A stretch of DNA of 61,482 nucleotides, the filler included. It is 9 parts of 9 records of this genome, joined end to end, with 100 filler letters (N's around TTAATTAATTAA, not from the genome) between each part and the next. Parts side by side here need not be neighbours in the genome. Positions count along the whole stretch, not along the records: positions 55,784 to 61,482 come from SRR31147125_38921; 8 more parts are not named here. One strand, written 5' to 3'. This document shows, in pieces, positions 1 through 61,482 of the stretch; within the stretch, counting starts at the first letter, position 1, and every line of letters starts with the position of its first letter. A model generated the notes under the pieces. It had not been told where the DNA came from. It worked only from the letters and a program-made list of their open reading frames with translations, and made no database searches. The translations under genes were made by a program, and so were the position numbers.

Positions 1-29
1 TTTTTAAATATCTTCACCAGAATCTATCT

Positions 30-105
30 AGTGGACTGAGGTGGACGGAGTGGACAGAGCCTACTTCCGGTCTACTTCCGGTCCACTCCGTCCACTGGGT
101 CCACT
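30..105. repeat. Inverted repeat made of GTGGAC/GTCCAC units (REP-like hairpin)
   Basis: GTGGAC at 31, 41, 50 and GTCCAC at 81, 90, 99. Positions 41-55 are the perfect reverse complement of 81-95. The loop holds a tandem CTACTTCCGGT x2 (61-82). Confidence 0.7.
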
Positions 106-221
106 TACTGAATAAACCCACGATTCTCTCGTCTAAAATGAGAACGCGTGCTACAATAGTGTCGGGGAGCAGGCGTGGCGCGTTTTGGGCTATCAACCAG
201 CAGCAGACAGGAGATCTCTTA

Positions 222-1589
222 ATGCAGGCAGCGCTTATTCTTATCCTCTCTTCCTTCCTGTGCCAAAGTCCGGCCACCTACGTTTTACATACCGAGGAAG
301 AGGTCTGGGATATGGCTACGACAGACCTCACGCAGAATAAGCACAAGGACATTCTTATCCTTAGCTGCGATACGAAAAGCCATCCGCTGAATAAACGCCT
401 CTATGTCTTCCTGGCGGATGAGCAAGGAGGCTATCCTAAAAAAGCTTCATCGCTGCTTAACTTGGAAGCAGAGACCGGGGTGCTTTTTCTCGCTGAATGT
501 GATGGGGAGGCGCCCAAAGAACTCATTACGGCGGATGCGGGGGGCGCTCGGGTCTATACCTGGAAAGACAATGCCTTTACAGAATGCGCCCAACCCCGAT
601 TCAACTCCCTGCTCCCTAGTGGCTCAAAGGAACCGGTCTTTATGGCCAAGGCCGCCAAAGATCTCAATGAGGATGGCATTGATGAATGGCTGATTCCTAA
701 TGCGACTGGGGTCGATCTGCGCTCTATGGAAGGCCTAATCAGCTCGGTGCGTTGTGATGTGGTCAGTGAAATTCGACGCGGCGATAGCACCTACATCTCA
801 CACCGACTCCCAGCCCTGCACTTTTTCGAACAGGAGACGAGCGAGCAACTGGGCATCGCTTTCCTCAGTGATGAAGTTGCCGATTTTTCCTATGGAGAAG
901 GGTGGAAAGAAAGCCAGACCTTTCGCATTCCAATGAACCTGGCGGAGAAATGGGAAGCCAGCAGCAAAATGGCCGACATTAATCAGGATGGATTCCCCGA
1001 TCTAATGGTCACGCAAACCAAGGGAACGATCAATCTGGAAGTCTTGTCTCAAATCTATATCGCGACCACCCCCTTCCACTACGAAGAAAAGCCCACAGCA
1101 ACTTTTAGCAACAAAGGATCTATCGCCAGTCCTTCCCTTGTTGATATTGATGGCGATAAAGACCTGGATTTACTGAATATCAACATCCCCTTTGGCGTTA
1201 AGAATTTCGTTAACTTCTTTGTGCGGGGCAAGCTTTCCGTCAATGCGGATGTCTATCTCTTTGACGGAGAAAGCTACCCTGAAAAGCCCTCCTTTAAAAC
1301 TTCGCTGACCATGGATGCGCCCGAAGGGCGCGAGCAGGTCGCTTACGCGATGGGCGATTTCGATGGGGACAAACGCCTGGATGTCTGCTTCGGCAAAGAA
1401 GCGGATGCGCTCGTCATACGCCTGGGTGAGGCTGATCGCTTCGTCTCCAATAAAGACTGGGTGAGCATTAATGTCCCCAGTTTCGGCATTGCGAAACCGG
1501 TCAAGCTCAACGACAATGAACAAGATGATATCCTCTTGTACCATCCCGGTGGCGAGAACGCTAAACGCATCGAGGTGATCCTCTTCTAA
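222..1589 (+). CDS. Secreted FG-GAP/VCBS repeat protein
   Basis: Repeated D-x-[DN]-x-D-G-x-x-D motifs (DLNEDGIDE, DINQDGFPDL, DIDGDKDLDL, DFDGDKRLDV). ATG 222 follows GGAGA and begins a hydrophobic signal-like segment. The ORF track starts at 138. Confidence 0.8.
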   Translation: MQAALILILSSFLCQSPATYVLHTEEEVWDMATTDLTQNKHKDILILSCDTKSHPLNKRLYVFLADEQGGYPKKASSLLNLEAETGVLFLAECDGEAPKELITADAGGARVYTWKDNAFTECAQPRFNSLLPSGSKEPVFMAKAAKDLNEDGIDEWLIPNATGVDLRSMEGLISSVRCDVVSEIRRGDSTYISHRLPALHFFEQETSEQLGIAFLSDEVADFSYGEGWKESQTFRIPMNLAEKWEASSKMADINQDGFPDLMVTQTKGTINLEVLSQIYIATTPFHYEEKPTATFSNKGSIASPSLVDIDGDKDLDLLNINIPFGVKNFVNFFVRGKLSVNADVYLFDGESYPEKPSFKTSLTMDAPEGREQVAYAMGDFDGDKRLDVCFGKEADALVIRLGEADRFVSNKDWVSINVPSFGIAKPVKLNDNEQDDILLYHPGGENAKRIEVILF

Positions 1590-1615
1590 TCAGGGGACGG
1601 GAACAGGAAAAAGAA

Positions 1616-3795
1616 TCAACTATGATCCCCTCCCCTGAGAATGGGGGCCACGCGCCATTGCGCCTTTTCTCCAAAACGGATGTTCCCCTTACCGGCATGC
1701 CCAGTATAGTTCCCTTCATAAACACAGCGCACCGAACTGGTCATCAGTACGGTGGCCACCAGCAAAGCCAGGATAAAGGCCCACAGAACTCGATACATCG
1801 AGGACTCATAGCGAATACAGCCCAGCCTGGGCGCTATCAGTCCCTCTTCGCGCACGCAGATTAACATGAGCACACTCACCAGTATGGCATTGAAAAAAAT
1901 CACCCCTTCGGTGATAATGCGCCCGGATTCAAAGGCGGGCAAAGCCCGTTCAAAATTCGCCACCACCATCATCCACAAAAAGACCAGGTAGAAAAGCTGC
2001 CCTTTACCCACCCAGGCGTTGGGCATCACGGCTAAGGGACGCTTTTGATGCCGCACGAAGAGTAACAACATCCCCCCGGAAAGACACAGCCAAACAATAA
2101 AAAACCAGATCTGTGAAGGAAGCACGATGCTTTGAAATAGGGGGCGGCCATTTTCTCCGGCACAGACTTGTATTCTATCCACTTATCGACATTCTTGAAG
2201 CAATTGACAAAGGTCACTCCCAGCAAGACAAAAAGCACCGCAAAAACTTCCGTCCAGCGCCGTTGTCTTGGCTGCCCGTCTAAATAGCCCACTTTCCGCG
2301 CCAGCAGGCCCAGGGCCAGGGCAATGCCGATACCATTGATAAAGCCATAACTCTGCTCCAGAAAACTGTGCCAGTTGGCCGATTGCCAATGCCGCCAGAG
2401 ATCAATCACCGCTCCATCCGTAATACGCTGGGGATTCCCCGGCGCCACCATCATCAATTTGAGCCACGCCGCCCCGGAGAAACCGAGTCCACCAACAATA
2501 CCGCTCACCAGAGAAGCATAAAGAATCGGAATCAGGTTACGCCGATAGCACCACAGCATCGCGCCCAGAAATACGCCAAGAATCCCCGCCCAGTCGTCCG
2601 AACGCGGGGGCGTCATATGCAGATTGAGCAGCGTTGGCAGCAAAAGAAAACTCAACAACCAGCCCGAGGCCATATACACAAAAAGGGAAGCGTCATCCCG
2701 AAAGCGGCCATGACGATAAAAATACAGCGCCAGGGCAAGCAGCAGGCCGGCCATCCAGCCCAGGTGTTGGGGAATATCCTGAAAAAACTGCGGCCAGTTA
2801 ATCAGGTATTGCGCCAAGAGATCCTCCAGGGCGCAGCCCTCTTCCAAGGCCATCTTGCGCGCCAGAGCAACATCGCCCTGATAATGCAATAGCAGCCATA
2901 AGACGGCTTTCGTCAAGCCGAAGAGGGCGATAAGCTGCTGCAAGACATAGCCCAGCAAGGCCCCCAGCGCGGCGTAGATCAGCAGCAAACCAAGCCTGAA
3001 ATAGTAGCATGCGGCAATCAGCCCTCCCCCAAGAAGGAAAGAGAGACATGCAATCGCGAGGGCGCAAGCGTATAGCCCTAAGACACTTCCCCCGTCTCCT
3101 ATACGCAACCCCAAGGCCGCAATCAACAGCCCCAGAAAACTGAACGCCAAAGCCCCATAAAGCATCCCACGGAAGCCGGGCCATTGCTTGCGCCGTTGAT
3201 CCCAGAGATCAAAGAGGCACAGGGCCACCAAAGCGCTCAAGGCTTGCAGCCAATCCGCATCGAACCAATAGAGGGGACTTTCATGGCGGCTCCAGGTGCT
3301 GGTGTAAGCGGATTCCCAGCGTGTGACTAAGGGGAGCAGGGTGATTCCCATCAACAGCCAAAAGCAAAAGATCCACAATAAGGGACGAAAGATACGCGTC
3401 AGCCGATTCCTCTCCACCACCGCCGGAAAAGCCGTACCGGCGCCCCCCATTCCCGCCCAAAGGAAGCCAATAACAAATAAGCAAAAGAATCCGTAGTACT
3501 GCGACGGGGCATGCCCGGAATGGCTATAGCCGAGGGTCTGCATATAGGAAATGGATCCCCCAAAGGCCCAGCCTAAGGCCCCAAAGAAGCCAAAATAGGC
3601 CACACGCTCACGCCAATCCGCACGCCCGGATAAAAGACACACCGCAATAGCCGTCAAGGCGCCGGGAATCATAGCCCCATATTCGTGCCCGAAGTTCCCT
3701 CGAATCCCCCAGCCAATGGATAAGGAAAGCCCTGCAATCAGGAACGTGCTGAATCGAAGCGTACTGGGATGAATGCGTGCCTGCATAACCACCAA
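1616..3795 (-). CDS. Large polytopic membrane protein of unknown function (one frameshift near 2140)
   Basis: ORFs 2032-3795 and 1616-2182 join as ...EKMAAP/LFQSIVLPSQIW at a C-homopolymer. Many TM segments and Gly-rich motifs (IGWGIRGNFGHEYGA, WAFGGSISYMQ, NWHSFLEQSYGF). Confidence 0.7.
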
Positions 3796-4359
3796 CTCCC
3801 TTGCCGGACTTTAAAGATTCTACGGTGTGAAAGGGTCATTTAGAAAAGAAATGTCATAGGACTCATTGCCTATACCGGTCCCGCCAGAAAAGATACATTC
3901 GAAATGGCATTTAAAAAAACACCACTTCTGAGACCATCGATGACGCAAAAGGGTTTTGAACTTCTTGGCCCCTTCCAATGATCTTTCTCCTTCGATAGTA
4001 CTATACCCTTAATTCATAACCTTAGTACGGAGTCGGTAGTTCCAACGGGGCAGGGCGCTCCGAACCTTATTTGCGGTGGAAATCAATGGGCACGACAGAA
4101 AAAGTGCTGACTGCGCGCTCCCCTTCTTATTCCTCCCGCACGCCTATTTAGCTTCCTCCTCACCAAGGCCCTGTCTTGAAAGGAACGAGACTTCTGAGCA
4201 GGGTATTGTTGGGCGTTTGTCGCTGTACCGGTAGCATTCCAAAGCTAAGACATTGGTGTTTTGTTCGGCTTTTCTTCGGAGCGCCATACCGCAGAAGAAG
4301 TTCATAAACGTAGCTATTTAGTTGAAGATAGACCTCAATTCGATTTGGGAAGCTTCCTG

Positions 4360-5630
4360 CTACTTCTCTTGGGCCGAGGCGTATTTTTCAAGCAAGGCAC
4401 GCATCTCCTGCACCACTTCGGGATAGTCCTTATAAACATTCTTCCTCTGATTAACATCGGCATGCAAATCGTAGAGCTGGGCCGGTGGAGCGCTCTTTTT
4501 GATTTTACCGTTTTGAATATCACTGTTCACACTGCCAACAAAGGCAGTGGCCGGGGGGCCGCCCCAGGCATGCTGTTCTGGTTTCGAGCCCTTGAAACCC
4601 CCACTCCCCTGCGCGCCGATATAGAGCCACTTACCCCGACGGATTGCCAGGTTCTTTTGGTTGCGCGGAGCCAGCAATAATTCTGATCGCAAGGCTTTGG
4701 CCGGATCCCCCAAGAGGGCTGGCAGAACATTTACGCTGTCCGTGCTTTCCACTGCATGGGAGTCTTGCCCGGTCAACGCCATAAAGGTGGCCAGCATATC
4801 GACGTTGCAGATGAGCTGACTGGATTCACTGCCCGCCGTGATTTTTCCGGGCCAGCGGGCGATGAAGGGAACGCGATGTCCGCCTTCCCAGGCGCCGAAT
4901 TTGAAACCAAGGAGATCGCCGTTGATCTTGTGGCCGGCCTTAACAGCGTTACGTCCCCCCAGATTCAACATACCGCCGTTATCACTGGTAAAGATGATCA
5001 GGGTGTTCTCACTCAGGCCTTCCTTCTCAAGACATTCGCTCACTTGCCCCACTATCCAGTCCAATTCCTGGATGAAGTCGCCATAAAGTTCGGCCTGACT
5101 CGTGCCCTGGAAGGCTTTCCCGGGCGTGAAGGGGTGGTGAATATGGGTGGTGGCCAGGTAGAGAAAGAAGGGCTGATCCTTATTCTCGGTGATCCAGTTG
5201 ACCGCCTTCTCCGCCAAGACGGTTCCCACCGTATAGTCGTTGTAGTGTTGGTGGGCCTCCACAGCGCCTTTGAAGCGATTGGGGGTGCGCTGTGACGCAT
5301 CAGGCGGAATTGGTGTGATAGGCGTAGCATCCTGGTGCGTACCCTTGCCGAGATGGACTAAGGGATCATCAGGGTCTCCGCCTACAATACGGTCATTCTC
5401 GACATAGACGTAAGGCGGCGCACTGTTCACCACAGGAATGCCAAAGTAGTAGTCAAAACCCAGATCCTGCGGCCCGGGACGCAAGGGCTCTTGCCAGTCA
5501 TTTTCATCCACACCGAAGCCAAGGTGCCACTTGCCCAGCGCAGCGGTAGCGTAGCCCTTACGCTTGAAGACGTCGGCAATAGTCAGAGTCTCGGTGTCGA
5601 TAATGAGGGGAGATTCGATGGGTGAGGCCC
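4360..5630 (-). CDS. Arylsulfatase family protein, 5' truncated at contig edge
   Basis: The frame stays open upstream of 5511 (GYATAALGKWHLG). Also GFDYYFG, FTSDNG, WEGGHRVP and QLYDL motifs. Confidence 0.9.
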
Positions 5631-5730
5631 NNNNNNNNNNNNNNNNNNNNNNNNNNNNNNNNNNNNNNNNNNNNTTAATTAATTAANNNNNNNNNNNNNN
5701 NNNNNNNNNNNNNNNNNNNNNNNNNNNNNN
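5631..5730. other. Artificial contig spacer
   Basis: 100 nt of Ns around TTAATTAATTAA (stops in all six frames). Confidence 0.98.
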
Positions 5731-6004
5731 TTATGAAGAGAATAAGGTTTATATATCATCACAATAATTTTTTACATGGGATGATATGCGATAGTACGCA
5801 AAGAGAATCCGACTTCGATTAGCTATACTCACCGAACCAACGAAGCGATTCTTTATCCCATTGGATTTAAGAAGTTCTTTAATTTGTCTGTTATTTTCCC
5901 AATAGCGAAATCTAAAATATTTCGCCGATTTTTAAAAGCCATGCAAAAGTATAAAAAATTGGCAGAGAAAAAAACGACACAAAAAAGATAGAATATGCGT
6001 TGTA

Positions 6005-7444
6005 TTAGGTATTTCTACTGTCTCTGAAATTCTCAAGCCTGCTGGCGTCGAGACGAATAAAAATAAATAGCAGAATTGTAAACGACCAAAGCGATGAACC
6101 TCCGTAACTAAAAAACGGGAGAGGAATACCAATAACAGGCATTACTCCAATGGTCATTCCTATGTTAACCGCAAAGTGAAAAAAGAGTATTACTGCCACC
6201 GAATATCCGTAAATCCTGGAGAATACAGAGCGTTGTCGTTCGGCCAGCCACACCAGCCGGATAAAGAATGTTACAAACATAATAATAATAGTCAGGGTTC
6301 CGGCAAATCCCCACTCCTCGCCTACTGTACAAAAAATAAAATCGGTGTCTTGCTCGGGCACAAAATTAAATTTCGTTTGAGTTCCTTTCAAGTATCCTTT
6401 TCCCAGAAGTCCGCCCGAACCAATGGCAATTTTACTTTGATTAACATGGTAACCGGCTCCATACGGATTCGACTCGATACCAAGCAACTCGTTTATACGA
6501 ACCTGTTGGTGAGGTTCAAGCACATTATTAAATGCATAATCAACAGAAAGAGTAAACAACACTGAGCCAACAAAAAACAGCGAAATAAACGTATAATTTT
6601 TAATCCGTTTTGAAAGGCTGTATCCTAAAACAATCGCTCCTCCCAGTACAGCCCCCCCGGTAATTGCTGAGGCCAAATCAAATTTAGACCCCAAAACAAG
6701 ATTAATCAACATTGAAACCAATATGGAGGAACCGCACATTATCGTTACTCGTACAAACTGGTTAAGTTTAGGATTTAGAATAAAATAGATAAGAAGTGCA
6801 ATTGCAACAATAACCAACACCAAAGTAAGTTTGGGTACCAGCAAAGTGCAAATAAATAGAATGCCAAGTAAGGTGCCCAGAAAAAGCACAAGCCCCGAAA
6901 GTCCTTCGCGGAAAAGGACTAACACAAAAGAAAAATAAACCAAAGCAGAACCTGTATCGTTTTGCAACAAAATAAATGTTGCCGGTAAAAATATTATCAG
7001 CCCAATCATCATGAGCGACTTAGGTTGTTGCAGTTTAAATCCAAATGTACTCATGTAACGCGCCAAAGCAAGCCCCGTAGCAAACTTGGCAAACTCTGCC
7101 GGCTGAATTGCAATTCCCCCTAACTGAAACCACGAACGGGCACCATTAATTTCTTTTCCTACAAATAGTACCAGCATTAATAAAAACACCGTAACGCCAT
7201 AGAAAATATAAGAGAAAAACACATAAAAATTTGTTTCTATCAGCATTATTACCACTGCAATACCAATGGCAGCACCAATCCAAATTAATTGTTTTCCGTA
7301 ACGTTGCGTAGTATCTAATATATTTTGGTGCTCAGCATCGTAAACAGCTGCATAAATATTTAACCAGCCCATAAAAATAAGCAACAGGTATAGCAGCACT
7401 GTAATCCAATCTATATTTGCCCAAGTATTACTTCGCTGTGCCAT
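6005..7444 (-). CDS. rodA: Rod shape-determining protein RodA (SEDS family)
   Basis: GARSWF, IQPAEFAK, QNDTGSA, IAIGSGG, VPEQDTDFIF, PFFSYGGSS motifs; immediately downstream of mrdA. Confidence 0.95.
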   Translation of the reverse strand: MAQRSNTWANIDWITVLLYLLLIFMGWLNIYAAVYDAEHQNILDTTQRYGKQLIWIGAAIGIAVVIMLIETNFYVFFSYIFYGVTVFLLMLVLFVGKEINGARSWFQLGGIAIQPAEFAKFATGLALARYMSTFGFKLQQPKSLMMIGLIIFLPATFILLQNDTGSALVYFSFVLVLFREGLSGLVLFLGTLLGILFICTLLVPKLTLVLVIVAIALLIYFILNPKLNQFVRVTIMCGSSILVSMLINLVLGSKFDLASAITGGAVLGGAIVLGYSLSKRIKNYTFISLFFVGSVLFTLSVDYAFNNVLEPHQQVRINELLGIESNPYGAGYHVNQSKIAIGSGGLLGKGYLKGTQTKFNFVPEQDTDFIFCTVGEEWGFAGTLTIIIMFVTFFIRLVWLAERQRSVFSRIYGYSVAVILFFHFAVNIGMTIGVMPVIGIPLPFFSYGGSSLWSFTILLFIFIRLDASRLENFRDSRNT

Positions 7445-7445
7445 A

Positions 7446-9254
7446 TTAATTTGGTTCGTTTGGGTTTAGCAAATTTGCTTCCATCATTTGTTTTTCAATC
7501 CACCCTCTACGTGTAGAAATGGTGTCGTTCAAATACTTTTCTATCATTAAACTAGCCATTGGAGCAGCGTGAGTCGCCCCATATCCTCCATTTTCAACAT
7601 AAACAAAAATTGCTATTTCAGGATTTTCTTTTGGAGCAAATGCAATATATGCCGAATGATCTTCTCCATGAGGATTCTGAACAGTTCCGGTTTTTCCGCA
7701 ATAAATAAGCCCCGGTATGCTCCGTGTTATACGCCCCTGCGCCACTTGTTCCATTCCTTTTAAAATAGGAATAAAGTGCCTTTCTTCAATTCCCACTTTA
7801 TGCATTTGTTTAACGCTTCTTCTTATGGTATCGTTTTCCACCTCTTTTACAACGTGAGGCTCGTAATAATGGCCGCGATTGGCAAATATCGAACAGCAAT
7901 TTACCATTTGCATAGGAGTAATTCCAAGCTCTCCCTGACCAATTGCCAACGAGCGAATGGTTAATGCATTCCAGTGTCCTTTGCCATAAATATTATCGTA
8001 AAGCGACTGCGAAGGCAAATCTCCTTTTAAAGCATTAGGAAAATCTTTACTTAACGTCTGCCCAATGCCAAAACGTACGGCATAATCGCGCCATGTATTA
8101 AATCCTTCTGCCGATGTATTATTCTTATTTATTATCGACCGAAACGTATTCCATAAAAATGGATTACACGATTCGCGTATTGCATCGACAACATTAGCAG
8201 GTGAAACATGATTATGAGTACACCGAATAGGTACTGAGCCTTTTCCGTAACAGGCAAAACGAGTGCTGGTATTTATTACTTTTTCCTGAAGACCGATTAA
8301 TGTATTAATCACTTTAAAAGTTGAACCGGGTGGATATTTTGCCATTAAAGCACGATTAAAAAGAGGCTTTAAGGTATCGCTTAAAAGCTCTGCATAATTT
8401 TTACCGCGTACCCTACCTACCAAAAGACCAGGATCGTATATGGGCGCACTAAGCATTGTCAACACTTCTCCCGTAGCAGGTTCAATGGCAACCACTGCCC
8501 CCTTTTTATTCTGAAACAGCTTTTCGGCATACAATTGCAAATCCAAATCAAGAGTAGTTGTAATATTCTTACCAATCTTTGGCGGTACATCTTCACGCCC
8601 ATTTCGGTAACTTCCCTGAATTCGGTTATGCACATCAACCAGATTCTTTTTTACACCTTTTATTCCACGTAGCTGTTTTTCGTATGTTTTCTCAATTCCA
8701 ATAGCTCCAATATAATCACCCGATTTATAATAATCATCTCTTTTTATGTCGTTACCCGTAACCTCGCCCACGTAGCCCAGAGCATGAGCTGCTGCTGTTG
8801 TTGAATACTCGCGCAGTGTCCTTATTTGCGAATGAAATCCTTTAAACTTATACAACTGTTCTTGTAAAACAGCATAAGTTTCGGGCGAAATTTGTTTAAT
8901 CAGAATCGATGATTTATACCACGAATATTGCTTTGCCTTTTTTATCCCGGTTTCTAAATCAGGTTTCGTAATTTTTAGCAGATTACAAAACAAAGTTGTA
9001 TCGAACTCTTCTACTTCGCGGGGAGTAATAAGTAAATCGTATGCAGTTCTGTTGTATACGAGGAGTTGTCCATTACGATCGTAAATTAATCCGCGTGCCG
9101 GATATTGAACAACTTCGCGCAGTACATTATTTGTGGCATATTGCTTATAGGTAGAATCGAGCACTTGCAAGCGAAATAGCTTGATTACAAACACAAGTGC
9201 CACCAGCACAAAAACTAAAACTACTATATAACTTCTTTTTGAATAATCGTTCAC
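7446..9254 (-). CDS. mrdA: Penicillin-binding protein 2
   Basis: N-terminal TM, PARGLIYDRNG, YPPGSTFK (SxxK), SCN and KTG motifs. Confidence 0.95.
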   Translation of the reverse strand: MNDYSKRSYIVVLVFVLVALVFVIKLFRLQVLDSTYKQYATNNVLREVVQYPARGLIYDRNGQLLVYNRTAYDLLITPREVEEFDTTLFCNLLKITKPDLETGIKKAKQYSWYKSSILIKQISPETYAVLQEQLYKFKGFHSQIRTLREYSTTAAAHALGYVGEVTGNDIKRDDYYKSGDYIGAIGIEKTYEKQLRGIKGVKKNLVDVHNRIQGSYRNGREDVPPKIGKNITTTLDLDLQLYAEKLFQNKKGAVVAIEPATGEVLTMLSAPIYDPGLLVGRVRGKNYAELLSDTLKPLFNRALMAKYPPGSTFKVINTLIGLQEKVINTSTRFACYGKGSVPIRCTHNHVSPANVVDAIRESCNPFLWNTFRSIINKNNTSAEGFNTWRDYAVRFGIGQTLSKDFPNALKGDLPSQSLYDNIYGKGHWNALTIRSLAIGQGELGITPMQMVNCCSIFANRGHYYEPHVVKEVENDTIRRSVKQMHKVGIEERHFIPILKGMEQVAQGRITRSIPGLIYCGKTGTVQNPHGEDHSAYIAFAPKENPEIAIFVYVENGGYGATHAAPMASLMIEKYLNDTISTRRGWIEKQMMEANLLNPNEPN

Positions 9255-9264
9255 TTGATATTTC

Positions 9265-9767
9265 CTACTCTCTAAAAATGATAAACTGGCTTAAAACCAC
9301 CACAAAAATAGAAAATAATGAACTTAAAAGCACACGATAAAGGGTATCTAAAAAATTATTAATTGTAAACACCTCTACATAGAAAAGAACAAAATGATGG
9401 ATAAAAACACAAATTGCCGTATACCTTAAAAACCACATAAAACCATTCTGAGCCAAGCCCGGGTAATCGCTCATATCTTCTTCGCGGTTGGTAAGTATTT
9501 TTATAATAAAACCCCGAAAATACCCAATAAAAACAGCAGCAAAAGCATGAATTCCAAGGCTATTGGAAAACACATCGATGGTTATCCCCATTAAAAATGA
9601 CAATATAAGAATTGCATACTTAGGAGAATTTATGGGCAACAACATTATAAACAGAATATAAATGTAAGGATTTATATATCCGCTGAATTGTACCTATTAA
9701 GAAACAGCACCTGCACTGCAACCAACACCAAAAACATTATGAAATATTTAATTCCCAGGCGTTCCAT
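9265..9767 (-). CDS. mreD: Rod shape-determining protein MreD (frameshift near 9696)
   Basis: From ATG 9767: MERLGIKYFIMFLVLVAVQVLFLN, then after a 1-nt shift VQFSGYINPYIYILFIMLLP joins ORF 9265-9645. Lies between mreC and mrdA. Confidence 0.88.
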
Positions 9768-10584
9768 TCTCTGTTGTTGTTTTTAACTTTCGAAGTTCGT
9801 CGATATGCGTATTTTCAATTACCTCGACATAAGCAACCGATTTAAAATCGGCCAAAAGTGCAACTTTAATTACGTAATAATTATCGCCGGGAGGTTGCTC
9901 AAACGACTCAATTGTTCCCACCAGTAATCCTTCGGGAAATACGGAAGAGTAGCCACTTGTAACAATGGTATCACCCACTTGCAAATCAACATGAAAAGGA
10001 ATTTCTTTTAACTCGGCATATCGATAATCTTTTCCACCCCAGGCCAGGGAACCATAATATCCGTTTTTCTCTAATTTTGCTGAAATACTCCATCTCGGAT
10101 TCAATAAAGAAAGTCCCATTGAAAACGATTCAGAAACTGTAGTAACAATTCCTACTACACCCTTACTCGAAATTATTCCCTGGTCAGGCTTAATCCCATC
10201 TTTACTGCCTTTATTAAGCGTAATATAGTTGTGTTGCTTGTTTACTGAATTGTTTATTACCCTTGCCGATACATAATTAAAAGTTATATCTGTACTATTC
10301 GAAACGGAAAGCGAATCGGTGAACATTCCCTGATAAGAGTCGAGAGAATTTCGTAACTGGGCATTTTCGATCGACAAATCGCGATTTACTTTTGCCAGCT
10401 TAAAATACTGCATCACCGAGCTAAACGATTCGTAAACCGTTGCGCTTATTGCATTCGACGAATTCAAATATTTTGCACGCTGAAAACTGCTGTAGTTAAA
10501 TATAAACACTAAAGAAACCACTTCTAAAAAAATGAATAGAAGGAATGCGTAATTCTTTAGTAGCAGTCTGAATAAGCTTCGCAT
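9748..10584 (-). CDS. mreC: Rod shape-determining protein MreC
   Basis: TM plus coiled coil (LSIENAQLR), ITLNKGSKDGI, GDTIVTSG, FPEGL; operon context. Confidence 0.95.
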   Translation of the reverse strand: MRSLFRLLLKNYAFLLFIFLEVVSLVFIFNYSSFQRAKYLNSSNAISATVYESFSSVMQYFKLAKVNRDLSIENAQLRNSLDSYQGMFTDSLSVSNSTDITFNYVSARVINNSVNKQHNYITLNKGSKDGIKPDQGIISSKGVVGIVTTVSESFSMGLSLLNPRWSISAKLEKNGYYGSLAWGGKDYRYAELKEIPFHVDLQVGDTIVTSGYSSVFPEGLLVGTIESFEQPPGDNYYVIKVALLADFKSVAYVEVIENTHIDELRKLKTTTENGTPGN

Positions 10585-10605
10585 TTAAACGTACAAAGAG
10601 TTCGA

Positions 10606-11038
10606 TTATCGAATCAGGAATGAAAAATTATCAACGTTCTTTAAGGCAATGCCGGTTCCACGAACAACAGCTCTTAACGGATCTTCTGCAATATGGAACG
10701 GAATTCCAATCTTATCAGTAAGACGTTTATCCAGTCCTTTTAGCAAAGCTCCACCACCGGCAAGCCAAATACCTTTTACCACAATATCGGCATACAACTC
10801 AGGAGGAGTTTGTTCCAGGGCGCTCAAAACAGCTGTTTCAATTTTCGAAATCGATTTTTCAAGACAGTGAGCTATTTCTATACGAAACCGGCACTTCTAT
10901 TGGTAATGCTGTCATTTGGTTTGGTCCCTGAACCACATAATCCTGTGGAGGTTCCTGCAACTGAGAAAGCGCAGAACCAACATGAATTTTAATTTCTTCA
11001 GCAGTGCGTTCACCAATTTTAATATTATGTTGATGACG
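10606..11038 (-). CDS. mreB: MreB, C-terminal part (5' truncated; frameshift near 10880)
   Basis: IGERTAEEIKI, LEQTPPELYADI, LAGGGALLKGLD, AEDPLRAVVRGTG. Confidence 0.93.
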
Positions 11039-11138
11039 NNNNNNNNNNNNNNNNNNNNNNNNNNNNNNNNNNNNNNNNNNNNTTAATTAATTAANNNNNN
11101 NNNNNNNNNNNNNNNNNNNNNNNNNNNNNNNNNNNNNN
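11039..11138. other. Artificial contig spacer
   Basis: Ns around TTAATTAATTAA. Confidence 0.98.
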
Positions 11139-11494
11139 GAGGATATTATCAACAAAGGCGGCGGTAATATTCTGATAAGGGTATATAATTCCACTGATGA
11201 TGAGCAGCTTGATGATACAGATGTTAAGATAAACAGCGACGGGCGTGAGTATTACGTGCCTGCAGGTACACAGATAAAGCTTGAGCCCGGGCAGAGCATA
11301 ACCATATATCAAAGGCTGTATCATGATTTTGAAGTGGAAGAAGGGACAGGCGCTGTGCTGCTTGGTGAAGTTTCGATGTGCAACGACGACAAGACTGACA
11401 ACAGGTTTTTAGAGGAGCTGGGAAGATTTCCGCACGTGGAAGAGGACGAGGCTCCTACAGGCTGCTGTGCAGTGAGTATCCGCCAGTTGGATAA
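11139..11494 (+). CDS. D-lyxose/D-mannose family sugar isomerase, C-terminal part (frameshift near 11455)
   Basis: EDIINKGGGN...LEPGQSITI...YHDF...GEVSMCNDDKTDNRF...EEDEAP, then YRLLCSEYP* in the shifted frame. Confidence 0.85.
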
Positions 11495-11521
11495 GAAAGC
11501 TGATAAAGTGAGGAGACAAAA

Positions 11522-11857
11522 ATGGAATTAAATTTTGCAAAAGCTTTAGATACGGGATATATAAAAATGCTTGACGGCGTTGAACGCAAAACGCTTGTTT
11601 ACGGTGATAAAACGCTTATGGTAGAGTTTAGACTGAAAAAGGCAAGTACACTGCCGATGCACTCACATCCGCATGAACAGATAGGGTATCTTGTTTCCGG
11701 ACATATCGTTTTGACTATTGACGGAGCGGAGCACGATGTAATGCCGGGGGACTCCTGGGTTATAAAAGGAGATTTAGAACACGGTGCAGATATCATAGAA
11801 GATTCTGTGGCTGTTGAGGTATTTTCACCAGTAAGGGAAGATTATATTAACGGGTGA
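11522..11857 (+). CDS. Cupin domain protein (KdgF-like)
   Basis: PMHSHPHEQIGY...PGDSW...EHG...EVFSPVREDY cupin metal motifs. Confidence 0.85.
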   Translation: MELNFAKALDTGYIKMLDGVERKTLVYGDKTLMVEFRLKKASTLPMHSHPHEQIGYLVSGHIVLTIDGAEHDVMPGDSWVIKGDLEHGADIIEDSVAVEVFSPVREDYING

Positions 11858-11873
11858 TCTTTACACAATTAAG

Positions 11874-12752
11874 ATGAAATTTATATTTACAGAAGTTGAA
11901 AAAGGCCGGGGTCTGATATCCCGGGTAGACGAATATCTAAGCAGGCTGAGTCACGTTGAGCTTTCTATGAGACTTGGCCGTTCTGATGTTTCCGCCGATG
12001 AATACGCGCAGATCCTTGGCGGCTGTGTACTGGAGTGGGAAGAGCAGGAGATAATCAGGCTTGGACCAGTGATGGAGAAAGCTGAAAAAATAATAGACGG
12101 GCTGTGTATGTTATCTGATGATATTTATGTCGTTAAAACTGACGGAAGCGACGAATGGAACAGCGCATACACACGGGGAAGCACTATATTTCTTCCTCCT
12201 AATAAACTGGCTTATGAGGAAGGTAAGCTTTTAAGCCTTGTTCTGCACGAGTTCTTCCATGCTTACTTCAGAGGAAGAGAGGACATTCACGAAGAGCTTT
12301 ATTCGCTTGCAGGGTTTTCGCTGATAAACGAGATAAAACTACCGGACAGCCTGAAGACTAGAAAGCTTACGAATCCCGACGGACCGATACTCAATTACTG
12401 CATTGAAGCAGAATATAAAAACCGCAGTATATTTGCTTGCCCTCTGATTATGTTAAAAGAAGGAAGAACTGCAATAGACCCTGAGAAAGACATAATGGAA
12501 AGCATTGAGTTCGGATTGGTCGAAGTAGAGAAGAAAAACGATGTGTGGCAAATTGTTTTACAGAACGGCGAAGCTTTTGTCATAGATCAATCTGATATGA
12601 AGATAGCTGATTGCCAATGCAGCTTGGCAGGAGAGGCTCTTGATCCGAATGAAATATTAGCCGAAGCTTTTACAGATATTGCGCTGGGTAATATTGATAA
12701 GAACTTGTGCATTGATATTGAACGTTTTAAAAAGATAATTTCGCAGTCTTGA
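11874..12752 (+). CDS. Hypothetical protein with HEXXH motif (putative zinc metallopeptidase)
   Basis: AYTRG...VLHEFFHAY, TNPD and a distal PNEILAE. Confidence 0.6.
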   Translation: MKFIFTEVEKGRGLISRVDEYLSRLSHVELSMRLGRSDVSADEYAQILGGCVLEWEEQEIIRLGPVMEKAEKIIDGLCMLSDDIYVVKTDGSDEWNSAYTRGSTIFLPPNKLAYEEGKLLSLVLHEFFHAYFRGREDIHEELYSLAGFSLINEIKLPDSLKTRKLTNPDGPILNYCIEAEYKNRSIFACPLIMLKEGRTAIDPEKDIMESIEFGLVEVEKKNDVWQIVLQNGEAFVIDQSDMKIADCQCSLAGEALDPNEILAEAFTDIALGNIDKNLCIDIERFKKIISQS

Positions 12753-12776
12753 CAAAAAGAGCATTGATGATAAAAT
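12749..12776 (+). promoter_or_regulatory. Sigma-A promoter of the ABC-F gene
   Basis: TTGACA (12749-54), 16-nt spacer ending in an extended -10 TG, TAAAAT (12771-76). Confidence 0.7.
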
Positions 12777-12795
12777 AAGTGATATAAAACATCAC

Positions 12796-12880
12796 GGAGG
12801 CTGGAGTGCGTAAATAGCATTGCAAAACACAGAAAATAATTTTCAGGACATTTGTGTTTTGCTATGCGCTTTCTTCTTCT
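12796..12880 (+). promoter_or_regulatory. Putative ribosome-dependent attenuator: uORF (M-R-K) plus terminator hairpin
   Basis: GGAGG 12796-800, GTG CGT AAA TAG 12806-17. Arms GCATTGCAAAACACA (12817-31) and TGTGTTTTGCTATGC (12853-67), followed by a T-rich tract. Confidence 0.65.
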
Positions 12881-12902
12881 AGTCTACGGAGGTGTTTTTT
12901 AT

Positions 12903-14312
12903 ATGCTTACAATTCAAATTGACAATATAATTATGGAATACGGCAGCAAAAAGCTGTTTGGCAAAAAAGAACTTAGGACCTATTCAAACGATAAAATCGG
13001 AATAATCGGAGAGAACGGAAGCGGGAAGTCTACGCTTCTTGATATAATTGCGGGGGAGGTACAGCCGACGGGCGGCAGTATAAAGCTATTTACTGATTTC
13101 AGCTATATAGAGCAGCTTGCACAGTCAAGTATTACTGAAAGCAAAACGAATATTTTTTATAAATGGTCGGTACCTGACAGTCCGAAGAGCGGCGGAGAGA
13201 TAATGCGGCAAAAGATTGCTGATGCTTTTGCACAGGGGAGCGGGATACTGCTGTGTGATGAACCTACATCTAACCTTGACGAGGCCGGAATAACGATGCT
13301 TGAAGAAGCTCTTTATGCTTATAAAGGTACTTTGCTTTTAGTAAGTCACGACAGGCGTTTGCTGGATAACGTGTGCAGCAAGATTTGGGAGATAGAAGGC
13401 GGAAGTATAAATGAGTACAGCGGAGGATATACCGATTATCTTACAGAAAAAGAAAAGCTGCGACAGAACCAGCGCAAAGAGTATGATAAGTATACAAGCG
13501 AAAAGAAGAAGCTTAAGGCAGCGGTCTTGAACAGAGCGTCTAAAGCAGCCGGCATGAAAAATCCCCCAAAACGCATGGGCAACAGCGAAGCGAGGCTGCA
13601 CAGGATGGACGTCCGGCAAAGGGCGGGCAAAGTTAGCAAAGCGTCTGCTCAAATACGTTCAAGACTGGAAAAACTGGAAGAGAAGCAGAAACCCAAAGAC
13701 ACAACGAGTTACAGCTTGAGCGCACCGAGCGGATTTGAAAAAACGGGCAGGATTGCTTTGAGGATAGAGAACCTCAGTTTCTCGTACGGGGATAATACTG
13801 TGCTTAGTGATTTTTCAATGACGGCGGAAAAGGGAGATAAGATAGCGATAACCGGCAGTAACGGAAGCGGTAAATCTACGCTGCTGGAATGCATCGTGAA
13901 CGGCGAAGAAGGAGTGTACGTGCCACCTGGGGTTGATATAGGATATTTCAGTCAGAATGGTTTTGACCTAGATGAAGAAAGCACGATACTGGAATATTTG
14001 ATGCGATATAGCAGCCAGAAGGAGCATATGACAAGGACGATAATCGCCCGTCTTGGTATTCGCCGTGATGATGTTTATAAGAAGATAAGCGTGCTATCGG
14101 GAGGGGAGAGGTGCAAAGTGTCTCTTGCTAAGCTGATATGTCAGAACCCTTCTATGCTGATTCTTGATGAGCCGACAAACTATCTCGACTTATACATACT
14201 TTCGGCGCTTGAAGAGATGCTTGAGAGTTATGAAGGAACGCTGATACTCGTCAGTCACGACAGATATTTCAGGGAGAAAGTAACACAGAAAGAGATAAAC
14301 CTTGACTGCTGA
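12903..14312 (+). CDS. ABC-F ribosomal protection-like ATPase (ARE-ABCF; Msr/Vga/CplR-like)
   Basis: Two NBDs (GENGSGKST/CDEPTSNLD; GSNGSGKST/LSGGE/LDEPTNYLD), no TM domain, extended linker with PKRMGNSEARLH. SD GGAGGTG before ATG 12903. Confidence 0.85.
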   Translation: MLTIQIDNIIMEYGSKKLFGKKELRTYSNDKIGIIGENGSGKSTLLDIIAGEVQPTGGSIKLFTDFSYIEQLAQSSITESKTNIFYKWSVPDSPKSGGEIMRQKIADAFAQGSGILLCDEPTSNLDEAGITMLEEALYAYKGTLLLVSHDRRLLDNVCSKIWEIEGGSINEYSGGYTDYLTEKEKLRQNQRKEYDKYTSEKKKLKAAVLNRASKAAGMKNPPKRMGNSEARLHRMDVRQRAGKVSKASAQIRSRLEKLEEKQKPKDTTSYSLSAPSGFEKTGRIALRIENLSFSYGDNTVLSDFSMTAEKGDKIAITGSNGSGKSTLLECIVNGEEGVYVPPGVDIGYFSQNGFDLDEESTILEYLMRYSSQKEHMTRTIIARLGIRRDDVYKKISVLSGGERCKVSLAKLICQNPSMLILDEPTNYLDLYILSALEEMLESYEGTLILVSHDRYFREKVTQKEINLDC

Positions 14313-14322
14313 CGGTCTAAAA

Positions 14323-14673
14323 TCATCTGTATATAAAGTAAAGTATTATCCAGATAAGGTGCATGAGGTTGATTAGAGCATATATAATAAAGATTATATT
14401 TACGACGATGTTGGATTTTTGAAGCTGTGTTGTGTTTGCTTTTTTCAGCCTTACGCCGATGTATATCAAAAGCAGGGCAGGCAGAAGTATTTTTGTTGCA
14501 AACGAGAGAGAGGAATCGGACATGAAAAAGCGCATGATAGGATTAGCTTCTATGAACATATTCGTCTGAAGCAGGAACTTTGTAAGCTGGATATCGTTTA
14601 TGTTCAGAGCGTAGACGATAAAAAGCTTATTCCTTATTTTAGCGTAATTGTGGTATTTGAAGTAGGTAATCAA
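14323..14673 (-). CDS. Small membrane protein, DUF5658-like
   Basis: LNINDIQLT...FIEANPIM...K motif with three to four TM segments. Confidence 0.65.
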   Translation of the reverse strand: MITYFKYHNYAKIRNKLFIVYALNINDIQLTKFLLQTNMFIEANPIMRFFMSDSSLSFATKILLPALLLIYIGVRLKKANTTQLQKSNIVVNIIFIIYALINLMHLIWIILYFIYR

Positions 14674-14700
14674 GCCCGTCCTCCAAACTTTGTTTATTCT

Positions 14701-15279
14701 CTATTTTTCATCAAAGAAGACGACTTCGCCATCCTGAAATTTTTCTATCATGGCAAGAGATTCAATTTTATAGCCTGAGTTTCTAAGCTTGTTGCCGCCG
14801 TCCTGAAATACTTTTTCAATAACTATGCCAAAGCCTGCTATTTTTGCGCCTGCCTGGGATGCTATTTCTATCATAGAGTTTGTAGCGCTGCCGGATGCGA
14901 GGAAGTCGTCCACTATTAAAACGCAGTCGTCGCTTGAGAGATGTTGTTTTGAAATTCTTACTTTATATGTTTTGCCTTTTGTGAACGAAAATACTTCGCT
15001 CTCGTATACGTCGTTGCTTATATTTTTAGACTCGGTTTTTTTAGCGAACACAACAGGGACTTTAAAATATCTTGCCGTTGCAAAAGCCACGCTTATCCCG
15101 GAAGTCTCGACAGTGAGAACCTTTGTTATAGGCTCGTCCTTGAATCTGTTATAGAACTCCTTGCCGATCTCGTCTATGAACTCTACGTCAATTTGATGAT
15201 TCAGAAAAGAATCGACCTTTAAAATATCATCGCCGATGACAGTACCGACATCTCTTATTTTTTTCTTAAGAAGTTCCAT
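14701..15279 (-). CDS. xpt: Xanthine phosphoribosyltransferase
   Basis: ILKVDSFLNHQID, VFAKK, PRPP motif VLIVDDFLASG, IVIEKVFQDG. Confidence 0.95.
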   Translation of the reverse strand: MELLKKKIRDVGTVIGDDILKVDSFLNHQIDVEFIDEIGKEFYNRFKDEPITKVLTVETSGISVAFATARYFKVPVVFAKKTESKNISNDVYESEVFSFTKGKTYKVRISKQHLSSDDCVLIVDDFLASGSATNSMIEIASQAGAKIAGFGIVIEKVFQDGGNKLRNSGYKIESLAMIEKFQDGEVVFFDEK

Positions 15280-15387
15280 ATATTATTCCTTTCGCTGCTT
15301 TAGAGTTGGTTTGCAGATGTTAAATCAGATTATAACATAAAAAGAATGATTTAAAAACAAAAAGTATGCGCTAGTTTCAGGAAATTA

Positions 15388-16582
15388 CTAAGGGAGCATA
15401 CCGCCCTTGTTTCTTTCCTGGGCAACGAAGAACGAAACGAGCATTAAACCGCAGGCTGCAGCGCAGAGGTAGTATGCCGCCGACTGTGAGAACGCATTGA
15501 CCAAAAGCCTGCTGCGAACGGAAGGAAAGCAGCACCGAGGCCGCAGAATGCAAAAGCGATATTGAGCATGGGCGCAGTGTAGCCTTTACTTCTTTTTGCT
15601 AGTTTGTCTACGATAATGGGCCAAAGTGGTCCGCAGCCAAAGCCGCACAGACCAAACATGACGATTTTAACGGTCGGGTCTTTAAGCGTCATGGCAAGGA
15701 TAAGAGACACAATAGTTAAACAGCTTAGGGCTATAAATATACCGTCGGTATCTTTTTTGAAGAAACCAGCCAATCCCGTCAGCAGCCTTGAAGGCATCAT
15801 AGACAGCCAGAATACAGAAAGGGCGGTTGCGCTGAGCTGAGGCATGTTGAGCTGGATTTCAAAATAGCTGTCTGTGAAATTGGCTGTAGTGTTTTCTATG
15901 CCTACATACAGGAAAATGCCTATGATAAGAAATAAGATAACTCTGTACTTTAAGTGTTTAAGTACTCTTAAAGTATGCGGCTTCTCGTGGTTAATTACAT
16001 CGTTGTAGTGGCGTGTGAAGAAGAACAGGAGACCGAAGATGAGGAAGGGCACTGCTGTAAAGAAATACAGGTTTTGAAAATATATACCGACGCCTTCTAT
16101 GAGCGCTTTCGCTATCAGCGGACCGGTAAAAGCACCGAGACTGAAAAACACTTGAGAGAAATTAAGGTGCATTGATGACCTTTCGTGGAATTCGTCGGTC
16201 AGAACTGCGGAAAGAGTTGCTTCAGTTACTGCATACCCTGCTCCTATAAACAATACAGAGCCTATGTAAATATAGATGTTGGGTGAGAGACCCGCAAGAA
16301 CCATGCCAAAAATCATAAGCCCATAAGCAATAATAACTGTCTTTTTCTTGCCTATTTTACCGCTGAGTACTCCAAGCAGGAATGGAGAGAAGAACATGCC
16401 TATGCTCTGCATAGCGACCAGCAGCCCCAGCATTCCTGCGCTTAGCGAAAACTTCTCTGTCATGCTTAGCACTGTGTATTGAAAAAACCAAGGTATATGC
16501 CGAGCATCATAAGAGAAAAATAACAAACTGTTACAACCAAAGCTTTGTTTTTAAAAGTATTTGTCGTTATAGTTGACTTCAT
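15388..16582 (-). CDS. MFS transporter (two frameshifts, near 16485 and 15505)
   Basis: Motif A GVLSGKIGKK and IFLYVGIE. N-terminus MKSTITTN...MLGIYLGF from ATG 16582 and C-terminal TM ending at TAG 15388 lie in adjacent frames. Confidence 0.8.
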
Positions 16583-16688
16583 TGTCACACCTGCATATAG
16601 ATTTGCAAACCAGCTTAAAGTATATTGGCGCAGCTATGCTTTTGTCAATCTGTTTGGTCAACAAAATAATAATATAATGCATTACGCA

Positions 16689-16717
16689 TGGAAATATATC
16701 GAAAGATATCGTATACT
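16689..16717 (+). promoter_or_regulatory. Candidate sigma-A promoter giving a leaderless mRNA
   Basis: TGGAAA-N17-TATACT; the ATG at 16724 sits at the expected +1 and has no SD. Confidence 0.4.
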
Positions 16718-16723
16718 GTATTC

Positions 16724-18066
16724 ATGAGAAAATACTTCTACATTTTAGTGGACAGCGATTATAGAAAAATGGAACTTTTGCCGAATATGACGTTTCTTGA
16801 TGCAAAGAATGCAGTCGGCAACAAAACCGCCATTTGTGCGCTTAGAAATGAGGAACTCGTATCACTTGGCAAGAGGATAAATGAAGGGGATCGTGTAAAG
16901 TTCTTATCAAGCACGCAAAGTGAAAACGCTTCACGTGTGTTTCTTAGAGGGGCCACTATGCTGCTTCATACTGCGGCGAACGAGCTTGGTATAGATTTTA
17001 TCGTCGAGCATGTGCTTTACGGTGGAATTTTTTGTAACTTGAGAAATGCGGACGATGAAAAGATAGCCCAGATTCAGGCGAAGATAGACGAATACATAGA
17101 GAGCGACGAAGAATTCAGCTTTACAATGGTCGACGTAGAGCGTGCAAAAGAGCTTTTAACCAAAGAAGACATGACAGAGCAGGTAAGGCTGCTAAAGTTC
17201 CGCCCGTTTGATTATTTCAGGCTGTATTGGTTTAGAACCACTGCGGGTATTTTCACGGCATAATGCCGCCGAGCTCCGGCTATCTTAGAGGAATGAAGCT
17301 TGAAAAATATCAGCACGGCTTCATGCTTAAGATACCATCGCCCTATAAGCTTTCTTCACAGTATCTTGATAATCAGAAAAAGTATTTGAGCGTATTTAGA
17401 ACTGCTGAGAAATGGGCAGAAGAGATGAACAGTTCTTATATAGCTGATCTGAATGAACATTATCTTTCGGGTAATATCGAAGAGATCATAAAATCTAACG
17501 AGGAGCTTCATGAAGAGAATATAGAAAAAATTGCAGACGATATCGTAAAGAGAGGCTCGATCAGGATAGTGCTTATAGCTGGACCGTCTTCGTCCGGCAA
17601 GACTACGTTTGCAAAGAGACTTGCGCTGAAACTGACTGAAAAAGGCAAGCGATCTATCAAGGTGTCTATAGACGATTATTATAAGAATAAAAGCGACATT
17701 CCGGCAGACAAAACAGGAGAGCAGGATTTAGAGAGCCTATCCGCCATTGATACTAAAAAACTGGAGGAGGATATCAGCGGTCTTATTGAAGGCAGGGGGA
17801 TCAAGCTGCCGGTCTTTGATTTCGTTGCAGGAGTAAGAAAGTATTCTGATGTTATTACTAAAATTGATGACGAGATTATAATCGTCGAAGGAATACACGG
17901 GCTTAATGACAAGCTTTTGAGCGGAATCAATGCAAGCCTTAAGTTTAAGATATATATTGCGCCGCTTACTGCGCTGAATTTTGACAGAAGAAGCGTTGTG
18001 CTTCCCGAAGACTTAAGGATACTAAGAAGGCTTGTTAGGGATAAGCGCACGAGAGGGTTTTCTTTT
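16724..18066 (+). CDS. Nucleoside (uridine) kinase family with ThrRS-like N-terminal region; frameshift near 17233; 3' truncated
   Basis: IAGPSSSGKTTF, SIDDYY, LPVFDF, IVEGIHGLN, RRLVRD.RTRG. The two ORFs join as RLYW.../NHCGYFHGIMPPSSGY. Confidence 0.82.
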
Positions 18067-18166
18067 NNNNNNNNNNNNNNNNNNNNNNNNNNNNNNNNNN
18101 NNNNNNNNNNTTAATTAATTAANNNNNNNNNNNNNNNNNNNNNNNNNNNNNNNNNNNNNNNNNNNN
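18067..18166. other. Artificial contig spacer
   Basis: Ns around TAATTAATTAA. Confidence 0.98.
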
Positions 18167-19824
18167 AAAAAAACCTGCTTAGGTCCAGCGATTCTCTGAC
18201 CATTCCAAAGTGTTTTAATCTTTTGCCCCAGGATATTATAGATCTCGATCTTTAACTCAGTGGACTCTGATAGCTCGAATCCAATTCTGGTGACAGCATG
18301 TTGGCTAACAATAAACGGATTTGGATAACATCCGGTTAATCTATGATGAGTAGGCCGAATTGGGGGATCGCCTTTGTATTGCATAGCCGCCAAAGCATTC
18401 ACCAATCCATAACCATACACATTATCAGGTGAGAAGAAACGATCCGCTGTTTGAATAAGACACTCCCTCACCTCTGCCGGTGTCAAATTCGGATGAGCTG
18501 ATAAAATAAGCGCAGCTGTGCCAGCTACCAGCGGACTGGCGAATGAAGTTCCAACCACACGGCTGTAAGTAAACTCTCCATCCTTACCTTTTCCAAGTGA
18601 AATGCTTACATTATAAGAACCCATTGCCACAACATCCGGCTTGATGCGACCATCAAAAGTTGGGCCAAGAGAACTATAGCTAGCAATGGAGCCATTTGAG
18701 CTAACAGCACCAACAGCAATGACATCTTTTCCGTCTGCTGGTGCCGTCACATATCGCCAGGCTTTATCACCCTCATTACCTGCTGATGTAACGACAACAA
18801 TGCCTTTTTTCACAGCCAGATCAGCAACTATTGTTATCGGAGCTGTTTGTCCATCCATATCTGCAAAAGTATACCAATCCAAATAACCAACACTTGAATT
18901 AATAATATCAGCTCCCAAATTTTCAGCCCACTCGGCAGCAGCAATCCAATTATCCTCTTCTACTTGCGTTTCATTTGGTATATCTTCGGTTTTAGCCAGA
19001 ATAAAATCAGCTGCAAAGGCTGGACCGATCAGCTGGCCTTGCTTAAAACCTCCCAGTATTGCCAGGACCTGGCTGCCATGATAGTTCTGCGATAAGACAT
19101 CCTGGCCTTCCTCATTGTCAACAATATCATCCTTATTGACAAAATCATATTGGGCAAAAACTCTTGATCTGAGATCATCAAAAACCTCATGTTCAAGACG
19201 AAAGCCAGAATCAAAGACTGCAATGAGCACTCCCTGTCCATAGACACCTAAATCATGAACGCCGGGAACGTTAATCATGTCATTTTGTACCAGGGATTGT
19301 CCATAGTCAAAATTGTAGGCAGACGAGGCTGGCAGGTTTTTGTCAAGATGATCACTTTCAGGTAAAAGCGGCTGTCGTTTCTCTGCCCGTGCTACTTTTC
19401 GATAATGTGATACAAAAGGCAACTGCTTTGCCTGATCCAGTTGTTGTTCACTGGCATAAACACTTATAGCATTGAGCCATTTTGATTGATGAACGAGTTC
19501 AAATCCCTCAGCCTGTAGTTGCTGTATATAAGATGGCCAGACCGGTAAATCCGTATAATCAACCAGGGCTCCATCCGGCAACACCTTGGCCCGTCGAATC
19601 CTGGCTTTATCACTCAGCTCTTCTTCAAATTGAAGAAGAGCTGATTTTTTCAAACTTTCTGGCCCTTTGTCCTTTAAAAATAGCCAATATTTTTGGTGAC
19701 TATTTGAATCAGAAAATGCCAGAGTTGGTTCAATAGCAAAAAAAATCAAACCTGCGATAGCCACAATAACCATCAGTATAGCCCTGAGCTGGCCATATAT
19801 TATTTTTTCAAACAGGAGGTACAA
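18167..19824 (-). CDS. S8 subtilisin-like serine peptidase with C-terminal secretion/FlgD-like domain (3' truncated)
   Basis: Triad IAVFDSG, YHGSQV, GTSFASP; SAGNEG oxyanion motif; C-terminal YPNPF...IEIYNILGQKIKTL. Confidence 0.9.
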
Positions 19825-19875
19825 TAGTGAAAAATCCTTTTATTATGATATATCTCAATACGTGCCAGGTAAAAC

Positions 19876-20541
19876 TTACCTTACTTCCATGTAAGCTTTT
19901 TCAATAAATACAGGTTCAGCTGGTTGGGACCTTTCTCCTGCCCGGCTCGTTTTAACCTGGACATTAGCAATTTTTTCCATTACATCTAAACCTTCAACAA
20001 GTTTCCCAAATACTGTATACTGTCCATCCAGGGCCTGAGTTCCTTGTCTTGACAAACAAATAAAAAACTGACTTCCTGCGCTGTTATTATCGCCACCCCT
20101 TCTGGCCATTGAAAGGATTCCCTTATCATGAGGTGTATCACTAAATTCGGCGGGCAACGTATAGCCGGGGCCACCTGTACCATCATTATCAGGATTATCA
20201 TCTCTGGTTAAAATATCTCCACCCTGGATCACAAAATTCTGAATAATGCGATGAAACTTTGTACAATCATAATAGCCAGCCTTTACTAATCTTTTAAAAG
20301 CTTTGCTATGCTCAGGAGCAATTTCAGGAAAAAACGAAATAACCATCTTGCCAAAATTTGTTTCCAGAACAGCTACTTCGCCAGCCTCAAGATCTTCCAA
20401 TGGCATTGATTTAACTTTAGCTAAAAGGGATTGAATTTGTGATTGATCCAATGATTTACACGCCATACCTTTTTCTCCTTTTTGACATCCTAAACAAACT
20501 ACAAGTAGTAAAGCAATTGACACGTATAGTATGTTTTTCAT
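19876..20541 (-). CDS. Cyclophilin-type peptidyl-prolyl cis-trans isomerase, probable lipoprotein
   Basis: FHRIIQNFVIQGGD, GILSMAR, AGSQFFI, LDGQYTVFG; lipobox-like CLGC. Confidence 0.92.
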   Translation of the reverse strand: MKNILYVSIALLLVVCLGCQKGEKGMACKSLDQSQIQSLLAKVKSMPLEDLEAGEVAVLETNFGKMVISFFPEIAPEHSKAFKRLVKAGYYDCTKFHRIIQNFVIQGGDILTRDDNPDNDGTGGPGYTLPAEFSDTPHDKGILSMARRGGDNNSAGSQFFICLSRQGTQALDGQYTVFGKLVEGLDVMEKIANVQVKTSRAGERSQPAEPVFIEKAYMEVR

Positions 20542-20742
20542 TTATTCCTCCAATTCAGAAATAAAAATAATTAACAGAACTTTAATCGTAGTATAACGAT
20601 CCTCTGTTAAAAAACGATTAATCAAATTTTTAAAAAGTTAACAAAATATGCCTTAAATTCAAGTAGTAAATAATCAAACATTTTTTACCCGCACGAATCT
20701 GTTTTTCATTGCATAAACTTTAAAATTTATATACTTTAAAAA

Positions 20743-23240
20743 ATGATTGAAAATAATTTAACATATCCATTTGCCGAGGTCGTTTTCCCTCTGCCCGTTA
20801 ATCATCCCTTTACCTACAAAATTCCGGAAAATTTATTAGAGGATATAGTACCAGGTATGCGAGTGCTGGCGCCGTTTGGACCACGCAAAACAACGGGTTT
20901 TGTTGTCTCCAGAAAGGAAAAGGCCGACTATCCACAAATAAAAGAACTGGAAGAAGTGCTTGATCCAATTCCCTTGTTTACGCCACAGGTATTAAAACTT
21001 ACCCAATGGATCGCAGACTATTATATGTGTGGATGGGGAGAAGTTCTGAAAGCAGCATTACCGGCCGGAATTCATTTAAATTCCGAAAAAGTCATACGCC
21101 TGGTTCATCCGGATCCGGATCAACTCGTCAGATTTCTGAAATCAAAAGCACCGATACAGGCAGATATTATCCGTGTGCTACAACTAACAAATCCTATTAC
21201 CACAAACAACCTGCTTAAAAAACTGAATAAAAATTCAATTGCTTCAAGTTTAAAACATTTGCGTTCCAGGGATTATATTCGTTTCGAACTTGCTCTTCCG
21301 AATCCCAAGGTTAATAAAAAATATGAAACGTATGTAAAACTGGCGCAGCATCAATCTCGCGAAAAAATTGCCGAAATCGCTGACTCGATCCGGGATAAAG
21401 CGCCAAAACAGGCAGAATGTTTGGATACAATGCTGGCTTTCCCGGGAAAAAATTTCACCCGAAACGAGTTATCAAAACAGGCAAAAACAGGAAGTAGTAT
21501 CATTAAAAGCCTGGTTGATCGGGGTGTATTAGCATTGATTAAGGAAGAGGTTTACCGTGACTATTATTCAAGCCGACACATTGAACCACCACCTGATATT
21601 ACTTTGAATCCGGATCAGGAAAATTGCCTGAATACAATTAAAGACAAAATTGATGCTAAAGAGTTCTCTTCTTTTTTATTATACGGCGTGACAGGCAGTG
21701 GTAAAACACAGGTTTACATTGAATCCATTCAACATGTCCTGCAAAAAAATCAAACAGCTATCGTTCTTGTTCCGGAAATAGCTTTAACGCCTCAAATGGT
21801 GAGCCGATTTCGTTCTCATTTTGGCGATAAAGTCGCTGTTTTTCATAGCCGGATGTCCCCGGGTGAACGATATGACTCGTGGCGTCGCACATGGGAGGGA
21901 CATCATCAGATTGTCATTGGTCCCCGCTCAGCTATCTTTGCTCCACTGAAAAATATAGGCTTATTGATCGTGGACGAGGAGCATGAATCTTCCTACAAAC
22001 AAACAGACACAGCCCCACGTTACAATGCCAGGGACGTCTCCATCGTAAGAGCACATCTAAATAATGCTGTGGTTGTATTAGGTTCAGCCACTCCCTCTGT
22101 TGAATCCTTCTTTAACGCACAAATCAATAAATTTAACCAGATTGATCTGCCAAAAAGAATTGATGATATACCTTTGCCAAAAGTCACCATTGTTGATATG
22201 AAAAAAGAGCCAAAAATTATTGGCCGCAAAGAACCAATACTTCTCTCTCGCGTCCTTCGACAAAAAATTGATGAGAAACTTTCTCTTGGCGAACAAATCA
22301 TTCTGTTCCAAAATCGTCGCGGTTTTGCAGCTCTGCTAAAATGCAAAGAGTGTGGTTACGTAGCCACTTGTGAAAATTGTGATATCTCTTTGACATACCA
22401 TCTAAGAGGACATACTCTGAAATGTCATTACTGTGATTACACGAAACCTGCACCGGATTTCTGCCCCGAATGCCGCAGTACAGATATCTATTTTCGAGGT
22501 GCAGGCACACAACGAATCGAAGAAGAAGTAAAAACTCTTTTCCCTGGCGTTAAGCTAATTCGAATGGACTTGGACACAACCAAAGGCAAAAGAGCTCACG
22601 ATCGTATTCTTTCTCAATTTGCCCGAGGTGAATACCAAATTCTGCTTGGCACCCAGATGGTAGCAAAAGGACTGGATTTTCCAAATGTGACCCTGGTGGG
22701 TGTTATTTCAGCTGACACGCAACTACTATTTCCTGATTTTCGTGCCGGAGAGCGGACCTTTCAGTTACTTACTCAGGTCGCTGGTCGCGCAGGACGTAAG
22801 GAAAAACAAGGGGAAGTTTTCATTCAAACATACAGTCCGGATCATTACAGCATTATTTTCGCTAAAACACATGATTATTTAAACTTTTTAAAACAGAACT
22901 GGCTGATCGACAGGAACATGGATATCCTCCTTACAGCCGCGCACTGACATGTCTTTGCAAGGGTCCTGACGAGGAGGCTGTTCAAAAAGTGGCCATTCAA
23001 ATTGTGAAAAACATAAAGCCAGGTAGAGAATTTCGTATACTTGGCCCGGCACCTGCGCCATTAGCAAAAATTCAAGGGAATTATCGCTGGCAAATTTTGT
23101 TTATGAGTTTGAAACATTCGGATGCTGGTGGGAAGGCAATGAAAAATGCCCTGAGTGAGGCATTAGTCACCTTTAAAGGTAAAAACCGCATTAAGAACGT
23201 TCAAGTTTCTATTGATGTTGATCCGGTTACCATATTATAA
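20743..23240 (+). CDS. priA: Primosomal protein N' (frameshift near 22888)
   Basis: GVTGSGKT, VPEIALTPQ, DEEH, two Zn-finger CxxC pairs, QVAGRAGR. The C-terminal domain (LGPAPAPL...YRWQ...IDVDP) is in the next frame. Confidence 0.93.
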
Positions 23241-23341
23241 AACGGAATCTCACCTGGCATTCGATTGGACTGATTTACCACATTCATTGTAAAAAAAGTA
23301 ACTATAACGGGATTCACTGCTATGTAAAATGAGGGATATCC

Positions 23342-24319
23342 ATGAAGAATGAAAAGTTACCAAAAGAAAAACTCGTCGAGATGTATAGACTGATGGTGCT
23401 TATTCGTCGTTTCGAAGAACGAACGGCTCAAATGTATGGAATGCAAAAAATTGGCGGTTTTTGTCATTTATATATTGGCCAAGAAGCCGTGGGTGTCGGA
23501 ACAATAGCTGCTATGCGTCCGGATGATTATCTCATTTCAGCCTACCGGGATCATGGTCATATTTTGGCCAAGGGAACGGATCCGAATCCGGTCATGGCCG
23601 AGTTATTTGGCAAGGAAACCGGCGTTTCAAAAGGCAAGGGCGGTTCAATGCATCTTTTCGATTTTGAGAGGCGCTATATGGGTGGGCATGGTATTGTCGC
23701 CGGACAGATACCACTTGCAACTGGATTTGGTTTCGCCATTAAATATTGTAAACAAGACCATGTTGTGGTTTGTTCCCTCGGAGAAGGAGCTGTTCACCAG
23801 GGCGCCTTTCACGAATCCTTAAATCTGGCTAAACTTTGGAAACTTCCGGTTATCTATCTCATCGAAAATAACCGCTACGGTATGGGTACACCTATGGAAC
23901 GCGCTTCAGCAGTTTGGGATCTGTCACAAAAAGCCTGTTCCTATGATATGGCCAGTGATTCAGTAGATGGCATGGATATTCTAAAGGTATATCACGTTAT
24001 GAAACAGGCTATAAAAAGAGCTCGAGAAAAAAGCGAACCAACTCTAATTGAAGCAAGAACTTATCGCTTCCGGGGCCATTCCATGTCGGATCCTGTCCAT
24101 TCTCACTACCGTACTAAAGAGGAAGTGGAACAACAAAAAGAACATGATCCAATCAAAATTTTTCAGAATAAACTACTTGAGGATAATGTCCTAAATAAAG
24201 ACCTGATAAAAACAATCGAAGGCGATGTTAAAAAAGCAGTTGTAGAATCTGTCGAATTTGCTGAAGGAAGTGCGGAACCCTCTTTGGATTCCCTGTTTGA
24301 AGATGTTTATGCTTCCTGA
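23342..24319 (+). CDS. pdhA: Pyruvate dehydrogenase E1 alpha
   Basis: GFCHLYIGQEA, YRDHGH, GKGGSMH, TPP motif GEGA...ENN, TYRFRGHSMSDP. Confidence 0.95.
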   Translation: MKNEKLPKEKLVEMYRLMVLIRRFEERTAQMYGMQKIGGFCHLYIGQEAVGVGTIAAMRPDDYLISAYRDHGHILAKGTDPNPVMAELFGKETGVSKGKGGSMHLFDFERRYMGGHGIVAGQIPLATGFGFAIKYCKQDHVVVCSLGEGAVHQGAFHESLNLAKLWKLPVIYLIENNRYGMGTPMERASAVWDLSQKACSYDMASDSVDGMDILKVYHVMKQAIKRAREKSEPTLIEARTYRFRGHSMSDPVHSHYRTKEEVEQQKEHDPIKIFQNKLLEDNVLNKDLIKTIEGDVKKAVVESVEFAEGSAEPSLDSLFEDVYAS

Positions 24320-24363
24320 CCTTTCAAAAAAATGTCATTATTCATAAACGAAAGAGAATAAAA

Positions 24364-25341
24364 ATGCCTGAAATAACAATGAGAGAAGCTTTGAACCAAG
24401 CAATGGCAGAAGAAATGGAGCGGGATTCTAATGTCTATTTGATGGGAGAAGAGGTAGGATATTACCAGGGAGCTTACAAAGTTAGTCAGGGACTCATGGA
24501 ACGTTTTGGGACTGACAGAGTTATAGACACCCCAATCGCAGAGTTGGGCTTTGCCGGTGTTGGTATCGGTTCTGCTATGATCGGATTACGTCCCATTATC
24601 GAAATGATGACCTTTAACTTTTCTATATTAGCCCTGGACCAAATCATCAATAATGCCGCGAAACTTCGATACATGTCAGGTGGAATGCTTAATATTCCGA
24701 TTGTATTTCGTGGACCAGGAGGTGCCGCGCACCAATTGGGCGCGCAACACTCCCAATGTCTCGATCCGTGGTTTTGTAACGTTCCAGGTCTCATCGTTAT
24801 GTCACCTAGCGTGCCAAGAGACGCAAAAGGATTGCTGAAATCCGCCATTCGGGACAATAATCCTGTTATATTTATTGAAAGTGAAGTATCTTATGGATAC
24901 AAAGGAGAAGTACCGGAAGATGAATACCTGATACCTATTGGTGTCGGAGATATCAAACGTGAAGGTACGGATGTAACGATCGTGGCATGGTCTAAAATGA
25001 TCCATATCGCATTGGATGCAGCCAATGTTCTTGAAGAGCAGGGAATATCTGCCGAGGTTATCGACCCCAGAACATTAAGGCCTTTAGATGAACAAATGCT
25101 GATCACCTCTGTGGAAAAGACGAATCGCTGCGTTGTTGTTGAAGAAGGCTGGTCCTATTCCGGTGTTGGAGCTGAAATTGCAGCCAGAATATCTGAACAT
25201 GCGTTCGATTATCTCGATGCACCTGTTTTAAGAGTATCGAGCGAGGACGTACCTATGCCATATGCCGCAAACCTTGAAAAAGCTGTGATTCCAAATGTCG
25301 ATAAAGTCGTTGCAGCTGCCAAAAAAGTGCTTTACACCTAG
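24364..25341 (+). CDS. pdhB: Pyruvate dehydrogenase E1 beta
   Basis: MGEEVGYYQGAYKV, DTPIAE, AQHSQ, DPRTLRPLD. Confidence 0.95.
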   Translation: MPEITMREALNQAMAEEMERDSNVYLMGEEVGYYQGAYKVSQGLMERFGTDRVIDTPIAELGFAGVGIGSAMIGLRPIIEMMTFNFSILALDQIINNAAKLRYMSGGMLNIPIVFRGPGGAAHQLGAQHSQCLDPWFCNVPGLIVMSPSVPRDAKGLLKSAIRDNNPVIFIESEVSYGYKGEVPEDEYLIPIGVGDIKREGTDVTIVAWSKMIHIALDAANVLEEQGISAEVIDPRTLRPLDEQMLITSVEKTNRCVVVEEGWSYSGVGAEIAARISEHAFDYLDAPVLRVSSEDVPMPYAANLEKAVIPNVDKVVAAAKKVLYT

Positions 25342-25357
25342 TTAATGAGGGAATAGT

Positions 25358-26596
25358 ATGATTTCAAAAATCACGATGCCAAAACTTAGTGACACAATGG
25401 AAGAAGGTATTCTACTGAAATGGCTTAAAAAAGAAGGAGATACGATTGAAGCGGGTGAAGTCATAGCCGAAGCTGAAAGCGACAAAGCCACAATGGAACT
25501 CGAAGCTTTTGACGAAGGAACTTTGAAAAAAATCCTGGTTCCGGAGGGCGGCAAGGTTCCTGTTGGAGGAACTCTCGCGATAGTGGCAGATGCAGATGAA
25601 GATATCGGGGACTTTCTTGCTGAAACGTCAAAACAGCCTGCGGTTGAACCAGAATCAACAGAAAAACCTGTTGCCGAGTCAATACCTGCCGCACCTGTTA
25701 AAGAAGAACCGGCTTCGGATGAAATATTAATTTCCGGAACTGACCGGATAAAAGCATCCCCTTTGGCTAAAAAAATGGCTGAAGAACGAGGTGTTAATCT
25801 GCGTCAAATCGCAGGTTCCGGTACCGGAGGTCGGGTCGTAAAGCGGGATATCATGCAATTTTCTGCACCATCCACAAAAGCACCTGTCCAGGTGGCTGAA
25901 ACACCCGTAGCCGTACCTGGGCAAGAAATAAGCTTGAGTACGATGCGTGAAGCCATTGCCAGTCGAATGACGGAGAGTAAAACAACCGTGCCCCATTTTT
26001 ATCTGGTCATGGAAATCAACATGAAAAAAGCCATGGAATTCCGTAAATCAATTAATAGCATGCAAAATGAAATTAAAATCAGCTTTAATGATCTAGTCAT
26101 GAAAGCCTCAGCCCTGGCTTTAATGAAAAATCCCTTTGTAAATGGTTCATTTGCAGGTGATAAAATTGTACTACACGACCATATCGATCTTGGCTTTGCT
26201 GTCGCATTAGAAGATGGTCTGATCACCCCCATCGTCCGAAATTGTGAATCAAAAAGTATCGGCCAAATAGCAAAGGAAGTTAGAGATCTTGCTGTAAAAG
26301 CAAAAAACCGAAAACTGCTTCCTGAAGAATACAAGGGGGCGACTTTTACCGTCAGCAATCTCGGCATGTATGGGATTGAAGAATTTTCTGCTATCATTAA
26401 TCCACCCGAAGCAGCTATATTAGCAGTTGGGGCCATCATAGAGCAACCTGTTGTTGAAAATGGCGAAATCGTGGCAGGGCATTTAATGAAAGTGACCCTC
26501 TCTTGTGATCATCGTATTGTGGATGGAGCAAAAGGGGCGATATTTTTACGCGAGTTGAAAAAATTGCTTGAAGAGCCTATTGGATTAATGTTGTAA
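25358..26596 (+). CDS. pdhC: Dihydrolipoamide acetyltransferase E2
   Basis: Single lipoyl domain (ESDKATME), E3-binding ASPLAKK, catalytic DHRIVDG. Confidence 0.93.
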   Translation: MISKITMPKLSDTMEEGILLKWLKKEGDTIEAGEVIAEAESDKATMELEAFDEGTLKKILVPEGGKVPVGGTLAIVADADEDIGDFLAETSKQPAVEPESTEKPVAESIPAAPVKEEPASDEILISGTDRIKASPLAKKMAEERGVNLRQIAGSGTGGRVVKRDIMQFSAPSTKAPVQVAETPVAVPGQEISLSTMREAIASRMTESKTTVPHFYLVMEINMKKAMEFRKSINSMQNEIKISFNDLVMKASALALMKNPFVNGSFAGDKIVLHDHIDLGFAVALEDGLITPIVRNCESKSIGQIAKEVRDLAVKAKNRKLLPEEYKGATFTVSNLGMYGIEEFSAIINPPEAAILAVGAIIEQPVVENGEIVAGHLMKVTLSCDHRIVDGAKGAIFLRELKKLLEEPIGLML

Positions 26597-26637
26597 TAGC
26601 CGATTATTTTTCACTGTACTAATAGACGTGAAAAACC

Positions 26638-26668
26638 AAAGCCAGGTATATTGATTACCTGGCTTTTT
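26638..26668. terminator. Intrinsic terminator between convergent pdhC and DUF4416 genes
   Basis: AAAGCCAGGTA-N7-TACCTGGCTTT followed by Ts. Confidence 0.8.
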
Positions 26669-26671
26669 CAT

Positions 26672-27244
26672 TTATTTACAAACATTCCGGTTCAAATTTT
26701 CACGTTGTTTTTTCCCTCTCAAATATTTTCGAATCTGACCTTTAAAACGAGCACGAATATGAAGAAACAGATCCTCATATTGTCCGGAACGGAAATCCGG
26801 AAAAGCCCATAAACAGGGTTTATAATGACCTTCTGTAAACATCATAGTCAAATCAGCGTAAATACCATGATCCAGATATATTTTGTGTCCATTATATTTA
26901 GCTGAGGCCAGGACGATTTTATCATAATCCATATACCCCGGATCCAAATTGACCTTTCGGCTACTATGGTCGGCCAACTGATCCTCAATTTCATTACACT
27001 CTATTTTAATACGAGCCAGTAGATTTGGTTGAACCATATTTTCAAAGGAAACAAAAAAACGTGTAATCCCCTCCCCCATCTCAGGTATATAATAATCCGT
27101 GACATCGAAAGGAATTCGTGGGCTTTTGTAGTCAATCGCTCCATACTTACGTATGAGGAGTTCTTCAGCTTGTTGCCAGAGTTCCTCATCAGAATAAAGC
27201 ACGCCGCAAAACAGCTTTACCGGCAGGACCTCAGTCGGTTTCAT
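26672..27244 (-). CDS. DUF4416 family protein
   Basis: FDVTDYY.PEMG, RKVNLDPGY, LASAKYNGHKIYL..GIYADL, WAFPDF. Confidence 0.82.
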   Translation of the reverse strand: MKPTEVLPVKLFCGVLYSDEELWQQAEELLIRKYGAIDYKSPRIPFDVTDYYIPEMGEGITRFFVSFENMVQPNLLARIKIECNEIEDQLADHSSRKVNLDPGYMDYDKIVLASAKYNGHKIYLDHGIYADLTMMFTEGHYKPCLWAFPDFRSGQYEDLFLHIRARFKGQIRKYLRGKKQRENLNRNVCK

Positions 27245-28067
27245 GTTCGTTCCTCTTCTTTTTAGGAGAATAGAAGCCCAGTTCCTTTTCTAACTCTTTA
27301 TTCCTGGGGATCGCAATGAGTGCTTCTTCAACCCACTGCGGAGATATACCAAATAAATCATGAACCGTATCTAAATAATTTTCCTTTAACCTCTTTTTCG
27401 TCTTTCCCTCAATTGTAGTTACCTGTAAAAAATCATTATGAAGATATATCATACCATTATCCTGTACCCGGGTCATACATATACCATGCATTGTACCCTG
27501 ATAAAAGGAAGCTTGCCAATGCTGTAAAAACTCATCAGCTTGTAGCGGCTGATCCATAAACGTATATCTCCATTTTATTTGTTCCCTGTCAAAGGTATAT
27601 AGGTGATAAGACTCGTCTTCCTTATTAAACCTCAATTCCACTCCGGTATGAGTTGTTCTGTAAAGCCTGGGCTTATCAGGATGAATCTCCATAGGTTGTG
27701 TCAATAAATAGCCGGGATCAACCAAATATTTCAACCTGTTTATTATGACAACAAGGGCACAGTGTACATTTGGGCGATTACGCATATGAGCGATTACAGG
27801 ATAACACATAAAATCATGTTGTGTTAAAATCGATTGCAAATAATAGGTTAATGAAAAACAGGTACCACCGAAACCTAATCTTGCATGTTCATCAATAACT
27901 TCCTCTGGTAACCTTATACGATTTTCTGCATTAAAATCTTGATTTAATTTGATAATTTTGCTTATATTCTCATAGGGAATTTTCGCATAATGACCCAATA
28001 TATTCAATAAAAATTGAATATCAGGTTTCTTTTCCTCAAGTGCATAAAAATCCATAAACTGTTTCAC
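27231..28067 (-). CDS. Arylamine N-acetyltransferase family protein (may extend to contig edge)
   Basis: IPYEN and Cys-His-Asp triad motifs GGTCF, VHCAL, YLVDPG. Confidence 0.82.
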   Translation of the reverse strand: MKQFMDFYALEEKKPDIQFLLNILGHYAKIPYENISKIIKLNQDFNAENRIRLPEEVIDEHARLGFGGTCFSLTYYLQSILTQHDFMCYPVIAHMRNRPNVHCALVVIINRLKYLVDPGYLLTQPMEIHPDKPRLYRTTHTGVELRFNKEDESYHLYTFDREQIKWRYTFMDQPLQADEFLQHWQASFYQGTMHGICMTRVQDNGMIYLHNDFLQVTTIEGKTKKRLKENYLDTVHDLFGISPQWVEEALIAIPRNKELEKELGFYSPKKKRNEHETD

Positions 28068-28088
28068 ACCGTTTTTATGACAAGAGGG

Positions 28089-28188
28089 NNNNNNNNNNNN
28101 NNNNNNNNNNNNNNNNNNNNNNNNNNNNNNNNTTAATTAATTAANNNNNNNNNNNNNNNNNNNNNNNNNNNNNNNNNNNNNNNNNNNN
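28089..28188. other. Artificial contig spacer
   Basis: Ns around TTAATTAATTAA. Confidence 0.98.
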
Positions 28189-31061
28189 AAAAAGTAAATC
28201 TTACTGGTGCCGTGGCTACAGTAAGTGGCGAAGTTCTTGAAGACCGCCCTATCACTAATGTAAATCAAGGTATTCAGGGTGTTATGCCGGGTGTCAATAT
28301 TAATTTCTCGCAAGGGAAAGTAGGAGAAAAAGGAAATATTAATATTAGAGGTGTTACTGGATTGAATTCAGGTGGCACAGGCGCTACTAATGGCTCGCCA
28401 CTCATTTTGGTTGACGGTGTAGTAATGGACATGAACGAAATCAATCCAAACGATATTGAAAGTATCTCCGTGTTAAAAGATGCTGCCTCAGCTGCAATTT
28501 ATGGTGCAAGGGCAAACAACGGGGTTATTCTCATCACTACCCATGGTGGAAAAAAAGGTGACATAAAAGTTCGTGTTTCATCCAGTATGAGTTTCTCGAA
28601 ACCTTCACGTATTCCAGACCAAATGACAGGTTACGAAAATGCTTTGGGTATACAGGAAGCTACCAGTACATCTATGCATAAAGGTGGTAATCCTCGTTTT
28701 TCGGAGGAAGAGTTACAATTAATTTATGAATATGATCAGGATCCAACTTTATCTCCGCTTATTGGTATGGGATATGGTGGAATGGAAGGCGCATATACCG
28801 GAAAAGGAAGGACAGGTAAATATTTGTTACGTGCAAACACTAATTGGGTTGATGAAACATTTGAGTTTATGCAGCCCAATTACACCAATAGTGTAAGCTT
28901 TAGTGGTGGTGTTGATAAAGTACGTTATTATGTATCGGCCGGTTCATACAACCAGCAGGGATACTTGCGTTACGGAAACGATAAATATAACCGTTACAAC
29001 TTTTCTTCGAAGCTGGAATTTGATATAAACAATTGGCTTACCCTTACTTCGCTTACTAAAGTTAATGCCATAAGGAGTGATATTCACGAGCAAGATGGTA
29101 GTGGCGGTATGTGGCACTCTATTTGGCGTATGCCGGCTTACACACCTATCTGGACTCCTGATGGAGATTACTTTGCTTACAGAGGAGAAACCAGTTCAAT
29201 CCCGTGGATGATTGACGGTGGACGTGACAAAACCCAGGAAGATAATATCTATCAAACCATTGGCCATAAAATAAAAATTGATGATACGAATATTAAAATA
29301 AATGGTGATGTTACTTATGGGCGTACTTCAAGTTTCAGAAAAAGGCATTTTAAATCAGTAGATATGATTGATTCCGGTAGTGGTAATATGCGAACATTCA
29401 ATCCTACCAATTCTGTGACCGAATCATTTGCATTTAATAATTATTGGGCTATTAACGAATATGCAGAATATGAAAATACCATTAACGAGCAACATTATCT
29501 GAAATTAATGGCCGGGATGAATATGGAAACCCAAAACAGTACTAGCCCTTCTGTAACAGGACGAGAACTGTTGAACAACGATATTCCATACCTTGGTCTT
29601 GCTGCCGGTACTATTACTGCCGGAGAAGGTTATTCCGATTGGGCTATATGGGGATTTGTTTCGCGTGTAAATTATATTTATAAAGACAAATATCTTTTTG
29701 AGTTTAATGGTCGTTACGACGGAACTTCACGCTTCCCAAGCCAAAACCGTTGGAAATTCTTTCCTTCGTTTTCTGCAGGATGGAGAGTTTCTGAAGAATC
29801 TTTTATGGACTGGAGTAATGAATTCCTCAACAACCTGAAGTTGCGTGCTTCGTATGGTTCATTGGGTAACCAAAGTACTGCAAGTGGAAGTTATCCGTAT
29901 ATTAGTACGTACTCAACCGGAACACAGTCAGGATATATATTTGATGATCCTCAACAACCGCCAAGAACAGTTAATCCGGGAGGTTATGTTTATTCTAATC
30001 TAAAATGGCAAACAACCGAAACAGTTGACTTTGGCTTTGATCTTACATTGTTAAATAAACTAAATGCCAACTTTGACTATTACGTAAGAAATTCTCGTGA
30101 TAACCTTGCTCCGAACAAAGGTATTCCAAATGTAATAGGCGCCAGCGCACCTTTGCAAAACAAAGGCGATATCCAAACTAAAGGTTGGGAAATTTCTCTG
30201 AGATGGGATGACAGAATCCAGGATTTCAAGTACGGAGTTGGGTTTGTATTGTCTGATTACCGATCAACAGTTACCAAGTATGACAACCCAACAGGTACCT
30301 TATCGACACTTTACGAAGGGCAAAAATTTGGCGAAATTTGGGGCTACAAAACCAATGGATTGATTCAAACTCAGGAACAAGCTGATAACAGTCCAAATAC
30401 CGACTACTTATACAGTAAATTTGGCAGACAGCCTGGTGATATTTTGTTTGTTGACCTTAATGATGATGATAAAATTGACAAGGGTGATTACACACTTGAG
30501 AATTCAGGCGATTGGACAGTAATTGGAAACAGCACTCCTCGTTATTCGTTTGGTTTAACTTTAAATGCCGAATGGAAAGGTTTCGATTTCAGTACCTTCT
30601 TCCAGGGAATTGGCAAACAGGATAGGTGGATGTCGTCTTTTATGCTTTGGGGATTTAGCGACAGCCAATGGCAAGGGTCTTCACAATATGTTGTAATGAA
30701 TGCATGGCGTGCTGAAGATATATTAAGTCCTGATGGTGAGGTAATATTACCCAAAAACACAACAGATGCTAAATTGCCGCGTAATGCAGCTTATGGTAAA
30801 CACTGGAACCAAAAACACCCCTCAGAATTTATGTTACAGGATGCTTCTTATATACGCTGGAAAAATTTAACTGTTGGTTATACATTGCCGAAAAAACTGA
30901 CCCAAAAAGCAGGTATTAGTAAATTAAGGATTTATGCAAGTGGTCAAAATTTATGGGAATGGACTAAAATGATTGAAGTCATTGATCCTGAAATGAGCGG
31001 CAGCGCTAAAGTTTACCCAATTTACCGTAATTACTCTGTTGGTGTAAATGTGAGTTTCTAA
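28189..31061 (+). CDS. SusC/RagA TonB-dependent receptor (5' truncated)
   Basis: KVNLTGAV, PLILVDG, DIESISVLKDAASAAIYGARA.NGVILITT, RYDGTSRF, LKLRASYG, C-terminal VNVSF. Confidence 0.95.
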
Positions 31062-31100
31062 AAACGGGACAATTTTGATTAACATTTAAAAGCTTAAGAG

Positions 31101-32786
31101 ATGAATAATATCAAATATATAGTAATAATTATCCTTGCAGTGCTTTCTGCAAGCTGTGAAGATTTTCTGGATTTATATCCGAAAAATACAATAAACGACG
31201 TAACATTTTGGCAAAAAACCTCGGATCTTGAATTATATTGTAATGCCTATTATGGTGCAATCCCGGGAAGTGGGATTGCTTCAACTGATAGGAATAGTGA
31301 TTTATACATACACAGTACAATAACAAACGAAGTGCTTTGTAAACGCACGATTCCGGCCACAGATAACATCTGGAGCTGGGGCAACATTCGGAAGTTTAAT
31401 ATTTTTCTTGCCAATTACACTAGCGCACAAGGTGATGCCGATGAAATTAATGTTTATGTAGGCGAGATTAAATTTTTCAGGGCTCTTGATTACTGGAATA
31501 AAGTCAAGAAATTTGGCAACGTACCTTGGTTCTCGAAAGAATTAGACCCGGAGAATGAAGAGGATATTTTCAAAAGCCGCGACTCCAGAAAAATGGTAAT
31601 GGACTCTGTTATGGCTGATTTGGATGCTGCTATTCAGTATTTGCCATTGAAAGGCAAAGAAAAAACCGGCCGAATTCACCGTGAATATGCTTTGGCCTGG
31701 AAAGCCCGAATTGCTCTTTATGAAGGTACATGGCGTAAATACCACCAAGGAACTATTTTTGGTGTTGAAGGCAATAATGGAGATGCGTTGCTTCAACAAG
31801 CTGCTGATGCGGCCAAAGAGATAATTGATGGTGATAAATTTCAAATTGTAACAGGAGATACAAGTAAAACTTATAATGAATTATTTATTACTAATGATTT
31901 ACGTAACCATCCCGAAATGATTTTTATCAGAAGATATATATATCCTGAAAAAAAACATAGCACCTCATATAATTTATTTCAAGGTAATGGCAATGGTTTG
32001 AGTAAAAATGCAGTTGACATGTATCTGTGTACAGATGGTAAACCAATCTCAATCAGCGATGATTATTTAGGAGATGATGTATTAGAGGATGAGCTGTCTT
32101 ACAGAGATCCACGCTTATTACAGACTATTGCTTATCCAAATACAGATATTGCCACCGGGGATGTTTCTCCGGCTCTTCCAGGCATGGGAAATCCATATAC
32201 AACTTCGGGTTATTTTATTAGAAAGTGGTATCTGGCTGAGCAAAATGGCTATAATATGCAGGAAACCGATATCCCTGTATGCCGTTATGCAGAAGTATTG
32301 TTGATTTATGCAGAAGCTAAGGCGGAGTTGGGGGAAATTACCCAGCAGGATTTGGATGTGACAATTAATATTTTACGAGACCGTGTTAACATGCCTCATC
32401 TAACAATCAATCCTCCTGCAGATCCGGAAAATATGTTCGCAAAAATTGGGATGGACTTAAATCCGATTATTGTAGAAGTTCGCCGTGAACGTGCAGTGGA
32501 ATTGATGCTGGAAGGAAAACGTTGGGACGATATCCTTCGTTGGAGGGCAGGTAAACTCATCGACCAAGATTACAAAGGTATTAAATGGGCGCCAGGTCGT
32601 TATCCTGATTTCACTTTAACTGACCAATTCCTGATTACCGAAGATGGGTATATTCAGCTTCCTTCTTATGCTTTCTCAAATAGAAATAAATGGAATGAAG
32701 ATAGAGATTATTTATATCCACTTCCGTCCGATGAACTTTCAAAATACCCTGAAGGTATTATAACTCAAAACCCGGGATGGGAATAA
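31101..32786 (+). CDS. SusD/RagB nutrient-binding lipoprotein
   Basis: Lipobox SASC, GEIKFFRA, RYAEVLLIYAEA, ERAVELMLEGKRWDDILRW, QNPGW. Confidence 0.95.
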   Translation: MNNIKYIVIIILAVLSASCEDFLDLYPKNTINDVTFWQKTSDLELYCNAYYGAIPGSGIASTDRNSDLYIHSTITNEVLCKRTIPATDNIWSWGNIRKFNIFLANYTSAQGDADEINVYVGEIKFFRALDYWNKVKKFGNVPWFSKELDPENEEDIFKSRDSRKMVMDSVMADLDAAIQYLPLKGKEKTGRIHREYALAWKARIALYEGTWRKYHQGTIFGVEGNNGDALLQQAADAAKEIIDGDKFQIVTGDTSKTYNELFITNDLRNHPEMIFIRRYIYPEKKHSTSYNLFQGNGNGLSKNAVDMYLCTDGKPISISDDYLGDDVLEDELSYRDPRLLQTIAYPNTDIATGDVSPALPGMGNPYTTSGYFIRKWYLAEQNGYNMQETDIPVCRYAEVLLIYAEAKAELGEITQQDLDVTINILRDRVNMPHLTINPPADPENMFAKIGMDLNPIIVEVRRERAVELMLEGKRWDDILRWRAGKLIDQDYKGIKWAPGRYPDFTLTDQFLITEDGYIQLPSYAFSNRNKWNEDRDYLYPLPSDELSKYPEGIITQNPGWE

Positions 32787-32845
32787 ATGTGAAAAATATT
32801 CTTCCGTAAAGAAATAGATTTAGTTAGTTTGGTTAGAATTAAATG

Positions 32846-32870
32846 GCCCGGAGCAATCCGGGCTTTTCTT
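32846..32870 (+). terminator. Intrinsic terminator after susD
   Basis: GCCCGGA-GCAA-TCCGGGC followed by TTTTCTT. Confidence 0.85.
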
Positions 32871-33102
32871 AATTATTTCATATCTTAACAATAAGATCTT
32901 TTGGTTGCTATTTCAGTATTGTAGAGATTCATTTAAAAAGAAGACTGCAAACAAAGGATGAATGATTATCATGAAAAATGGTAAAATTGAAAAATGAAAA
33001 CACATGCATTCTTATCAAACAACAGCAAGAAAGGAATTAATTATTTTTGTATCAAACATAAGTCGAGTTGATTTAGTCGACAATTAATATCAAGTAAGAA
33101 TT

Positions 33103-33241
33103 ATGAAAACAGCAAAATTACTACTACTACTACTTATTACCGTACTAATGTATTTGCCGGGATGTGCGAAACAAAAAAACGGAAATAACAATGAATCCAA
33201 CACGCTTAAAGTAATGTCTTTCAACATCAGGCATTGCACCA
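33103..33241 (+). CDS. Endonuclease/exonuclease/phosphatase family lipoprotein, N-terminal fragment
   Basis: Signal with LPGC, then LKVMSFNIRH, the typical first strand of the EEP fold; cut by the spacer. Confidence 0.65.
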
Positions 33242-33341
33242 NNNNNNNNNNNNNNNNNNNNNNNNNNNNNNNNNNNNNNNNNNNNTTAATTAATTAANNN
33301 NNNNNNNNNNNNNNNNNNNNNNNNNNNNNNNNNNNNNNNNN
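33242..33341. other. Artificial contig spacer
   Basis: Ns around TTAATTAATTAA. Confidence 0.98.
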
Positions 33342-33395
33342 CTCCCAGCCGGAGACTGGGAGCGAGAAATACACTCCCGGCAGAGACCGGGAGTG
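33342..33395. repeat. Two tandem REP-like hairpins
   Basis: CTCCCAG-CCGGAGA-CTGGGAG and CACTCCCGG-CAGAGA-CCGGGAGTG, with related stems and loops. Confidence 0.6.
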
Positions 33396-33537
33396 GGAAA
33401 GGAATAATGATTTTCGGGATCATCATTTTTAATTTAATTGGATATAACTTTATTGAGGTTTTAAAGATAAGGTGTTGATTCAAATATTCAAAAAAGATTA
33501 TTGCGCTGAATTGCCATTCCGAATTGTCTTACGTATG

Positions 33538-33657
33538 CTTTCATTCTATTTCCTTCCTGTTTTCAGACATTTCAAGTTTTTATGAATAATTTGTTAAATA
33601 TTTATTGACACTTTCGATTAATTTCGTATATTAGCAAAAACAAAGAAAAATGAAAGG
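33538..33657 (+). promoter_or_regulatory. Sigma70-type promoter with putative DeoR-family operator repeats
   Basis: TTGACA (33605-10)-N16-TATATT. (C/A/T)TTTC repeats about 10 bp apart at 33538, 33548, 33560, 33569, 33611 and 33621, plus an inverted GAAAG near 33652. Confidence 0.55.
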
Positions 33658-33714
33658 TGTTCCAAAATAAATCACTAATCTTTGCCCTGCAGTTAAAAAT
33701 TTCAAGAGGATAAT

Positions 33715-34479
33715 ATGCTTGCTTCCCAACGCCGTCAAAAGATTTTAGAATTACTAACCGAAGATGGAAATGCCAAAGTATCCGGTCTGAGCAAGATTTT
33801 CAAGATTTCCGAAGTAACGATTCGGCAGGATTTGGCAAAACTGGAAGAGAGCGGCCTGATCATCCGTGAGCACGGAGGCGCCTTTTTGAAGAGCCTTCCT
33901 GATCAGGTGCAGTCCTATTCCTTGCAGAACATGGATAATATGGACAAGAAGGCACTTATCGGAAAAAAGGCAGCAGAACTTATTGATGATGGTGATGCTA
34001 TTATTCTCGATTCCGGATCGACTACAACACAGATTGCACATAATATTACAGAACACAAAAATTTAACTGTCATCACAAATGCTATCAATATCCCATTTAT
34101 TATTGGTGGTCAGCCCGGAATTACAATGTTGCTCACGAGCGGTGAATTCAAAGCACCAACGCTTTCATTAACAGGGCAAAAAGCAGCCGATTTTTTTGAA
34201 AATGTCCACGTTGACAAGCTTTTTCTAGCCACAGCCGGTATTACGTTGCGGGCAGGACTAACATATCCCAGTTTAAGCGATTTGCCTGTAAAACGGGCCA
34301 TGATCGAAGCGGCGACCACTGTTTATCTCGTTGCCGATTCTTCTAAATTAGGCAAACAATCCCTGGCAAGTTTAGGTGCGCTTTCGCTTATCCATTACCT
34401 TATTACAGATCGTGATATATCTCCTGAATACAAAGATGAATTTTCCAAACACGGAATCGAGTTTATTATTGCAGAGTAA
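33715..34479 (+). CDS. DeoR/GlpR family transcriptional regulator
   Basis: HTH SEVTIRQDLAKLE...HGGA and sensor domain ILDSGSTT, VITNA, VADSSK. Confidence 0.93.
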   Translation: MLASQRRQKILELLTEDGNAKVSGLSKIFKISEVTIRQDLAKLEESGLIIREHGGAFLKSLPDQVQSYSLQNMDNMDKKALIGKKAAELIDDGDAIILDSGSTTTQIAHNITEHKNLTVITNAINIPFIIGGQPGITMLLTSGEFKAPTLSLTGQKAADFFENVHVDKLFLATAGITLRAGLTYPSLSDLPVKRAMIEAATTVYLVADSSKLGKQSLASLGALSLIHYLITDRDISPEYKDEFSKHGIEFIIAE

Positions 34480-34497
34480 AAAAAGAAAGGTCTGGTT

Positions 34498-35442
34498 ATG
34501 AATAAAAAATTGATCACTATCCTTTTGTCGCTTTTTTTATTGTCGGAGTAGGATGTCGAAAGGGGAAAAGAAAAACGGACCTGGACAAATTGCGGTTGTG
34601 ATATCAACGCTCAATAATCCATGGTTTGTTGTTTTAGGGGAGACAGCTGCAGAAAAAGCCCGGGGATTGGGCTATCAGGTAACCCTGTTTGATTCACAGA
34701 ATGATAATGCAAAAGAAACGGATCATTTTGAAAATATTATCGCTGCCGGATACGATGCCATTTTGTTTAATCCCACCGATGCCGATGGTTCAATTTCAAA
34801 CGTTGAGAGGGCCAAAAAAGCCGGCATTCCAACATTTTGCATGGACCGGGAAATAAACTCAAATACAGCCGCCGCTTCTCAAATTTTATCTGATAATTAC
34901 TCTGGTTGCGTAAAGTTGGGCCAGTATTTTGTACAAAAGGTGGGGAAAAAGCCAGGTATGTGGAATTACTCGGCCTCGTTGGCGACAACAATACCTGGAA
35001 TCGTTCAAAAGGATTTCATAGCGTTGTGGATAATTATCCCGGATTAGAAATGGTTGCACAGCAAAGTGGGGATTTTGACCGCAACAAGGCAATGGAAGTA
35101 TTGGAATCCATTCTACAGGCCCACCCGGATATTTCTGCCGTTTTCTGCGGAAACGATGCAATGGCAATGGGAGCATACCAGGCACTTGTAGCAGCCGGTA
35201 AAGCTGATAAAGTTATGGTATTCGGATTTGACGGTGCTGCCGATGTGGTCAACTCGATTCGAGATAAAAAAATTGTTGCTACAGGCATGCAATTCCCCAA
35301 AGTAATGGCCAGAACTGCCGCTGAAATGGCTGATAAATATTTAAAAGGGGAAAAAGAATTTGATCAAAAGATTCCCGTTGCTGTGGAATTGGTAACTCAG
35401 GAAAATGTAGAATCTTATGTTGCTTATGGCAAGAATGAATAA
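34498..35442 (+). CDS. Sugar ABC transporter substrate-binding lipoprotein (RbsB-like); about three frameshifts
   Basis: ATG 34498 signal ending [39 protein letters not shown]. Pieces lie in ORFs 34553-35047 and 34906-35442. Confidence 0.85.
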
Positions 35443-35482
35443 TATTGGAAATCTAAAGTAACTGTATGAAAGATAGTATCTT

Positions 35483-36115
35483 ATGCAAAAATTAAAATAC
35501 ATTGCAATCGCTATTATCTTACTAATCGTCGCCTACAACTCTGTTTACTTTGAACCATTAGATAAAGCAAAATCACAAGCAAAACTGGAAACATTCGATC
35601 CCGTACAGTACGCAGCGGAATTCTGGAAAAGCCGGTTGATGAACAATCTGTCGAAAGCCGTTGATGCAGCGATGTTGCTCGACCTGTTTGAAAACGATAT
35701 GCAGCAGGCGGTGAGCAAGCATGCCAATACGCTTGGGATTTCCCTGACCCATGCATATCTGATAAATGGTAAAGGGCGAATTCTTGCGATGAATGATGAA
35801 GGGGTGGTGATTTCAGTAAGAGCGCCTGATATAAATCCCGATATCCTGGTACAGACCGATTATATTTTTGGAAATGCCATCAGGGATGCGTCCGGGTTGA
35901 TCAAGGTAAGCGAATTCCCTAACACCATGGATTTCAACAACATCTCGGTGGAAATAAATAAAATTGTAAAGGAACAGGTAGTCCCGGCCGTACTGGAGAG
36001 GGCAAAAGTCGGAAAGATTGTCAATTTCGTCGGAGCTGTGGAGGTTAGCGAGAATAGTCCGGATCTTCATCCAATGTCCATAATTCCTATCCGGGTTGAA
36101 ATATATGAAAAGTGA
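35483..36115 (+). CDS. DUF2291 family protein
   Basis: FDPVQYAAEFW, IFGNAIRDASG, F.NTMDFN...EINK; located between SBP and ATPase genes. Confidence 0.8.
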   Translation: MQKLKYIAIAIILLIVAYNSVYFEPLDKAKSQAKLETFDPVQYAAEFWKSRLMNNLSKAVDAAMLLDLFENDMQQAVSKHANTLGISLTHAYLINGKGRILAMNDEGVVISVRAPDINPDILVQTDYIFGNAIRDASGLIKVSEFPNTMDFNNISVEINKIVKEQVVPAVLERAKVGKIVNFVGAVEVSENSPDLHPMSIIPIRVEIYEK

Positions 36116-37652
36116 AAAGACGAAAACCAACCAGCAATCTATTATCCTGCAAGCGCAGCATGTAACGAAAAAATTTCCTGGTGTCATTGCGTTGGAAGAC
36201 GTCAGCTTTGATATTTATGCCGGGCAAGTGAACGCCATTGTGGGTGAGAATGGCGCTGGAAAATCCACGCTCATGAAAATTCTATCTGGTGTTTATCAAG
36301 AGTACGATGGAGAGGTTTTCTTAAATGACCAACTCGTGCAGTTTGCCAGTCCACTGGATGCACAGGTGCGTGGTATTGCAATCATTCATCAGGAATTGAA
36401 CCTGATCCCGTATCTCAGTGTGGCGGAAAATATTTTTCTGGGGCGTGAACTTGTCAACAGGTTGGGATGGATCGATTATAAACGAATGTATTCGGAATCA
36501 CAGGCGCTGCTGCAACAGTTGCAGCTAGATATCGATCCGAAAATGCTGGTTTCCGAACTTCGGGTGGGACAGCAGCAGGTGGTGGAAATCGCCAAGGCTC
36601 TATCTTTGAATGCCCGTGTCATCATTATGGATGAACCAACCTCGGCCATTAGTGAACAGGAGATCGGGGTATTGTTTAGCATCATCGAATCACTCAAGCG
36701 GGATGGTGTTGCTATCGTCTATATCACCCACAAGTTGGACGAGTTGTTCAAAATCGCCGACAGGGTGACGGTGTTCAGGGATGGCCGGTTGATTGAATCT
36801 ACCCACATGGACGGTCTGACGCATGATGATTTGATCAGAAAAATGGTGGGTCGGTCTATGCAGGATTTTTTTCTAAAGTCAGACATTCCGATTCAGGAGG
36901 AACTACTACGGGTGCAAAACCTGTCACTAGCGCATCCTGACCGCACCAACGATTTTGTCGTTGACAATGTATCATTCCACCTGAACAGAGGGGAAATCGT
37001 TGGGATATTCGGATTGATGGGGGCCGGCCGAACTGAATTATTTGAAACGATTTTTGGTCTACACCCTGCCACATCGCGCGGTACACTCTGTATTGACGGC
37101 ACGGATATAGCGATACACTCCTCTGCAGATGCGATTAAAGCCGGGATCGGCTATGTGCCGGAAGATCGTAAGGCAGCCGGTCTCATCCTGAATATGACCG
37201 TGGCTGAGAGTATAAGTCTGGCCGATATAGGGCAGGTAGAGCAATATGCGTTTATAAGCAAGCGCCTGGAACACGAGCTGGCGGAATCGTATATCGGGAA
37301 ACTCGGCATTAAAACCCCGTCATCTCGGCAGATCGTAGAGTATCTCAGCGGAGGCAATCAACAGAAAGTAGTCATCGCCAAATGGTTGGCCACGAATCCA
37401 AAAGTCCTGCTGCTGGATGAACCAACACGGGGCATTGATATCAACGCAAAGAATGAAATTTACAAGCTCATCGGAGAATTAACCACAGCAGGTATGGGCA
37501 TTGTGATGGTGTCCTCAGAGTTGCCGGAAATTATGGCGATATCGGACCGCATTCTCGTTCTTTCTGAGGGTAAGTTGACCGGCTCGTTCTTGCCGGATGA
37601 ATGGTCTGAAGAAGTGTTATTAAAAGCAGCAATTCCAGGGAGTATCTCATGA
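36105..37652 (+). CDS. Sugar ABC transporter ATP-binding protein (RbsA-like)
   Basis: GENGAGKSTL, MDEPTSA, VPEDRK, LSGGNQQK, LDEPTRGID. Confidence 0.95.
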   Translation: MKSEKTKTNQQSIILQAQHVTKKFPGVIALEDVSFDIYAGQVNAIVGENGAGKSTLMKILSGVYQEYDGEVFLNDQLVQFASPLDAQVRGIAIIHQELNLIPYLSVAENIFLGRELVNRLGWIDYKRMYSESQALLQQLQLDIDPKMLVSELRVGQQQVVEIAKALSLNARVIIMDEPTSAISEQEIGVLFSIIESLKRDGVAIVYITHKLDELFKIADRVTVFRDGRLIESTHMDGLTHDDLIRKMVGRSMQDFFLKSDIPIQEELLRVQNLSLAHPDRTNDFVVDNVSFHLNRGEIVGIFGLMGAGRTELFETIFGLHPATSRGTLCIDGTDIAIHSSADAIKAGIGYVPEDRKAAGLILNMTVAESISLADIGQVEQYAFISKRLEHELAESYIGKLGIKTPSSRQIVEYLSGGNQQKVVIAKWLATNPKVLLLDEPTRGIDINAKNEIYKLIGELTTAGMGIVMVSSELPEIMAISDRILVLSEGKLTGSFLPDEWSEEVLLKAAIPGSIS

Positions 37653-38629
37653 AATTGGAATCGATAAAAATAAAGTCTCACTTGATCCGTTTTCAATCAT
37701 TGATTGCACTTCTTTTGATGATTCTGGTGATGAGTTTGCTTTCGGACAAATTCTTTACTACCGAGAATGGCTGGAATGTGATGCGGCAGATTTCCGTGAA
37801 TATCTGTTTATCTGTAGGCATGACACTTGTGATCCTGACCGGTGGTATTGATCTATCCGTCGGATCGATTCTGGCGTTAAGCGGGGCTGTAGCTGCTGGT
37901 TTGCTGAAAAATGGTGCTGAGCTCCCCATGTTCAATCTGTTTGTGGGCTTTACGTTTCTTGGAGCAGCGCTTGGCGGTATCTTTGTCGGATCATTGTTGG
38001 GGTACGTGAACGGTCTTGCCATCACTCGATTTCGGGTGCCACCGTTTGTGGCAACACTGGCGATGCTCACCATAGCCCGTGGGCTAACTATGCTCTGGAC
38101 CGGTGGCTTTCCGATAACCGGGCTAGGTGAAACATTTGGATTTATCGGCACCGGTTGGTTTGTCTCTATTCCGATGCCAGTGTGGATTTCAATGATGATC
38201 GTAGCAATATTTGCTGTGATCACGAAACGAACACGCTACGGTCGCTATATTTATGCTGTCGGAGGAAATGAAAAAGCATCTCATCTATCCGGATTGAACA
38301 TTAATAAAATAAAGCTATTGGTATACACGCTGGCCGGAGCGCTTTCTGCTATTGCCGGATTGATGGTGACGTCTCGGCTTGATTCCGCCCAACCAAACGC
38401 CGGGATGGGCTTTGAACTGGATTCCATAGCAGCTGTGGTCATCGGTGGGACTTCTTTGGCAGGAGGAAGAGGTTCCGTGTTGGGTACGGTGCTTGGAGCA
38501 TTGATTATTGGTGTGCTAAACAACGGCCTGGTTCTACTAAATGTATCGCCGTTCTGGCAACAGGTGATCAAAGGATTGGTGATTTTACTCGCCGTTATTA
38601 TTGATAAATTAAATGCAAAGGATGATTGA
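37649..38629 (+). CDS. Sugar ABC transporter permease (RbsC-like)
   Basis: GGIDLSVGS, PPFVATLA, YAVGGNE, ELDSIAAVVIGGTSL. Confidence 0.95.
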   Translation: MKLESIKIKSHLIRFQSLIALLLMILVMSLLSDKFFTTENGWNVMRQISVNICLSVGMTLVILTGGIDLSVGSILALSGAVAAGLLKNGAELPMFNLFVGFTFLGAALGGIFVGSLLGYVNGLAITRFRVPPFVATLAMLTIARGLTMLWTGGFPITGLGETFGFIGTGWFVSIPMPVWISMMIVAIFAVITKRTRYGRYIYAVGGNEKASHLSGLNINKIKLLVYTLAGALSAIAGLMVTSRLDSAQPNAGMGFELDSIAAVVIGGTSLAGGRGSVLGTVLGALIIGVLNNGLVLLNVSPFWQQVIKGLVILLAVIIDKLNAKDD

Positions 38630-38723
38630 TAATTAAGAAAGAAAAAGGTGTAAAAGTGATTCTATAAACCTTTAACGTTAGTTGTTTGGGATAGCGAATT
38701 ATAAGTAAATAGGAGAGCAGTCA

Positions 38724-40136
38724 ATGTCATTAACAACTTGTGGTGTTATATTTGGAAACAGGGATTTTTTCCCAGATCATTTGGTAACTGAAGCCCGTAA
38801 AGATATTTTAAAGCTTTTGCAAAAGCTGGATATAAAATCGGTTATGCTGGGCGAACAGGATACAAAGCTCGGCGGTGTTGAGACCTTTCAGGATGCACAA
38901 AAATGCGCTGACCTTTTCAAAAAGAACCGGGACAATATTGATGGCGTTCTGGTTGTGCTTCCCAATTTTGGTGATGAAAAAGGTGTTGCTGATACAATCA
39001 AGTTGTCCGGACTCACAGTTCCGATCCTGGTTCAGGGTTATCCGGATGATTTGAATGAGATGAGTGTCGTCCGAAGACGTGATGCCTATTGTGGCAAAAT
39101 TTCAGTCTGTAATAATTTACGCCAGGCCAATTTGCCCTACACGCTCACATCAAAACATGTGGTTTATGTGAATGACGTCAGTTTTGAGCAGGACCTTTTA
39201 AAGTTTGTGGCTGTATGTCGGGTTGTTAATGGTGTAAAGAGTGCCAGGTTGGGTGCTGTCGGTGCACGACCGGGTGCATTCAATACAGTTCGCTATAGTG
39301 AAAAAATATTGGAATCAAACGGTATCAGCGTTACCACGGTTGATTTATCTGAAATTCTTGGAAAATTTGATAAACTGGCGGACGATGACAAGGTCGTTCA
39401 AAACCGGCTTGATGAAATTAAAGCCTACGCCAATGTTGAGAATGTTCCAAACGAATACCTGACCAAAATGGCCCGCCTGGGTGTGGTTCTTTTGGATTTT
39501 ATTAATGAAAATTCTTTGGATGCAACCGCCATTCAGTGTTGGAATTCCATGCAAACCAATTTTGGCATCAATGTTTGCACCAATATGAGTATGATGAGTG
39601 AGGACCTGATGCCGAGCGCATGCGAGGTGGACGTAACCGGCGTTTTGACCATGTACGCCATGCAGCTTGCATCATCCCAACCAAGTGCTTTGGCAGATTG
39701 GAATAATAATTACGGACAACAAGATGACAAAGTTGTTATGTTCCATTGTGGCAACTGGGCCAGGTCGTTTGTTCCAAATGTAAAGATTAGCACGGCGCCA
39801 ATTCTTGGTACTACTTTGGGCGAAGAAAATACCTATGGCGCCCTGGAAGGCCGCACACCGGCGAATCCTCTTACTTTTGGAAGGATCACCACAGACGATG
39901 TGCAGGGAAAGATGCGGGCTTATATAGGTGAAGGTCAGCTGACCGATGACGAACTCCACACATTCGGGACCAGGGCTGTGGCTCATATTCCAAATTTAGA
40001 AGGCTTAATGCGACATGTTTGTGAAAATGGCTTTGAACACCATGTCGTTATGAATACTTCAAAAACAGCGGATATTTTGGCAGAAGCCTTTCAGAAATAT
40101 TTGAATTGGGAAGTTTATTATCACGAAAAGAACTAA
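38724..40136 (+). CDS. L-fucose/L-arabinose isomerase family protein
   Basis: NFGDE, RRDAYCGK, AIQCW, ACEVD (metal Glu), DWNN, FHCG, FEHH. Confidence 0.82.
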   Translation: MSLTTCGVIFGNRDFFPDHLVTEARKDILKLLQKLDIKSVMLGEQDTKLGGVETFQDAQKCADLFKKNRDNIDGVLVVLPNFGDEKGVADTIKLSGLTVPILVQGYPDDLNEMSVVRRRDAYCGKISVCNNLRQANLPYTLTSKHVVYVNDVSFEQDLLKFVAVCRVVNGVKSARLGAVGARPGAFNTVRYSEKILESNGISVTTVDLSEILGKFDKLADDDKVVQNRLDEIKAYANVENVPNEYLTKMARLGVVLLDFINENSLDATAIQCWNSMQTNFGINVCTNMSMMSEDLMPSACEVDVTGVLTMYAMQLASSQPSALADWNNNYGQQDDKVVMFHCGNWARSFVPNVKISTAPILGTTLGEENTYGALEGRTPANPLTFGRITTDDVQGKMRAYIGEGQLTDDELHTFGTRAVAHIPNLEGLMRHVCENGFEHHVVMNTSKTADILAEAFQKYLNWEVYYHEKN

Positions 40137-40152
40137 TCGAGACCAAGAACCT

Positions 40153-40982
40153 ATGATGATTTATTATACTGACAAGGATTTAGAGCTTAAATCCATCGAA
40201 TACAGAAAAAAGATACTCAAATACATTAAAATGGCAAATGCCGGTCATACTGGTGGCAGCTTGTCCTGTGTTGATATTTTGAACGTTCTCTATCATCGCA
40301 TTTTAAACTTATCCCCGGACAATTTTAGCGATCCCGACCGGGACCGTTACATTCACAGCAAAGGTCATTCGGTAGAAGCGCTTTATGTTGTGTTGTCGGA
40401 CCTCGGATTTTTCCTGAAAGTGATTTGGAAACACTTTGCCGCTACCAGTCGAATTACGTTGGCCATCCCACCCGAAAAGTTTATGGTATTGAAATGAATA
40501 CAGGTGCGCTTGGCCATGGTTTGCCCATTAGTGTGGGCATAGCAATTGGAGGTAAGAGAGTGTTCACTTTGCTGGGGGATGGCGAATTGCCCGAAGGATC
40601 CAATTGGGAAGCTTTCCTTGCCGGTGCTCATTATTCGTTGGACAATCTGACAGTTATTATTGATTATAACCAGCTGCAAATAACCGGTCCGTCGCAACAG
40701 GTTTGCCGGACTGAGCCGTTGAAAGAAAAATTCGAAGCGTTTGGCTGGCAAGTTCGTTCTGTGGATGGCCATTCTATTGAGGAATTAACCGAAACGTTTG
40801 AAGCCCTGCCGTTTCGCAATGGCAAGCCAAATATGGTTATTGCAAATACCATAAAGGGCAAAGGGATAAGCTTTATCGAAGATAATGTTAAATGGCATCA
40901 TAAAGTCCCTTCGAATGAAGAATATGAACGTGCAATTAGAGAATTAAACCTTCAGCGAGAAGAGCTGCTTGCTGTTGCATGA
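40153..40982 (+). CDS. Transketolase N-terminal (TPP-binding) subunit; frameshift near 40410
   Basis: GHTGGSLS, DRDRYIHSKGH, GHP, TGALGHGL, GDGELPEGSNWE, KGKG, WHH. Confidence 0.9.
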
Positions 40983-40997
40983 TAAAAGATTGATTTT

Positions 40998-41939
40998 ATG
41001 AAGAACACAATAGGTGAAGCAAATTTAAAAGTTTTTGCGCAGACATTGATGAGCCTTGCTGAAAAGGATAAGGATGTTTGCGTCGTTACAAGTGACTCTC
41101 GTGGTTCCGGTAAACTGATTCCTTTTGGCGAGAAATTTCCCCGCCAGATCGTTGAAGTTGGCATTGCCGAACAAAATCTCGTTGGCGTTGCAGCTGGGCT
41201 TGCTTCAACCGGGAAGAAAGTATTTGCTGTATCTCCGGCTTGTTTTTTAACGGCCCGGGCGCTGGAGCAAATAAAAAATGACGTATGTTATTCGGATATT
41301 CCTGTCAAGTTGATTGGCATCAGTGCCGGTGTGAGCTATGGTGCTCTGGGTTCCACGCATCATTCATTGCACGATTTTGCGGTTTTCCGGGCGATAAATA
41401 ACATTACAGTAATGGCCCCGGCGGATAATTTTGAAACCGAAGAGGCAATCAAAAGTGCTTATGAAATGGAAACGCCAGTTTATATCCGCTTTGGTAAAAA
41501 GCCAATGACCGATCTTTACAACGGCGAGTCCGTTTTCCAGACCGGCAAAGCGGCCAGGTTGTGCAAAGGCGAGGATGTTCTGTTTGTTGCCACCGGAGAA
41601 ACGGTAATCCATGCCCTCGAAGCTGCTGATGTTTTGAAAGAATCCGGGCTATCGAGTACCGTGCTCAGTGTTCATACTATCAAACCATTGGATACCGAAG
41701 CGATTCTAAACGAGGCAAAACCCTGCAAAGCAGTTGTAACGGTTGAAGAGCACAGTGTTAACAGCGGTTTGGGTGAAGCCACTGCCAGCCTGCTTTTGCA
41801 AAACAAAGTATATTTGCCATTTCAAATTGTCGGCATCCCCGATGAATATACGGTGCCTGGCAGCCAGATGGATATTTTCGGGCATTACGGCATTACAGGT
41901 CAAGAGTTGGCTCGAATAGCGGTAGATCTTTTAAAATAA
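40998..41939 (+). CDS. Transketolase C-terminal subunit
   Basis: VGIAEQNLVG, GSTHH, YIRFGK, TIKPLD, VEEH. Confidence 0.92.
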   Translation: MKNTIGEANLKVFAQTLMSLAEKDKDVCVVTSDSRGSGKLIPFGEKFPRQIVEVGIAEQNLVGVAAGLASTGKKVFAVSPACFLTARALEQIKNDVCYSDIPVKLIGISAGVSYGALGSTHHSLHDFAVFRAINNITVMAPADNFETEEAIKSAYEMETPVYIRFGKKPMTDLYNGESVFQTGKAARLCKGEDVLFVATGETVIHALEAADVLKESGLSSTVLSVHTIKPLDTEAILNEAKPCKAVVTVEEHSVNSGLGEATASLLLQNKVYLPFQIVGIPDEYTVPGSQMDIFGHYGITGQELARIAVDLLK

Positions 41940-41963
41940 TAAAAGTTCAAAATCAGGATTAAT

Positions 41964-43443
41964 ATGGCTGATTCTTTTATATTATCAATCGACGAGGGGA
42001 CAAGCGGGACTAAAACCGTCGTCATTAACGAACAGGCTGAAATTGTTTCCAAAGCAACAACATCGCTGCAATCCTATTTTCCCCAAACCGGATTTGTGGA
42101 GCAAAAAACCCAGGAAATCTATTCGAGTGTATTGGAATCTGTAAAGCAATGTCTTGCTAATTTTGCAGACCAGGGTGGTGATGTATCCCAAATTAAAACC
42201 TGTGGTATTTCCAATCAGCGTGAAACCTTTGTTTTATGGGATGCCGATGGAGAGCCCCTGCACAACGCTGTGGTATGGCAGTGTAAGCGTTCGGTGGAGG
42301 TTTGTAACCAACTGAAAGCCACAGGCATTGAAGATGAAATTCGCAAAAGAACCGGGCTGATTATTGATCCTTATTTTTCAGGAACCAAATTAATATGGTT
42401 GGTGCAGAATAAACCAGAGATTGCACAGGCTGTTAAATCCGGCGAGGCATTTTTCGGCACTGTGGATACCTGGCTGCTGTACAAATTAACCGGGGGAAAG
42501 AGCTTTTTAACCGACCACACAAACGCCAGCCGGACACTTTTATTCAACATAAACAATTTGGCGTGGGATGATTTCCTTTTAAATGAATTTGGTCTGAATG
42601 GTATCAAACTACCTGAGGTTACCCATTCATCCGGTAATTTTGGTGAAACAGATTTTGACGGACTTTTGTCGGAAAAGATTTCTATTAACGGCATGATCGG
42701 CGATTCCCATGCTGCCGCTTTTGGCGAAGGATGTTTTCAAAGCGGAATGGCCAAGGCAACTCTGGGAACCGGTTCATCTATTTTGATGAATGTTGGAGAA
42801 TCGCCTAAAACATCAAAAAGCGGGATGATGTCCACCATTTGCTGGAGCTTGCCGGGCCGTGTAGACTATGCGTTGGAAGGAGTGATTGTATCCGCTGGTG
42901 CAACCATTCAATGGCTGCGGGACCAATTGGGATTGTTTGCTAACAGTTCCGAAACCGAAGCGATGGCCACGAGCGTTGACGACAATGGCGGTGTTTACGT
43001 AATTCCCGCCTTTAGCGGATTGGGTGGCCCACACTGGAAAATGGACGCCAAAGGGGCCATTATTGGATTAACGTTTGGGGCTAACAAAAATCACGTTGTT
43101 CGAGCTGCATTAGAGTCCATTCCCTACCAAATCAAAGACGTGATTGAGGCTGTTAACCAGGACGTTGGCATACCGCTTAAAGAACTCAAGGTGGACGGCG
43201 GTATTACATCAAACAAGTTTGTTATGCAATTTTTGGCAGACGTGCTTGGCTGTAAAGTTGTCAATATTGGTGTTGCAGATGTTTCGGCGTTGGGCGCCGG
43301 ATTAATGGCGGGACTGGGTGCCGGTGTTTTTACCGATCTTGACCAAATCAGTCCATTGCTCGAATCTCAAAATGAATTTAATCCCACTAGTGATAACCAG
43401 GATGTCCTGAACTGGTATTCGGGATGGCAAAATCATATTAAAA
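41964..43443 (+). CDS. FGGY carbohydrate kinase, glycerol-kinase-like (stop codon lost in spacer)
   Basis: IDEGTSGTK, SNQRET, WQCKR, DPYFSGTK, TNASRT, GDSHAA (glycerol kinase has GDQQAA), VDGG. Confidence 0.88.
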
Positions 43444-43543
43444 NNNNNNNNNNNNNNNNNNNNNNNNNNNNNNNNNNNNNNNNNNNNTTAATTAATTAAN
43501 NNNNNNNNNNNNNNNNNNNNNNNNNNNNNNNNNNNNNNNNNNN
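43444..43543. other. Artificial contig spacer
   Basis: Ns around TTAATTAATTAA. Confidence 0.98.
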
Positions 43544-43581
43544 TAGAAGATCAGCATATATTGCGTGGAGGGGCGATATAT

Positions 43582-43929
43582 TTATGCTGATCTTCTATTC
43601 TCATCTTCATTACTGATATTGTATTCAGCAAGCTGGGTATAGAGCAAGTCAGCTTTTGCTTCAAGTTGTTCAAGGTTGAGTGTGCTTGAAAGAGATGGGG
43701 CGTTGCGAGCGCAGCCTATGAGGTGCACAAGCTGATCGATAAGTCTTGTGGCTCGTATGGAGAATTCTTCGTACTGTTCGAGTCTCTTTTCTGCAGTATA
43801 TGAGTCAACTCTGTTAAATCCGCTCTGACAGAATTGGCTTACCTGACGTGCATGTGTGTATAGCGCTTCTTTTAGAAAACTGATCTTTGCTCCCTGCTCC
43901 AGTTCATCTTCTCTTGCTTCAATATCCAT
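43582..43929 (-). CDS. Hypothetical small helical protein
   Basis: 115-aa ORF with SD-like GAAAGG; no motif recognised. Confidence 0.6.
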   Translation of the reverse strand: MDIEAREDELEQGAKISFLKEALYTHARQVSQFCQSGFNRVDSYTAEKRLEQYEEFSIRATRLIDQLVHLIGCARNAPSLSSTLNLEQLEAKADLLYTQLAEYNISNEDENRRSA

Positions 43930-43980
43930 ATTTCAGCCTTTCAAATTTTTTAGATATAAATAAAAAGATAATATTCATCA

Positions 43981-43997
43981 AACAAGAAGTGTGCCAG
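43981..43997 (-). promoter_or_regulatory. Candidate sigma-54 (-24/-12) promoter
   Basis: Minus strand CTGGCACACTTCTTGTT versus consensus YTGGCACGNNNNTTGCW, about 50 nt upstream of ATG 43929. Confidence 0.5.
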
Positions 43998-44428
43998 AAA
44001 TCTGTGGCTGATATTTATAGCGTTTTCTGTTATAGCTGGAAAAATGTGCGGTATGAATGGAAGTAATTGCCGGAAATAATGGAGGGTAGGCTGGCTGGAG
44101 ATGTGTTATTGAAGTACCCGGAAGATTGGTGCTTATCTGCGCTTATTGCAATGATCGAGTAATTTCTGTTACTGAATGTGTTTGCAACTATACATGCCTA
44201 TCATCTTTCCGAAATAAGTTGAGCAGAAAGATTGAAATAACTTTATGTAATGTATGTTAATTGTCGATTGATGTTGTAGGGTGTCGTCTACACTTACAGG
44301 AAGGACTGTCATTCTGCATCTAGCTGGCTGTCTCTGTGACAGAGTTGCAGCAATGCTTTCTGAACGTGGACTAGCAGGCGATAACTACATATGTATTTAA
44401 TAAAGAATCTTCTCCGGAGAATGAATTG

Positions 44429-47400
44429 ATGAAGTTTATAAAAATCAGGTATTATCTTATTTCAGCTATGCTGCTATGTTTGCTATATTGTAGTAAGCAG
44501 GTTCATGCTGCAAGTTATCTGCTGGATGTTGCCTCTACTGAGACCAATGGAGGTACTAATTCTGGAGCTCCAGCTATACTTGATTCTGATCAATTGACAA
44601 TAAATACCGATGGCTCTATAACTACTACGGGTGCTGCATATGGAATATGTTTGGGAAGTAGCAACACAGTTCTTGTTGATAATAGCTCAGCTGCCGAGGA
44701 GGTTACTTCTGTTGCAGCAGCAATAAAAGTAAATGATAGTTCTACTGGAAATACAATAACGATCAATACCACAGCGTATGTACAATCAACTGGAGCAGAG
44801 GGTCTTGTTCTGGGGGCGAGTGCAACCAAGAATGATATAACTATTAATGGAACGCTTCATAATAGTGTGGCAGGGAAAGCCGCAATGGCTATGGATACAA
44901 CTGCTTATGCAAATACTGTCACAATTAGCGGTACGGTTGAGAATGCCTATAATGGTAGCTCTGCAAGCTATGGTGCTGAGATAAATGGCGACTCTGTTAT
45001 GGTTATGAAATCAGGTAGTACGGTCTCGACCGCTGGAGTAAACAGTATTACCCTGAATACAGCGGCGACAGCTAGTGGTTCTGCTGCGCTGCATATTGGC
45101 GGGACTGTGACAGCCGCAAGTGAGGATGCGGTTGCTGTTAATTTTACCAGTTCTGAAACTTTTGCTACAAATACCGCTATCTACTTTTTCGATACAGCAA
45201 GTACTACTGGTAAAATAACCTCTACTAGTTCTAATAGTAATTCTGCATGTCTGATATTCGGTTATGCTACAGATGTTAATGGTGAGGCTGACCTTACAAC
45301 TGCTGATGCGGCTTTTGCTATGACAGTGGGAGGAAATATTGAAAGTAGCGGTACTGATAGTTTTGATGGGTTCTTTGCTGCCGGTGAGACGACTCTGAGT
45401 GGTTCCAAGTATCAGTTTAAAAGAGTATTTGTAGGGGCAGATAGTTTTGATGGGACTATAGTTTCTGATGGTTACAATGCGGATACAACTCAGAAGACTG
45501 CAACCCTCGGGGCGCTGGCTAATACTGGTGCAATACTCAACGTCAATGGAGAGTTTGTTGCTGAGGAACTGGTTACAGGTGAGGATAGTTCTATTAATTT
45601 TACCGGTAGCGGTACAAAGACAATAACAAATGTGGATCTTACTGGTGGAACAACTGCTGATCCGGCGACAGCTGACAGCAGCCTCAAAGTTGAGGGTACT
45701 TCGGATATGAATATTACTACACTTACCTTCAAGGGTAAGGGTAATACTGCTGTAGGTAATTATCTTGATAATGAGATGGACAGAGGAGCGGCAAAAGTAA
45801 ATATTGGGACACTCAAGGTTGATGCTACAACTGATAGTGATCAAGTTGAGGCGAGCCTGCTCTCTACTAGTGGTAAAGAATCTGCATTTGCCGTTGGGGA
45901 TCTAAGTATCGCTGGTACTGTAGCTGATAAAGGTCGGCTCAATCTTAGCTCGGATGATGGCGGTGGGGTTGACACTACTTTGATCCTTGATATAGAGGAT
46001 CTTACGCTATCTGGTGATGGAGTCCTGACAGACAGGGCGGCTGAGCTTGATTTTGATACTGCAAACGGGAGTCTGATCAGTGCTGATGTTGATACTGTAA
46101 CAGTGACTGCTGGTAAGACAGGGTTTATAAGTCTTGATACCGCTGGAGCAATGCTTGATATAGAGACAAAGGCAGATATTAATGCAGGAAGTAGTCTGGG
46201 GATCGAAAGTACGGATGACAGTAAGGCTATTATTGCTCAGGCAAATATCATGGCTGGCGGGCTGCTGGAGTTTTCAGGTACATCTACTGGTACTGGTGTT
46301 ATAACTGCAAATGAAGTTAATTTTACTGGTGCTGGCGGGAAGTTAGACAACAGTATTGCAGATGATGATGCCGTTGCTATTGGTACACTTTCTGTAACAG
46401 GTGGTACGCTGGGGACAGGCGGTACGCTTACAAAATCTGCCGGAGGTAACGCTACTACGACAGTCGGGACAGTAAACGTGACTGCTGCTGCTTCGAGTGA
46501 TGGAAGCCTGACACTGAATAATGAGACAGGGGCTGCTAGTGCGCATATTTTCAAGATAACTGCTGTCAATCTCTCGGGTTCATCTGCTACTGATGGCAGC
46601 GGTAGAGCTGAGTTTATTGTAGACAGCGGGGCTGGTAATACTACTGATGTCAATGTGGGTGATCTGGTGATTGCTGATAATAAAAATGGTTATATTGAAG
46701 TATCACAGACTGGAGCTGCAACTACTCTGGATTTTGAAGGAGCAGGGGATGATACGACTATAGGCAGTGGAGCAACTCTGCAGATAAAGATCAATGGCGG
46801 TACTGTCGATCTCAATGATATATCGCTTGCGGGTAAACTGGATCTTAGTGATACTACAGTAATCCCTGATTTTGAGAAGCTTACAGTTACTGGAACAGAG
46901 GCGGAGGTAGAGGTTAAGGCTGGGCTTACTTTTGTCAATCCAGCTCCTACTACCGGTACGATCTTTAATTCTGGATCCAGGCTTACTACTTCTGGAGCAG
47001 GTGATTTCAATCTTGGTAATATTGATGCATCTGCTGGTGAGGCTGTACTCAAAATGACCGGTAGTGGTTCGGTTACTATAAAAGGCGGTAGTGCTGATAA
47101 TCTGACTATTCAGTCTACAGCAACAGGGGCAGATATTATAACCAGTGGAGTGCTTGCAGCCAAGAATCTTGATGTTGATGCCAATACAGGGATAAGTTCG
47201 GCTGGAGGTTCGGTCGCAGTTGGCAGTACAGATACTGGTACTGATACAGATATTGGCAATGGGGTAACTCTTACCTTGAGTGGAGCTAATACTTTTGCTC
47301 TCAATGATATTGCTGGCGGGGCAAATTCTGGCATGACCGTCAGTAACGGTACTGGGGCGGTAACTGTAAATTCTGTTGAGCTTGGCAGCGGGCTTTTTAC

Positions 47401-49687
47401 TTTTACACATAGTGATAATGATAATGTCTCTCTTGGAAAAGTAACAGCTGGGACGGCTGGGAATAATTTGACTATTGCAGGTGCTGGAACAGGGGCTGTA
47501 AGTGTGGATACTCTCAATGTCAGTGAAAATTTTACTCTGACTGCTGACAAAGCGGCAACTGTAGATAATGCAGTGGTCGCTGAGGATAAAATTCTCTCTA
47601 TTGCCAATACTGCAAACAATCTTACAGTGACTACTATGGCATTAGGCGGTACGCTTACTAATTACAGTTCTGCTTTGCAGAGTATTGCTACTCTAAATAC
47701 TTCTGGTGATAAAGCTAAGATTGACGGTACTGCAGCTGTGGCAGTAACCAACAGGGTCAACCTTGATAATAATCTGGAAGTTGCTGGAGCCGGAGTAAAG
47801 ACTTTTACCGGAGGGGTGGATATCAAAGGTGGTAAAACTTTGTCTGTATATACCTCAGCGTTGCATAGTCTGGGTGATATCGTTATGACAGAAGGCAAGC
47901 TGGCGATTCTTGCTGCTGCTGCTGAGAATACATTGACTGGGACAAGCCTGACTCTTGGTTCAGGTAGTACGGGTACTATTGATGTCGCATCAGGTAAGAC
48001 CTATAGTACTGGCAGTACTACTTTCAGTAATAATGCTGTGCTCAATGTCAGTGGGGATGGTACTGTAAACCTGGGTGCTGTTACTGGCAATACCAATCAC
48101 TTTACTGTAAATATCGGTAGAGGGTCAACTGCTGAGTTTGGGGCGACTGATCTGACGACTGCTGCAGGGAGGAAGATTAATATTGATCTTGGGTTGAGCG
48201 AGACTGCTGCTGCAGGGACTTATGGTAAGCTTAAAGGTGCTGCCAATATTACGACTAGCGGAGGGGCTTCTGGGATTGTTAATGAAGTATATGGGGTAAA
48301 TGGAGTGGCAGGTCTTACTTATAGTAGTGTACTTGATGGTGCATTTGCCGGTGGTGGTGTAAATGATGGTGATGTACTCAATACTGATGATAGATTCAGG
48401 ATTTATACCCTTGGGAATTCCTGTCAGGATATTACTGTAACAACAAACTCTGATAGAATTAGTGAGATTATTCTCGGTAGTGGTAGCTCTACTACTGTAT
48501 CCGCGGCAGCAGAAAATCTTATCGAAAATCAGAAGAATCTAAACGCCGAAGGACAGCAGTATGTTGATGGGTTGACCTCTCTGGATGATAGTACTTTTGT
48601 ACGGGCAATGGATGAAACAATCGGTGAGAATACAACCCTTCATGTTAATCAGGCAACTGTCAAATCTATCCAGCAGGGTAGTGCTGCTCTGAATCAGCAG
48701 CTCGGGTCTTTTCGTACTGGTTTTATTGCTGTAGCAATGGCTTCAGCTTACTCTTCCGGCGGTATGACAGCTGCTCTTGATGACATGGCTGATCCGGATA
48801 CTCTAGCTGATGCTTATGGTTCTGGATTTACTGCTGCTGCCGAGGTGGAGTATGGGAAGCAGCAGGTCTGGGTAAATGGCTTCGGTGGTTTTGGTGAGCA
48901 GGCATCGACTTCCAATCAGATAGGTTATGACTTTTACAACGCTGGGATGCTTATTGGTTTTGATTATCTTCTGGCTAGAGAGCTGCGTGTCGGGGCTATC
49001 TTGAGTTATAGTTATAATAAGGCGACACGCTACTGGAATTATGGACACTCAGTAAATAATTCTCTGCGCTTTGGAGTATATGGTTCTTATAACTGGAATA
49101 ACTTTTTTGTTGATCTTTCGCCATCAATGGGATTTCACTTTATTGATTCAAAACGTAATGTATATAATGGGTCTGTTGCTACAGGTGACCGAGTGGGTAT
49201 AGACTTTGATGCAACAGGTACTATCGGCTACACCTTTAACTTTATCAATGACTATCAGGTGACTCCGACTCTTGCGCTGGGGTATTCGAGATTCTATGAT
49301 CCTGAATTTACAGAGACTGGAGCAGGCGCAGCAAATATTGCGTATAGTGATTTTACTACTAATTCTCTTGTTCAGGATTTTGGTGTAAAAGGAGGTAAGC
49401 TCTGGGTGTGCTCTGATAGACTATCCTTCCTGCCGGAAGCTTGGGTTGGTTGGGAGTATGAGTATCTTGATACCGGCGGTAATCGTAATACAACTACTTC
49501 TGCTGCTCTTGGTTCTCAGAATTATGCAACAACTATGAATGGTATGGCGAAAAATAGAGCATACTGGGGAACTGGAGTTACTGCACTTGTCAATGACAAT
49601 ATCTCTGTGTATGGGCGTTATGACCATAAAATATGGGATAAAGGTTTCAATGTAGGGTTTAGCTCAGGTGTCAAGGTTAAGTTCTGA
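44429..49687 (+). CDS. Large autotransporter (type Va) with G/T/A-rich passenger
   Basis: Signal peptide ending VHA, about 1400-aa low-complexity beta-helix-like passenger, C-terminal barrel (WVNGFGG, IGFDY, FTETGAG, terminal VKVKF). Confidence 0.9.
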   Translation: MKFIKIRYYLISAMLLCLLYCSKQVHAASYLLDVASTETNGGTNSGAPAILDSDQLTINTDGSITTTGAAYGICLGSSNTVLVDNSSAAEEVTSVAAAIKVNDSSTGNTITINTTAYVQSTGAEGLVLGASATKNDITINGTLHNSVAGKAAMAMDTTAYANTVTISGTVENAYNGSSASYGAEINGDSVMVMKSGSTVSTAGVNSITLNTAATASGSAALHIGGTVTAASEDAVAVNFTSSETFATNTAIYFFDTASTTGKITSTSSNSNSACLIFGYATDVNGEADLTTADAAFAMTVGGNIESSGTDSFDGFFAAGETTLSGSKYQFKRVFVGADSFDGTIVSDGYNADTTQKTATLGALANTGAILNVNGEFVAEELVTGEDSSINFTGSGTKTITNVDLTGGTTADPATADSSLKVEGTSDMNITTLTFKGKGNTAVGNYLDNEMDRGAAKVNIGTLKVDATTDSDQVEASLLSTSGKESAFAVGDLSIAGTVADKGRLNLSSDDGGGVDTTLILDIEDLTLSGDGVLTDRAAELDFDTANGSLISADVDTVTVTAGKTGFISLDTAGAMLDIETKADINAGSSLGIESTDDSKAIIAQANIMAGGLLEFSGTSTGTGVITANEVNFTGAGGKLDNSIADDDAVAIGTLSVTGGTLGTGGTLTKSAGGNATTTVGTVNVTAAASSDGSLTLNNETGAASAHIFKITAVNLSGSSATDGSGRAEFIVDSGAGNTTDVNVGDLVIADNKNGYIEVSQTGAATTLDFEGAGDDTTIGSGATLQIKINGGTVDLNDISLAGKLDLSDTTVIPDFEKLTVTGTEAEVEVKAGLTFVNPAPTTGTIFNSGSRLTTSGAGDFNLGNIDASAGEAVLKMTGSGSVTIKGGSADNLTIQSTATGADIITSGVLAAKNLDVDANTGISSAGGSVAVGSTDTGTDTDIGNGVTLTLSGANTFALNDIAGGANSGMTVSNGTGAVTVNSVELGSGLFTFTHSDNDNVSLGKVTAGTAGNNLTIAGAGTGAVSVDTLNVSENFTLTADKAATVDNAVVAEDKILSIANTANNLTVTTMALGGTLTNYSSALQSIATLNTSGDKAKIDGTAAVAVTNRVNLDNNLEVAGAGVKTFTGGVDIKGGKTLSVYTSALHSLGDIVMTEGKLAILAAAAENTLTGTSLTLGSGSTGTIDVASGKTYSTGSTTFSNNAVLNVSGDGTVNLGAVTGNTNHFTVNIGRGSTAEFGATDLTTAAGRKINIDLGLSETAAAGTYGKLKGAANITTSGGASGIVNEVYGVNGVAGLTYSSVLDGAFAGGGVNDGDVLNTDDRFRIYTLGNSCQDITVTTNSDRISEIILGSGSSTTVSAAAENLIENQKNLNAEGQQYVDGLTSLDDSTFVRAMDETIGENTTLHVNQATVKSIQQGSAALNQQLGSFRTGFIAVAMASAYSSGGMTAALDDMADPDTLADAYGSGFTAAAEVEYGKQQVWVNGFGGFGEQASTSNQIGYDFYNAGMLIGFDYLLARELRVGAILSYSYNKATRYWNYGHSVNNSLRFGVYGSYNWNNFFVDLSPSMGFHFIDSKRNVYNGSVATGDRVGIDFDATGTIGYTFNFINDYQVTPTLALGYSRFYDPEFTETGAGAANIAYSDFTTNSLVQDFGVKGGKLWVCSDRLSFLPEAWVGWEYEYLDTGGNRNTTTSAALGSQNYATTMNGMAKNRAYWGTGVTALVNDNISVYGRYDHKIWDKGFNVGFSSGVKVKF

Positions 49688-49698
49688 TTGTAATGCGG

Positions 49699-49749
49699 AT
49701 TGATAATAATGCCAAAGACTGTCTTGCGGTCTTTGGCATTATTATCAAT
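49699..49749. terminator. 21-bp perfect inverted repeat between convergent genes
   Basis: ATTGATAATAATGCCAAAGAC-N9-GTCTTTGGCATTATTATCAAT. Confidence 0.75.
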
Positions 49750-49789
49750 AAGATAGTTGTTGGCAATGGCAGGTTGTGCTGGATTGCAG

Positions 49790-50357
49790 TTATTCAGGTA
49801 TAACTACCGAATCAAGGTTGCTCTCTGGTTCAGGGAATTCGCAGGCGAATTCACTGAGGTGCTGGCGGATAATCCTAGCAATAATAACATTGCGCCACCA
49901 TTTTTTGTCTGCTGGGATAACATACCACGGAGCATGCGGAGTAGAGCACTTATTGAGTGCTTTACTGTAAACACTCATATAATTATCCCAGAATTTCCTT
50001 TCAACAATATCAGAGGTGCTGAATTTCCAGTTTTTCTCTGGTATATCAAGCCTCTCCTGCAGTCTCTTTTTCTGCTCTCCCTTGGATATATGGAGAAAGA
50101 GTTTGACAACCTTGGTGTTGCTGTCGTTGAGCAGTGATTCAAAATTATTTATATGGTCGTAACGGCGGTTGATAATGCTCTTCGGTGAGAGTTTGTGGAC
50201 TCTCTGAATGAGTACGTCTTCATAATGTGAGCGGTTGAAGACATGAATCATACCGTGCTTCGGTGTGCAGGTGTGGATGCGCCATAAGAAGTCGTGAGAT
50301 ACCTCCTTGGGGTTTGGCTGCTTGAATGAGTATACTCTGACACCTTGTGGGTTCAAT
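49790..50357 (-). CDS. ppk2: Polyphosphate kinase 2 family (polyP:nucleotide phosphotransferase), 5' truncated
   Basis: NPQG, SFKQP, HDFLWR, FNRSHYEDVL, KLFLHIS, WYVIPADKKW. Confidence 0.92.
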
Positions 50358-50457
50358 NNNNNNNNNNNNNNNNNNNNNNNNNNNNNNNNNNNNNNNNNNN
50401 NTTAATTAATTAANNNNNNNNNNNNNNNNNNNNNNNNNNNNNNNNNNNNNNNNNNNN
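50358..50457. other. Artificial contig spacer
   Basis: Ns around TTAATTAATTAA. Confidence 0.98.
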
Positions 50458-50565
50458 GGATGGACTCCCGGGTAGTAAAGACGTTGAATCCTGATAAAAT
50501 GTAGGACGAACTTGCGCGGCTACTGCATCCGGTGGCAGCTCCCGAATAAGGAGATGGATACAACC

Positions 50566-51621
50566 ATGAAACTCAAAGCAAATATAGCCGCCATGGAAGC
50601 CTACGCACCTGGCCGGACTGTTCCCGGGGCTGTGAAGCTGTCCTCCAATGAGAATCCCCTGGGGCCCTCTCCAAAAGGCATACAGGCTATTCGGGACGTT
50701 CTGGACGGTGTCCACCGATATCCCGACGGCGCATCCACCGCTCTTAAGAATGAACTCGCTTCTAAGTGGAAAGTGGAAGCTGCACAGCTTATCGTGGCCA
50801 ACGGCAGCGATGAAGTCTTCACCCTGCTGGCTGCCGCGTGGATCGGTCCAGGGGAGAATGCCGTAGGAGTCCGGGAAACCTTCAGCCAGTACCGCTATGC
50901 TGTTGGACTCTTCGGCGCTGAAATGAGGGAAGCGTCCATTGACGATGGTTGCTTTCCGCTTGATACCATGCTGAAGCTTATAGACGAAAAAACCCGGATG
51001 ATATTCCTGTGCAATCCAAATAATCCCACAGGCACCTATCACAAGCACGATGAAATTGAATCCTTCCTGGCTTCGGTATCGTCGGAAGTTATTGTTGTTC
51101 TGGATGAAGCCTATGCTGATTTCGCTGATGCGCCGGATTTTCCCGACTCTCGCAAACTGCTGGAAGCCTATCCCAATCTAGTGGTGAGCCGGACATTCTC
51201 CAAACTCTATGGCCTGGCCGGACTTCGTGTCGGATACGCAATAGGGTCTTCAGAAGTGATTTCTGGAGCGGATCGCGCGTCGATGCCTTTTAATGTGAAC
51301 AACCTTGCTCAGGCGGCGGCGCTGGAGTCTCTGGGAGATACTGAGTTCCAGGAACGGTCGCTGGAGCTTGTCCGAAATGAGAAAGCGTACTTCTCGGCAG
51401 AACTCTCAAGACGGAAGTTTTCATTCTATCCCACACAAGCCAATTTCATCTGCTTCGATATCGGGCAGGATGTGGCCGGCCTGTGGAAAGCGATTGCCGA
51501 GAGAGGAATTGCTGTCCGGGACCTGAAGTCATTCGGCCTGCCGCAGAAGATCCGCTATACCTTCGGAGAACGGAAGGAAAACGAAATACTCCTGACCATC
51601 CTGGATGAGCTTCTGATGTGA
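50566..51621 (+). CDS. hisC: Histidinol-phosphate aminotransferase
   Basis: KLSSNENP, RYPD, NGSDE, CNPNNPTG, DEAY, PLP lysine SRTFSKLYGLAGLRVGY. Confidence 0.9.
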   Translation: MKLKANIAAMEAYAPGRTVPGAVKLSSNENPLGPSPKGIQAIRDVLDGVHRYPDGASTALKNELASKWKVEAAQLIVANGSDEVFTLLAAAWIGPGENAVGVRETFSQYRYAVGLFGAEMREASIDDGCFPLDTMLKLIDEKTRMIFLCNPNNPTGTYHKHDEIESFLASVSSEVIVVLDEAYADFADAPDFPDSRKLLEAYPNLVVSRTFSKLYGLAGLRVGYAIGSSEVISGADRASMPFNVNNLAQAAALESLGDTEFQERSLELVRNEKAYFSAELSRRKFSFYPTQANFICFDIGQDVAGLWKAIAERGIAVRDLKSFGLPQKIRYTFGERKENEILLTILDELLM

Positions 51622-51731
51622 TTATTCCCTATCAACTGATCATCCTGGCCGCAGCCTGTTGGGCCCTTTCAGTCCTGGTGAAAAGAACCAGAAAAGACGA
51701 CTGCCCAGTCGGTCGACATTTTCCTGACTAA
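51618..51731 (+). CDS. Small 37-aa membrane ORF or truncated gene remnant, coupled to hisC
   Basis: GTG overlaps the hisC TGA; MIIPYQLIILAAACWALSVLVKRTRKDDCPVGRHFPD*. Confidence 0.35.
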   Translation: MIIPYQLIILAAACWALSVLVKRTRKDDCPVGRHFPD

Positions 51732-51781
51732 ACCCTGTTGATGTAAATTAGCTATATCTTTGTATCCGTTCTCACACCGGT

Positions 51782-51854
51782 CGCAGGTTAGAGCTGTTGG
51801 CAGCTCGTCAGGCTCATAACACGGAGGTCTTAGGTTCGAGTCCTAGACCTGTCC
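51782..51854 (+). tRNA. Degenerate initiator tRNA-Met(CAT)-like sequence, probable pseudo-tRNA
   Basis: Acceptor CGCAGGT/ACCTGTC, D arm GAGC..GCTC, loop CTCATAA, T arm TTAGG-TTCGAGT-CCTAG. The anticodon stem TCAGG/CACGG has two mismatches. Confidence 0.7.
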
Positions 51855-52096
51855 TTCTACAAAGAAACCGGACTAATCAGAAGTAGAGAAATCAACTCTT
51901 CATGGCATGATTCTCCTAGGCTGTTTACGGTTTAGACTGCAACTAAGAGATTTAATGTCTGGTCCGAATTGTGGTGAAATCAAATAATCTGATCCTATAG
52001 CTTCACCACGTACTCAACCTACCATATTCAGTGAGTACTAGAGCCTCTGGAGAAAGCGCGCGACGATAACGAGGCTAACGGACAGGATGTCCGAAT

Positions 52097-52888
52097 CTAC
52101 TTGTTATCGTGATGCCGCAACTGACTCTGGAGAACACAGCGATTACCTTTCAGCCTGGACGAGAAGAATTCGACAGGTTCATGTTCAGCCGTGTAGTTAA
52201 TAGCCCTCAGCATCAGGCAGGGTTCCCACAATGTCGTCTTCAGTAAAATGGTATCTTCCAAGGCCATTCGTGATGCCAGAACTTCACGCTCGGCATACTC
52301 AATCCGGGTATTGAAATGTTCACGAATGATCTGATACAGGTTTTTGGAGAACTCTGATTCCGCAATATCTAACAGCTTGTCATAATCGGGACTGCGGAAA
52401 TAAGAATCAACAACAAGTATCGGTTCTTCCTGTACGAAACGGAGACGGGAAAGATGTACGACTGTGTCCCCCTGATTGATTTTCAAGCGGTCTGCAATAA
52501 GGTTGCTCGCTGTGGTCTTCTCTCGTTTCAGAAGGTCTGTATGGTAGGCTATATGCTGCCGCTCTAGCATTTCGCCGAAGCTGATCAGTTCACCTAAAAA
52601 TACCAAAGGCAGGTTGTTCGGGTTGCTGGTCATCGCCCTTTTCCCCCGTTCCCTGATCAGGTAGCCCTTTTCAATGAGCATCTTCATGGCTCTATTGACA
52701 GTAGGTCGGCTGATTCCCAAAACCTGCGACACCTCTTCCTCACTCAGGAATTCGGTATTCAGGCGTATTTCTTCGTTTTCTATCAGGCTGGTAAGGATGT
52801 ATTCCACTTGCGAATACAACGGGAAACCATCAGTTTCCGTCAGGACTGATCGATACTGGAACAACGTTTCCTTGATCTGTTCAATCAT
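52097..52888 (-). CDS. GntR family (HutC/UTRA) transcriptional regulator
   Basis: PLYSQV, LSEEE...GISRPTVNRAM..L...GYLIRERGK, UTRA domain (LSRLRFVQEEP). Confidence 0.88.
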   Translation of the reverse strand: MIEQIKETLFQYRSVLTETDGFPLYSQVEYILTSLIENEEIRLNTEFLSEEEVSQVLGISRPTVNRAMKMLIEKGYLIRERGKRAMTSNPNNLPLVFLGELISFGEMLERQHIAYHTDLLKREKTTASNLIADRLKINQGDTVVHLSRLRFVQEEPILVVDSYFRSPDYDKLLDIAESEFSKNLYQIIREHFNTRIEYAEREVLASRMALEDTILLKTTLWEPCLMLRAINYTAEHEPVEFFSSRLKGNRCVLQSQLRHHDNK

Positions 52889-52902
52889 AATGCAACATCC
52901 GT

Positions 52903-54455
52903 TTATTCTTCGGCCCGGTCGGGCTTGAGTAATGGACCATAGTATGGATTCATCGACTCGATCAATCGTTCGAAGATCCCATACATCCTATCATGATGAT
53001 TCTTCTTGTCACAATTCGGCTCAAAATAACCAGAAGAGGTCGTTCCGGTATCGGGAACACTGAAACTGTCCAGGAGTCCCAGCCCGACGCCTCCGACAAT
53101 GGCAGCACCTCTGGCCGTCGCCATTTGAAGTGATCCAGGTCGGGTAACGGTACTGTCAGTGATATCTGCAATGGTCCGACACCAGGCATCACTCCTGGCA
53201 CCGCCTCCGATAATCATCAGTTCATCAGGAATCGCCATTTGACCGAAGAGAAGAGGGATCATTCGCCTGATGTTGTATGCAACGCCTTCCTGGACGGAAT
53301 GCATCATATCCCATGCTCCATGCTCCATTGACAGACCTATGAAGGCGCCCCGGGCCTTCGAGTTGAAATCAGGTGCTCCACCACCCCTGAGATAAGGCAG
53401 GAACATCAGGCCATGAGATGCTACATCTTCACGTGCTGACCATTCTTCGAAACCGGAATACAGATGACGGCGAATCTCATCATGATCAACTGATTCATCA
53501 GCATTGGACAGAAGGTCCACTATCCATTGGTAGCAGATGCCACCTCCGTAATTGACCAACTGGGTACAATAGAAATCTTCAACGACGTGGCAGAGTACAA
53601 AAGGCCTGTTCACAGGATCCGGTTTCCAGGAATCCGCAGGTATGGTATCGGAAACCCAGGATGCTGATCCCAGATTGATATAGGGAGTTCCTTCCCGTAC
53701 CGAACCGGCTCCAACAGAAGCACAGGGAACATCCCCTCCCCGGTCACCACGGGAATACCGGAAACAAGTCCACATGCCCTTGCTGCGTCATCAGTCAGTT
53801 TCCCGATGATCTCGCATGATCCGATCAATGGAGGAAGTTTCCCGTAGTCCAGTTCCAGGGTACTGCACAGATCTTCAGACCATTGTTTCTTCCGCAACTC
53901 CATAAGGCCGTAGTTCGATCCTTCCGAGTAGTCGGTCGCAAAGCAACCGGTCAACCGGTAATTGATATAGTCTTTGGTTCCGAGAAAGGCGTGAGTCCGC
54001 CGGTATATATCCTCCAGGTTGCGTTTCATCCAGAGGATCTTCGCCGCCGGATAAATCTGAAGATCCAGGCCTCCGCCAGTTATCTCGTAAAAAGATTCGA
54101 AACTTATCCGATTCCGGATGATTTCAGCCTCTTCGGTACTGCGAAAATCCGCCCACATGAATATTTCATCCATCAGAAGATTCCCGTCACGATCAAGCGG
54201 AATACATCCATTCATATGTCCGTCAACACAAATCCCCGCTACAGATTCAGGAAGAACTCCTGTCTCATCAAGGATGTTGCGCGTTGAACCGGAAACGGAC
54301 TCCCACCAGTCTATGGGTCTCTGCAATGCCGTCAGGGCACCATGATATAAAGTCCGATGCGTCCTGTATCGATCGGCTACCAGTCGCATTTCCTGGTCAA
54401 ACAGACAGCTCTTAACTCCAGTAGTACCGATGTCGTGAGACAGGATATAGTTCAC
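52903..54455 (-). CDS. FGGY carbohydrate kinase, xylulokinase-like (frameshift near 53740)
   Basis: HDIGTTGVK, WADFRS, KDYI, TDYS, GGD, NLGS, FLPYL, GGGARS, split over two overlapping ORFs. Confidence 0.88.
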
Positions 54456-55240
54456 GCCCAGGCCTTCCACGGGTTATGGGTTGCGAGCATTCCTCCATCC
54501 ACTGAAATAACCGATCCGTCGATATAACCGGAAGCCTGTGAAGCAAGGAACAGAACAACGGAAGTGATATCATCTGGATCCGCAAACCTCCTGAGCGGGA
54601 TTGTCCGCAGCTTCTCTTCAGCACGACTTTGAAGAATATCCTTGGTCATTTCCGTTATTACGACACCCGGGGCATAAGCATTTACTGAAATACCGTAAGG
54701 CGCGACTTCCGCAGCCATCACCCGGGTCAGGGTTTCAACTGCCGATTTTGCAATGCAGTAAGCACCCATGCCGACACTGGGCATGGCGGCAACATTCGAA
54801 CTCACATTGACAATCCTGCCGCCGCCGCGTTCCTTCATCGAAGGAAGGACAGCTTTGGAGCAAAGCAGGACTCCTGAGAGATTCACGTCGAGGACTTTGT
54901 TCCAGTCCTCGGTTTTCATTGTCTCCAGCGGGGAACGGATCAGCATACCGGCATTGTTTACCAGAACATCGATTCCCCCGAAACTTCCAATAATCCCGGA
55001 AACCGCTGATTCGACCGAATCGGGATCCGAGATATCACAAAGCCAACCAGCCACATCAGTGTCGGTGAAATCCGCAGACATTTCTACTACTGTCGAATCC
55101 AATGCTTCCTGGTTGATATCCAACAGGGCAACTCTGGCGCCAGACCGGCAGAATCCTTCGGCGATATTTCTGCCGATTCCCCTGGAGGCTCCTGTTACAA
55201 CGGCGCAACGTCCTTTCAGGTCTTTATATACAGCATCCAT
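54452..55240 (-). CDS. Short-chain dehydrogenase/reductase
   Basis: TGASRGIG, VNNAG, YCIAK (YxxxK), VDGG. Confidence 0.92.
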   Translation of the reverse strand: MDAVYKDLKGRCAVVTGASRGIGRNIAEGFCRSGARVALLDINQEALDSTVVEMSADFTDTDVAGWLCDISDPDSVESAVSGIIGSFGGIDVLVNNAGMLIRSPLETMKTEDWNKVLDVNLSGVLLCSKAVLPSMKERGGGRIVNVSSNVAAMPSVGMGAYCIAKSAVETLTRVMAAEVAPYGISVNAYAPGVVITEMTKDILQSRAEEKLRTIPLRRFADPDDITSVVLFLASQASGYIDGSVISVDGGMLATHNPWKAWA

Positions 55241-55258
55241 CTACACAACCTCCTACGT

Positions 55259-55683
55259 CTAAATGGACAGGGAATGTCCACCATCCACCATGACAATCTC
55301 ACCGGTCATGTATGCAGACGCTTTAGTGGATAACAAAACTATGGGGCCGAATAAATCAATCACATTGGCCATGCGACCAAGCGGTACTATGCCGACACGA
55401 TCCAGTTCCTTCTGATTCAAGTCTCTTTCGGTATCCCCGGTAATGGCGTTTTCCCGGATATCAATGAATCCGGGTGCAATGGCATTGACTCGAACACCAC
55501 TGCCGGCCCATTCACAGGCCAGTGATTTCGTAAGCATCAGTACTCCCGATTTGGAAACGCAATAACCTGACTTGGGAGAACCTTTAACGCAAAAATACGA
55601 TGCTGTGGAAGCAAAATTGACGATGCAGCCTGTGCCACGGCCGGTCATCCATTCGCCGAAATACCGGCATGTCAGGAACGTGG
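55259..55683 (-). CDS. Short-chain dehydrogenase/reductase, 5' truncated
   Basis: IVNFAS, YCVSK, VRVNAIAPG, YMTGE..MVDGG. Confidence 0.88.
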
Positions 55684-55783
55684 NNNNNNNNNNNNNNNNN
55701 NNNNNNNNNNNNNNNNNNNNNNNNNNNTTAATTAATTAANNNNNNNNNNNNNNNNNNNNNNNNNNNNNNNNNNNNNNNNNNNN
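55684..55783. other. Artificial contig spacer
   Basis: Ns around TTAATTAATTAA. Confidence 0.98.
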
Positions 55784-56698
55784 CCCTCGGCGCAGGGATG
55801 TGCCAGTGCCCAAGAGGAAACAGACGAGTTTGAAGAGTTCTCTGATGATGAATTTTCGGAGTTTGCAGAAGATGACAATAGCGAAGTTGAAAAATCAGAT
55901 TCAATATGGACCAACAGGAATTTTACACTTTCGCTTTTAGTTCTTTTTTTAACGCTTGTGGCCGGAATTCTGGTTCGTTTTAAAACCACCAGAAAACTGA
56001 AAACATTTATGTTGCTCGGAACAATGGTATACCTTGGTTTTATTAATGGTGCCTGCCCGTGTATGATTTCCAGTTTCCAGAATACCGTAATGTATGTAAT
56101 GGGAATTGATGTTGAACCGGTTCTTATGCTGTGGTTCCTGGGATTAATTCCGCTAACATATTTCTTCGGAAAAGTTTGGTGTGGCTGGGTTTGCCATTTA
56201 GGAGCCTTACAAGAATTTATTTTCCGCCCGGGAGTTATAAAGGTTTTGCAAAGCCGCAAATCGCAGGTAATTTTAAAATGGATTCGCATTGTAACTCTTA
56301 TCGTTCTTGTCATTCAAATTGTAACAACACGCACCAATATTTTTATTCATTACGATCCGTTTAAAGTTGCATATAACCTGTTTTCGGCAAATACAACCGG
56401 CTATGTACTTTTAGTTATTATGCTGGTTTCGTCAATTCTTATTTACCGGCCGTTTTGCCGTACACTTTGCCCGGTAGGTTTGATTCTGGGTTGGGTTTCG
56501 CATATTCCGGGGGCCGCGAAAATAAATAAAACAGAAAGTTGTATCGATTGTAAAAGCTGTAGCAATGCATGCAATTACAATGCAATGACTTACGAAAATA
56601 AAAAGAGTAAAATAGATAACGAAGACTGTATTTTATGTGGCGACTGTTTGGATAGTTGTAAACTTTCTTCGATAGAAATTAAAGGAATAGCCAAATGA
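55784..56698 (+). CDS. NapH/MauN/NosR-C-like membrane ferredoxin-type protein (5' truncated)
   Basis: Frame open from the contig edge. Acidic tract, several TM helices, GACPC, FGKVWCGWVCH, RPFCRTLCP and two CxxCxxCxxxC motifs. Confidence 0.85.
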   Translation, partial: PSAQGCASAQEETDEFEEFSDDEFSEFAEDDNSEVEKSDSIWTNRNFTLSLLVLFLTLVAGILVRFKTTRKLKTFMLLGTMVYLGFINGACPCMISSFQNTVMYVMGIDVEPVLMLWFLGLIPLTYFFGKVWCGWVCHLGALQEFIFRPGVIKVLQSRKSQVILKWIRIVTLIVLVIQIVTTRTNIFIHYDPFKVAYNLFSANTTGYVLLVIMLVSSILIYRPFCRTLCPVGLILGWVSHIPGAAKINKTESCIDCKSCSNACNYNAMTYENKKSKIDNEDCILCGDCLDSCKLSSIEIKGIAK

Positions 56699-58050
56699 AG
56701 AAAATTATATTTCTAGTATTTTTTGTCGGAACATTTTTAACAGGAGCTGCACAATGGGAATGCCCAAGTAAACTGGCAGCTCATCTCGATCCGGTATTTG
56801 ACAGCCCGCTTTTAATTGCAGGCGAAACTCAGTTTACTACCGGAATTCTGGACGGCAATTCGATTAGTACCGCCATGGCGTTTGTGGGATTGGATTACAG
56901 CACCCAAAATCACTCGTTTTATTTTGAAGGAGGAATAAAAAACTGGTGGAAATACGATTTTGATGAAGAGATTCTGTTCGACAATCACCGCCTGGGATTA
57001 CGCGAATTGTTTTATCAATACAACGGGAGTTTGAGCAGTGTTACTGTTGGGTTACAAACCTCAACTTTCGACGACCATTATTTATTAAATGAACGCGTGG
57101 CCGGTGCCAATTTTAAACTCGATTTGGGTAATTTAAAATTTAATGCATACGGAGGTAGTGTAACAAAAGATTTTGCGAGGAACGGAATTTTCTGTACCAC
57201 CGGATTTATTTACGACCTGCAAACCGCGCAAAATTCAATTTCTTTGGGTAACAGTTTAGGCGATAAAAACCTGGCCGGTTTCACATTTACCTTATTTCCG
57301 GGAAAAGCTAAAAAGACCAAAACAAAGCCATCAGAGTCGGACGAGGATGAATTTGAGGTTTTCGAAGAAGATGAGTTTGCGGAAGTGGATGACAATGAAT
57401 TTGAAGCAACGGATGAGTTTGAAAGCTCTGATGAAGAGTTTGCAGATTTTGAGATGAATTCGCAAGAAAAAAAATTGAAAAATACGCTAGTTTTCGGAAT
57501 CGAAAAAATTGGTATTGCAGCCTACTCCGAGTTTGGCGATTGGATTCAAAATGCCTTCTATCATACGGGGCTTTTTGCTTCGGTAAAATTACCCGGAGAT
57601 ATATATTTTAAACCGGAAGCTCTTTTGCAAATTGAAGAATTGAATAAAGGAATTATTTACCTGGCCGAGTTGGAAAGGTCGTTTAAGTTAAAAGGTGGCA
57701 ATCGGCTGTTTGTTTCAGCAGCTTATTACGGATTTTCTGAAATTGATGATGATGCCATGGTTTTGAACTCGTACAGTAATATTTTGGCGGGAGAAGTGCT
57801 TAGGCTCGATGCTGCAAACATGCCATTCTATTTGTTGGGTGCAAAGTTTAATATTCCATCGGCAAAATTTCATATAAAACTACAAAGTGCCGGGCAACTT
57901 AATTCGGGCGATTTAAACGAGTGGGACATTGAAATAGGGAAAAAGTTTATCGACCGCCTGCATGTGAATGCCAAGGCAGGAATAATTAGTGGTGGCGAAC
58001 TGGAAGAAAACGCTTTATTGGGGCGTTTGGAAGCAAGGTATTATTTTTAA
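56695..58050 (+). CDS. Hypothetical exported protein, predicted outer-membrane beta-barrel with acidic insert
   Basis: Sec signal (MKKII...GAA|Q), many amphipathic beta-strand patterns, C-terminal GRLEARYYF; ATG overlaps the upstream stop. Confidence 0.65.
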   Translation: MKKIIFLVFFVGTFLTGAAQWECPSKLAAHLDPVFDSPLLIAGETQFTTGILDGNSISTAMAFVGLDYSTQNHSFYFEGGIKNWWKYDFDEEILFDNHRLGLRELFYQYNGSLSSVTVGLQTSTFDDHYLLNERVAGANFKLDLGNLKFNAYGGSVTKDFARNGIFCTTGFIYDLQTAQNSISLGNSLGDKNLAGFTFTLFPGKAKKTKTKPSESDEDEFEVFEEDEFAEVDDNEFEATDEFESSDEEFADFEMNSQEKKLKNTLVFGIEKIGIAAYSEFGDWIQNAFYHTGLFASVKLPGDIYFKPEALLQIEELNKGIIYLAELERSFKLKGGNRLFVSAAYYGFSEIDDDAMVLNSYSNILAGEVLRLDAANMPFYLLGAKFNIPSAKFHIKLQSAGQLNSGDLNEWDIEIGKKFIDRLHVNAKAGIISGGELEENALLGRLEARYYF

Positions 58051-58062
58051 AGAGGGCGCATT

Positions 58063-59079
58063 ATGACGAAAGAGAAAAAGAATCAGGAAGAAAATACAAG
58101 ACGTAAATTTATTGGCGGCGGATTAACATTTGCAGCAGGAAGTTTATTATTATCTCCGCTTATTCATTCTTGTTCCGAGAGTTTTTATGATACACTAACC
58201 ATTGACGGAGCTCGTTGTATTGGCTGTGGCGATTGTGACGATGTTTGTAATTACAGCGCAATCGAAATGAATGGCGTTTCGGAATACTGGATAAATGTAG
58301 GAGATTGTTCTAAATGTAGTTGGTGTGTAGATGTTTGCGAAGATGATGCCATTAAAATGCCGGAGTTGAGTTACAATATTACTGCAAGTAAATGTACCGG
58401 TTGTAACGAGTGTCTTCCGTCGTGTGAATATGGTGCTTTAAAAATTGCGTCAAACGTATATTCTATAGAATCGGGATGCGTAGGTTGTGGCGACTGTATA
58501 ACAGCATGCGAAGATGAAGCAATCTCTTATGTTGTGAGTGAATATTCTGTAAGTGGCGGGAAATGCCATGCTTGTATCTCCCGATGTTCCGGGGCTTGTA
58601 AATACGATGCTATTTCATTAAAAAACGGGCATGCTTATATCGATACATCTAAATGTACAAAGTGTGGCGAGTGTTTAAGCGCCTGTCCGTATAGTGCTAT
58701 TAAAAAAGCTTATGTAGAAATCGATCAGGAAAAGTGTACCAACTGTGGCAAATGTTACGATGCATGTACTTACGACGAAATTGAAAAATCCGGCGATTCT
58801 GATATCGAAGAGTCATTCATCGAACGACTTTCGTGTACCAATTGTGGCGAGTGTATTGATGAGTGTCCGGAAGATGCTATTTATATGGTAAAATCGGGCG
58901 ATTTTGAGCCTGAAATAGTAATGGAAGACTGTACTGTTTGTGGTAAATGTTTCGAAGTCTGTTCTGTTCAGCAGGCTGTCGATCGAACTGTTGCCACGGC
59001 ATCAATCACTCAGGATAACTGTATGAAATGTGATAAGTGTTTTGATGTTTGTAATTACGACGCGGTACAGATGGGGTAA
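58063..59079 (+). CDS. Polyferredoxin (ten 4-Cys Fe-S motifs) with twin-arginine/lipoprotein-like signal
   Basis: NTRRKFI, hydrophobic stretch, IHSC; then nine CxxCxxCxxxC and one CxxCxxxCxxxC. Confidence 0.88.
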   Translation: MTKEKKNQEENTRRKFIGGGLTFAAGSLLLSPLIHSCSESFYDTLTIDGARCIGCGDCDDVCNYSAIEMNGVSEYWINVGDCSKCSWCVDVCEDDAIKMPELSYNITASKCTGCNECLPSCEYGALKIASNVYSIESGCVGCGDCITACEDEAISYVVSEYSVSGGKCHACISRCSGACKYDAISLKNGHAYIDTSKCTKCGECLSACPYSAIKKAYVEIDQEKCTNCGKCYDACTYDEIEKSGDSDIEESFIERLSCTNCGECIDECPEDAIYMVKSGDFEPEIVMEDCTVCGKCFEVCSVQQAVDRTVATASITQDNCMKCDKCFDVCNYDAVQMG

Positions 59080-59102
59080 AAACGTTAGTATTTATAACAC
59101 AG

Positions 59103-59150
59103 AGAACCGTTCTTTCTTACATATATTGAAGAGAGAACGGTTCTTTTTTT
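59103..59150 (+). terminator. Intrinsic terminator between the polyferredoxin operon and hydrogenase operon
   Basis: AGAACCGTTCT...AGAACGGTTCT followed by a T-run. Confidence 0.8.
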
Positions 59151-59158
59151 CGTCAGTT

Positions 59159-59665
59159 TTATGCTGATTTTATATCATCAGCCTCAGCATTTCTATATTC
59201 TGCAATAATGTTTTTTACTTCTGAAGGAGAAACACGTCCGAAAACTTTTTCGCCCACAGTAACCACCGGAGCAAGGCCGCAAGCTCCCACACAACGCAGG
59301 CAGTTTATCGAAAATTTTCCATCTTCGGTAGATTCTCCAACATCAACACCCAATTGGCGTTTAAATTCGCTAAGAACCTGTTCTGCACCACGAACATAGC
59401 ATGCAGTTCCCATACAAATTGAAATAGGATGTTCGCCTTGTGGAATCATAGTAAAGAAGCTGTAGAATGTTACGACTCCGTAAACTTTTGCTACCGAAGA
59501 ATTTAATTCTTTTGCAATTACTTCCTGCACCTCGGCCGGTAAATAACCTAGTTTTCCCTGAACTTTATGAAGTACATTTATTAATTCACTCTCTTTATTT
59601 TCAAACTCAGCACAAATGTCTTTTATGAGCTGAATTACATTTTCTGCTAATTTTATTTTTGGCAT
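59159..59665 (-). CDS. [2Fe-2S] NuoE-like hydrogenase subunit (HydC/HndA type)
   Basis: VYGVVTFYSFF, CMGTACYVRG, CVGACGLAP. Confidence 0.92.
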   Translation of the reverse strand: MPKIKLAENVIQLIKDICAEFENKESELINVLHKVQGKLGYLPAEVQEVIAKELNSSVAKVYGVVTFYSFFTMIPQGEHPISICMGTACYVRGAEQVLSEFKRQLGVDVGESTEDGKFSINCLRCVGACGLAPVVTVGEKVFGRVSPSEVKNIIAEYRNAEADDIKSA

Positions 59666-59717
59666 TTTCAGTACTTTTTAAATTTAAGCATTAAATAATT
59701 CTCGCATTCCTGCACAA

Positions 59718-61469
59718 TTAAGTTCTGTCAAAGTACTCGGTATGCAATAAATGATGCGCTTTTTCACTCATAGGTTCTCCAAGGAATTTTTCGTATAATT
59801 CAATGATGTAAGGATTTTCGTGCGACTTACGAATCGTTTTATTTTTATCTTCCCGGTAAATAGCCATTTGTCGTTTTTTCAAAACTTCAGCATCTCCATG
59901 GTGATAAGGCTGGCCTCCACCGCCAATGCATCCTCCCGGACAACTCATTATTTCAATGGCGTGGAACTCGCTCTTTCCTGCCCGAATATCTTCCAACAAT
60001 TTACGCGCATTTCCTAAACCGTGGGCAATTCCTATTCGAATAGGCAAACCATCGAAATCAATGGTAGCTTCACGAATTCCTTCCATACCGCGTAATTCTT
60101 CGAAATCTACTTTCGGAAGTTCTTTTTTAGTATGCACCTCATAGGCTGTACGAACTGCTGCTTCTATAACACCTCCGGTAGTTCCGAAAATAACAGCAGC
60201 ACCGGTCGATTCTCCAAGTGGATTGTCGAACTCTTCGTTTGGCAGGGCATTAAAATCAATATTCGATAGTTTTATTAATGATGCCAATTCGCGGGTAGTA
60301 AGTGCATAATCAACATCTGGATTACCGTTTGTTTTAAACTCATCGCGGCCACATTCGTATTTTTTTGCTACGCACGGCATAATAGAAACCACAACCAAAT
60401 CTTCACGTTTAACTTCCATTTGCTCGGCAAAATATGTTTTGGCAATGGCTCCAAACATTTGTTGTGGCGAACGTGCTGTTGAAGGAATTTCCTTCATGTC
60501 GGGGAATTGGTGTTCAAAGAATTTCACCCAGGCCGGACAGCATGAAGTTAGAATAGGAAGTTTAACATCCTTGTCGCCGGCCAAATGTTTTCCTAATCGG
60601 TTAAGTAACTCTGTCCCTTCCTCCATAATAGTGAGGTCGGCAGCAAAATCGGTGTCGAAAACATGGTGGAAACCAAGTCGACGCAAAGCTGCAACTAGTT
60701 TGCCTGTTACCAATGTTCCGGCTTCCATTCCAAATTCTTCGCCCAAAGCAGCACGTACTGCCGGAGCAGTTTGAACGATAACTGTTTTTGAAGGATCTGA
60801 AAGTGCACGGATTACTTTACCTGTTTCGTCAACTTCGGTTAATGCTCCTGTTGGGCACACTGCCACACATTGTCCACAGTATGTACAAACAGAATGGTCG
60901 AGGTTCATTTCAAAAGCCGGTGAAACAACCGAATCGAAACCACGGTTAATAGCAGAAAGTACACCAACGGTTTGAACCTCGTTACACATCATTTCGCAAC
61001 GGCGACACATAATACATTTGTCTACATCGCGGGTAATTGCAGGTGATGTATCGGCACGATATGTTGATTGTTCTCCTTTATAATGAATTTCGCGGATTCC
61101 AAGATTGTGAGCCAGATCCTGCAAGTCGCAATTGCCCGATTTTGCACAGATTAAGCAGTCAAACGGATGGTCGGAAAGAATTAATTCCATTACCGTTCTT
61201 CTGGCATTAATAACACGCATTGAGTGTGTATTAATCTCCATCCCTTCGCCAACATCGGTACAACAAGCCGGAGCCAGATTGCGTCTTCCGTTTACTTCAA
61301 CCACACAAATTCGACATCCTCCGGGTTTATTCTCAATGTTTAAATCGTCCAGTTTCATGTGGCAAAGGGTCGGGATATCAATTCCAATTCCCGATGCCGC
61401 TTCTAAAATTGTGGTTCCTTTTTTTACCACAACCGGTTTATTATCAATGGTAAGATTTACTGTATCCAT
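59718..61469 (-). CDS. hydA: [FeFe]-hydrogenase group A catalytic subunit (HydA/HndD type)
   Basis: N-terminal [2Fe-2S], HxxxCxxCxxxxxC, 2x[4Fe-4S]; H-cluster motifs TSCCPAW, MPCVAKKYE, EIMSCPGGCIGGGGQP. Confidence 0.95.
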   Translation of the reverse strand: MDTVNLTIDNKPVVVKKGTTILEAASGIGIDIPTLCHMKLDDLNIENKPGGCRICVVEVNGRRNLAPACCTDVGEGMEINTHSMRVINARRTVMELILSDHPFDCLICAKSGNCDLQDLAHNLGIREIHYKGEQSTYRADTSPAITRDVDKCIMCRRCEMMCNEVQTVGVLSAINRGFDSVVSPAFEMNLDHSVCTYCGQCVAVCPTGALTEVDETGKVIRALSDPSKTVIVQTAPAVRAALGEEFGMEAGTLVTGKLVAALRRLGFHHVFDTDFAADLTIMEEGTELLNRLGKHLAGDKDVKLPILTSCCPAWVKFFEHQFPDMKEIPSTARSPQQMFGAIAKTYFAEQMEVKREDLVVVSIMPCVAKKYECGRDEFKTNGNPDVDYALTTRELASLIKLSNIDFNALPNEEFDNPLGESTGAAVIFGTTGGVIEAAVRTAYEVHTKKELPKVDFEELRGMEGIREATIDFDGLPIRIGIAHGLGNARKLLEDIRAGKSEFHAIEIMSCPGGCIGGGGQPYHHGDAEVLKKRQMAIYREDKNKTIRKSHENPYIIELYEKFLGEPMSEKAHHLLHTEYFDRT

Positions 61470-61482
61470 AATTTTCAAGTTT

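Follow-up and report, generated by a model that had tools for sequence, protein, structure and literature searches.

A conserved six-gene Bacteroidota envelope cluster encoding a NapH/NosR-type Fe-S protein, a predicted outer-membrane barrel and a polyferredoxin with an export signal

In the NapGH system, a Fer4_5 membrane protein that bears CX3CP motifs and has a 2x[4Fe-4S] domain in the cytoplasm is paired with a Tat-exported periplasmic multi-cluster ferredoxin; NapH has four helices and NapG four clusters. To our knowledge, the route by which electrons cross the membrane in NapH-type proteins is not established. NosR and the NapH-like flavinylated systems likewise place a membrane core between a periplasmic N-terminal part and an Fe-S domain in the cytoplasm. 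CcoG is a member of the NapH/FixG family, and FtrD, of FtrABCD, is a polyferredoxin; in both CcoG and FtrABCD, a membrane Fe-S protein, small periplasmic metal-binding proteins and a permease alter the redox state of a metal in trafficking. In the porin-cytochrome systems MtrAB and PioAB, a barrel gene lies beside a gene for a ten-cofactor exported carrier supplied by an inner-membrane electron donor. PMC8238504 describes NapH-like PF12801 proteins as modular transmembrane electron-transfer units, and according to a review (PMC7558416), CcoG reduces Cu(II) by way of two [4Fe-4S] clusters. MtrB is a 26-strand barrel whose periplasmic opening, about 30 Å wide, admits the 30 x 35 Å MtrA (PMC7198977). 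The locus analysed here shares features with all of these systems and differs from each of them in composition.

The N, B and F genes

The window, that is, the whole 61,482-nucleotide stretch of DNA that was analysed, consists of nine contigs joined by N44-TTAATTAATTAA-N44 spacers. Its last contig (55784-61482) carries three genes, N, B and F (Table 1). N begins at the first base of the contig, and its 5' end is missing because of the contig break at 55784. The start of B overlaps the end of N by 4 nt (ATGA), F starts 12 nt downstream of B, and the unit closes with a terminator-like hairpin and U run (hairpin at 59101-59146; -27.5 kcal/mol, z = -8.0; 0 of 200 shuffles fold as well), which a simple terminator scan missed. 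The three coupled genes and the single terminator proposed in a first-pass annotation of the bare sequence are thus confirmed. The contig is collinear with Draconibacterium loci, with ~70-74% nucleotide identity over the trio and ~80% over the adjoining hydrogenase genes. Because of this collinearity, and because orthologs of the trio exist at 62-73% identity, the three genes are not chance ORFs; for the barrel, the orthologs make up 105 database clusters. The CxxCH heme motif does not occur in the three window proteins and was found in 2 of 252 core ORFs of relatives. N, B and F are an operon-like unit encoding an inner-membrane NapH/NosR-type Fe-S protein, a predicted beta-barrel and a heme-free polyferredoxin with an export signal. 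Using the barrel as bait, we recovered 58 related Bacteroidota loci, with which the window genes were compared.

Table 1. Positions of the trio and its features, counted along the whole window
Feature	Position	Strand	Basis or remark
Gene N, NosR/NapH-like membrane Fe-S protein, 3' part (304 codons)	55784..56698	+	translation, Fer4_5, 2x[4Fe-4S]
Acidic (D/E)EF-repeat segment of N, predicted periplasmic loop before the five-helix core	55811..55897	+	sequence, orthologs
Gene B, 451-aa predicted 18-strand outer-membrane beta-barrel	56695..58050	+	signal peptide, AlphaFold2 model, Foldseek
Acidic (D/E)EF-repeat insert of B, strands 8-9	57295..57495	+	strand list, pLDDT
Gene F, 338-aa polyferredoxin, ten [4Fe-4S]-type Cys motifs	58063..59079	+	motif count, ortholog alignment
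Twin-arginine (TRRKF) signal peptide with lipobox-like IHSC	58063..58173	+	predicted mature start Cys37
Terminator-like hairpin and U run	59101..59153	+	closes operon, between convergent genes

Full-length orthologs of N have 430-510 residues, and the partial window protein is 76% identical to residues 166-459 of one of them (L001). It matches Pfam Fer4_5 (PF12801) with 57.7 bits (cut-off 22) and contains one CX3CH motif, one CX3CP motif and two CxxCxxCxxxC motifs, the latter at residues 253 and 282 of the partial protein. The first-pass description of a NapH/MauN-type protein with CxxxC(P/H) and 2x[4Fe-4S] motifs is borne out at this level, with scores below the curated family cut-offs: 71.7 against 213.05 bits for the NapH/MauN family (TIGR02163; 70.2 bits for a full-length ortholog), 56.3 against 234 for the NapH equivalog and 64.6 against 1000 for NosR (NF046105). 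Unlike NapH, N has a core of five helices and an N-terminal extension with a predicted periplasmic acidic loop. This (D/E)EF-repeat loop lies where NosR has its FMN-binding domain, and no FMN_bind match was found in the full-length ortholog L001. The acidic segment carries 2-10 copies of EF in all 35 measurable orthologs; in a topology estimate for orthologs, the loop has about 4 K/R against 20-29 D/E, and the neighbouring short loops are K/R-rich. N also has a GxCPC motif in helix 2 and a Cys motif on its predicted periplasmic side. In 9 of the 58 loci, N and B form one ORF of about 890 codons that keeps the barrel signal peptide internally, and fused N::B forms of 856-904 residues are also present in the protein library. 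Because the fusions retain this internal signal peptide, the C-terminal Fe-S domain of N is placed in the cytoplasm, with which hydropathy and K/R counts agree; the fusions also tie N stoichiometrically to B.

B starts with a signal peptide and ends in Phe; its mature N-terminus (QWECPS) is conserved, and Cys23 and Cys167 are invariant. Profile searches of Pfam, NCBIfam and the PDB returned no match for it. Its AlphaFold2 model (mean pLDDT 74.8) has 18 long strands, in agreement with the barrel features noticed at first pass, and its closest Foldseek matches are the 18-strand barrels AlgE (3rbh), OccD/OccK and MOMP (E about 3e-9, TM 0.5-0.6), a likeness to the AlgE/OprD class that is one of fold and not of sequence-family membership. 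One database record calls a relative of B an "alginate export protein". B shares predicted fold and size with AlgE, OprD (Occ) and MOMP; in contrast to them, it carries the two conserved cysteines and an acidic EF-repeat insert, and its context is redox rather than polysaccharide. The insert is disordered in the model (residues 208-265 have pLDDT below 50), and strand parity would make it a periplasmic turn. At least one EF is present in the insert of 37 of 37 measurable separate barrel ORFs; when fused forms are included, one locus (L036) is without it. The barrel family is small: a search of 1.84 billion proteins yielded 176 representatives at E<=1e-3, and in the loci examined it was found only in this gene context.

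Nine CxxCxxCxxxC motifs and one CxxCxxxCxxxC motif make up the ten motifs of F. The Tat/lipoprotein-like signal that the first-pass annotation assigned to this polyferredoxin is conserved: in an alignment of 15 orthologs, none deviates at the RR pair, the lipobox Cys or any of the 40 cluster Cys, and TatC was found in five of five relatives' genomes. By its sequence, F thus has the features of a Tat-exported lipoprotein. Compared with NapG, it differs in being a predicted lipoprotein of variable size: across the loci, each ferredoxin lipoprotein has 2 to 14 [4Fe-4S] motifs, as does each locus as a whole, and some loci distribute them among as many as three distinct lipoproteins. Despite the presence of TatC, 25 of 60 F-type ORFs lack the RR pair, and the short forms have no twin-arginine motif. 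The Bacteroidota surface-export signal (LES) calls for at least two acidic residues located roughly +3 to +6 from the lipid Cys (PMC5080379). It is not seen in the window F, where Cys is followed by SESFY with no acidic pair. An acidic pair was scored in 18 of the 60 F-type ORFs, three of the 18 being mis-parsed.

The six-gene cluster and its neighbourhood

The first-pass annotation described the trio, which stands, but the full unit is a conserved Bacteroidota envelope module of six genes. N, B and F form its distal half; the others encode an ArsP-family permease (P) and two small, basic, Cys-bearing secreted paralogs (a and b). The gene order is a-P-b-N-B-F in Draconibacterium and b-N-B-F-a-P elsewhere. 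Synteny proved to be strong: N and b were each present in 48 of the 51 loci with at least 2 kb of upstream sequence, F in 48 of the 51 with at least 1.3 kb downstream, and all six genes in 28 of the 39 in which each flank reaches 4 kb or more. Within the cluster, linkage is tightest among N, B and F.

P, which is not on the window contig, matched Pfam ArsP_1 (PF03773) in five loci of relatives with 89.6-109 bits (cut-off 32.3) and carries a CSC motif. Among NCBIfam models it comes closest to those of a Cu/Zn efflux transporter and of SaoE, also an efflux transporter, at 54-72 bits far below the cut-off of 300. The paralogy of a and b is clear (hhalign probability 99.6%, E 7.6e-24), and both are basic, with median pI values of 9.5 and 8.8. 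Cys23, His53, Cys56 and Cys110 are invariant in b, and Cys59 in a; homology of either to P19 or cupredoxins was not detected. The presence of P, a and b suggests that the module transports something as well as exporting electrons. A literature search found no published description of a cluster of this composition, as the first-pass annotation had supposed for the trio.

We then annotated 76 flanking proteins from 18 loci. They included no molybdopterin enzyme, NosZ, dehalogenase or cytochrome family at E<=1e-5, so that the absence of a catalytic subunit, first noted where the operon is truncated, extends to relatives, whose flanks in these loci show no upstream terminal reductase or dehalogenase. 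Nor did they include an ArsR, MerR or CopY-type regulator or a P-type ATPase, and ApbE was not found among the flanking proteins scanned. Rhodanese, Sud, Psr and Sox families were not detected in the scanned cluster and flanking proteins, and the annotated cluster genes include none of the canonical iron transporters Feo, Ftr1 and VIT. The cluster thus differs from NapGH in having no NapA or NapB and in adding an outer-membrane barrel, a permease and two carrier-like proteins. It differs from NosR systems in having no NosZ, no FMN-binding match in N and no ApbE in the scanned flanks, and from flavinylated NapH-like systems in that the extracytosolic partner is an Fe-S lipoprotein rather than a flavinylated protein.

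Genes related to iron adjoin the cluster in some lineages. In 4 loci, a FecI-like ECF sigma factor, FecR and a TonB-dependent receptor are all encoded directly upstream of the cluster, and a TonB-dependent receptor occurs in 5; ferritin-like DUF2202 and rubrerythrin occur in 4 loci each. The cluster has SufS as a neighbour in 4 loci and SufE in 2; apart from L025, these are limited to one lineage (L007, L008, L012). DUF2271 proteins with a type IX secretion tail are encoded within 4.5 kb in 7 loci, and in 8 of 58 in all; 7 of these 8 carry the [ST]GA[ST] flavinylation motif. Ferrosome clusters can contain DUF2202 and DUF4405 (bioRxiv 10.1101/2020.01.10.902569), and DUF2271, which is flavinylated, has been linked to the reduction of iron (PMC8238504). 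Altogether, 21 of the 58 loci, a minority, have an iron-related neighbour or SufS, SufE or DUF4405 within 4.5 kb. In the window's own Draconibacterium group, no iron-related gene was found beside the cluster, which is flanked by HipA, aldo-keto reductase, hydrolase, histidine kinase and hydrogenase genes.

A two-box ECF-type motif, GGTAGGGT-N14-(T)CGGTA, lies upstream of the sigma, b and DUF2202 genes in some lineages, mostly about 15-40 nt before the start codon of the genes carrying it and farther upstream in a few. It was present in 10 of 54 cluster upstream regions (expected, 0.0044 per 300 nt) and, in loci with a linked sigma gene, is common to that gene and the cluster. In two large genomes, the pattern was no commoner genome-wide than a reversed control (9 vs 13 and 5 vs 6); therefore, the weight of the motif lies entirely in its position. 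The additional sites in these genomes are not at iron genes. The arrangement of sigma factor, FecR, receptor and common motif resembles FecIRA signalling; unlike FecIRA, it is confined to some lineages and does not occur beside the window's relatives.

Metal reduction and transport, and competing readings

We tentatively favor the reading that the cluster is a periplasmic reductive module coupled to metal transport, the metal probably being iron. The Fe-S clusters and CX3C(H/P) motifs of N would face the cytoplasm, and the direction of electron flow, which we infer by analogy with NapH-like systems, would be outward from N to F, as a Tat-exported, lipid-anchored periplasmic polyferredoxin. B would serve as a dedicated 18-strand outer-membrane channel rather than as a sheath for F, admitting a small oxidised substrate or releasing the product. 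The acidic (D/E)EF repeats on the predicted periplasmic sides of N and B probably recruit one common partner, for which the small basic proteins a and b, with their conserved Cys and His, would be the top candidates. The reduced species would then be passed on to P. The likeliest substrate would be a redox-active thiol-binding metal and our first guess is iron, with Fe(III) reduced to Fe(II) for assimilation. CcoG and FtrABCD offer the nearest parallel, from which the cluster differs in having an ArsP_1 permease in place of Ftr1 or a P-type ATPase and in adding a periplasmic polyferredoxin lipoprotein and a dedicated barrel. Against iron stand the known role of the ArsP permease family in organoarsenical export and the many Cys ligands, which would equally suit Cu(I), As(III) or persulfide sulfur; the F forms that lack RR despite TatC are hard to reconcile with an Fe-S carrier loaded before export.

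The affiliation of P also bears on a different, rather unlikely function, detoxification or efflux of a thiophilic metal or metalloid (Cu, Ag, Hg, As, Sb, Se or Te), in which the periplasmic ferredoxin would alter the redox state of the ion, a and b would carry it, and the ArsP-type permease and the channel would expel it. Conserved cysteines line the whole of such a route (b, a, Cys23 and Cys167 of the barrel, the GxCPC and periplasmic Cys motifs of N and the CSC of P), the closest named models of P are efflux transporters, and reduction of Cu(II) by CcoG through two [4Fe-4S] clusters (PMC7558416, in part) would be a precedent for the chemistry. However, P scores far below those models, none of the metal-responsive regulators or P-type ATPases sought occurs among the 76 flanking proteins, the linked regulators are of the FecI/FecR/TonB-receptor kind that usually serves uptake, and efflux has no evident need for up to 14 low-potential clusters.

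The first-pass annotation had proposed a heme-free conduit across the outer membrane, an Fe-S analogue of MtrAB/PioAB in which F sits in or at the barrel and delivers electrons to extracellular acceptors or surface redox proteins. The tight linkage of N, B and F, the N::B fusions and the acidic EF repeats common to N and B all fit such a wire, and a ten-cluster chain could bridge a long distance; the DUF2271 proteins are candidate surface flavoproteins in need of electrons, and the acidic pairs scored in some F-type lipoproteins resemble the surface-export signal. Comparison with MtrAB nevertheless does not support the threaded wire. Once folded, a 2x[4Fe-4S] domain would be about as wide as MtrA, and the modelled barrel of B has 18 strands against the 26 of MtrB. 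The carrier holds Fe-S clusters instead of hemes; its variable number of clusters and its division into up to three lipoproteins make it a misfit with a wire of fixed length, and the window F has no surface-export signal. Unlike MtrAB and PioAB, the cluster has no surface cytochrome and includes transport genes in the unit, so that the permease and the two carrier-like proteins would have no role in a pure conduit; in most loci, no surface acceptor protein adjoins it. We therefore consider the conduit quite improbable, and it is more likely that the cluster reduces and moves a metal such as iron than that it wires electrons through the outer membrane.

We give equally little credence to a system for periplasmic sulfur or Fe-S handling, either a persulfide relay that would reduce polysulfide or S0 for sulfur assimilation, or a supply of iron and sulfide from which exported apo-ferredoxin lipoproteins would gain their clusters outside the cytoplasm. 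It would account for the 25 F-type lipoproteins with Sec-type signals in TatC-encoding relatives, since any clusters that they hold could be inserted only once the protein has left the cytoplasm. Moreover, a and b are a small paralog pair, one with a conserved Cys near the C-terminus, which we take to resemble the carrier pair SoxY/SoxZ, and SufS and SufE adjoin some clusters. Against this, the Suf neighbours are confined as described above, no rhodanese, Sud, Psr or Sox family was detected, and we know of no precedent for periplasmic Fe-S assembly.

Lastly, N and F might act like NapH and NapG, to which they are similar in domain content, as an electron supply for an unlinked periplasmic reductase, the other genes being mere neighbours, and NapH-like proteins are indeed modular and used with many oxidoreductases (PMC8238504, in part), but this is very doubtful, as none of the 18 annotated loci has a linked reductase, N is fused to the barrel in 9 loci, the small barrel family, in the loci examined, occurs in this context only, and N and F keep company with the barrel, b, a and P across divergent lineages and in two gene orders.

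A redox gene trio and its wider cluster

The nine contigs of the window are joined by spacers of the form N44-TTAATTAATTAA-N44 (lying between window positions 5631 and 55783), and the trio encoding the NosR/NapH-like inner-membrane Fe-S protein N, the predicted outer-membrane barrel B and the polyferredoxin lipoprotein F begins right at the start of the last contig (55784-61482). Thus, the missing 5' end of N reflects a contig break. Since the contigs are chained by spacers and the G+C content falls from ~50% to ~39% across the junction before the last one, genes on the two sides of a spacer are not to be taken as linked. A tblastn search of the window's other contigs found no homolog of the missing 5' part. 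Judged from the relatives' loci, the window most likely lacks the first ~160 codons of N and three further genes: a and b, which encode small secreted paralogs, and P, which encodes an ArsP_1 permease.

The first-pass annotation had described three linked genes closed by a terminator and encoding a NapH-type membrane Fe-S protein, a β-barrel and a ten-motif polyferredoxin with a Tat/lipoprotein-like signal, and this was confirmed in every point. N contains one CX3CH, one CX3CP and two ferredoxin-type motifs in addition to its Fer4_5 match; the NapH and NosR models match it far under their curated cut-offs. B matched no Pfam or NCBIfam family; of the ten Cys motifs of F, nine are canonical and one is a variant. 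The CxxCH motif occurs in none of the three window proteins. The terminator hairpin was missed by a simple scan because its loop is long. Chance ORFs were ruled out by orthologs with up to ~70% identity. Convergent to the trio lies a NuoE-like/hydrogenase gene pair, whose large subunit scored 913 bits with the group A6 model (cut-off 765); the pair also follows the cluster in the Draconibacterium loci L002 and L004-L006, and not in other lineages. The overlapping ORFs on the preceding contig may be one frameshift-split gene.

Relatives were collected by scanning one genome per species with a barrel profile: 126 stretches matched, and 61 of them, representing 58 distinct loci, encode a barrel relative. 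The carriers are nearly all Bacteroidota (Prolixibacteraceae, Saccharicrinis, Bacteroidaceae, Prevotella, Parabacteroides, Muribaculaceae, Paludibacter and Lentimicrobiaceae), with two Kapabacteria-like loci, and the cluster is conserved across Marinilabiliales, Bacteroidales and Kapabacteria-like genomes, gut and sediment relatives among them. ORFs were called crudely and matched by phmmer. Among the 51 loci that extend 2 kb or more upstream of the barrel, N was found in 48 and b in 48; F was found in 48 of the 51 loci that extend 1.3 kb or more downstream, bearing out the co-conservation of the trio. Where at least 4 kb was available on both sides (39 loci), N and F were both present in 34, b in 36, a and P each in 30, and all six genes in 28; the 11 incomplete loci are listed in the table below. 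The genes run a-P-b-N-B-F in the closest relatives of the window (Draconibacterium) and b-N-B-F-a-P elsewhere. Nucleotide identity between the window and the loci L001-L006 was ~70-74% over the trio and ~80% over the hydrogenase genes. In two Prolixibacteraceae loci, a gene for a lipoprotein-like protein belonging to no family lies between barrel and polyferredoxin.

The proteins a and b are both basic, secreted and ~125 aa long; no family was found for either, and they are paralogous to each other (hhalign 99.6%, E 7.6e-24). Invariant in b are the Cys ending a lipobox-like signal, His53, Cys56 and Cys110; a has a single invariant Cys. Profile searches against PDB sequences gave nothing useful for b and no match for P, which among NCBIfam models comes nearest to a Cu/Zn efflux transporter and to SaoE, in both cases far under cut-off.

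Pfam searches with 76 flanking proteins from 18 loci detected neither a molybdopterin enzyme nor NosZ, a dehalogenase or a cytochrome. The first-pass annotation had named as a refuting observation a terminal reductase or dehalogenase upstream that the trio would simply serve, and none was found in the flanks of these 18 loci. The flanks vary between lineages and some neighbours recur: at least one of sigma/FecR, receptor, DUF2202, DUF2271, rubrerythrin, SufS, SufE and DUF4405 lies within 4.5 kb in 21 of the 58 loci, and none of them beside Draconibacterium-type loci. DUF2271 proteins bearing a C-terminal type IX secretion domain are encoded within 4.5 kb in seven loci and in 8/58 in all; seven of the eight carry the ApbE-type flavinylation motif [ST]GA[ST]. 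They would be cell-surface flavoproteins. Genes resembling nqr were seen just upstream of the cluster in Mangrovibacterium, and three ORFs of similar length occupy the same place in Sunxiuqinia.

Coordinates of the features discussed (plain positions are those of the window; L-numbers denote loci recovered from relatives)
Feature	Location	Strand	Remarks
N	55784-56698	+	open 5' end; Pfam Fer4_5 above cut-off
B (451 aa)	56695-58050	+	ATGA overlap with N; signal peptide; C-terminal Phe
F (338 aa)	58063-59079	+	12 nt after B; TRRKF...IHSC start
Terminator hairpin, followed by a U run	59101-59146		-27.5 kcal/mol, z = -8.0
NuoE/HoxE-like 2Fe-2S gene and group A6 NADH-dependent [FeFe]-hydrogenase large subunit	59159-61478	-	convergent to trio
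Overlapping ORFs	52903-54470	-	290 and 286 aa, different frames; preceding contig
Incomplete loci, b-N-B-F only	L020, L021, L024, L027, L044, L051
Incomplete loci, N-B only	L030, L038
Incomplete locus, b-N-B	L048
Incomplete loci, no N detected	L049, L053
N::B fusions, examples	L031:8585-11284, L039:8630-11293, L040:8594-11275		six more loci
RR-less F, examples	L023:11247-11531, L040:11287-11625, L034:3317-4203		22 other ORFs
FecI-like ECF sigma and FecR	L021, L043, L046, L047
TonB-dependent receptor	L018, L021, L043, L046, L047
Ferritin-like DUF2202	L018, L021, L027, L055
Rubrerythrin; SufS; SufE; DUF4405			4; 4; 2; 2 loci
DUF2271 with type IX tail, examples	L020:12337-13152, L057:13170-13982, L040:7172-7921, L014:4631-7867	- (L040)	four more
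410-aa Ser/Thr/Gly-rich lipoprotein-like gene (Prolixibacteraceae)	L007:11694-12926, L008:11526-12758		between B and F
NqrC-, NqrD-, NqrE-, NqrF-like genes (Pfam; Mangrovibacterium)	L045:4791-8075		same strand as cluster
ORFs of 216, 205 and 423 aa (Sunxiuqinia)	L042:788-3372
Two-box motif sites	L043:4549, 8200; L047:237, 3956; L046:3027, 6796; L021:7343, 14853; L018:5817; L055:265
VTC-domain / DUF4956 / DUF2490 trio	L019:5616-7984		directly upstream of cluster
VTC-domain gene	L075:1651-2397		genome of L007

Topology and makeup of N, B and F

In 9 of the 58 loci, N and B form a single ORF of 866-927 aa, and fused proteins of 856-904 aa were found in the protein library too. The fusions keep the barrel's signal peptide internally, preceded by a K/R-rich stretch and followed by AQWECPS, which implies a polyprotein that would be cleaved at the membrane. 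A signal sequence in this position, after the N part, places the C-terminal Fe-S domain of N in the cytoplasm. Hydropathy and K/R counts in four orthologs predict that N starts with a signal peptide and a short periplasmic segment bearing Cys, continues with two helices and a long acidic loop (~4 K/R against 20-29 D/E), and then forms a core of five helices, the second of which carries GxCPC; the CX3C motifs and the ferredoxin domain would come last, on the inner side. This layout is like that of NosR, but the loop with its EF repeats, acidic (D/E)EF motifs, stands in place of the FMN-binding domain; no FMN_bind match was obtained with the full-length ortholog of L001, and a PDB profile search with N returned generic ferredoxin domains only.

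The acidic loop of N carries 2-10 copies of the EF motif (35/35 measurable orthologs), and an insert of the barrel carries 1-5 (37/37 separate barrel ORFs; counting fused forms, L036 has none). Thus, two proteins of different membranes would show the same short motif to the periplasm. An AlphaFold2 model of B built with 20 relatives has 18 long strands (mean pLDDT 74.8, pTM 0.72), and a Foldseek search of the PDB matched it best to the 18-strand channels AlgE, OccD/OccK and MOMP (E ~3e-9, TM 0.5-0.6), so that the β-barrel predicted from the sequence is upheld by the model. A PDB-sequence profile search with the barrel gave nothing useful. In the model, short turns of 3-5 residues alternate with mostly longer loops of 2-36 residues; one connection departs from this pattern, a disordered acidic insert of 67 residues joining strands 8 and 9 that is rich in (D/E)EF (pLDDT ~22) and that, by strand parity, would be a periplasmic turn. 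The mature protein begins with a conserved QWECPS, in which Cys23 is invariant; so is Cys167, which lies in the long loop that connects strands 7 and 8. Cleavage at the conserved A|Q would fit the 'Q-rule' of Bacteroidota. The family is small: one search gave 105 clusters, and 1.84 billion proteins yielded 176 representatives at E<=1e-3.

All 60 F-type ORFs beside a barrel encode a signal peptide ending in a lipobox-like Cys, three of them (L010, L011, L013) being mis-parsed by the lipobox rule. A twin-arginine pair (RR) is present in 35 of the 60, mostly in forms with 10-14 motifs, and absent from the other 25, whose motifs number 2-6 and whose sources include Bacteroidaceae, Prevotella and Paludibacter. 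TatC was found in all five genomes tested, three of them with RR-less forms. A cytoplasmic polyferredoxin was rejected on account of the RR and lipobox, which are invariant in 15/15 aligned orthologs. A locus carries between 2 and 14 Fe-S motifs in total, and several loci have F divided among two or three genes; since the loci are related, we give no weight to the correlation of motif number with barrel insert length (Spearman 0.51, 42 loci). According to PMC5080379, an acidic pair marks surface-exposed Bacteroidota lipoproteins. It was scored in 18 of the 60 F-type ORFs, including the three mis-parsed ones, and is absent from the window's F.

A proposed role in reduction and transport across the envelope

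To our knowledge, the known electron routes past the Gram-negative inner membrane use hemes or ApbE-attached flavins, and the cluster has neither cofactor system. It combines a NapH-type electron exporter and an Fe-S lipoprotein with a dedicated channel in the outer membrane and a group of transport genes. FtrD of FtrABCD is a NapH-like polyferredoxin. Our literature search for a porin-polyferredoxin or similar system found no published description of this cluster. NapH-like PF12801 proteins are counted among five modular classes of transmembrane electron-transfer proteins in a survey confined to flavinylation-associated clusters, in which DUF2271 is shown to be flavinylated and its clusters are linked to iron reduction and assimilation (PMC8238504). 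DUF2202 and DUF4405 are listed among ferrosome-cluster proteins (bioRxiv 10.1101/2020.01.10.902569), and CcoG is described as a Cu(II) reductase working through two [4Fe-4S] clusters (PMC7558416).

The best-supported mechanism is a periplasmic Fe-S-based reduction coupled to transport, in which every contact and the direction of flow are deduced. The NosR-type N would send electrons out to the periplasmic Fe-S lipoprotein F, the dedicated channel B would let substrate in or out, and the small Cys-bearing a and b, perhaps held on the EF repeats, would hand reduced species to the permease P. Given the neighbours and regulators seen in some lineages, the substrate is most likely iron; it may instead be a copper-like or arsenic-like thiophilic species, or sulfur. 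If the cluster does serve reductive metal uptake, it would account for the extracytoplasmic reduction of Fe(III) or other metals by anaerobes that are poor in heme.

The first-pass annotation had proposed a heme-free trans-envelope conduit with the polyferredoxin threaded as a wire through the barrel, by analogy with MtrAB. An envelope-spanning, heme-free redox unit holds in outline. The wire in the pore is unlikely, because the barrel has the size of a small channel, because the number of Fe-S clusters is not fixed and because a permease and two carrier-like proteins belong to the unit. MtrB is a 26-strand-sized sheath with an opening of ~30 A for an MtrA of 80 x 30 x 35 A (PMC7198977), whereas B has 18 strands in the model.

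Two bolder readings strike us as improbable. The first is a complete Fe-S electron pathway across the envelope of anaerobic Bacteroidota, free of heme: a cytoplasmic reductant may feed the NosR-like N and, through it, a periplasm-spanning polyferredoxin lipoprotein, which may be held at both membranes by the common acidic EF repeats, and electrons may leave through the Cys-lined 18-strand barrel to extracellular Fe(III) or to the type IX-secreted surface flavoproteins (DUF2271). The second, that the RR-less F proteins gain their clusters in the periplasm, would, if true, amount to the first extracytoplasmic route of Fe-S assembly. The N::B fusions, the common EF repeats and the RR-less ferredoxin lipoproteins offer experimental handles.

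A promoter-like motif at the cluster loci

A two-box motif, GGTAGGGT-N14-(T)CGGTA, stands before the FecI-like sigma gene, the first cluster gene and DUF2202 genes; it lies ~15-40 nt before the start of most sigma, b and DUF2202 genes carrying it, and further upstream in a few carriers. A loose pattern matched 10 of 54 cluster upstream regions (expected 0.0044 per 300 nt) and 29 times over all 1.96 Mb of loci. Genome-wide scans covered five genomes: in one small genome the only two matches are both sites at the cluster locus, and in two large ones the pattern and its reversed control gave 9 vs 13 and 5 vs 6 matches. Behind the extra sites genome-wide there are no iron genes, the genes found there being one for a sigma factor, one for a VTC-domain protein, one for a Cthe_2159 protein and several for family-less proteins. 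We read the motif as a putative ECF-type promoter of a local regulon, a reading whose weight rests on position. A VTC-domain gene is also part of a gene trio directly upstream of the cluster at L019, and in the genome of L007 the motif precedes a VTC-domain gene.

Follow-up and report, generated by a model that had tools for sequence, protein, structure and literature searches.

The window, a stretch of 61,482 nt in which nine records of one genome are joined end to end, encodes a polyferredoxin lipoprotein with a Tat-type signal and ten cysteine motifs, an observation confirmed in the translated sequence. Its gene comes last in a tight, operon-like arrangement behind the genes for a NapH-like membrane protein and an outer-membrane beta-barrel. 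As to function, we regard as evenly balanced the proposal that this protein is a NapG-like, lipid-anchored periplasmic electron wire of 8-12 clusters that links the NapH-like protein to the barrel. To our knowledge, all characterised electron routes over the periplasm and outer membrane are built on multiheme cytochromes, and the exported Fe-S carriers that we know of (NapG, NrfC and DmsB-type) hold some four clusters each and supply an enzyme in the periplasm. The family described here is set apart by its 8-12 clusters, a conserved export signal and predicted lipid anchor, a location that is always adjacent to the barrel gene and, usually, a NapH-like donor. The features discussed below are:

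55784..56698, + strand, NapH/MauN/NosR-like polytopic membrane Fe-S protein (5' end cut by the contig end; 304 aa visible)
56695..58050, + strand, 18-strand outer-membrane beta-barrel (451 aa; predicted by AlphaFold2 and Foldseek)
57313..57483, + strand, disordered acidic insert of the barrel with DEF-type repeats (aa 207-263, pLDDT <50)
58063..59079, + strand, polyferredoxin lipoprotein with Tat-type signal (338 aa; mature part of 301 aa after Cys37, pI 4.17)
58063..58173, + strand, signal region (n-region T-R-R-K-F-I, 16-aa h-region, lipobox L-I-H-S-C)
58216..59052, + strand, ten Cys motifs (aa 52-330, period of 27-33 aa)
58564..58599, + strand, variant fifth motif CxxCxxxCxxxC (aa 168-179)
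59159-61478, - strand, [FeFe] hydrogenase, HydA/HydC (convergent, 79 nt downstream of the polyferredoxin gene)

Cluster motifs and N-terminal signal of the polyferredoxin

The translated open reading frame contains 41 cysteines, namely C37 and 40 within ten motifs that start at aa 52, 82, 111, 139, 168, 198, 225, 258, 290 and 320, so the 40 mature cysteines in ten regular motifs, one with variant spacing, are present as originally predicted. The spacing is CxxCxxCxxxC in nine of the ten motifs and CxxCxxxCxxxC in the fifth, and Cys-Pro is found at the motif end in just two. Pfam gave Fer4 at E 4.1e-38 with Fer4-type families as the sole matches, and the ten-motif pattern is therefore far beyond chance. 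The motifs are predicted to hold ten [4Fe-4S] clusters, arranged as five ferredoxin-like double units, for which some 40 Fe per protein would be expected. In an alignment of 27 homologues 39 of the 40 motif cysteines are invariant, and the fortieth (C330) is conserved in at least 90%. The fifth motif keeps its position and all four of its cysteines (C168, C171, C175 and C179) in that alignment; its spacing is atypical in every member, and differs among subgroups. Family versions with 8, 10 and 12 motifs exist, which argues against a fixed ruler length. The AlphaFold2 model of the polyferredoxin was poor (mean pLDDT 53.7, pTM 0.30), and wire length and fold search are beyond a model of such quality.

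The family is rare: of 1.84 billion clusters at 50% identity, it accounts for about 25. Fused or longer forms were absent at E<=1e-20, which we count as weak evidence. ESM Atlas returned generic Fer4 clusters only, below 0.9. The NCBIfam models VhuB (63.3 vs. a cut-off of 600) and FwdF (68.7 vs. 375) did not reach equivalog level, and no NapG/MauM model is among the NCBIfam matches listed (25 of 79). Two homologues are labelled 'energy-converting hydrogenase B subunit K' by one source. Papers on exported lipoprotein polyferredoxins of more than four clusters, or on an Fe-S porin conduit, did not turn up in a full-text literature search.

The twin-arginine codons lie at 58099-58104 and the Cys37 codon at 58171-58173. 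Residues 12-17 (T-R-R-K-F-I, or T-R-R-K-F-I-G when extended to residue 18) fit the Tat consensus (S/T)-R-R-x-F-L-K and are followed by an h-region of 16 residues with a mean Kyte-Doolittle value of 1.24 and by L-I-H-S-C37. Tat signals are expected to have low h-region hydropathy; across the family the h-regions are 15-19 aa long with values of 0.24-1.28 (one row was mis-parsed). The lipobox I-H-S-C fits [LVI][ASTVI][GAS]-C at positions -3 and -1, with an atypical His at -2, and the -1 residue is S, G or A throughout the family. All 27 of 27 homologues (32-66% identity) share R13, R14 and C37, F16 is conserved in at least 90%, and RR.[FILVQ] together with a lipobox was found in 20/20 top representatives with intact N-termini in an exhaustive search. 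Loss of the RRxF motif or the lipobox Cys among homologues, named in the original prediction as grounds for abandoning it, was thus not observed. A true start downstream of the signal, the other such ground, is ruled out as well, since ATG 58063 is the sole in-frame ATG, GTG or TTG between the upstream stop (12 nt before) and codon 69, which falls beyond the first cluster motif.

The Tat assignment itself held up in part. The RR motif and the weak h-region are conserved family-wide, but the curated models do not recognise the N-terminus: in tests run without a known Tat signal as positive control, Pfam PF10518 matched 0/27 polyferredoxins at E<=1 and 0/5 isolated N-termini at E<=10, and NCBIfam TIGR01409 left the window polyferredoxin unmatched and scored one relative only (12 bits vs. 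a cut-off of 16.7). TatC (PF00902) scored above cut-off in 10/10 related module-carrying genomes tested, and as far as we know Fe-S proteins exit the cytoplasm via Tat alone. We infer from the conserved motifs that the polyferredoxin is exported by this pathway, lipidated and loaded with [4Fe-4S] clusters, probably ten in number.

Conserved gene order and the upstream proteins

The NapH-like gene overlaps the barrel gene by 4 nt, and a gap of 12 nt separates the latter from the polyferredoxin gene. A promoter and terminator scan of 55784-59700 gave results at or under shuffle expectation. The synteny is conserved: the barrel gene adjoins the polyferredoxin gene in 16/16 loci examined (in the Aminicenantes locus the barrel gene was assigned by an hhalign probability of 95.4%), and a NapH-like gene does so in 14/16. 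It is missing at L005, where a DUF4405 protein is encoded instead, and at L006, whose genome contains no close NapH-like orthologue. In 4/4 positive-control genomes the polyferredoxin is single-copy and beside the barrel. Relatives also encode a small protein at the operon head, with 3 Cys and 1 His conserved in 8/8 copies and with unnamed Bacteroidota clusters as its only ESM Atlas matches. The polyferredoxin is dispensable for the module: in six genomes the barrel, the NapH-like protein and the small protein are all encoded, but a polyferredoxin is found nowhere (0/6 at E<=1e-15). None of the four module proteins matched a named family beyond generic Fe-S domains. With an NapH-like gene and an 18-strand barrel gene directly upstream, a role of the polyferredoxin in the envelope is strengthened; the original suggestion of an exported protein gains from this linkage, although it is not backed by the curated Tat models.

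The reading frame of the NapH-like protein is open from the contig start, and the full-length orthologue in locus L081 has 464 aa. The protein contains G-A-C-P-C, CxxxCH and CxxxCP motifs, a C-terminal 2x[4Fe-4S] domain and an acidic DEF-repeat stretch that is predicted to be periplasmic by hydropathy and charge. Pfam detected Fer4_5 (E 5.9e-16) and dicluster families. All 13 of 13 NapH-like proteins from loci with a polyferredoxin keep a pair of cysteines (as C-P-C, but as C-x-V-C in two) where a helix is predicted to end on the periplasmic side, and both cysteines are lost in four of six NapH-like proteins from polyferredoxin-less loci. This covariation is confounded by lineage, because five of the polyferredoxin-less loci look closely related.

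The barrel protein starts with a signal peptide, shows W-E-C-P-S as a conserved sequence at the N-terminus and ends in Y-Y-F. Its AlphaFold2 model has 18 strands (pLDDT 79.0, pTM 0.75), and the best Foldseek matches were OccK/OccD, AlgE and MOMP at E of about 1e-10 to 1e-9 (full range E 3.3e-10 to 1e-7, TM 0.43-0.61, identity 8-13%). No Pfam or NCBIfam family matched the barrel protein, and its likeness to OccD/OccK and AlgE is for that reason one of fold and not of family membership. Among 40 family members C23 is conserved in 40, C167 in 38 and the terminal F in 35. The acidic insert lies between strands 8 and 9 and, judged by strand parity in the model, is probably a periplasmic turn. As defined by alignment (aa 201-267) it contains 24 D+E vs. 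8 K+R and four [DE][DE]F motifs; in 20/40 family members two or more motifs of this type occur in the insert. A complex prediction for the barrel (21-451) and the polyferredoxin (38-338) scored 0.00, which speaks neither for nor against binding.

Proposed electron path and its closest precedents

In the proposed path the polyferredoxin would receive its Fe-S clusters inside the cytoplasm, be exported folded via the Tat pathway and be anchored by an N-terminal lipid on Cys37, as an enlarged, lipid-tethered periplasmic counterpart of NapG/NosG. Its electrons would come from the NapH-like protein, which is encoded two genes upstream and is expected to expose its 2x[4Fe-4S] domain to the cytoplasm. 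About ten closely spaced clusters could then relay them towards the 18-strand barrel encoded immediately upstream. At the usual distance of about 10-12 A from one cluster to the next, ten in a straight line would extend over about 100-110 A at the very most, or some half of the width of an E. coli-like periplasm. Candidate acceptors are the small 3Cys-1His protein and a small substrate or metal ion that lies within the barrel or past it. Which way the electrons flow, the physical contacts of the polyferredoxin with the barrel and with the NapH-like protein, and the identity of the acceptor are likewise inferred. If correct, the proposed wire would widen the known chemistry of envelope electron transfer and point to an unrecognised redox interface for sediment and gut-associated Bacteroidota. 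The barrel gene is carried by cultured relatives (among the source names are Draconibacterium, Saccharicrinis, Carboxylicivirga and Mangrovibacterium), which puts the idea within direct reach of experiment.

The closest precedents are NapG-NapH, NosG-NosH and MauM-MauN, in which a polytopic Fe-S protein of the NapH family is likewise combined with an exported poly-[4Fe-4S] partner bearing a twin-arginine motif. The present system differs from NapG-NapH in that an outer-membrane barrel gene sits between the NapH-like and polyferredoxin genes, and nap, nos and mau catalytic genes are absent nearby. The NapH-like protein differs from NapH by an extra periplasmic acidic region and by its score against NCBIfam NapH/MauN TIGR02163 (76.5 bits, under the cut-off of 213). 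NapG is soluble with about four clusters (PMC5449189 in part, otherwise general background), whereas the polyferredoxin has ten motifs and a lipobox. Both separate NapH-NapG pairs and fusions of the two, in which the Fe-S domain is exported by Tat, have been described, among them PFD of delta proteobacterium MLMS-1, a polytopic NapH-NapG fusion polyferredoxin and dual Sec-Tat substrate (PMC5449189). In PFD a NapH-like module likewise feeds a Tat-exported polyferredoxin domain outside the cytoplasm (PMC5449189). PFD is, however, one fused polypeptide with transmembrane anchors, whereas here the genes are separate and the polyferredoxin has its own signal and predicted lipid anchor.

Alternative readings of the module

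A different reading, doubtful in our view, is metal handling, in which the small secreted 3Cys-1His protein, the NapH/CcoG-like protein and the acidic-lined barrel would reduce a metal cation at the envelope, for instance Cu(II) or Fe(III), or traffic it there, and the polyferredoxin would assist this reduction by storing or relaying electrons in the periplasm. CcoG, a Fer4_5 protein, is reportedly a cupric reductase. Occurrence of the core module without the polyferredoxin is consistent with this reading, as are the acidic DEF repeats that the NapH-like protein and the barrel each have in regions predicted to be periplasmic, the invariant acidic residues of the barrel (E44, E78, E104, E133 and D372) and the Cys and His residues of the small protein. 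Three loci also encode, alongside the module, an ArsP_1 permease and a small-protein paralogue, and the permease shows a weak likeness to the SO_0444 Cu/Zn efflux family (52.6 bits); that score, however, is far under the cut-off of 300, and no component matched a metal-binding family. Ten clusters would far exceed the needs of a one-electron metal reductase, and the metal-handling reading overlaps with the proposed wire, as it needs a periplasmic wire as well. If true, it would still make the module a system not described before, and one whose electrons are supplied in an unusual way.

A more ambitious extension of the wire starts from the location of the polyferredoxin gene beside genes for an inner-membrane electron-transfer protein and a barrel, on which ground the three proteins may form a heme-free trans-envelope electron route. 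Such a 'porin-ferredoxin' conduit of three genes, to which relatives add the small 3Cys-1His protein, would have a NapH-like entry, an outer-membrane-tethered chain of 8-12 [4Fe-4S] clusters and an exit at or through the barrel to an external or surface acceptor; we consider it unlikely and offer it tentatively. The gene logic resembles that of MtrCAB, PioAB and Cyc2, with a ten-centre redox protein, an outer-membrane barrel and an inner-membrane entry module, and MtrC is a lipoprotein too. The likeness is one of genes alone: porin-cytochrome conduits are multiheme with a 26-strand porin, whereas here Fe-S clusters and an 18-strand barrel are predicted, and heme-binding CxxCH motifs number zero in each of the NapH-like, barrel and polyferredoxin proteins. 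The MtrB sheath has 26 strands, and an 18-strand barrel, being much smaller, is unlikely to enclose a ferredoxin domain. If it exists, the conduit would be an Fe-S extracellular electron-transfer route for anaerobic Bacteroidota and some Acidobacteriota.

We consider it improbable that the polyferredoxin is an ordinary NapG/NrfC/DmsB-type subunit for a periplasmic reductase encoded elsewhere, with the barrel importing the substrate and making no contact with it. Tat-exported Fe-S subunits with NapH-like partners are well known (PMC5449189), and the barrel resembles substrate-specific 18-strand channels (OccK/OccD, AlgE and chitoporin). However, the loci read show no conserved gene for a catalytic subunit beside the module. 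The polyferredoxin is encoded only beside the barrel (all 16 loci, and as a single copy in the four genomes above), and it belongs to a family with 8-12 clusters and a predicted lipid anchor, in contrast to soluble four-cluster subunits.

The methanogen polyferredoxins MvhB, VhuB, FwdF and EhbK are likewise made of tandem CxxCxxCxxxC motifs that follow one another closely, with hardly any linker between them, but they are signal-less and reside within cytoplasmic enzyme complexes, whereas the polyferredoxin here has a conserved N-terminal signal. The best solved match is MvhB (9sw6_G, E 1.4e-20), followed by FwdF (E 1.3e-9); both, cited in the original prediction as large cytoplasmic methanogen proteins, proved to be the closest solved relatives. 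A cytoplasmic MvhB-like polyferredoxin that serves the adjoining [FeFe] hydrogenase, its N-terminal region having no export function, would agree with these matches, with the HydA/HydC genes 79 nt downstream and with the silent Tat models, but it is highly improbable given a convergent hydrogenase, the RR and lipobox Cys invariant over 27 homologues and 20 representatives, and the far lower scores of signal-less polyferredoxins in the exhaustive search (from rank 23, E 8.8e-42 downwards). Linkage of the polyferredoxin to the hydrogenase was rejected on a comparison of loci: among the 160 searched, the hydrogenase lies beside the module only in the close relative L081, where HydA is 93% identical, and the other polyferredoxin loci that were read have unrelated genes downstream.

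Candidate export signal and cluster motifs of the polyferredoxin

The last piece of the window (55784-61482) holds the polyferredoxin and the following genes.

Genes and sites in the last piece of the window
55784-56698, +, NapH/MauN/NosR-like membrane protein, 3' part of the gene (Fer4_5 and dicluster domain, Pfam)
56100-56115, G-A-C-P-C of the NapH-like protein
56695-58050, +, 451-aa barrel protein with signal peptide, no Pfam/NCBIfam family
58063-59079, +, polyferredoxin ORF, 338 aa
59159-59665, -, HydC (NuoE-like 2Fe-2S), convergent to the polyferredoxin
59718-61478, -, [FeFe] hydrogenase HydA, 586 aa, convergent to the polyferredoxin

The polyferredoxin starts with M-T-K-E-K-K-N-Q-E-E-N-T-R-R-K-F-I-G, followed by a 16-residue h-region and L-I-H-S-C37. 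It contains 41 Cys: C37 and 40 others arranged in ten motifs that start at residues 52, 82, 111, 139, 168, 198, 225, 258, 290, and 320 (period 27-33 aa). Nine motifs follow the pattern CxxCxxCxxxC; the fifth differs, with CxxCxxxCxxxC. The original prediction (an ORF with T-R-R-K-F-I, an I-H-S-C lipobox and 40 Cys in ten motifs in the mature part, one of them variant) was borne out in every detail. The true start does not lie downstream of the signal, an outcome that would have spoken against it: past the upstream stop, no start codon in this frame other than ATG 58063 occurs before codon 69, so a downstream start would cost the protein its first, invariant motif. Pfam matches were to Fer4-type families only (Fer4 E 4.1e-38). 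In the homologue alignment 39/40 cluster Cys are invariant and C330 is conserved in at least 90%. Motif number varies in the family (8 in 13/27 members, 10 in 12/27, 12 in 2/27), and the mature proteins are mostly acidic, with a pI of 4.17 for the window member. The predicted structure of the polyferredoxin was unreliable.

R13, R14, and C37 are invariant across the alignment, and at least 90% of the sequences have F16. The h-regions of the family span 15-19 aa (mean hydropathy 0.24-1.28), and the residue preceding the lipobox Cys is S, G or A in every member. In the window's protein the -2 residue is His, which is unusual, and +2 is Ser; the E. coli lipoprotein sorting rule, not validated for Bacteroidota, would send +2 Ser to the outer membrane. 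TatC was found in 10/10 related genomes tested. The curated Tat model PF10518 matched 0/27 family members and 0/5 isolated N-termini, and TIGR01409 picked up a single relative, at 12 bits vs a cut-off of 16.7. We read these results as a candidate Tat signal that is recognized by motif and not by HMM, the HMM comparison having been made without a known Tat signal as positive control.

A word-indexed search gave 26 full-length homologues (32-66% identity). When 1.84 billion representatives were searched exhaustively with HMMER, 43 proteins reached E<=1e-30. The best 20 with intact N-termini all carry RR and lipobox, so the concern that homologues might lack them did not materialize. Ranks 21-22 are N-terminally truncated, and from rank 23 onward (E 8.8e-42) the matches are methanogen-type polyferredoxins without signal. 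Since signal-bearing proteins rank above signal-less ones, the RR and lipobox signal marks out a family that is small and rare, with about 25 clusters at 50% identity.

Gene order and its conservation

The NapH-like, barrel and polyferredoxin genes are closely packed on the + strand. The barrel gene overlaps the NapH-like gene by 4 nt (ATGA), and the polyferredoxin starts 12 nt past the barrel gene's TAA stop in the same frame (58048-58065), which suggests translational coupling. The NapH-like protein scored 76.5 bits against TIGR02163 (cut-off 213). For the 451-aa protein, AlphaFold2 with a 40-row alignment gave an 18-stranded beta-barrel (pLDDT 79.0, pTM 0.75). Foldseek neighbours of the model are OccK/OccD, AlgE, and MOMP channels (E about 1e-10, TM 0.43-0.61, about 10% identity). 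C23 is conserved in 40/40 homologues, C167 in 38/40 and the C-terminal Phe in 35/40.

The 112-kb metagenome contig L081, whose polyferredoxin is 68% identical, has exactly the gene order of the window and provides the missing 5' part: a 127-aa secreted protein and the full 464-aa NapH-like gene, followed by barrel, polyferredoxin, and convergent HydC/HydA/HydB hydrogenase genes. The order small protein, NapH-like, barrel, polyferredoxin was also found in loci titled Prolixibacteraceae, Saccharicrinis, Saprospiraceae, and Bacteroidota. Among 16 polyferredoxin loci, window included, the barrel gene adjoins in 16/16 (the Aminicenantes case by hhalign, 95.4% probability) and the NapH-like gene in 14/16. 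One exception, L006, has no close NapH-like orthologue in its genome. The other is an Aminicenantes contig, which extends the polyferredoxin-barrel pair to another phylum and shows it with another inner-membrane partner:
L005, 1653-4214, 255-aa 8-motif polyferredoxin between a DUF4405 membrane protein (in place of the NapH-like protein) and a distant barrel homologue

Of 201 genomes sampled from the order, 17 contain the barrel. The polyferredoxin adjoins it in nine; six have small protein, NapH-like protein, barrel, and then an unrelated gene; one has the barrel alone, and one contig ends too early to tell. At E<=1e-15 the polyferredoxin was found anywhere in 0/6 of the genomes with the shorter module, and four positive-control genomes each gave exactly one, beside the barrel. 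We concluded that the polyferredoxin always accompanies the barrel and that the barrel module also occurs in its absence.

In NapH-like proteins from polyferredoxin-bearing loci, 13/13 keep two Cys in G-[AG]-C-P-C (C-x-V-C in two) at a helix's predicted periplasmic end. In the six polyferredoxin-less loci both Cys are lost in four, one is kept in one and both in one; the four also have CxxxC-Y for CxxxC-H. The paired Cys and this His track polyferredoxin presence, probably confounded by shared ancestry: the four look closely related and may represent one evolutionary event, making this a lead and not a test. C-P-C is a possible hand-over site to the polyferredoxin.

Electron transfer and alternative roles

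Functionally, the closest kin of the system is NapGH/NosGH. PMC5449189 describes NapH as having four helices and [4Fe-4S] clusters on the cytoplasmic side, NapG as its Tat-dependent periplasmic partner with four clusters, and a natural NapH-NapG fusion with a Tat-exported Fe-S domain. The simplest interpretation is an outward extension of such a NapG/NapH-type pair. Unlike NapG, the putative periplasmic partner has 8, 10 or 12 motifs and a putative lipid anchor, and is genetically tied to an outer-membrane barrel; electrons would pass from the NapH-like protein through the cluster chain toward the barrel. By hydropathy and the positive-inside rule, the acidic region before the NapH-like core is predicted to be periplasmic and the C-terminal 2x[4Fe-4S] domain cytoplasmic. 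The nearest solved proteins by sequence, MvhB (E 1.4e-20) and FwdF, carry no signals, unlike the polyferredoxin, and their equivalog cut-offs were missed by a wide margin. Porin-cytochrome conduits have similar gene logic, but the NapH-like protein, barrel and polyferredoxin contain 0 CxxCH motifs.

Judged by cluster spacing, a straight chain of ten would span no more than about 100-110 Å, short of the whole periplasm in a cell like that of E. coli, and the 8/10/12 variation argues against a strict ruler role. MtrB, which sheaths MtrA, has 26 strands; an 18-strand barrel is unlikely to sheath a ferredoxin domain in that fashion. We regard the polyferredoxin as a putative exported Fe-S electron carrier, a kind already known; that it belongs to a categorically new heme-free trans-envelope conduit is unlikely. 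The full-text literature searched, with few subscription journals in it, gave no account of such a family.

A rather unlikely view, which overlaps with the NapG/NapH-type reading, is that the conserved core deals with a metal, for whose reduction the polyferredoxin would give electrons. The module in relatives is headed by a secreted protein of ~125 aa without family, and the window's contig is cut before that position.

Copies of the small secreted protein
L081, 6846-7229
L002, 6867-7247
L004, 6557-6940
L001, 7196-7570
L003, 1662-2051
L006, 7453-7836
L172, 33-422
L180, 103-471

It keeps A-C-[ED] directly past the signal, possibly a lipobox, as well as [TSV]-H-R-x-C and R-x-C-[DS]-x-[ED]-G-G. 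Its three Cys and one His, kept in 8/8 copies, favour metal handling. So does a paralogue without most of those residues in three loci, which adjoins an ArsP_1 permease that has weak similarity to a Cu/Zn efflux family (52.6 bits vs a cut-off of 300). Acidic repeats on both the NapH-like protein and the barrel point the same way. Residues 207-263 of the barrel model form a disordered acidic insert between strands 8 and 9, predicted from the parity of the strands to be a periplasmic turn, and [DE][DE]F motifs recur there and just before the NapH-like core; 20/40 barrel homologues have at least two in the insert. They may bind cations, or they may be a short linear motif that the two proteins share.

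[DE][DE]F repeats in predicted periplasmic disordered parts
Window, 55784-55900 and 57313-57483
L081, 7230-8624
L172-L177

That the polyferredoxin is an ordinary electron carrier for a reductase encoded elsewhere is doubtful, given its exclusive pairing with the barrel; no conserved catalytic gene was found beside the module in the loci examined. L081 adds a NuoF-like HydB, an arrangement typical of a bifurcating-type HydABC. This close relative is the only one of 160 loci searched to have the hydrogenase beside the module, and we treated the adjacency as incidental; a cytoplasmic MvhB-like partnership with it is highly improbable, being contradicted by this and by the conserved signal.

Other pieces of the window

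The window consists of separate contigs joined by eight N44-TTAATTAATTAA-N44 linkers, so genes on either side of a linker are not real neighbours.

Linkers
5631-5730, 11039-11138, 18067-18166, 28089-28188, 33242-33341, 43444-43543, 50358-50457, 55684-55783

Genes are cut at the joins, e.g., an SDR fragment (55259-55681) and the NapH-like gene at 55784. The SusC/SusD-type genes and the relatives found point to a Bacteroidota source.

28191-32786, +, SusC-like (TonB-dependent receptor plug) and SusD-like gene pair, supporting a Bacteroidota origin of that piece
44426-49687, +, 1753-aa ORF, autotransporter beta-domain at the C-terminus (Pfam E 3.2e-40), passenger part without other family
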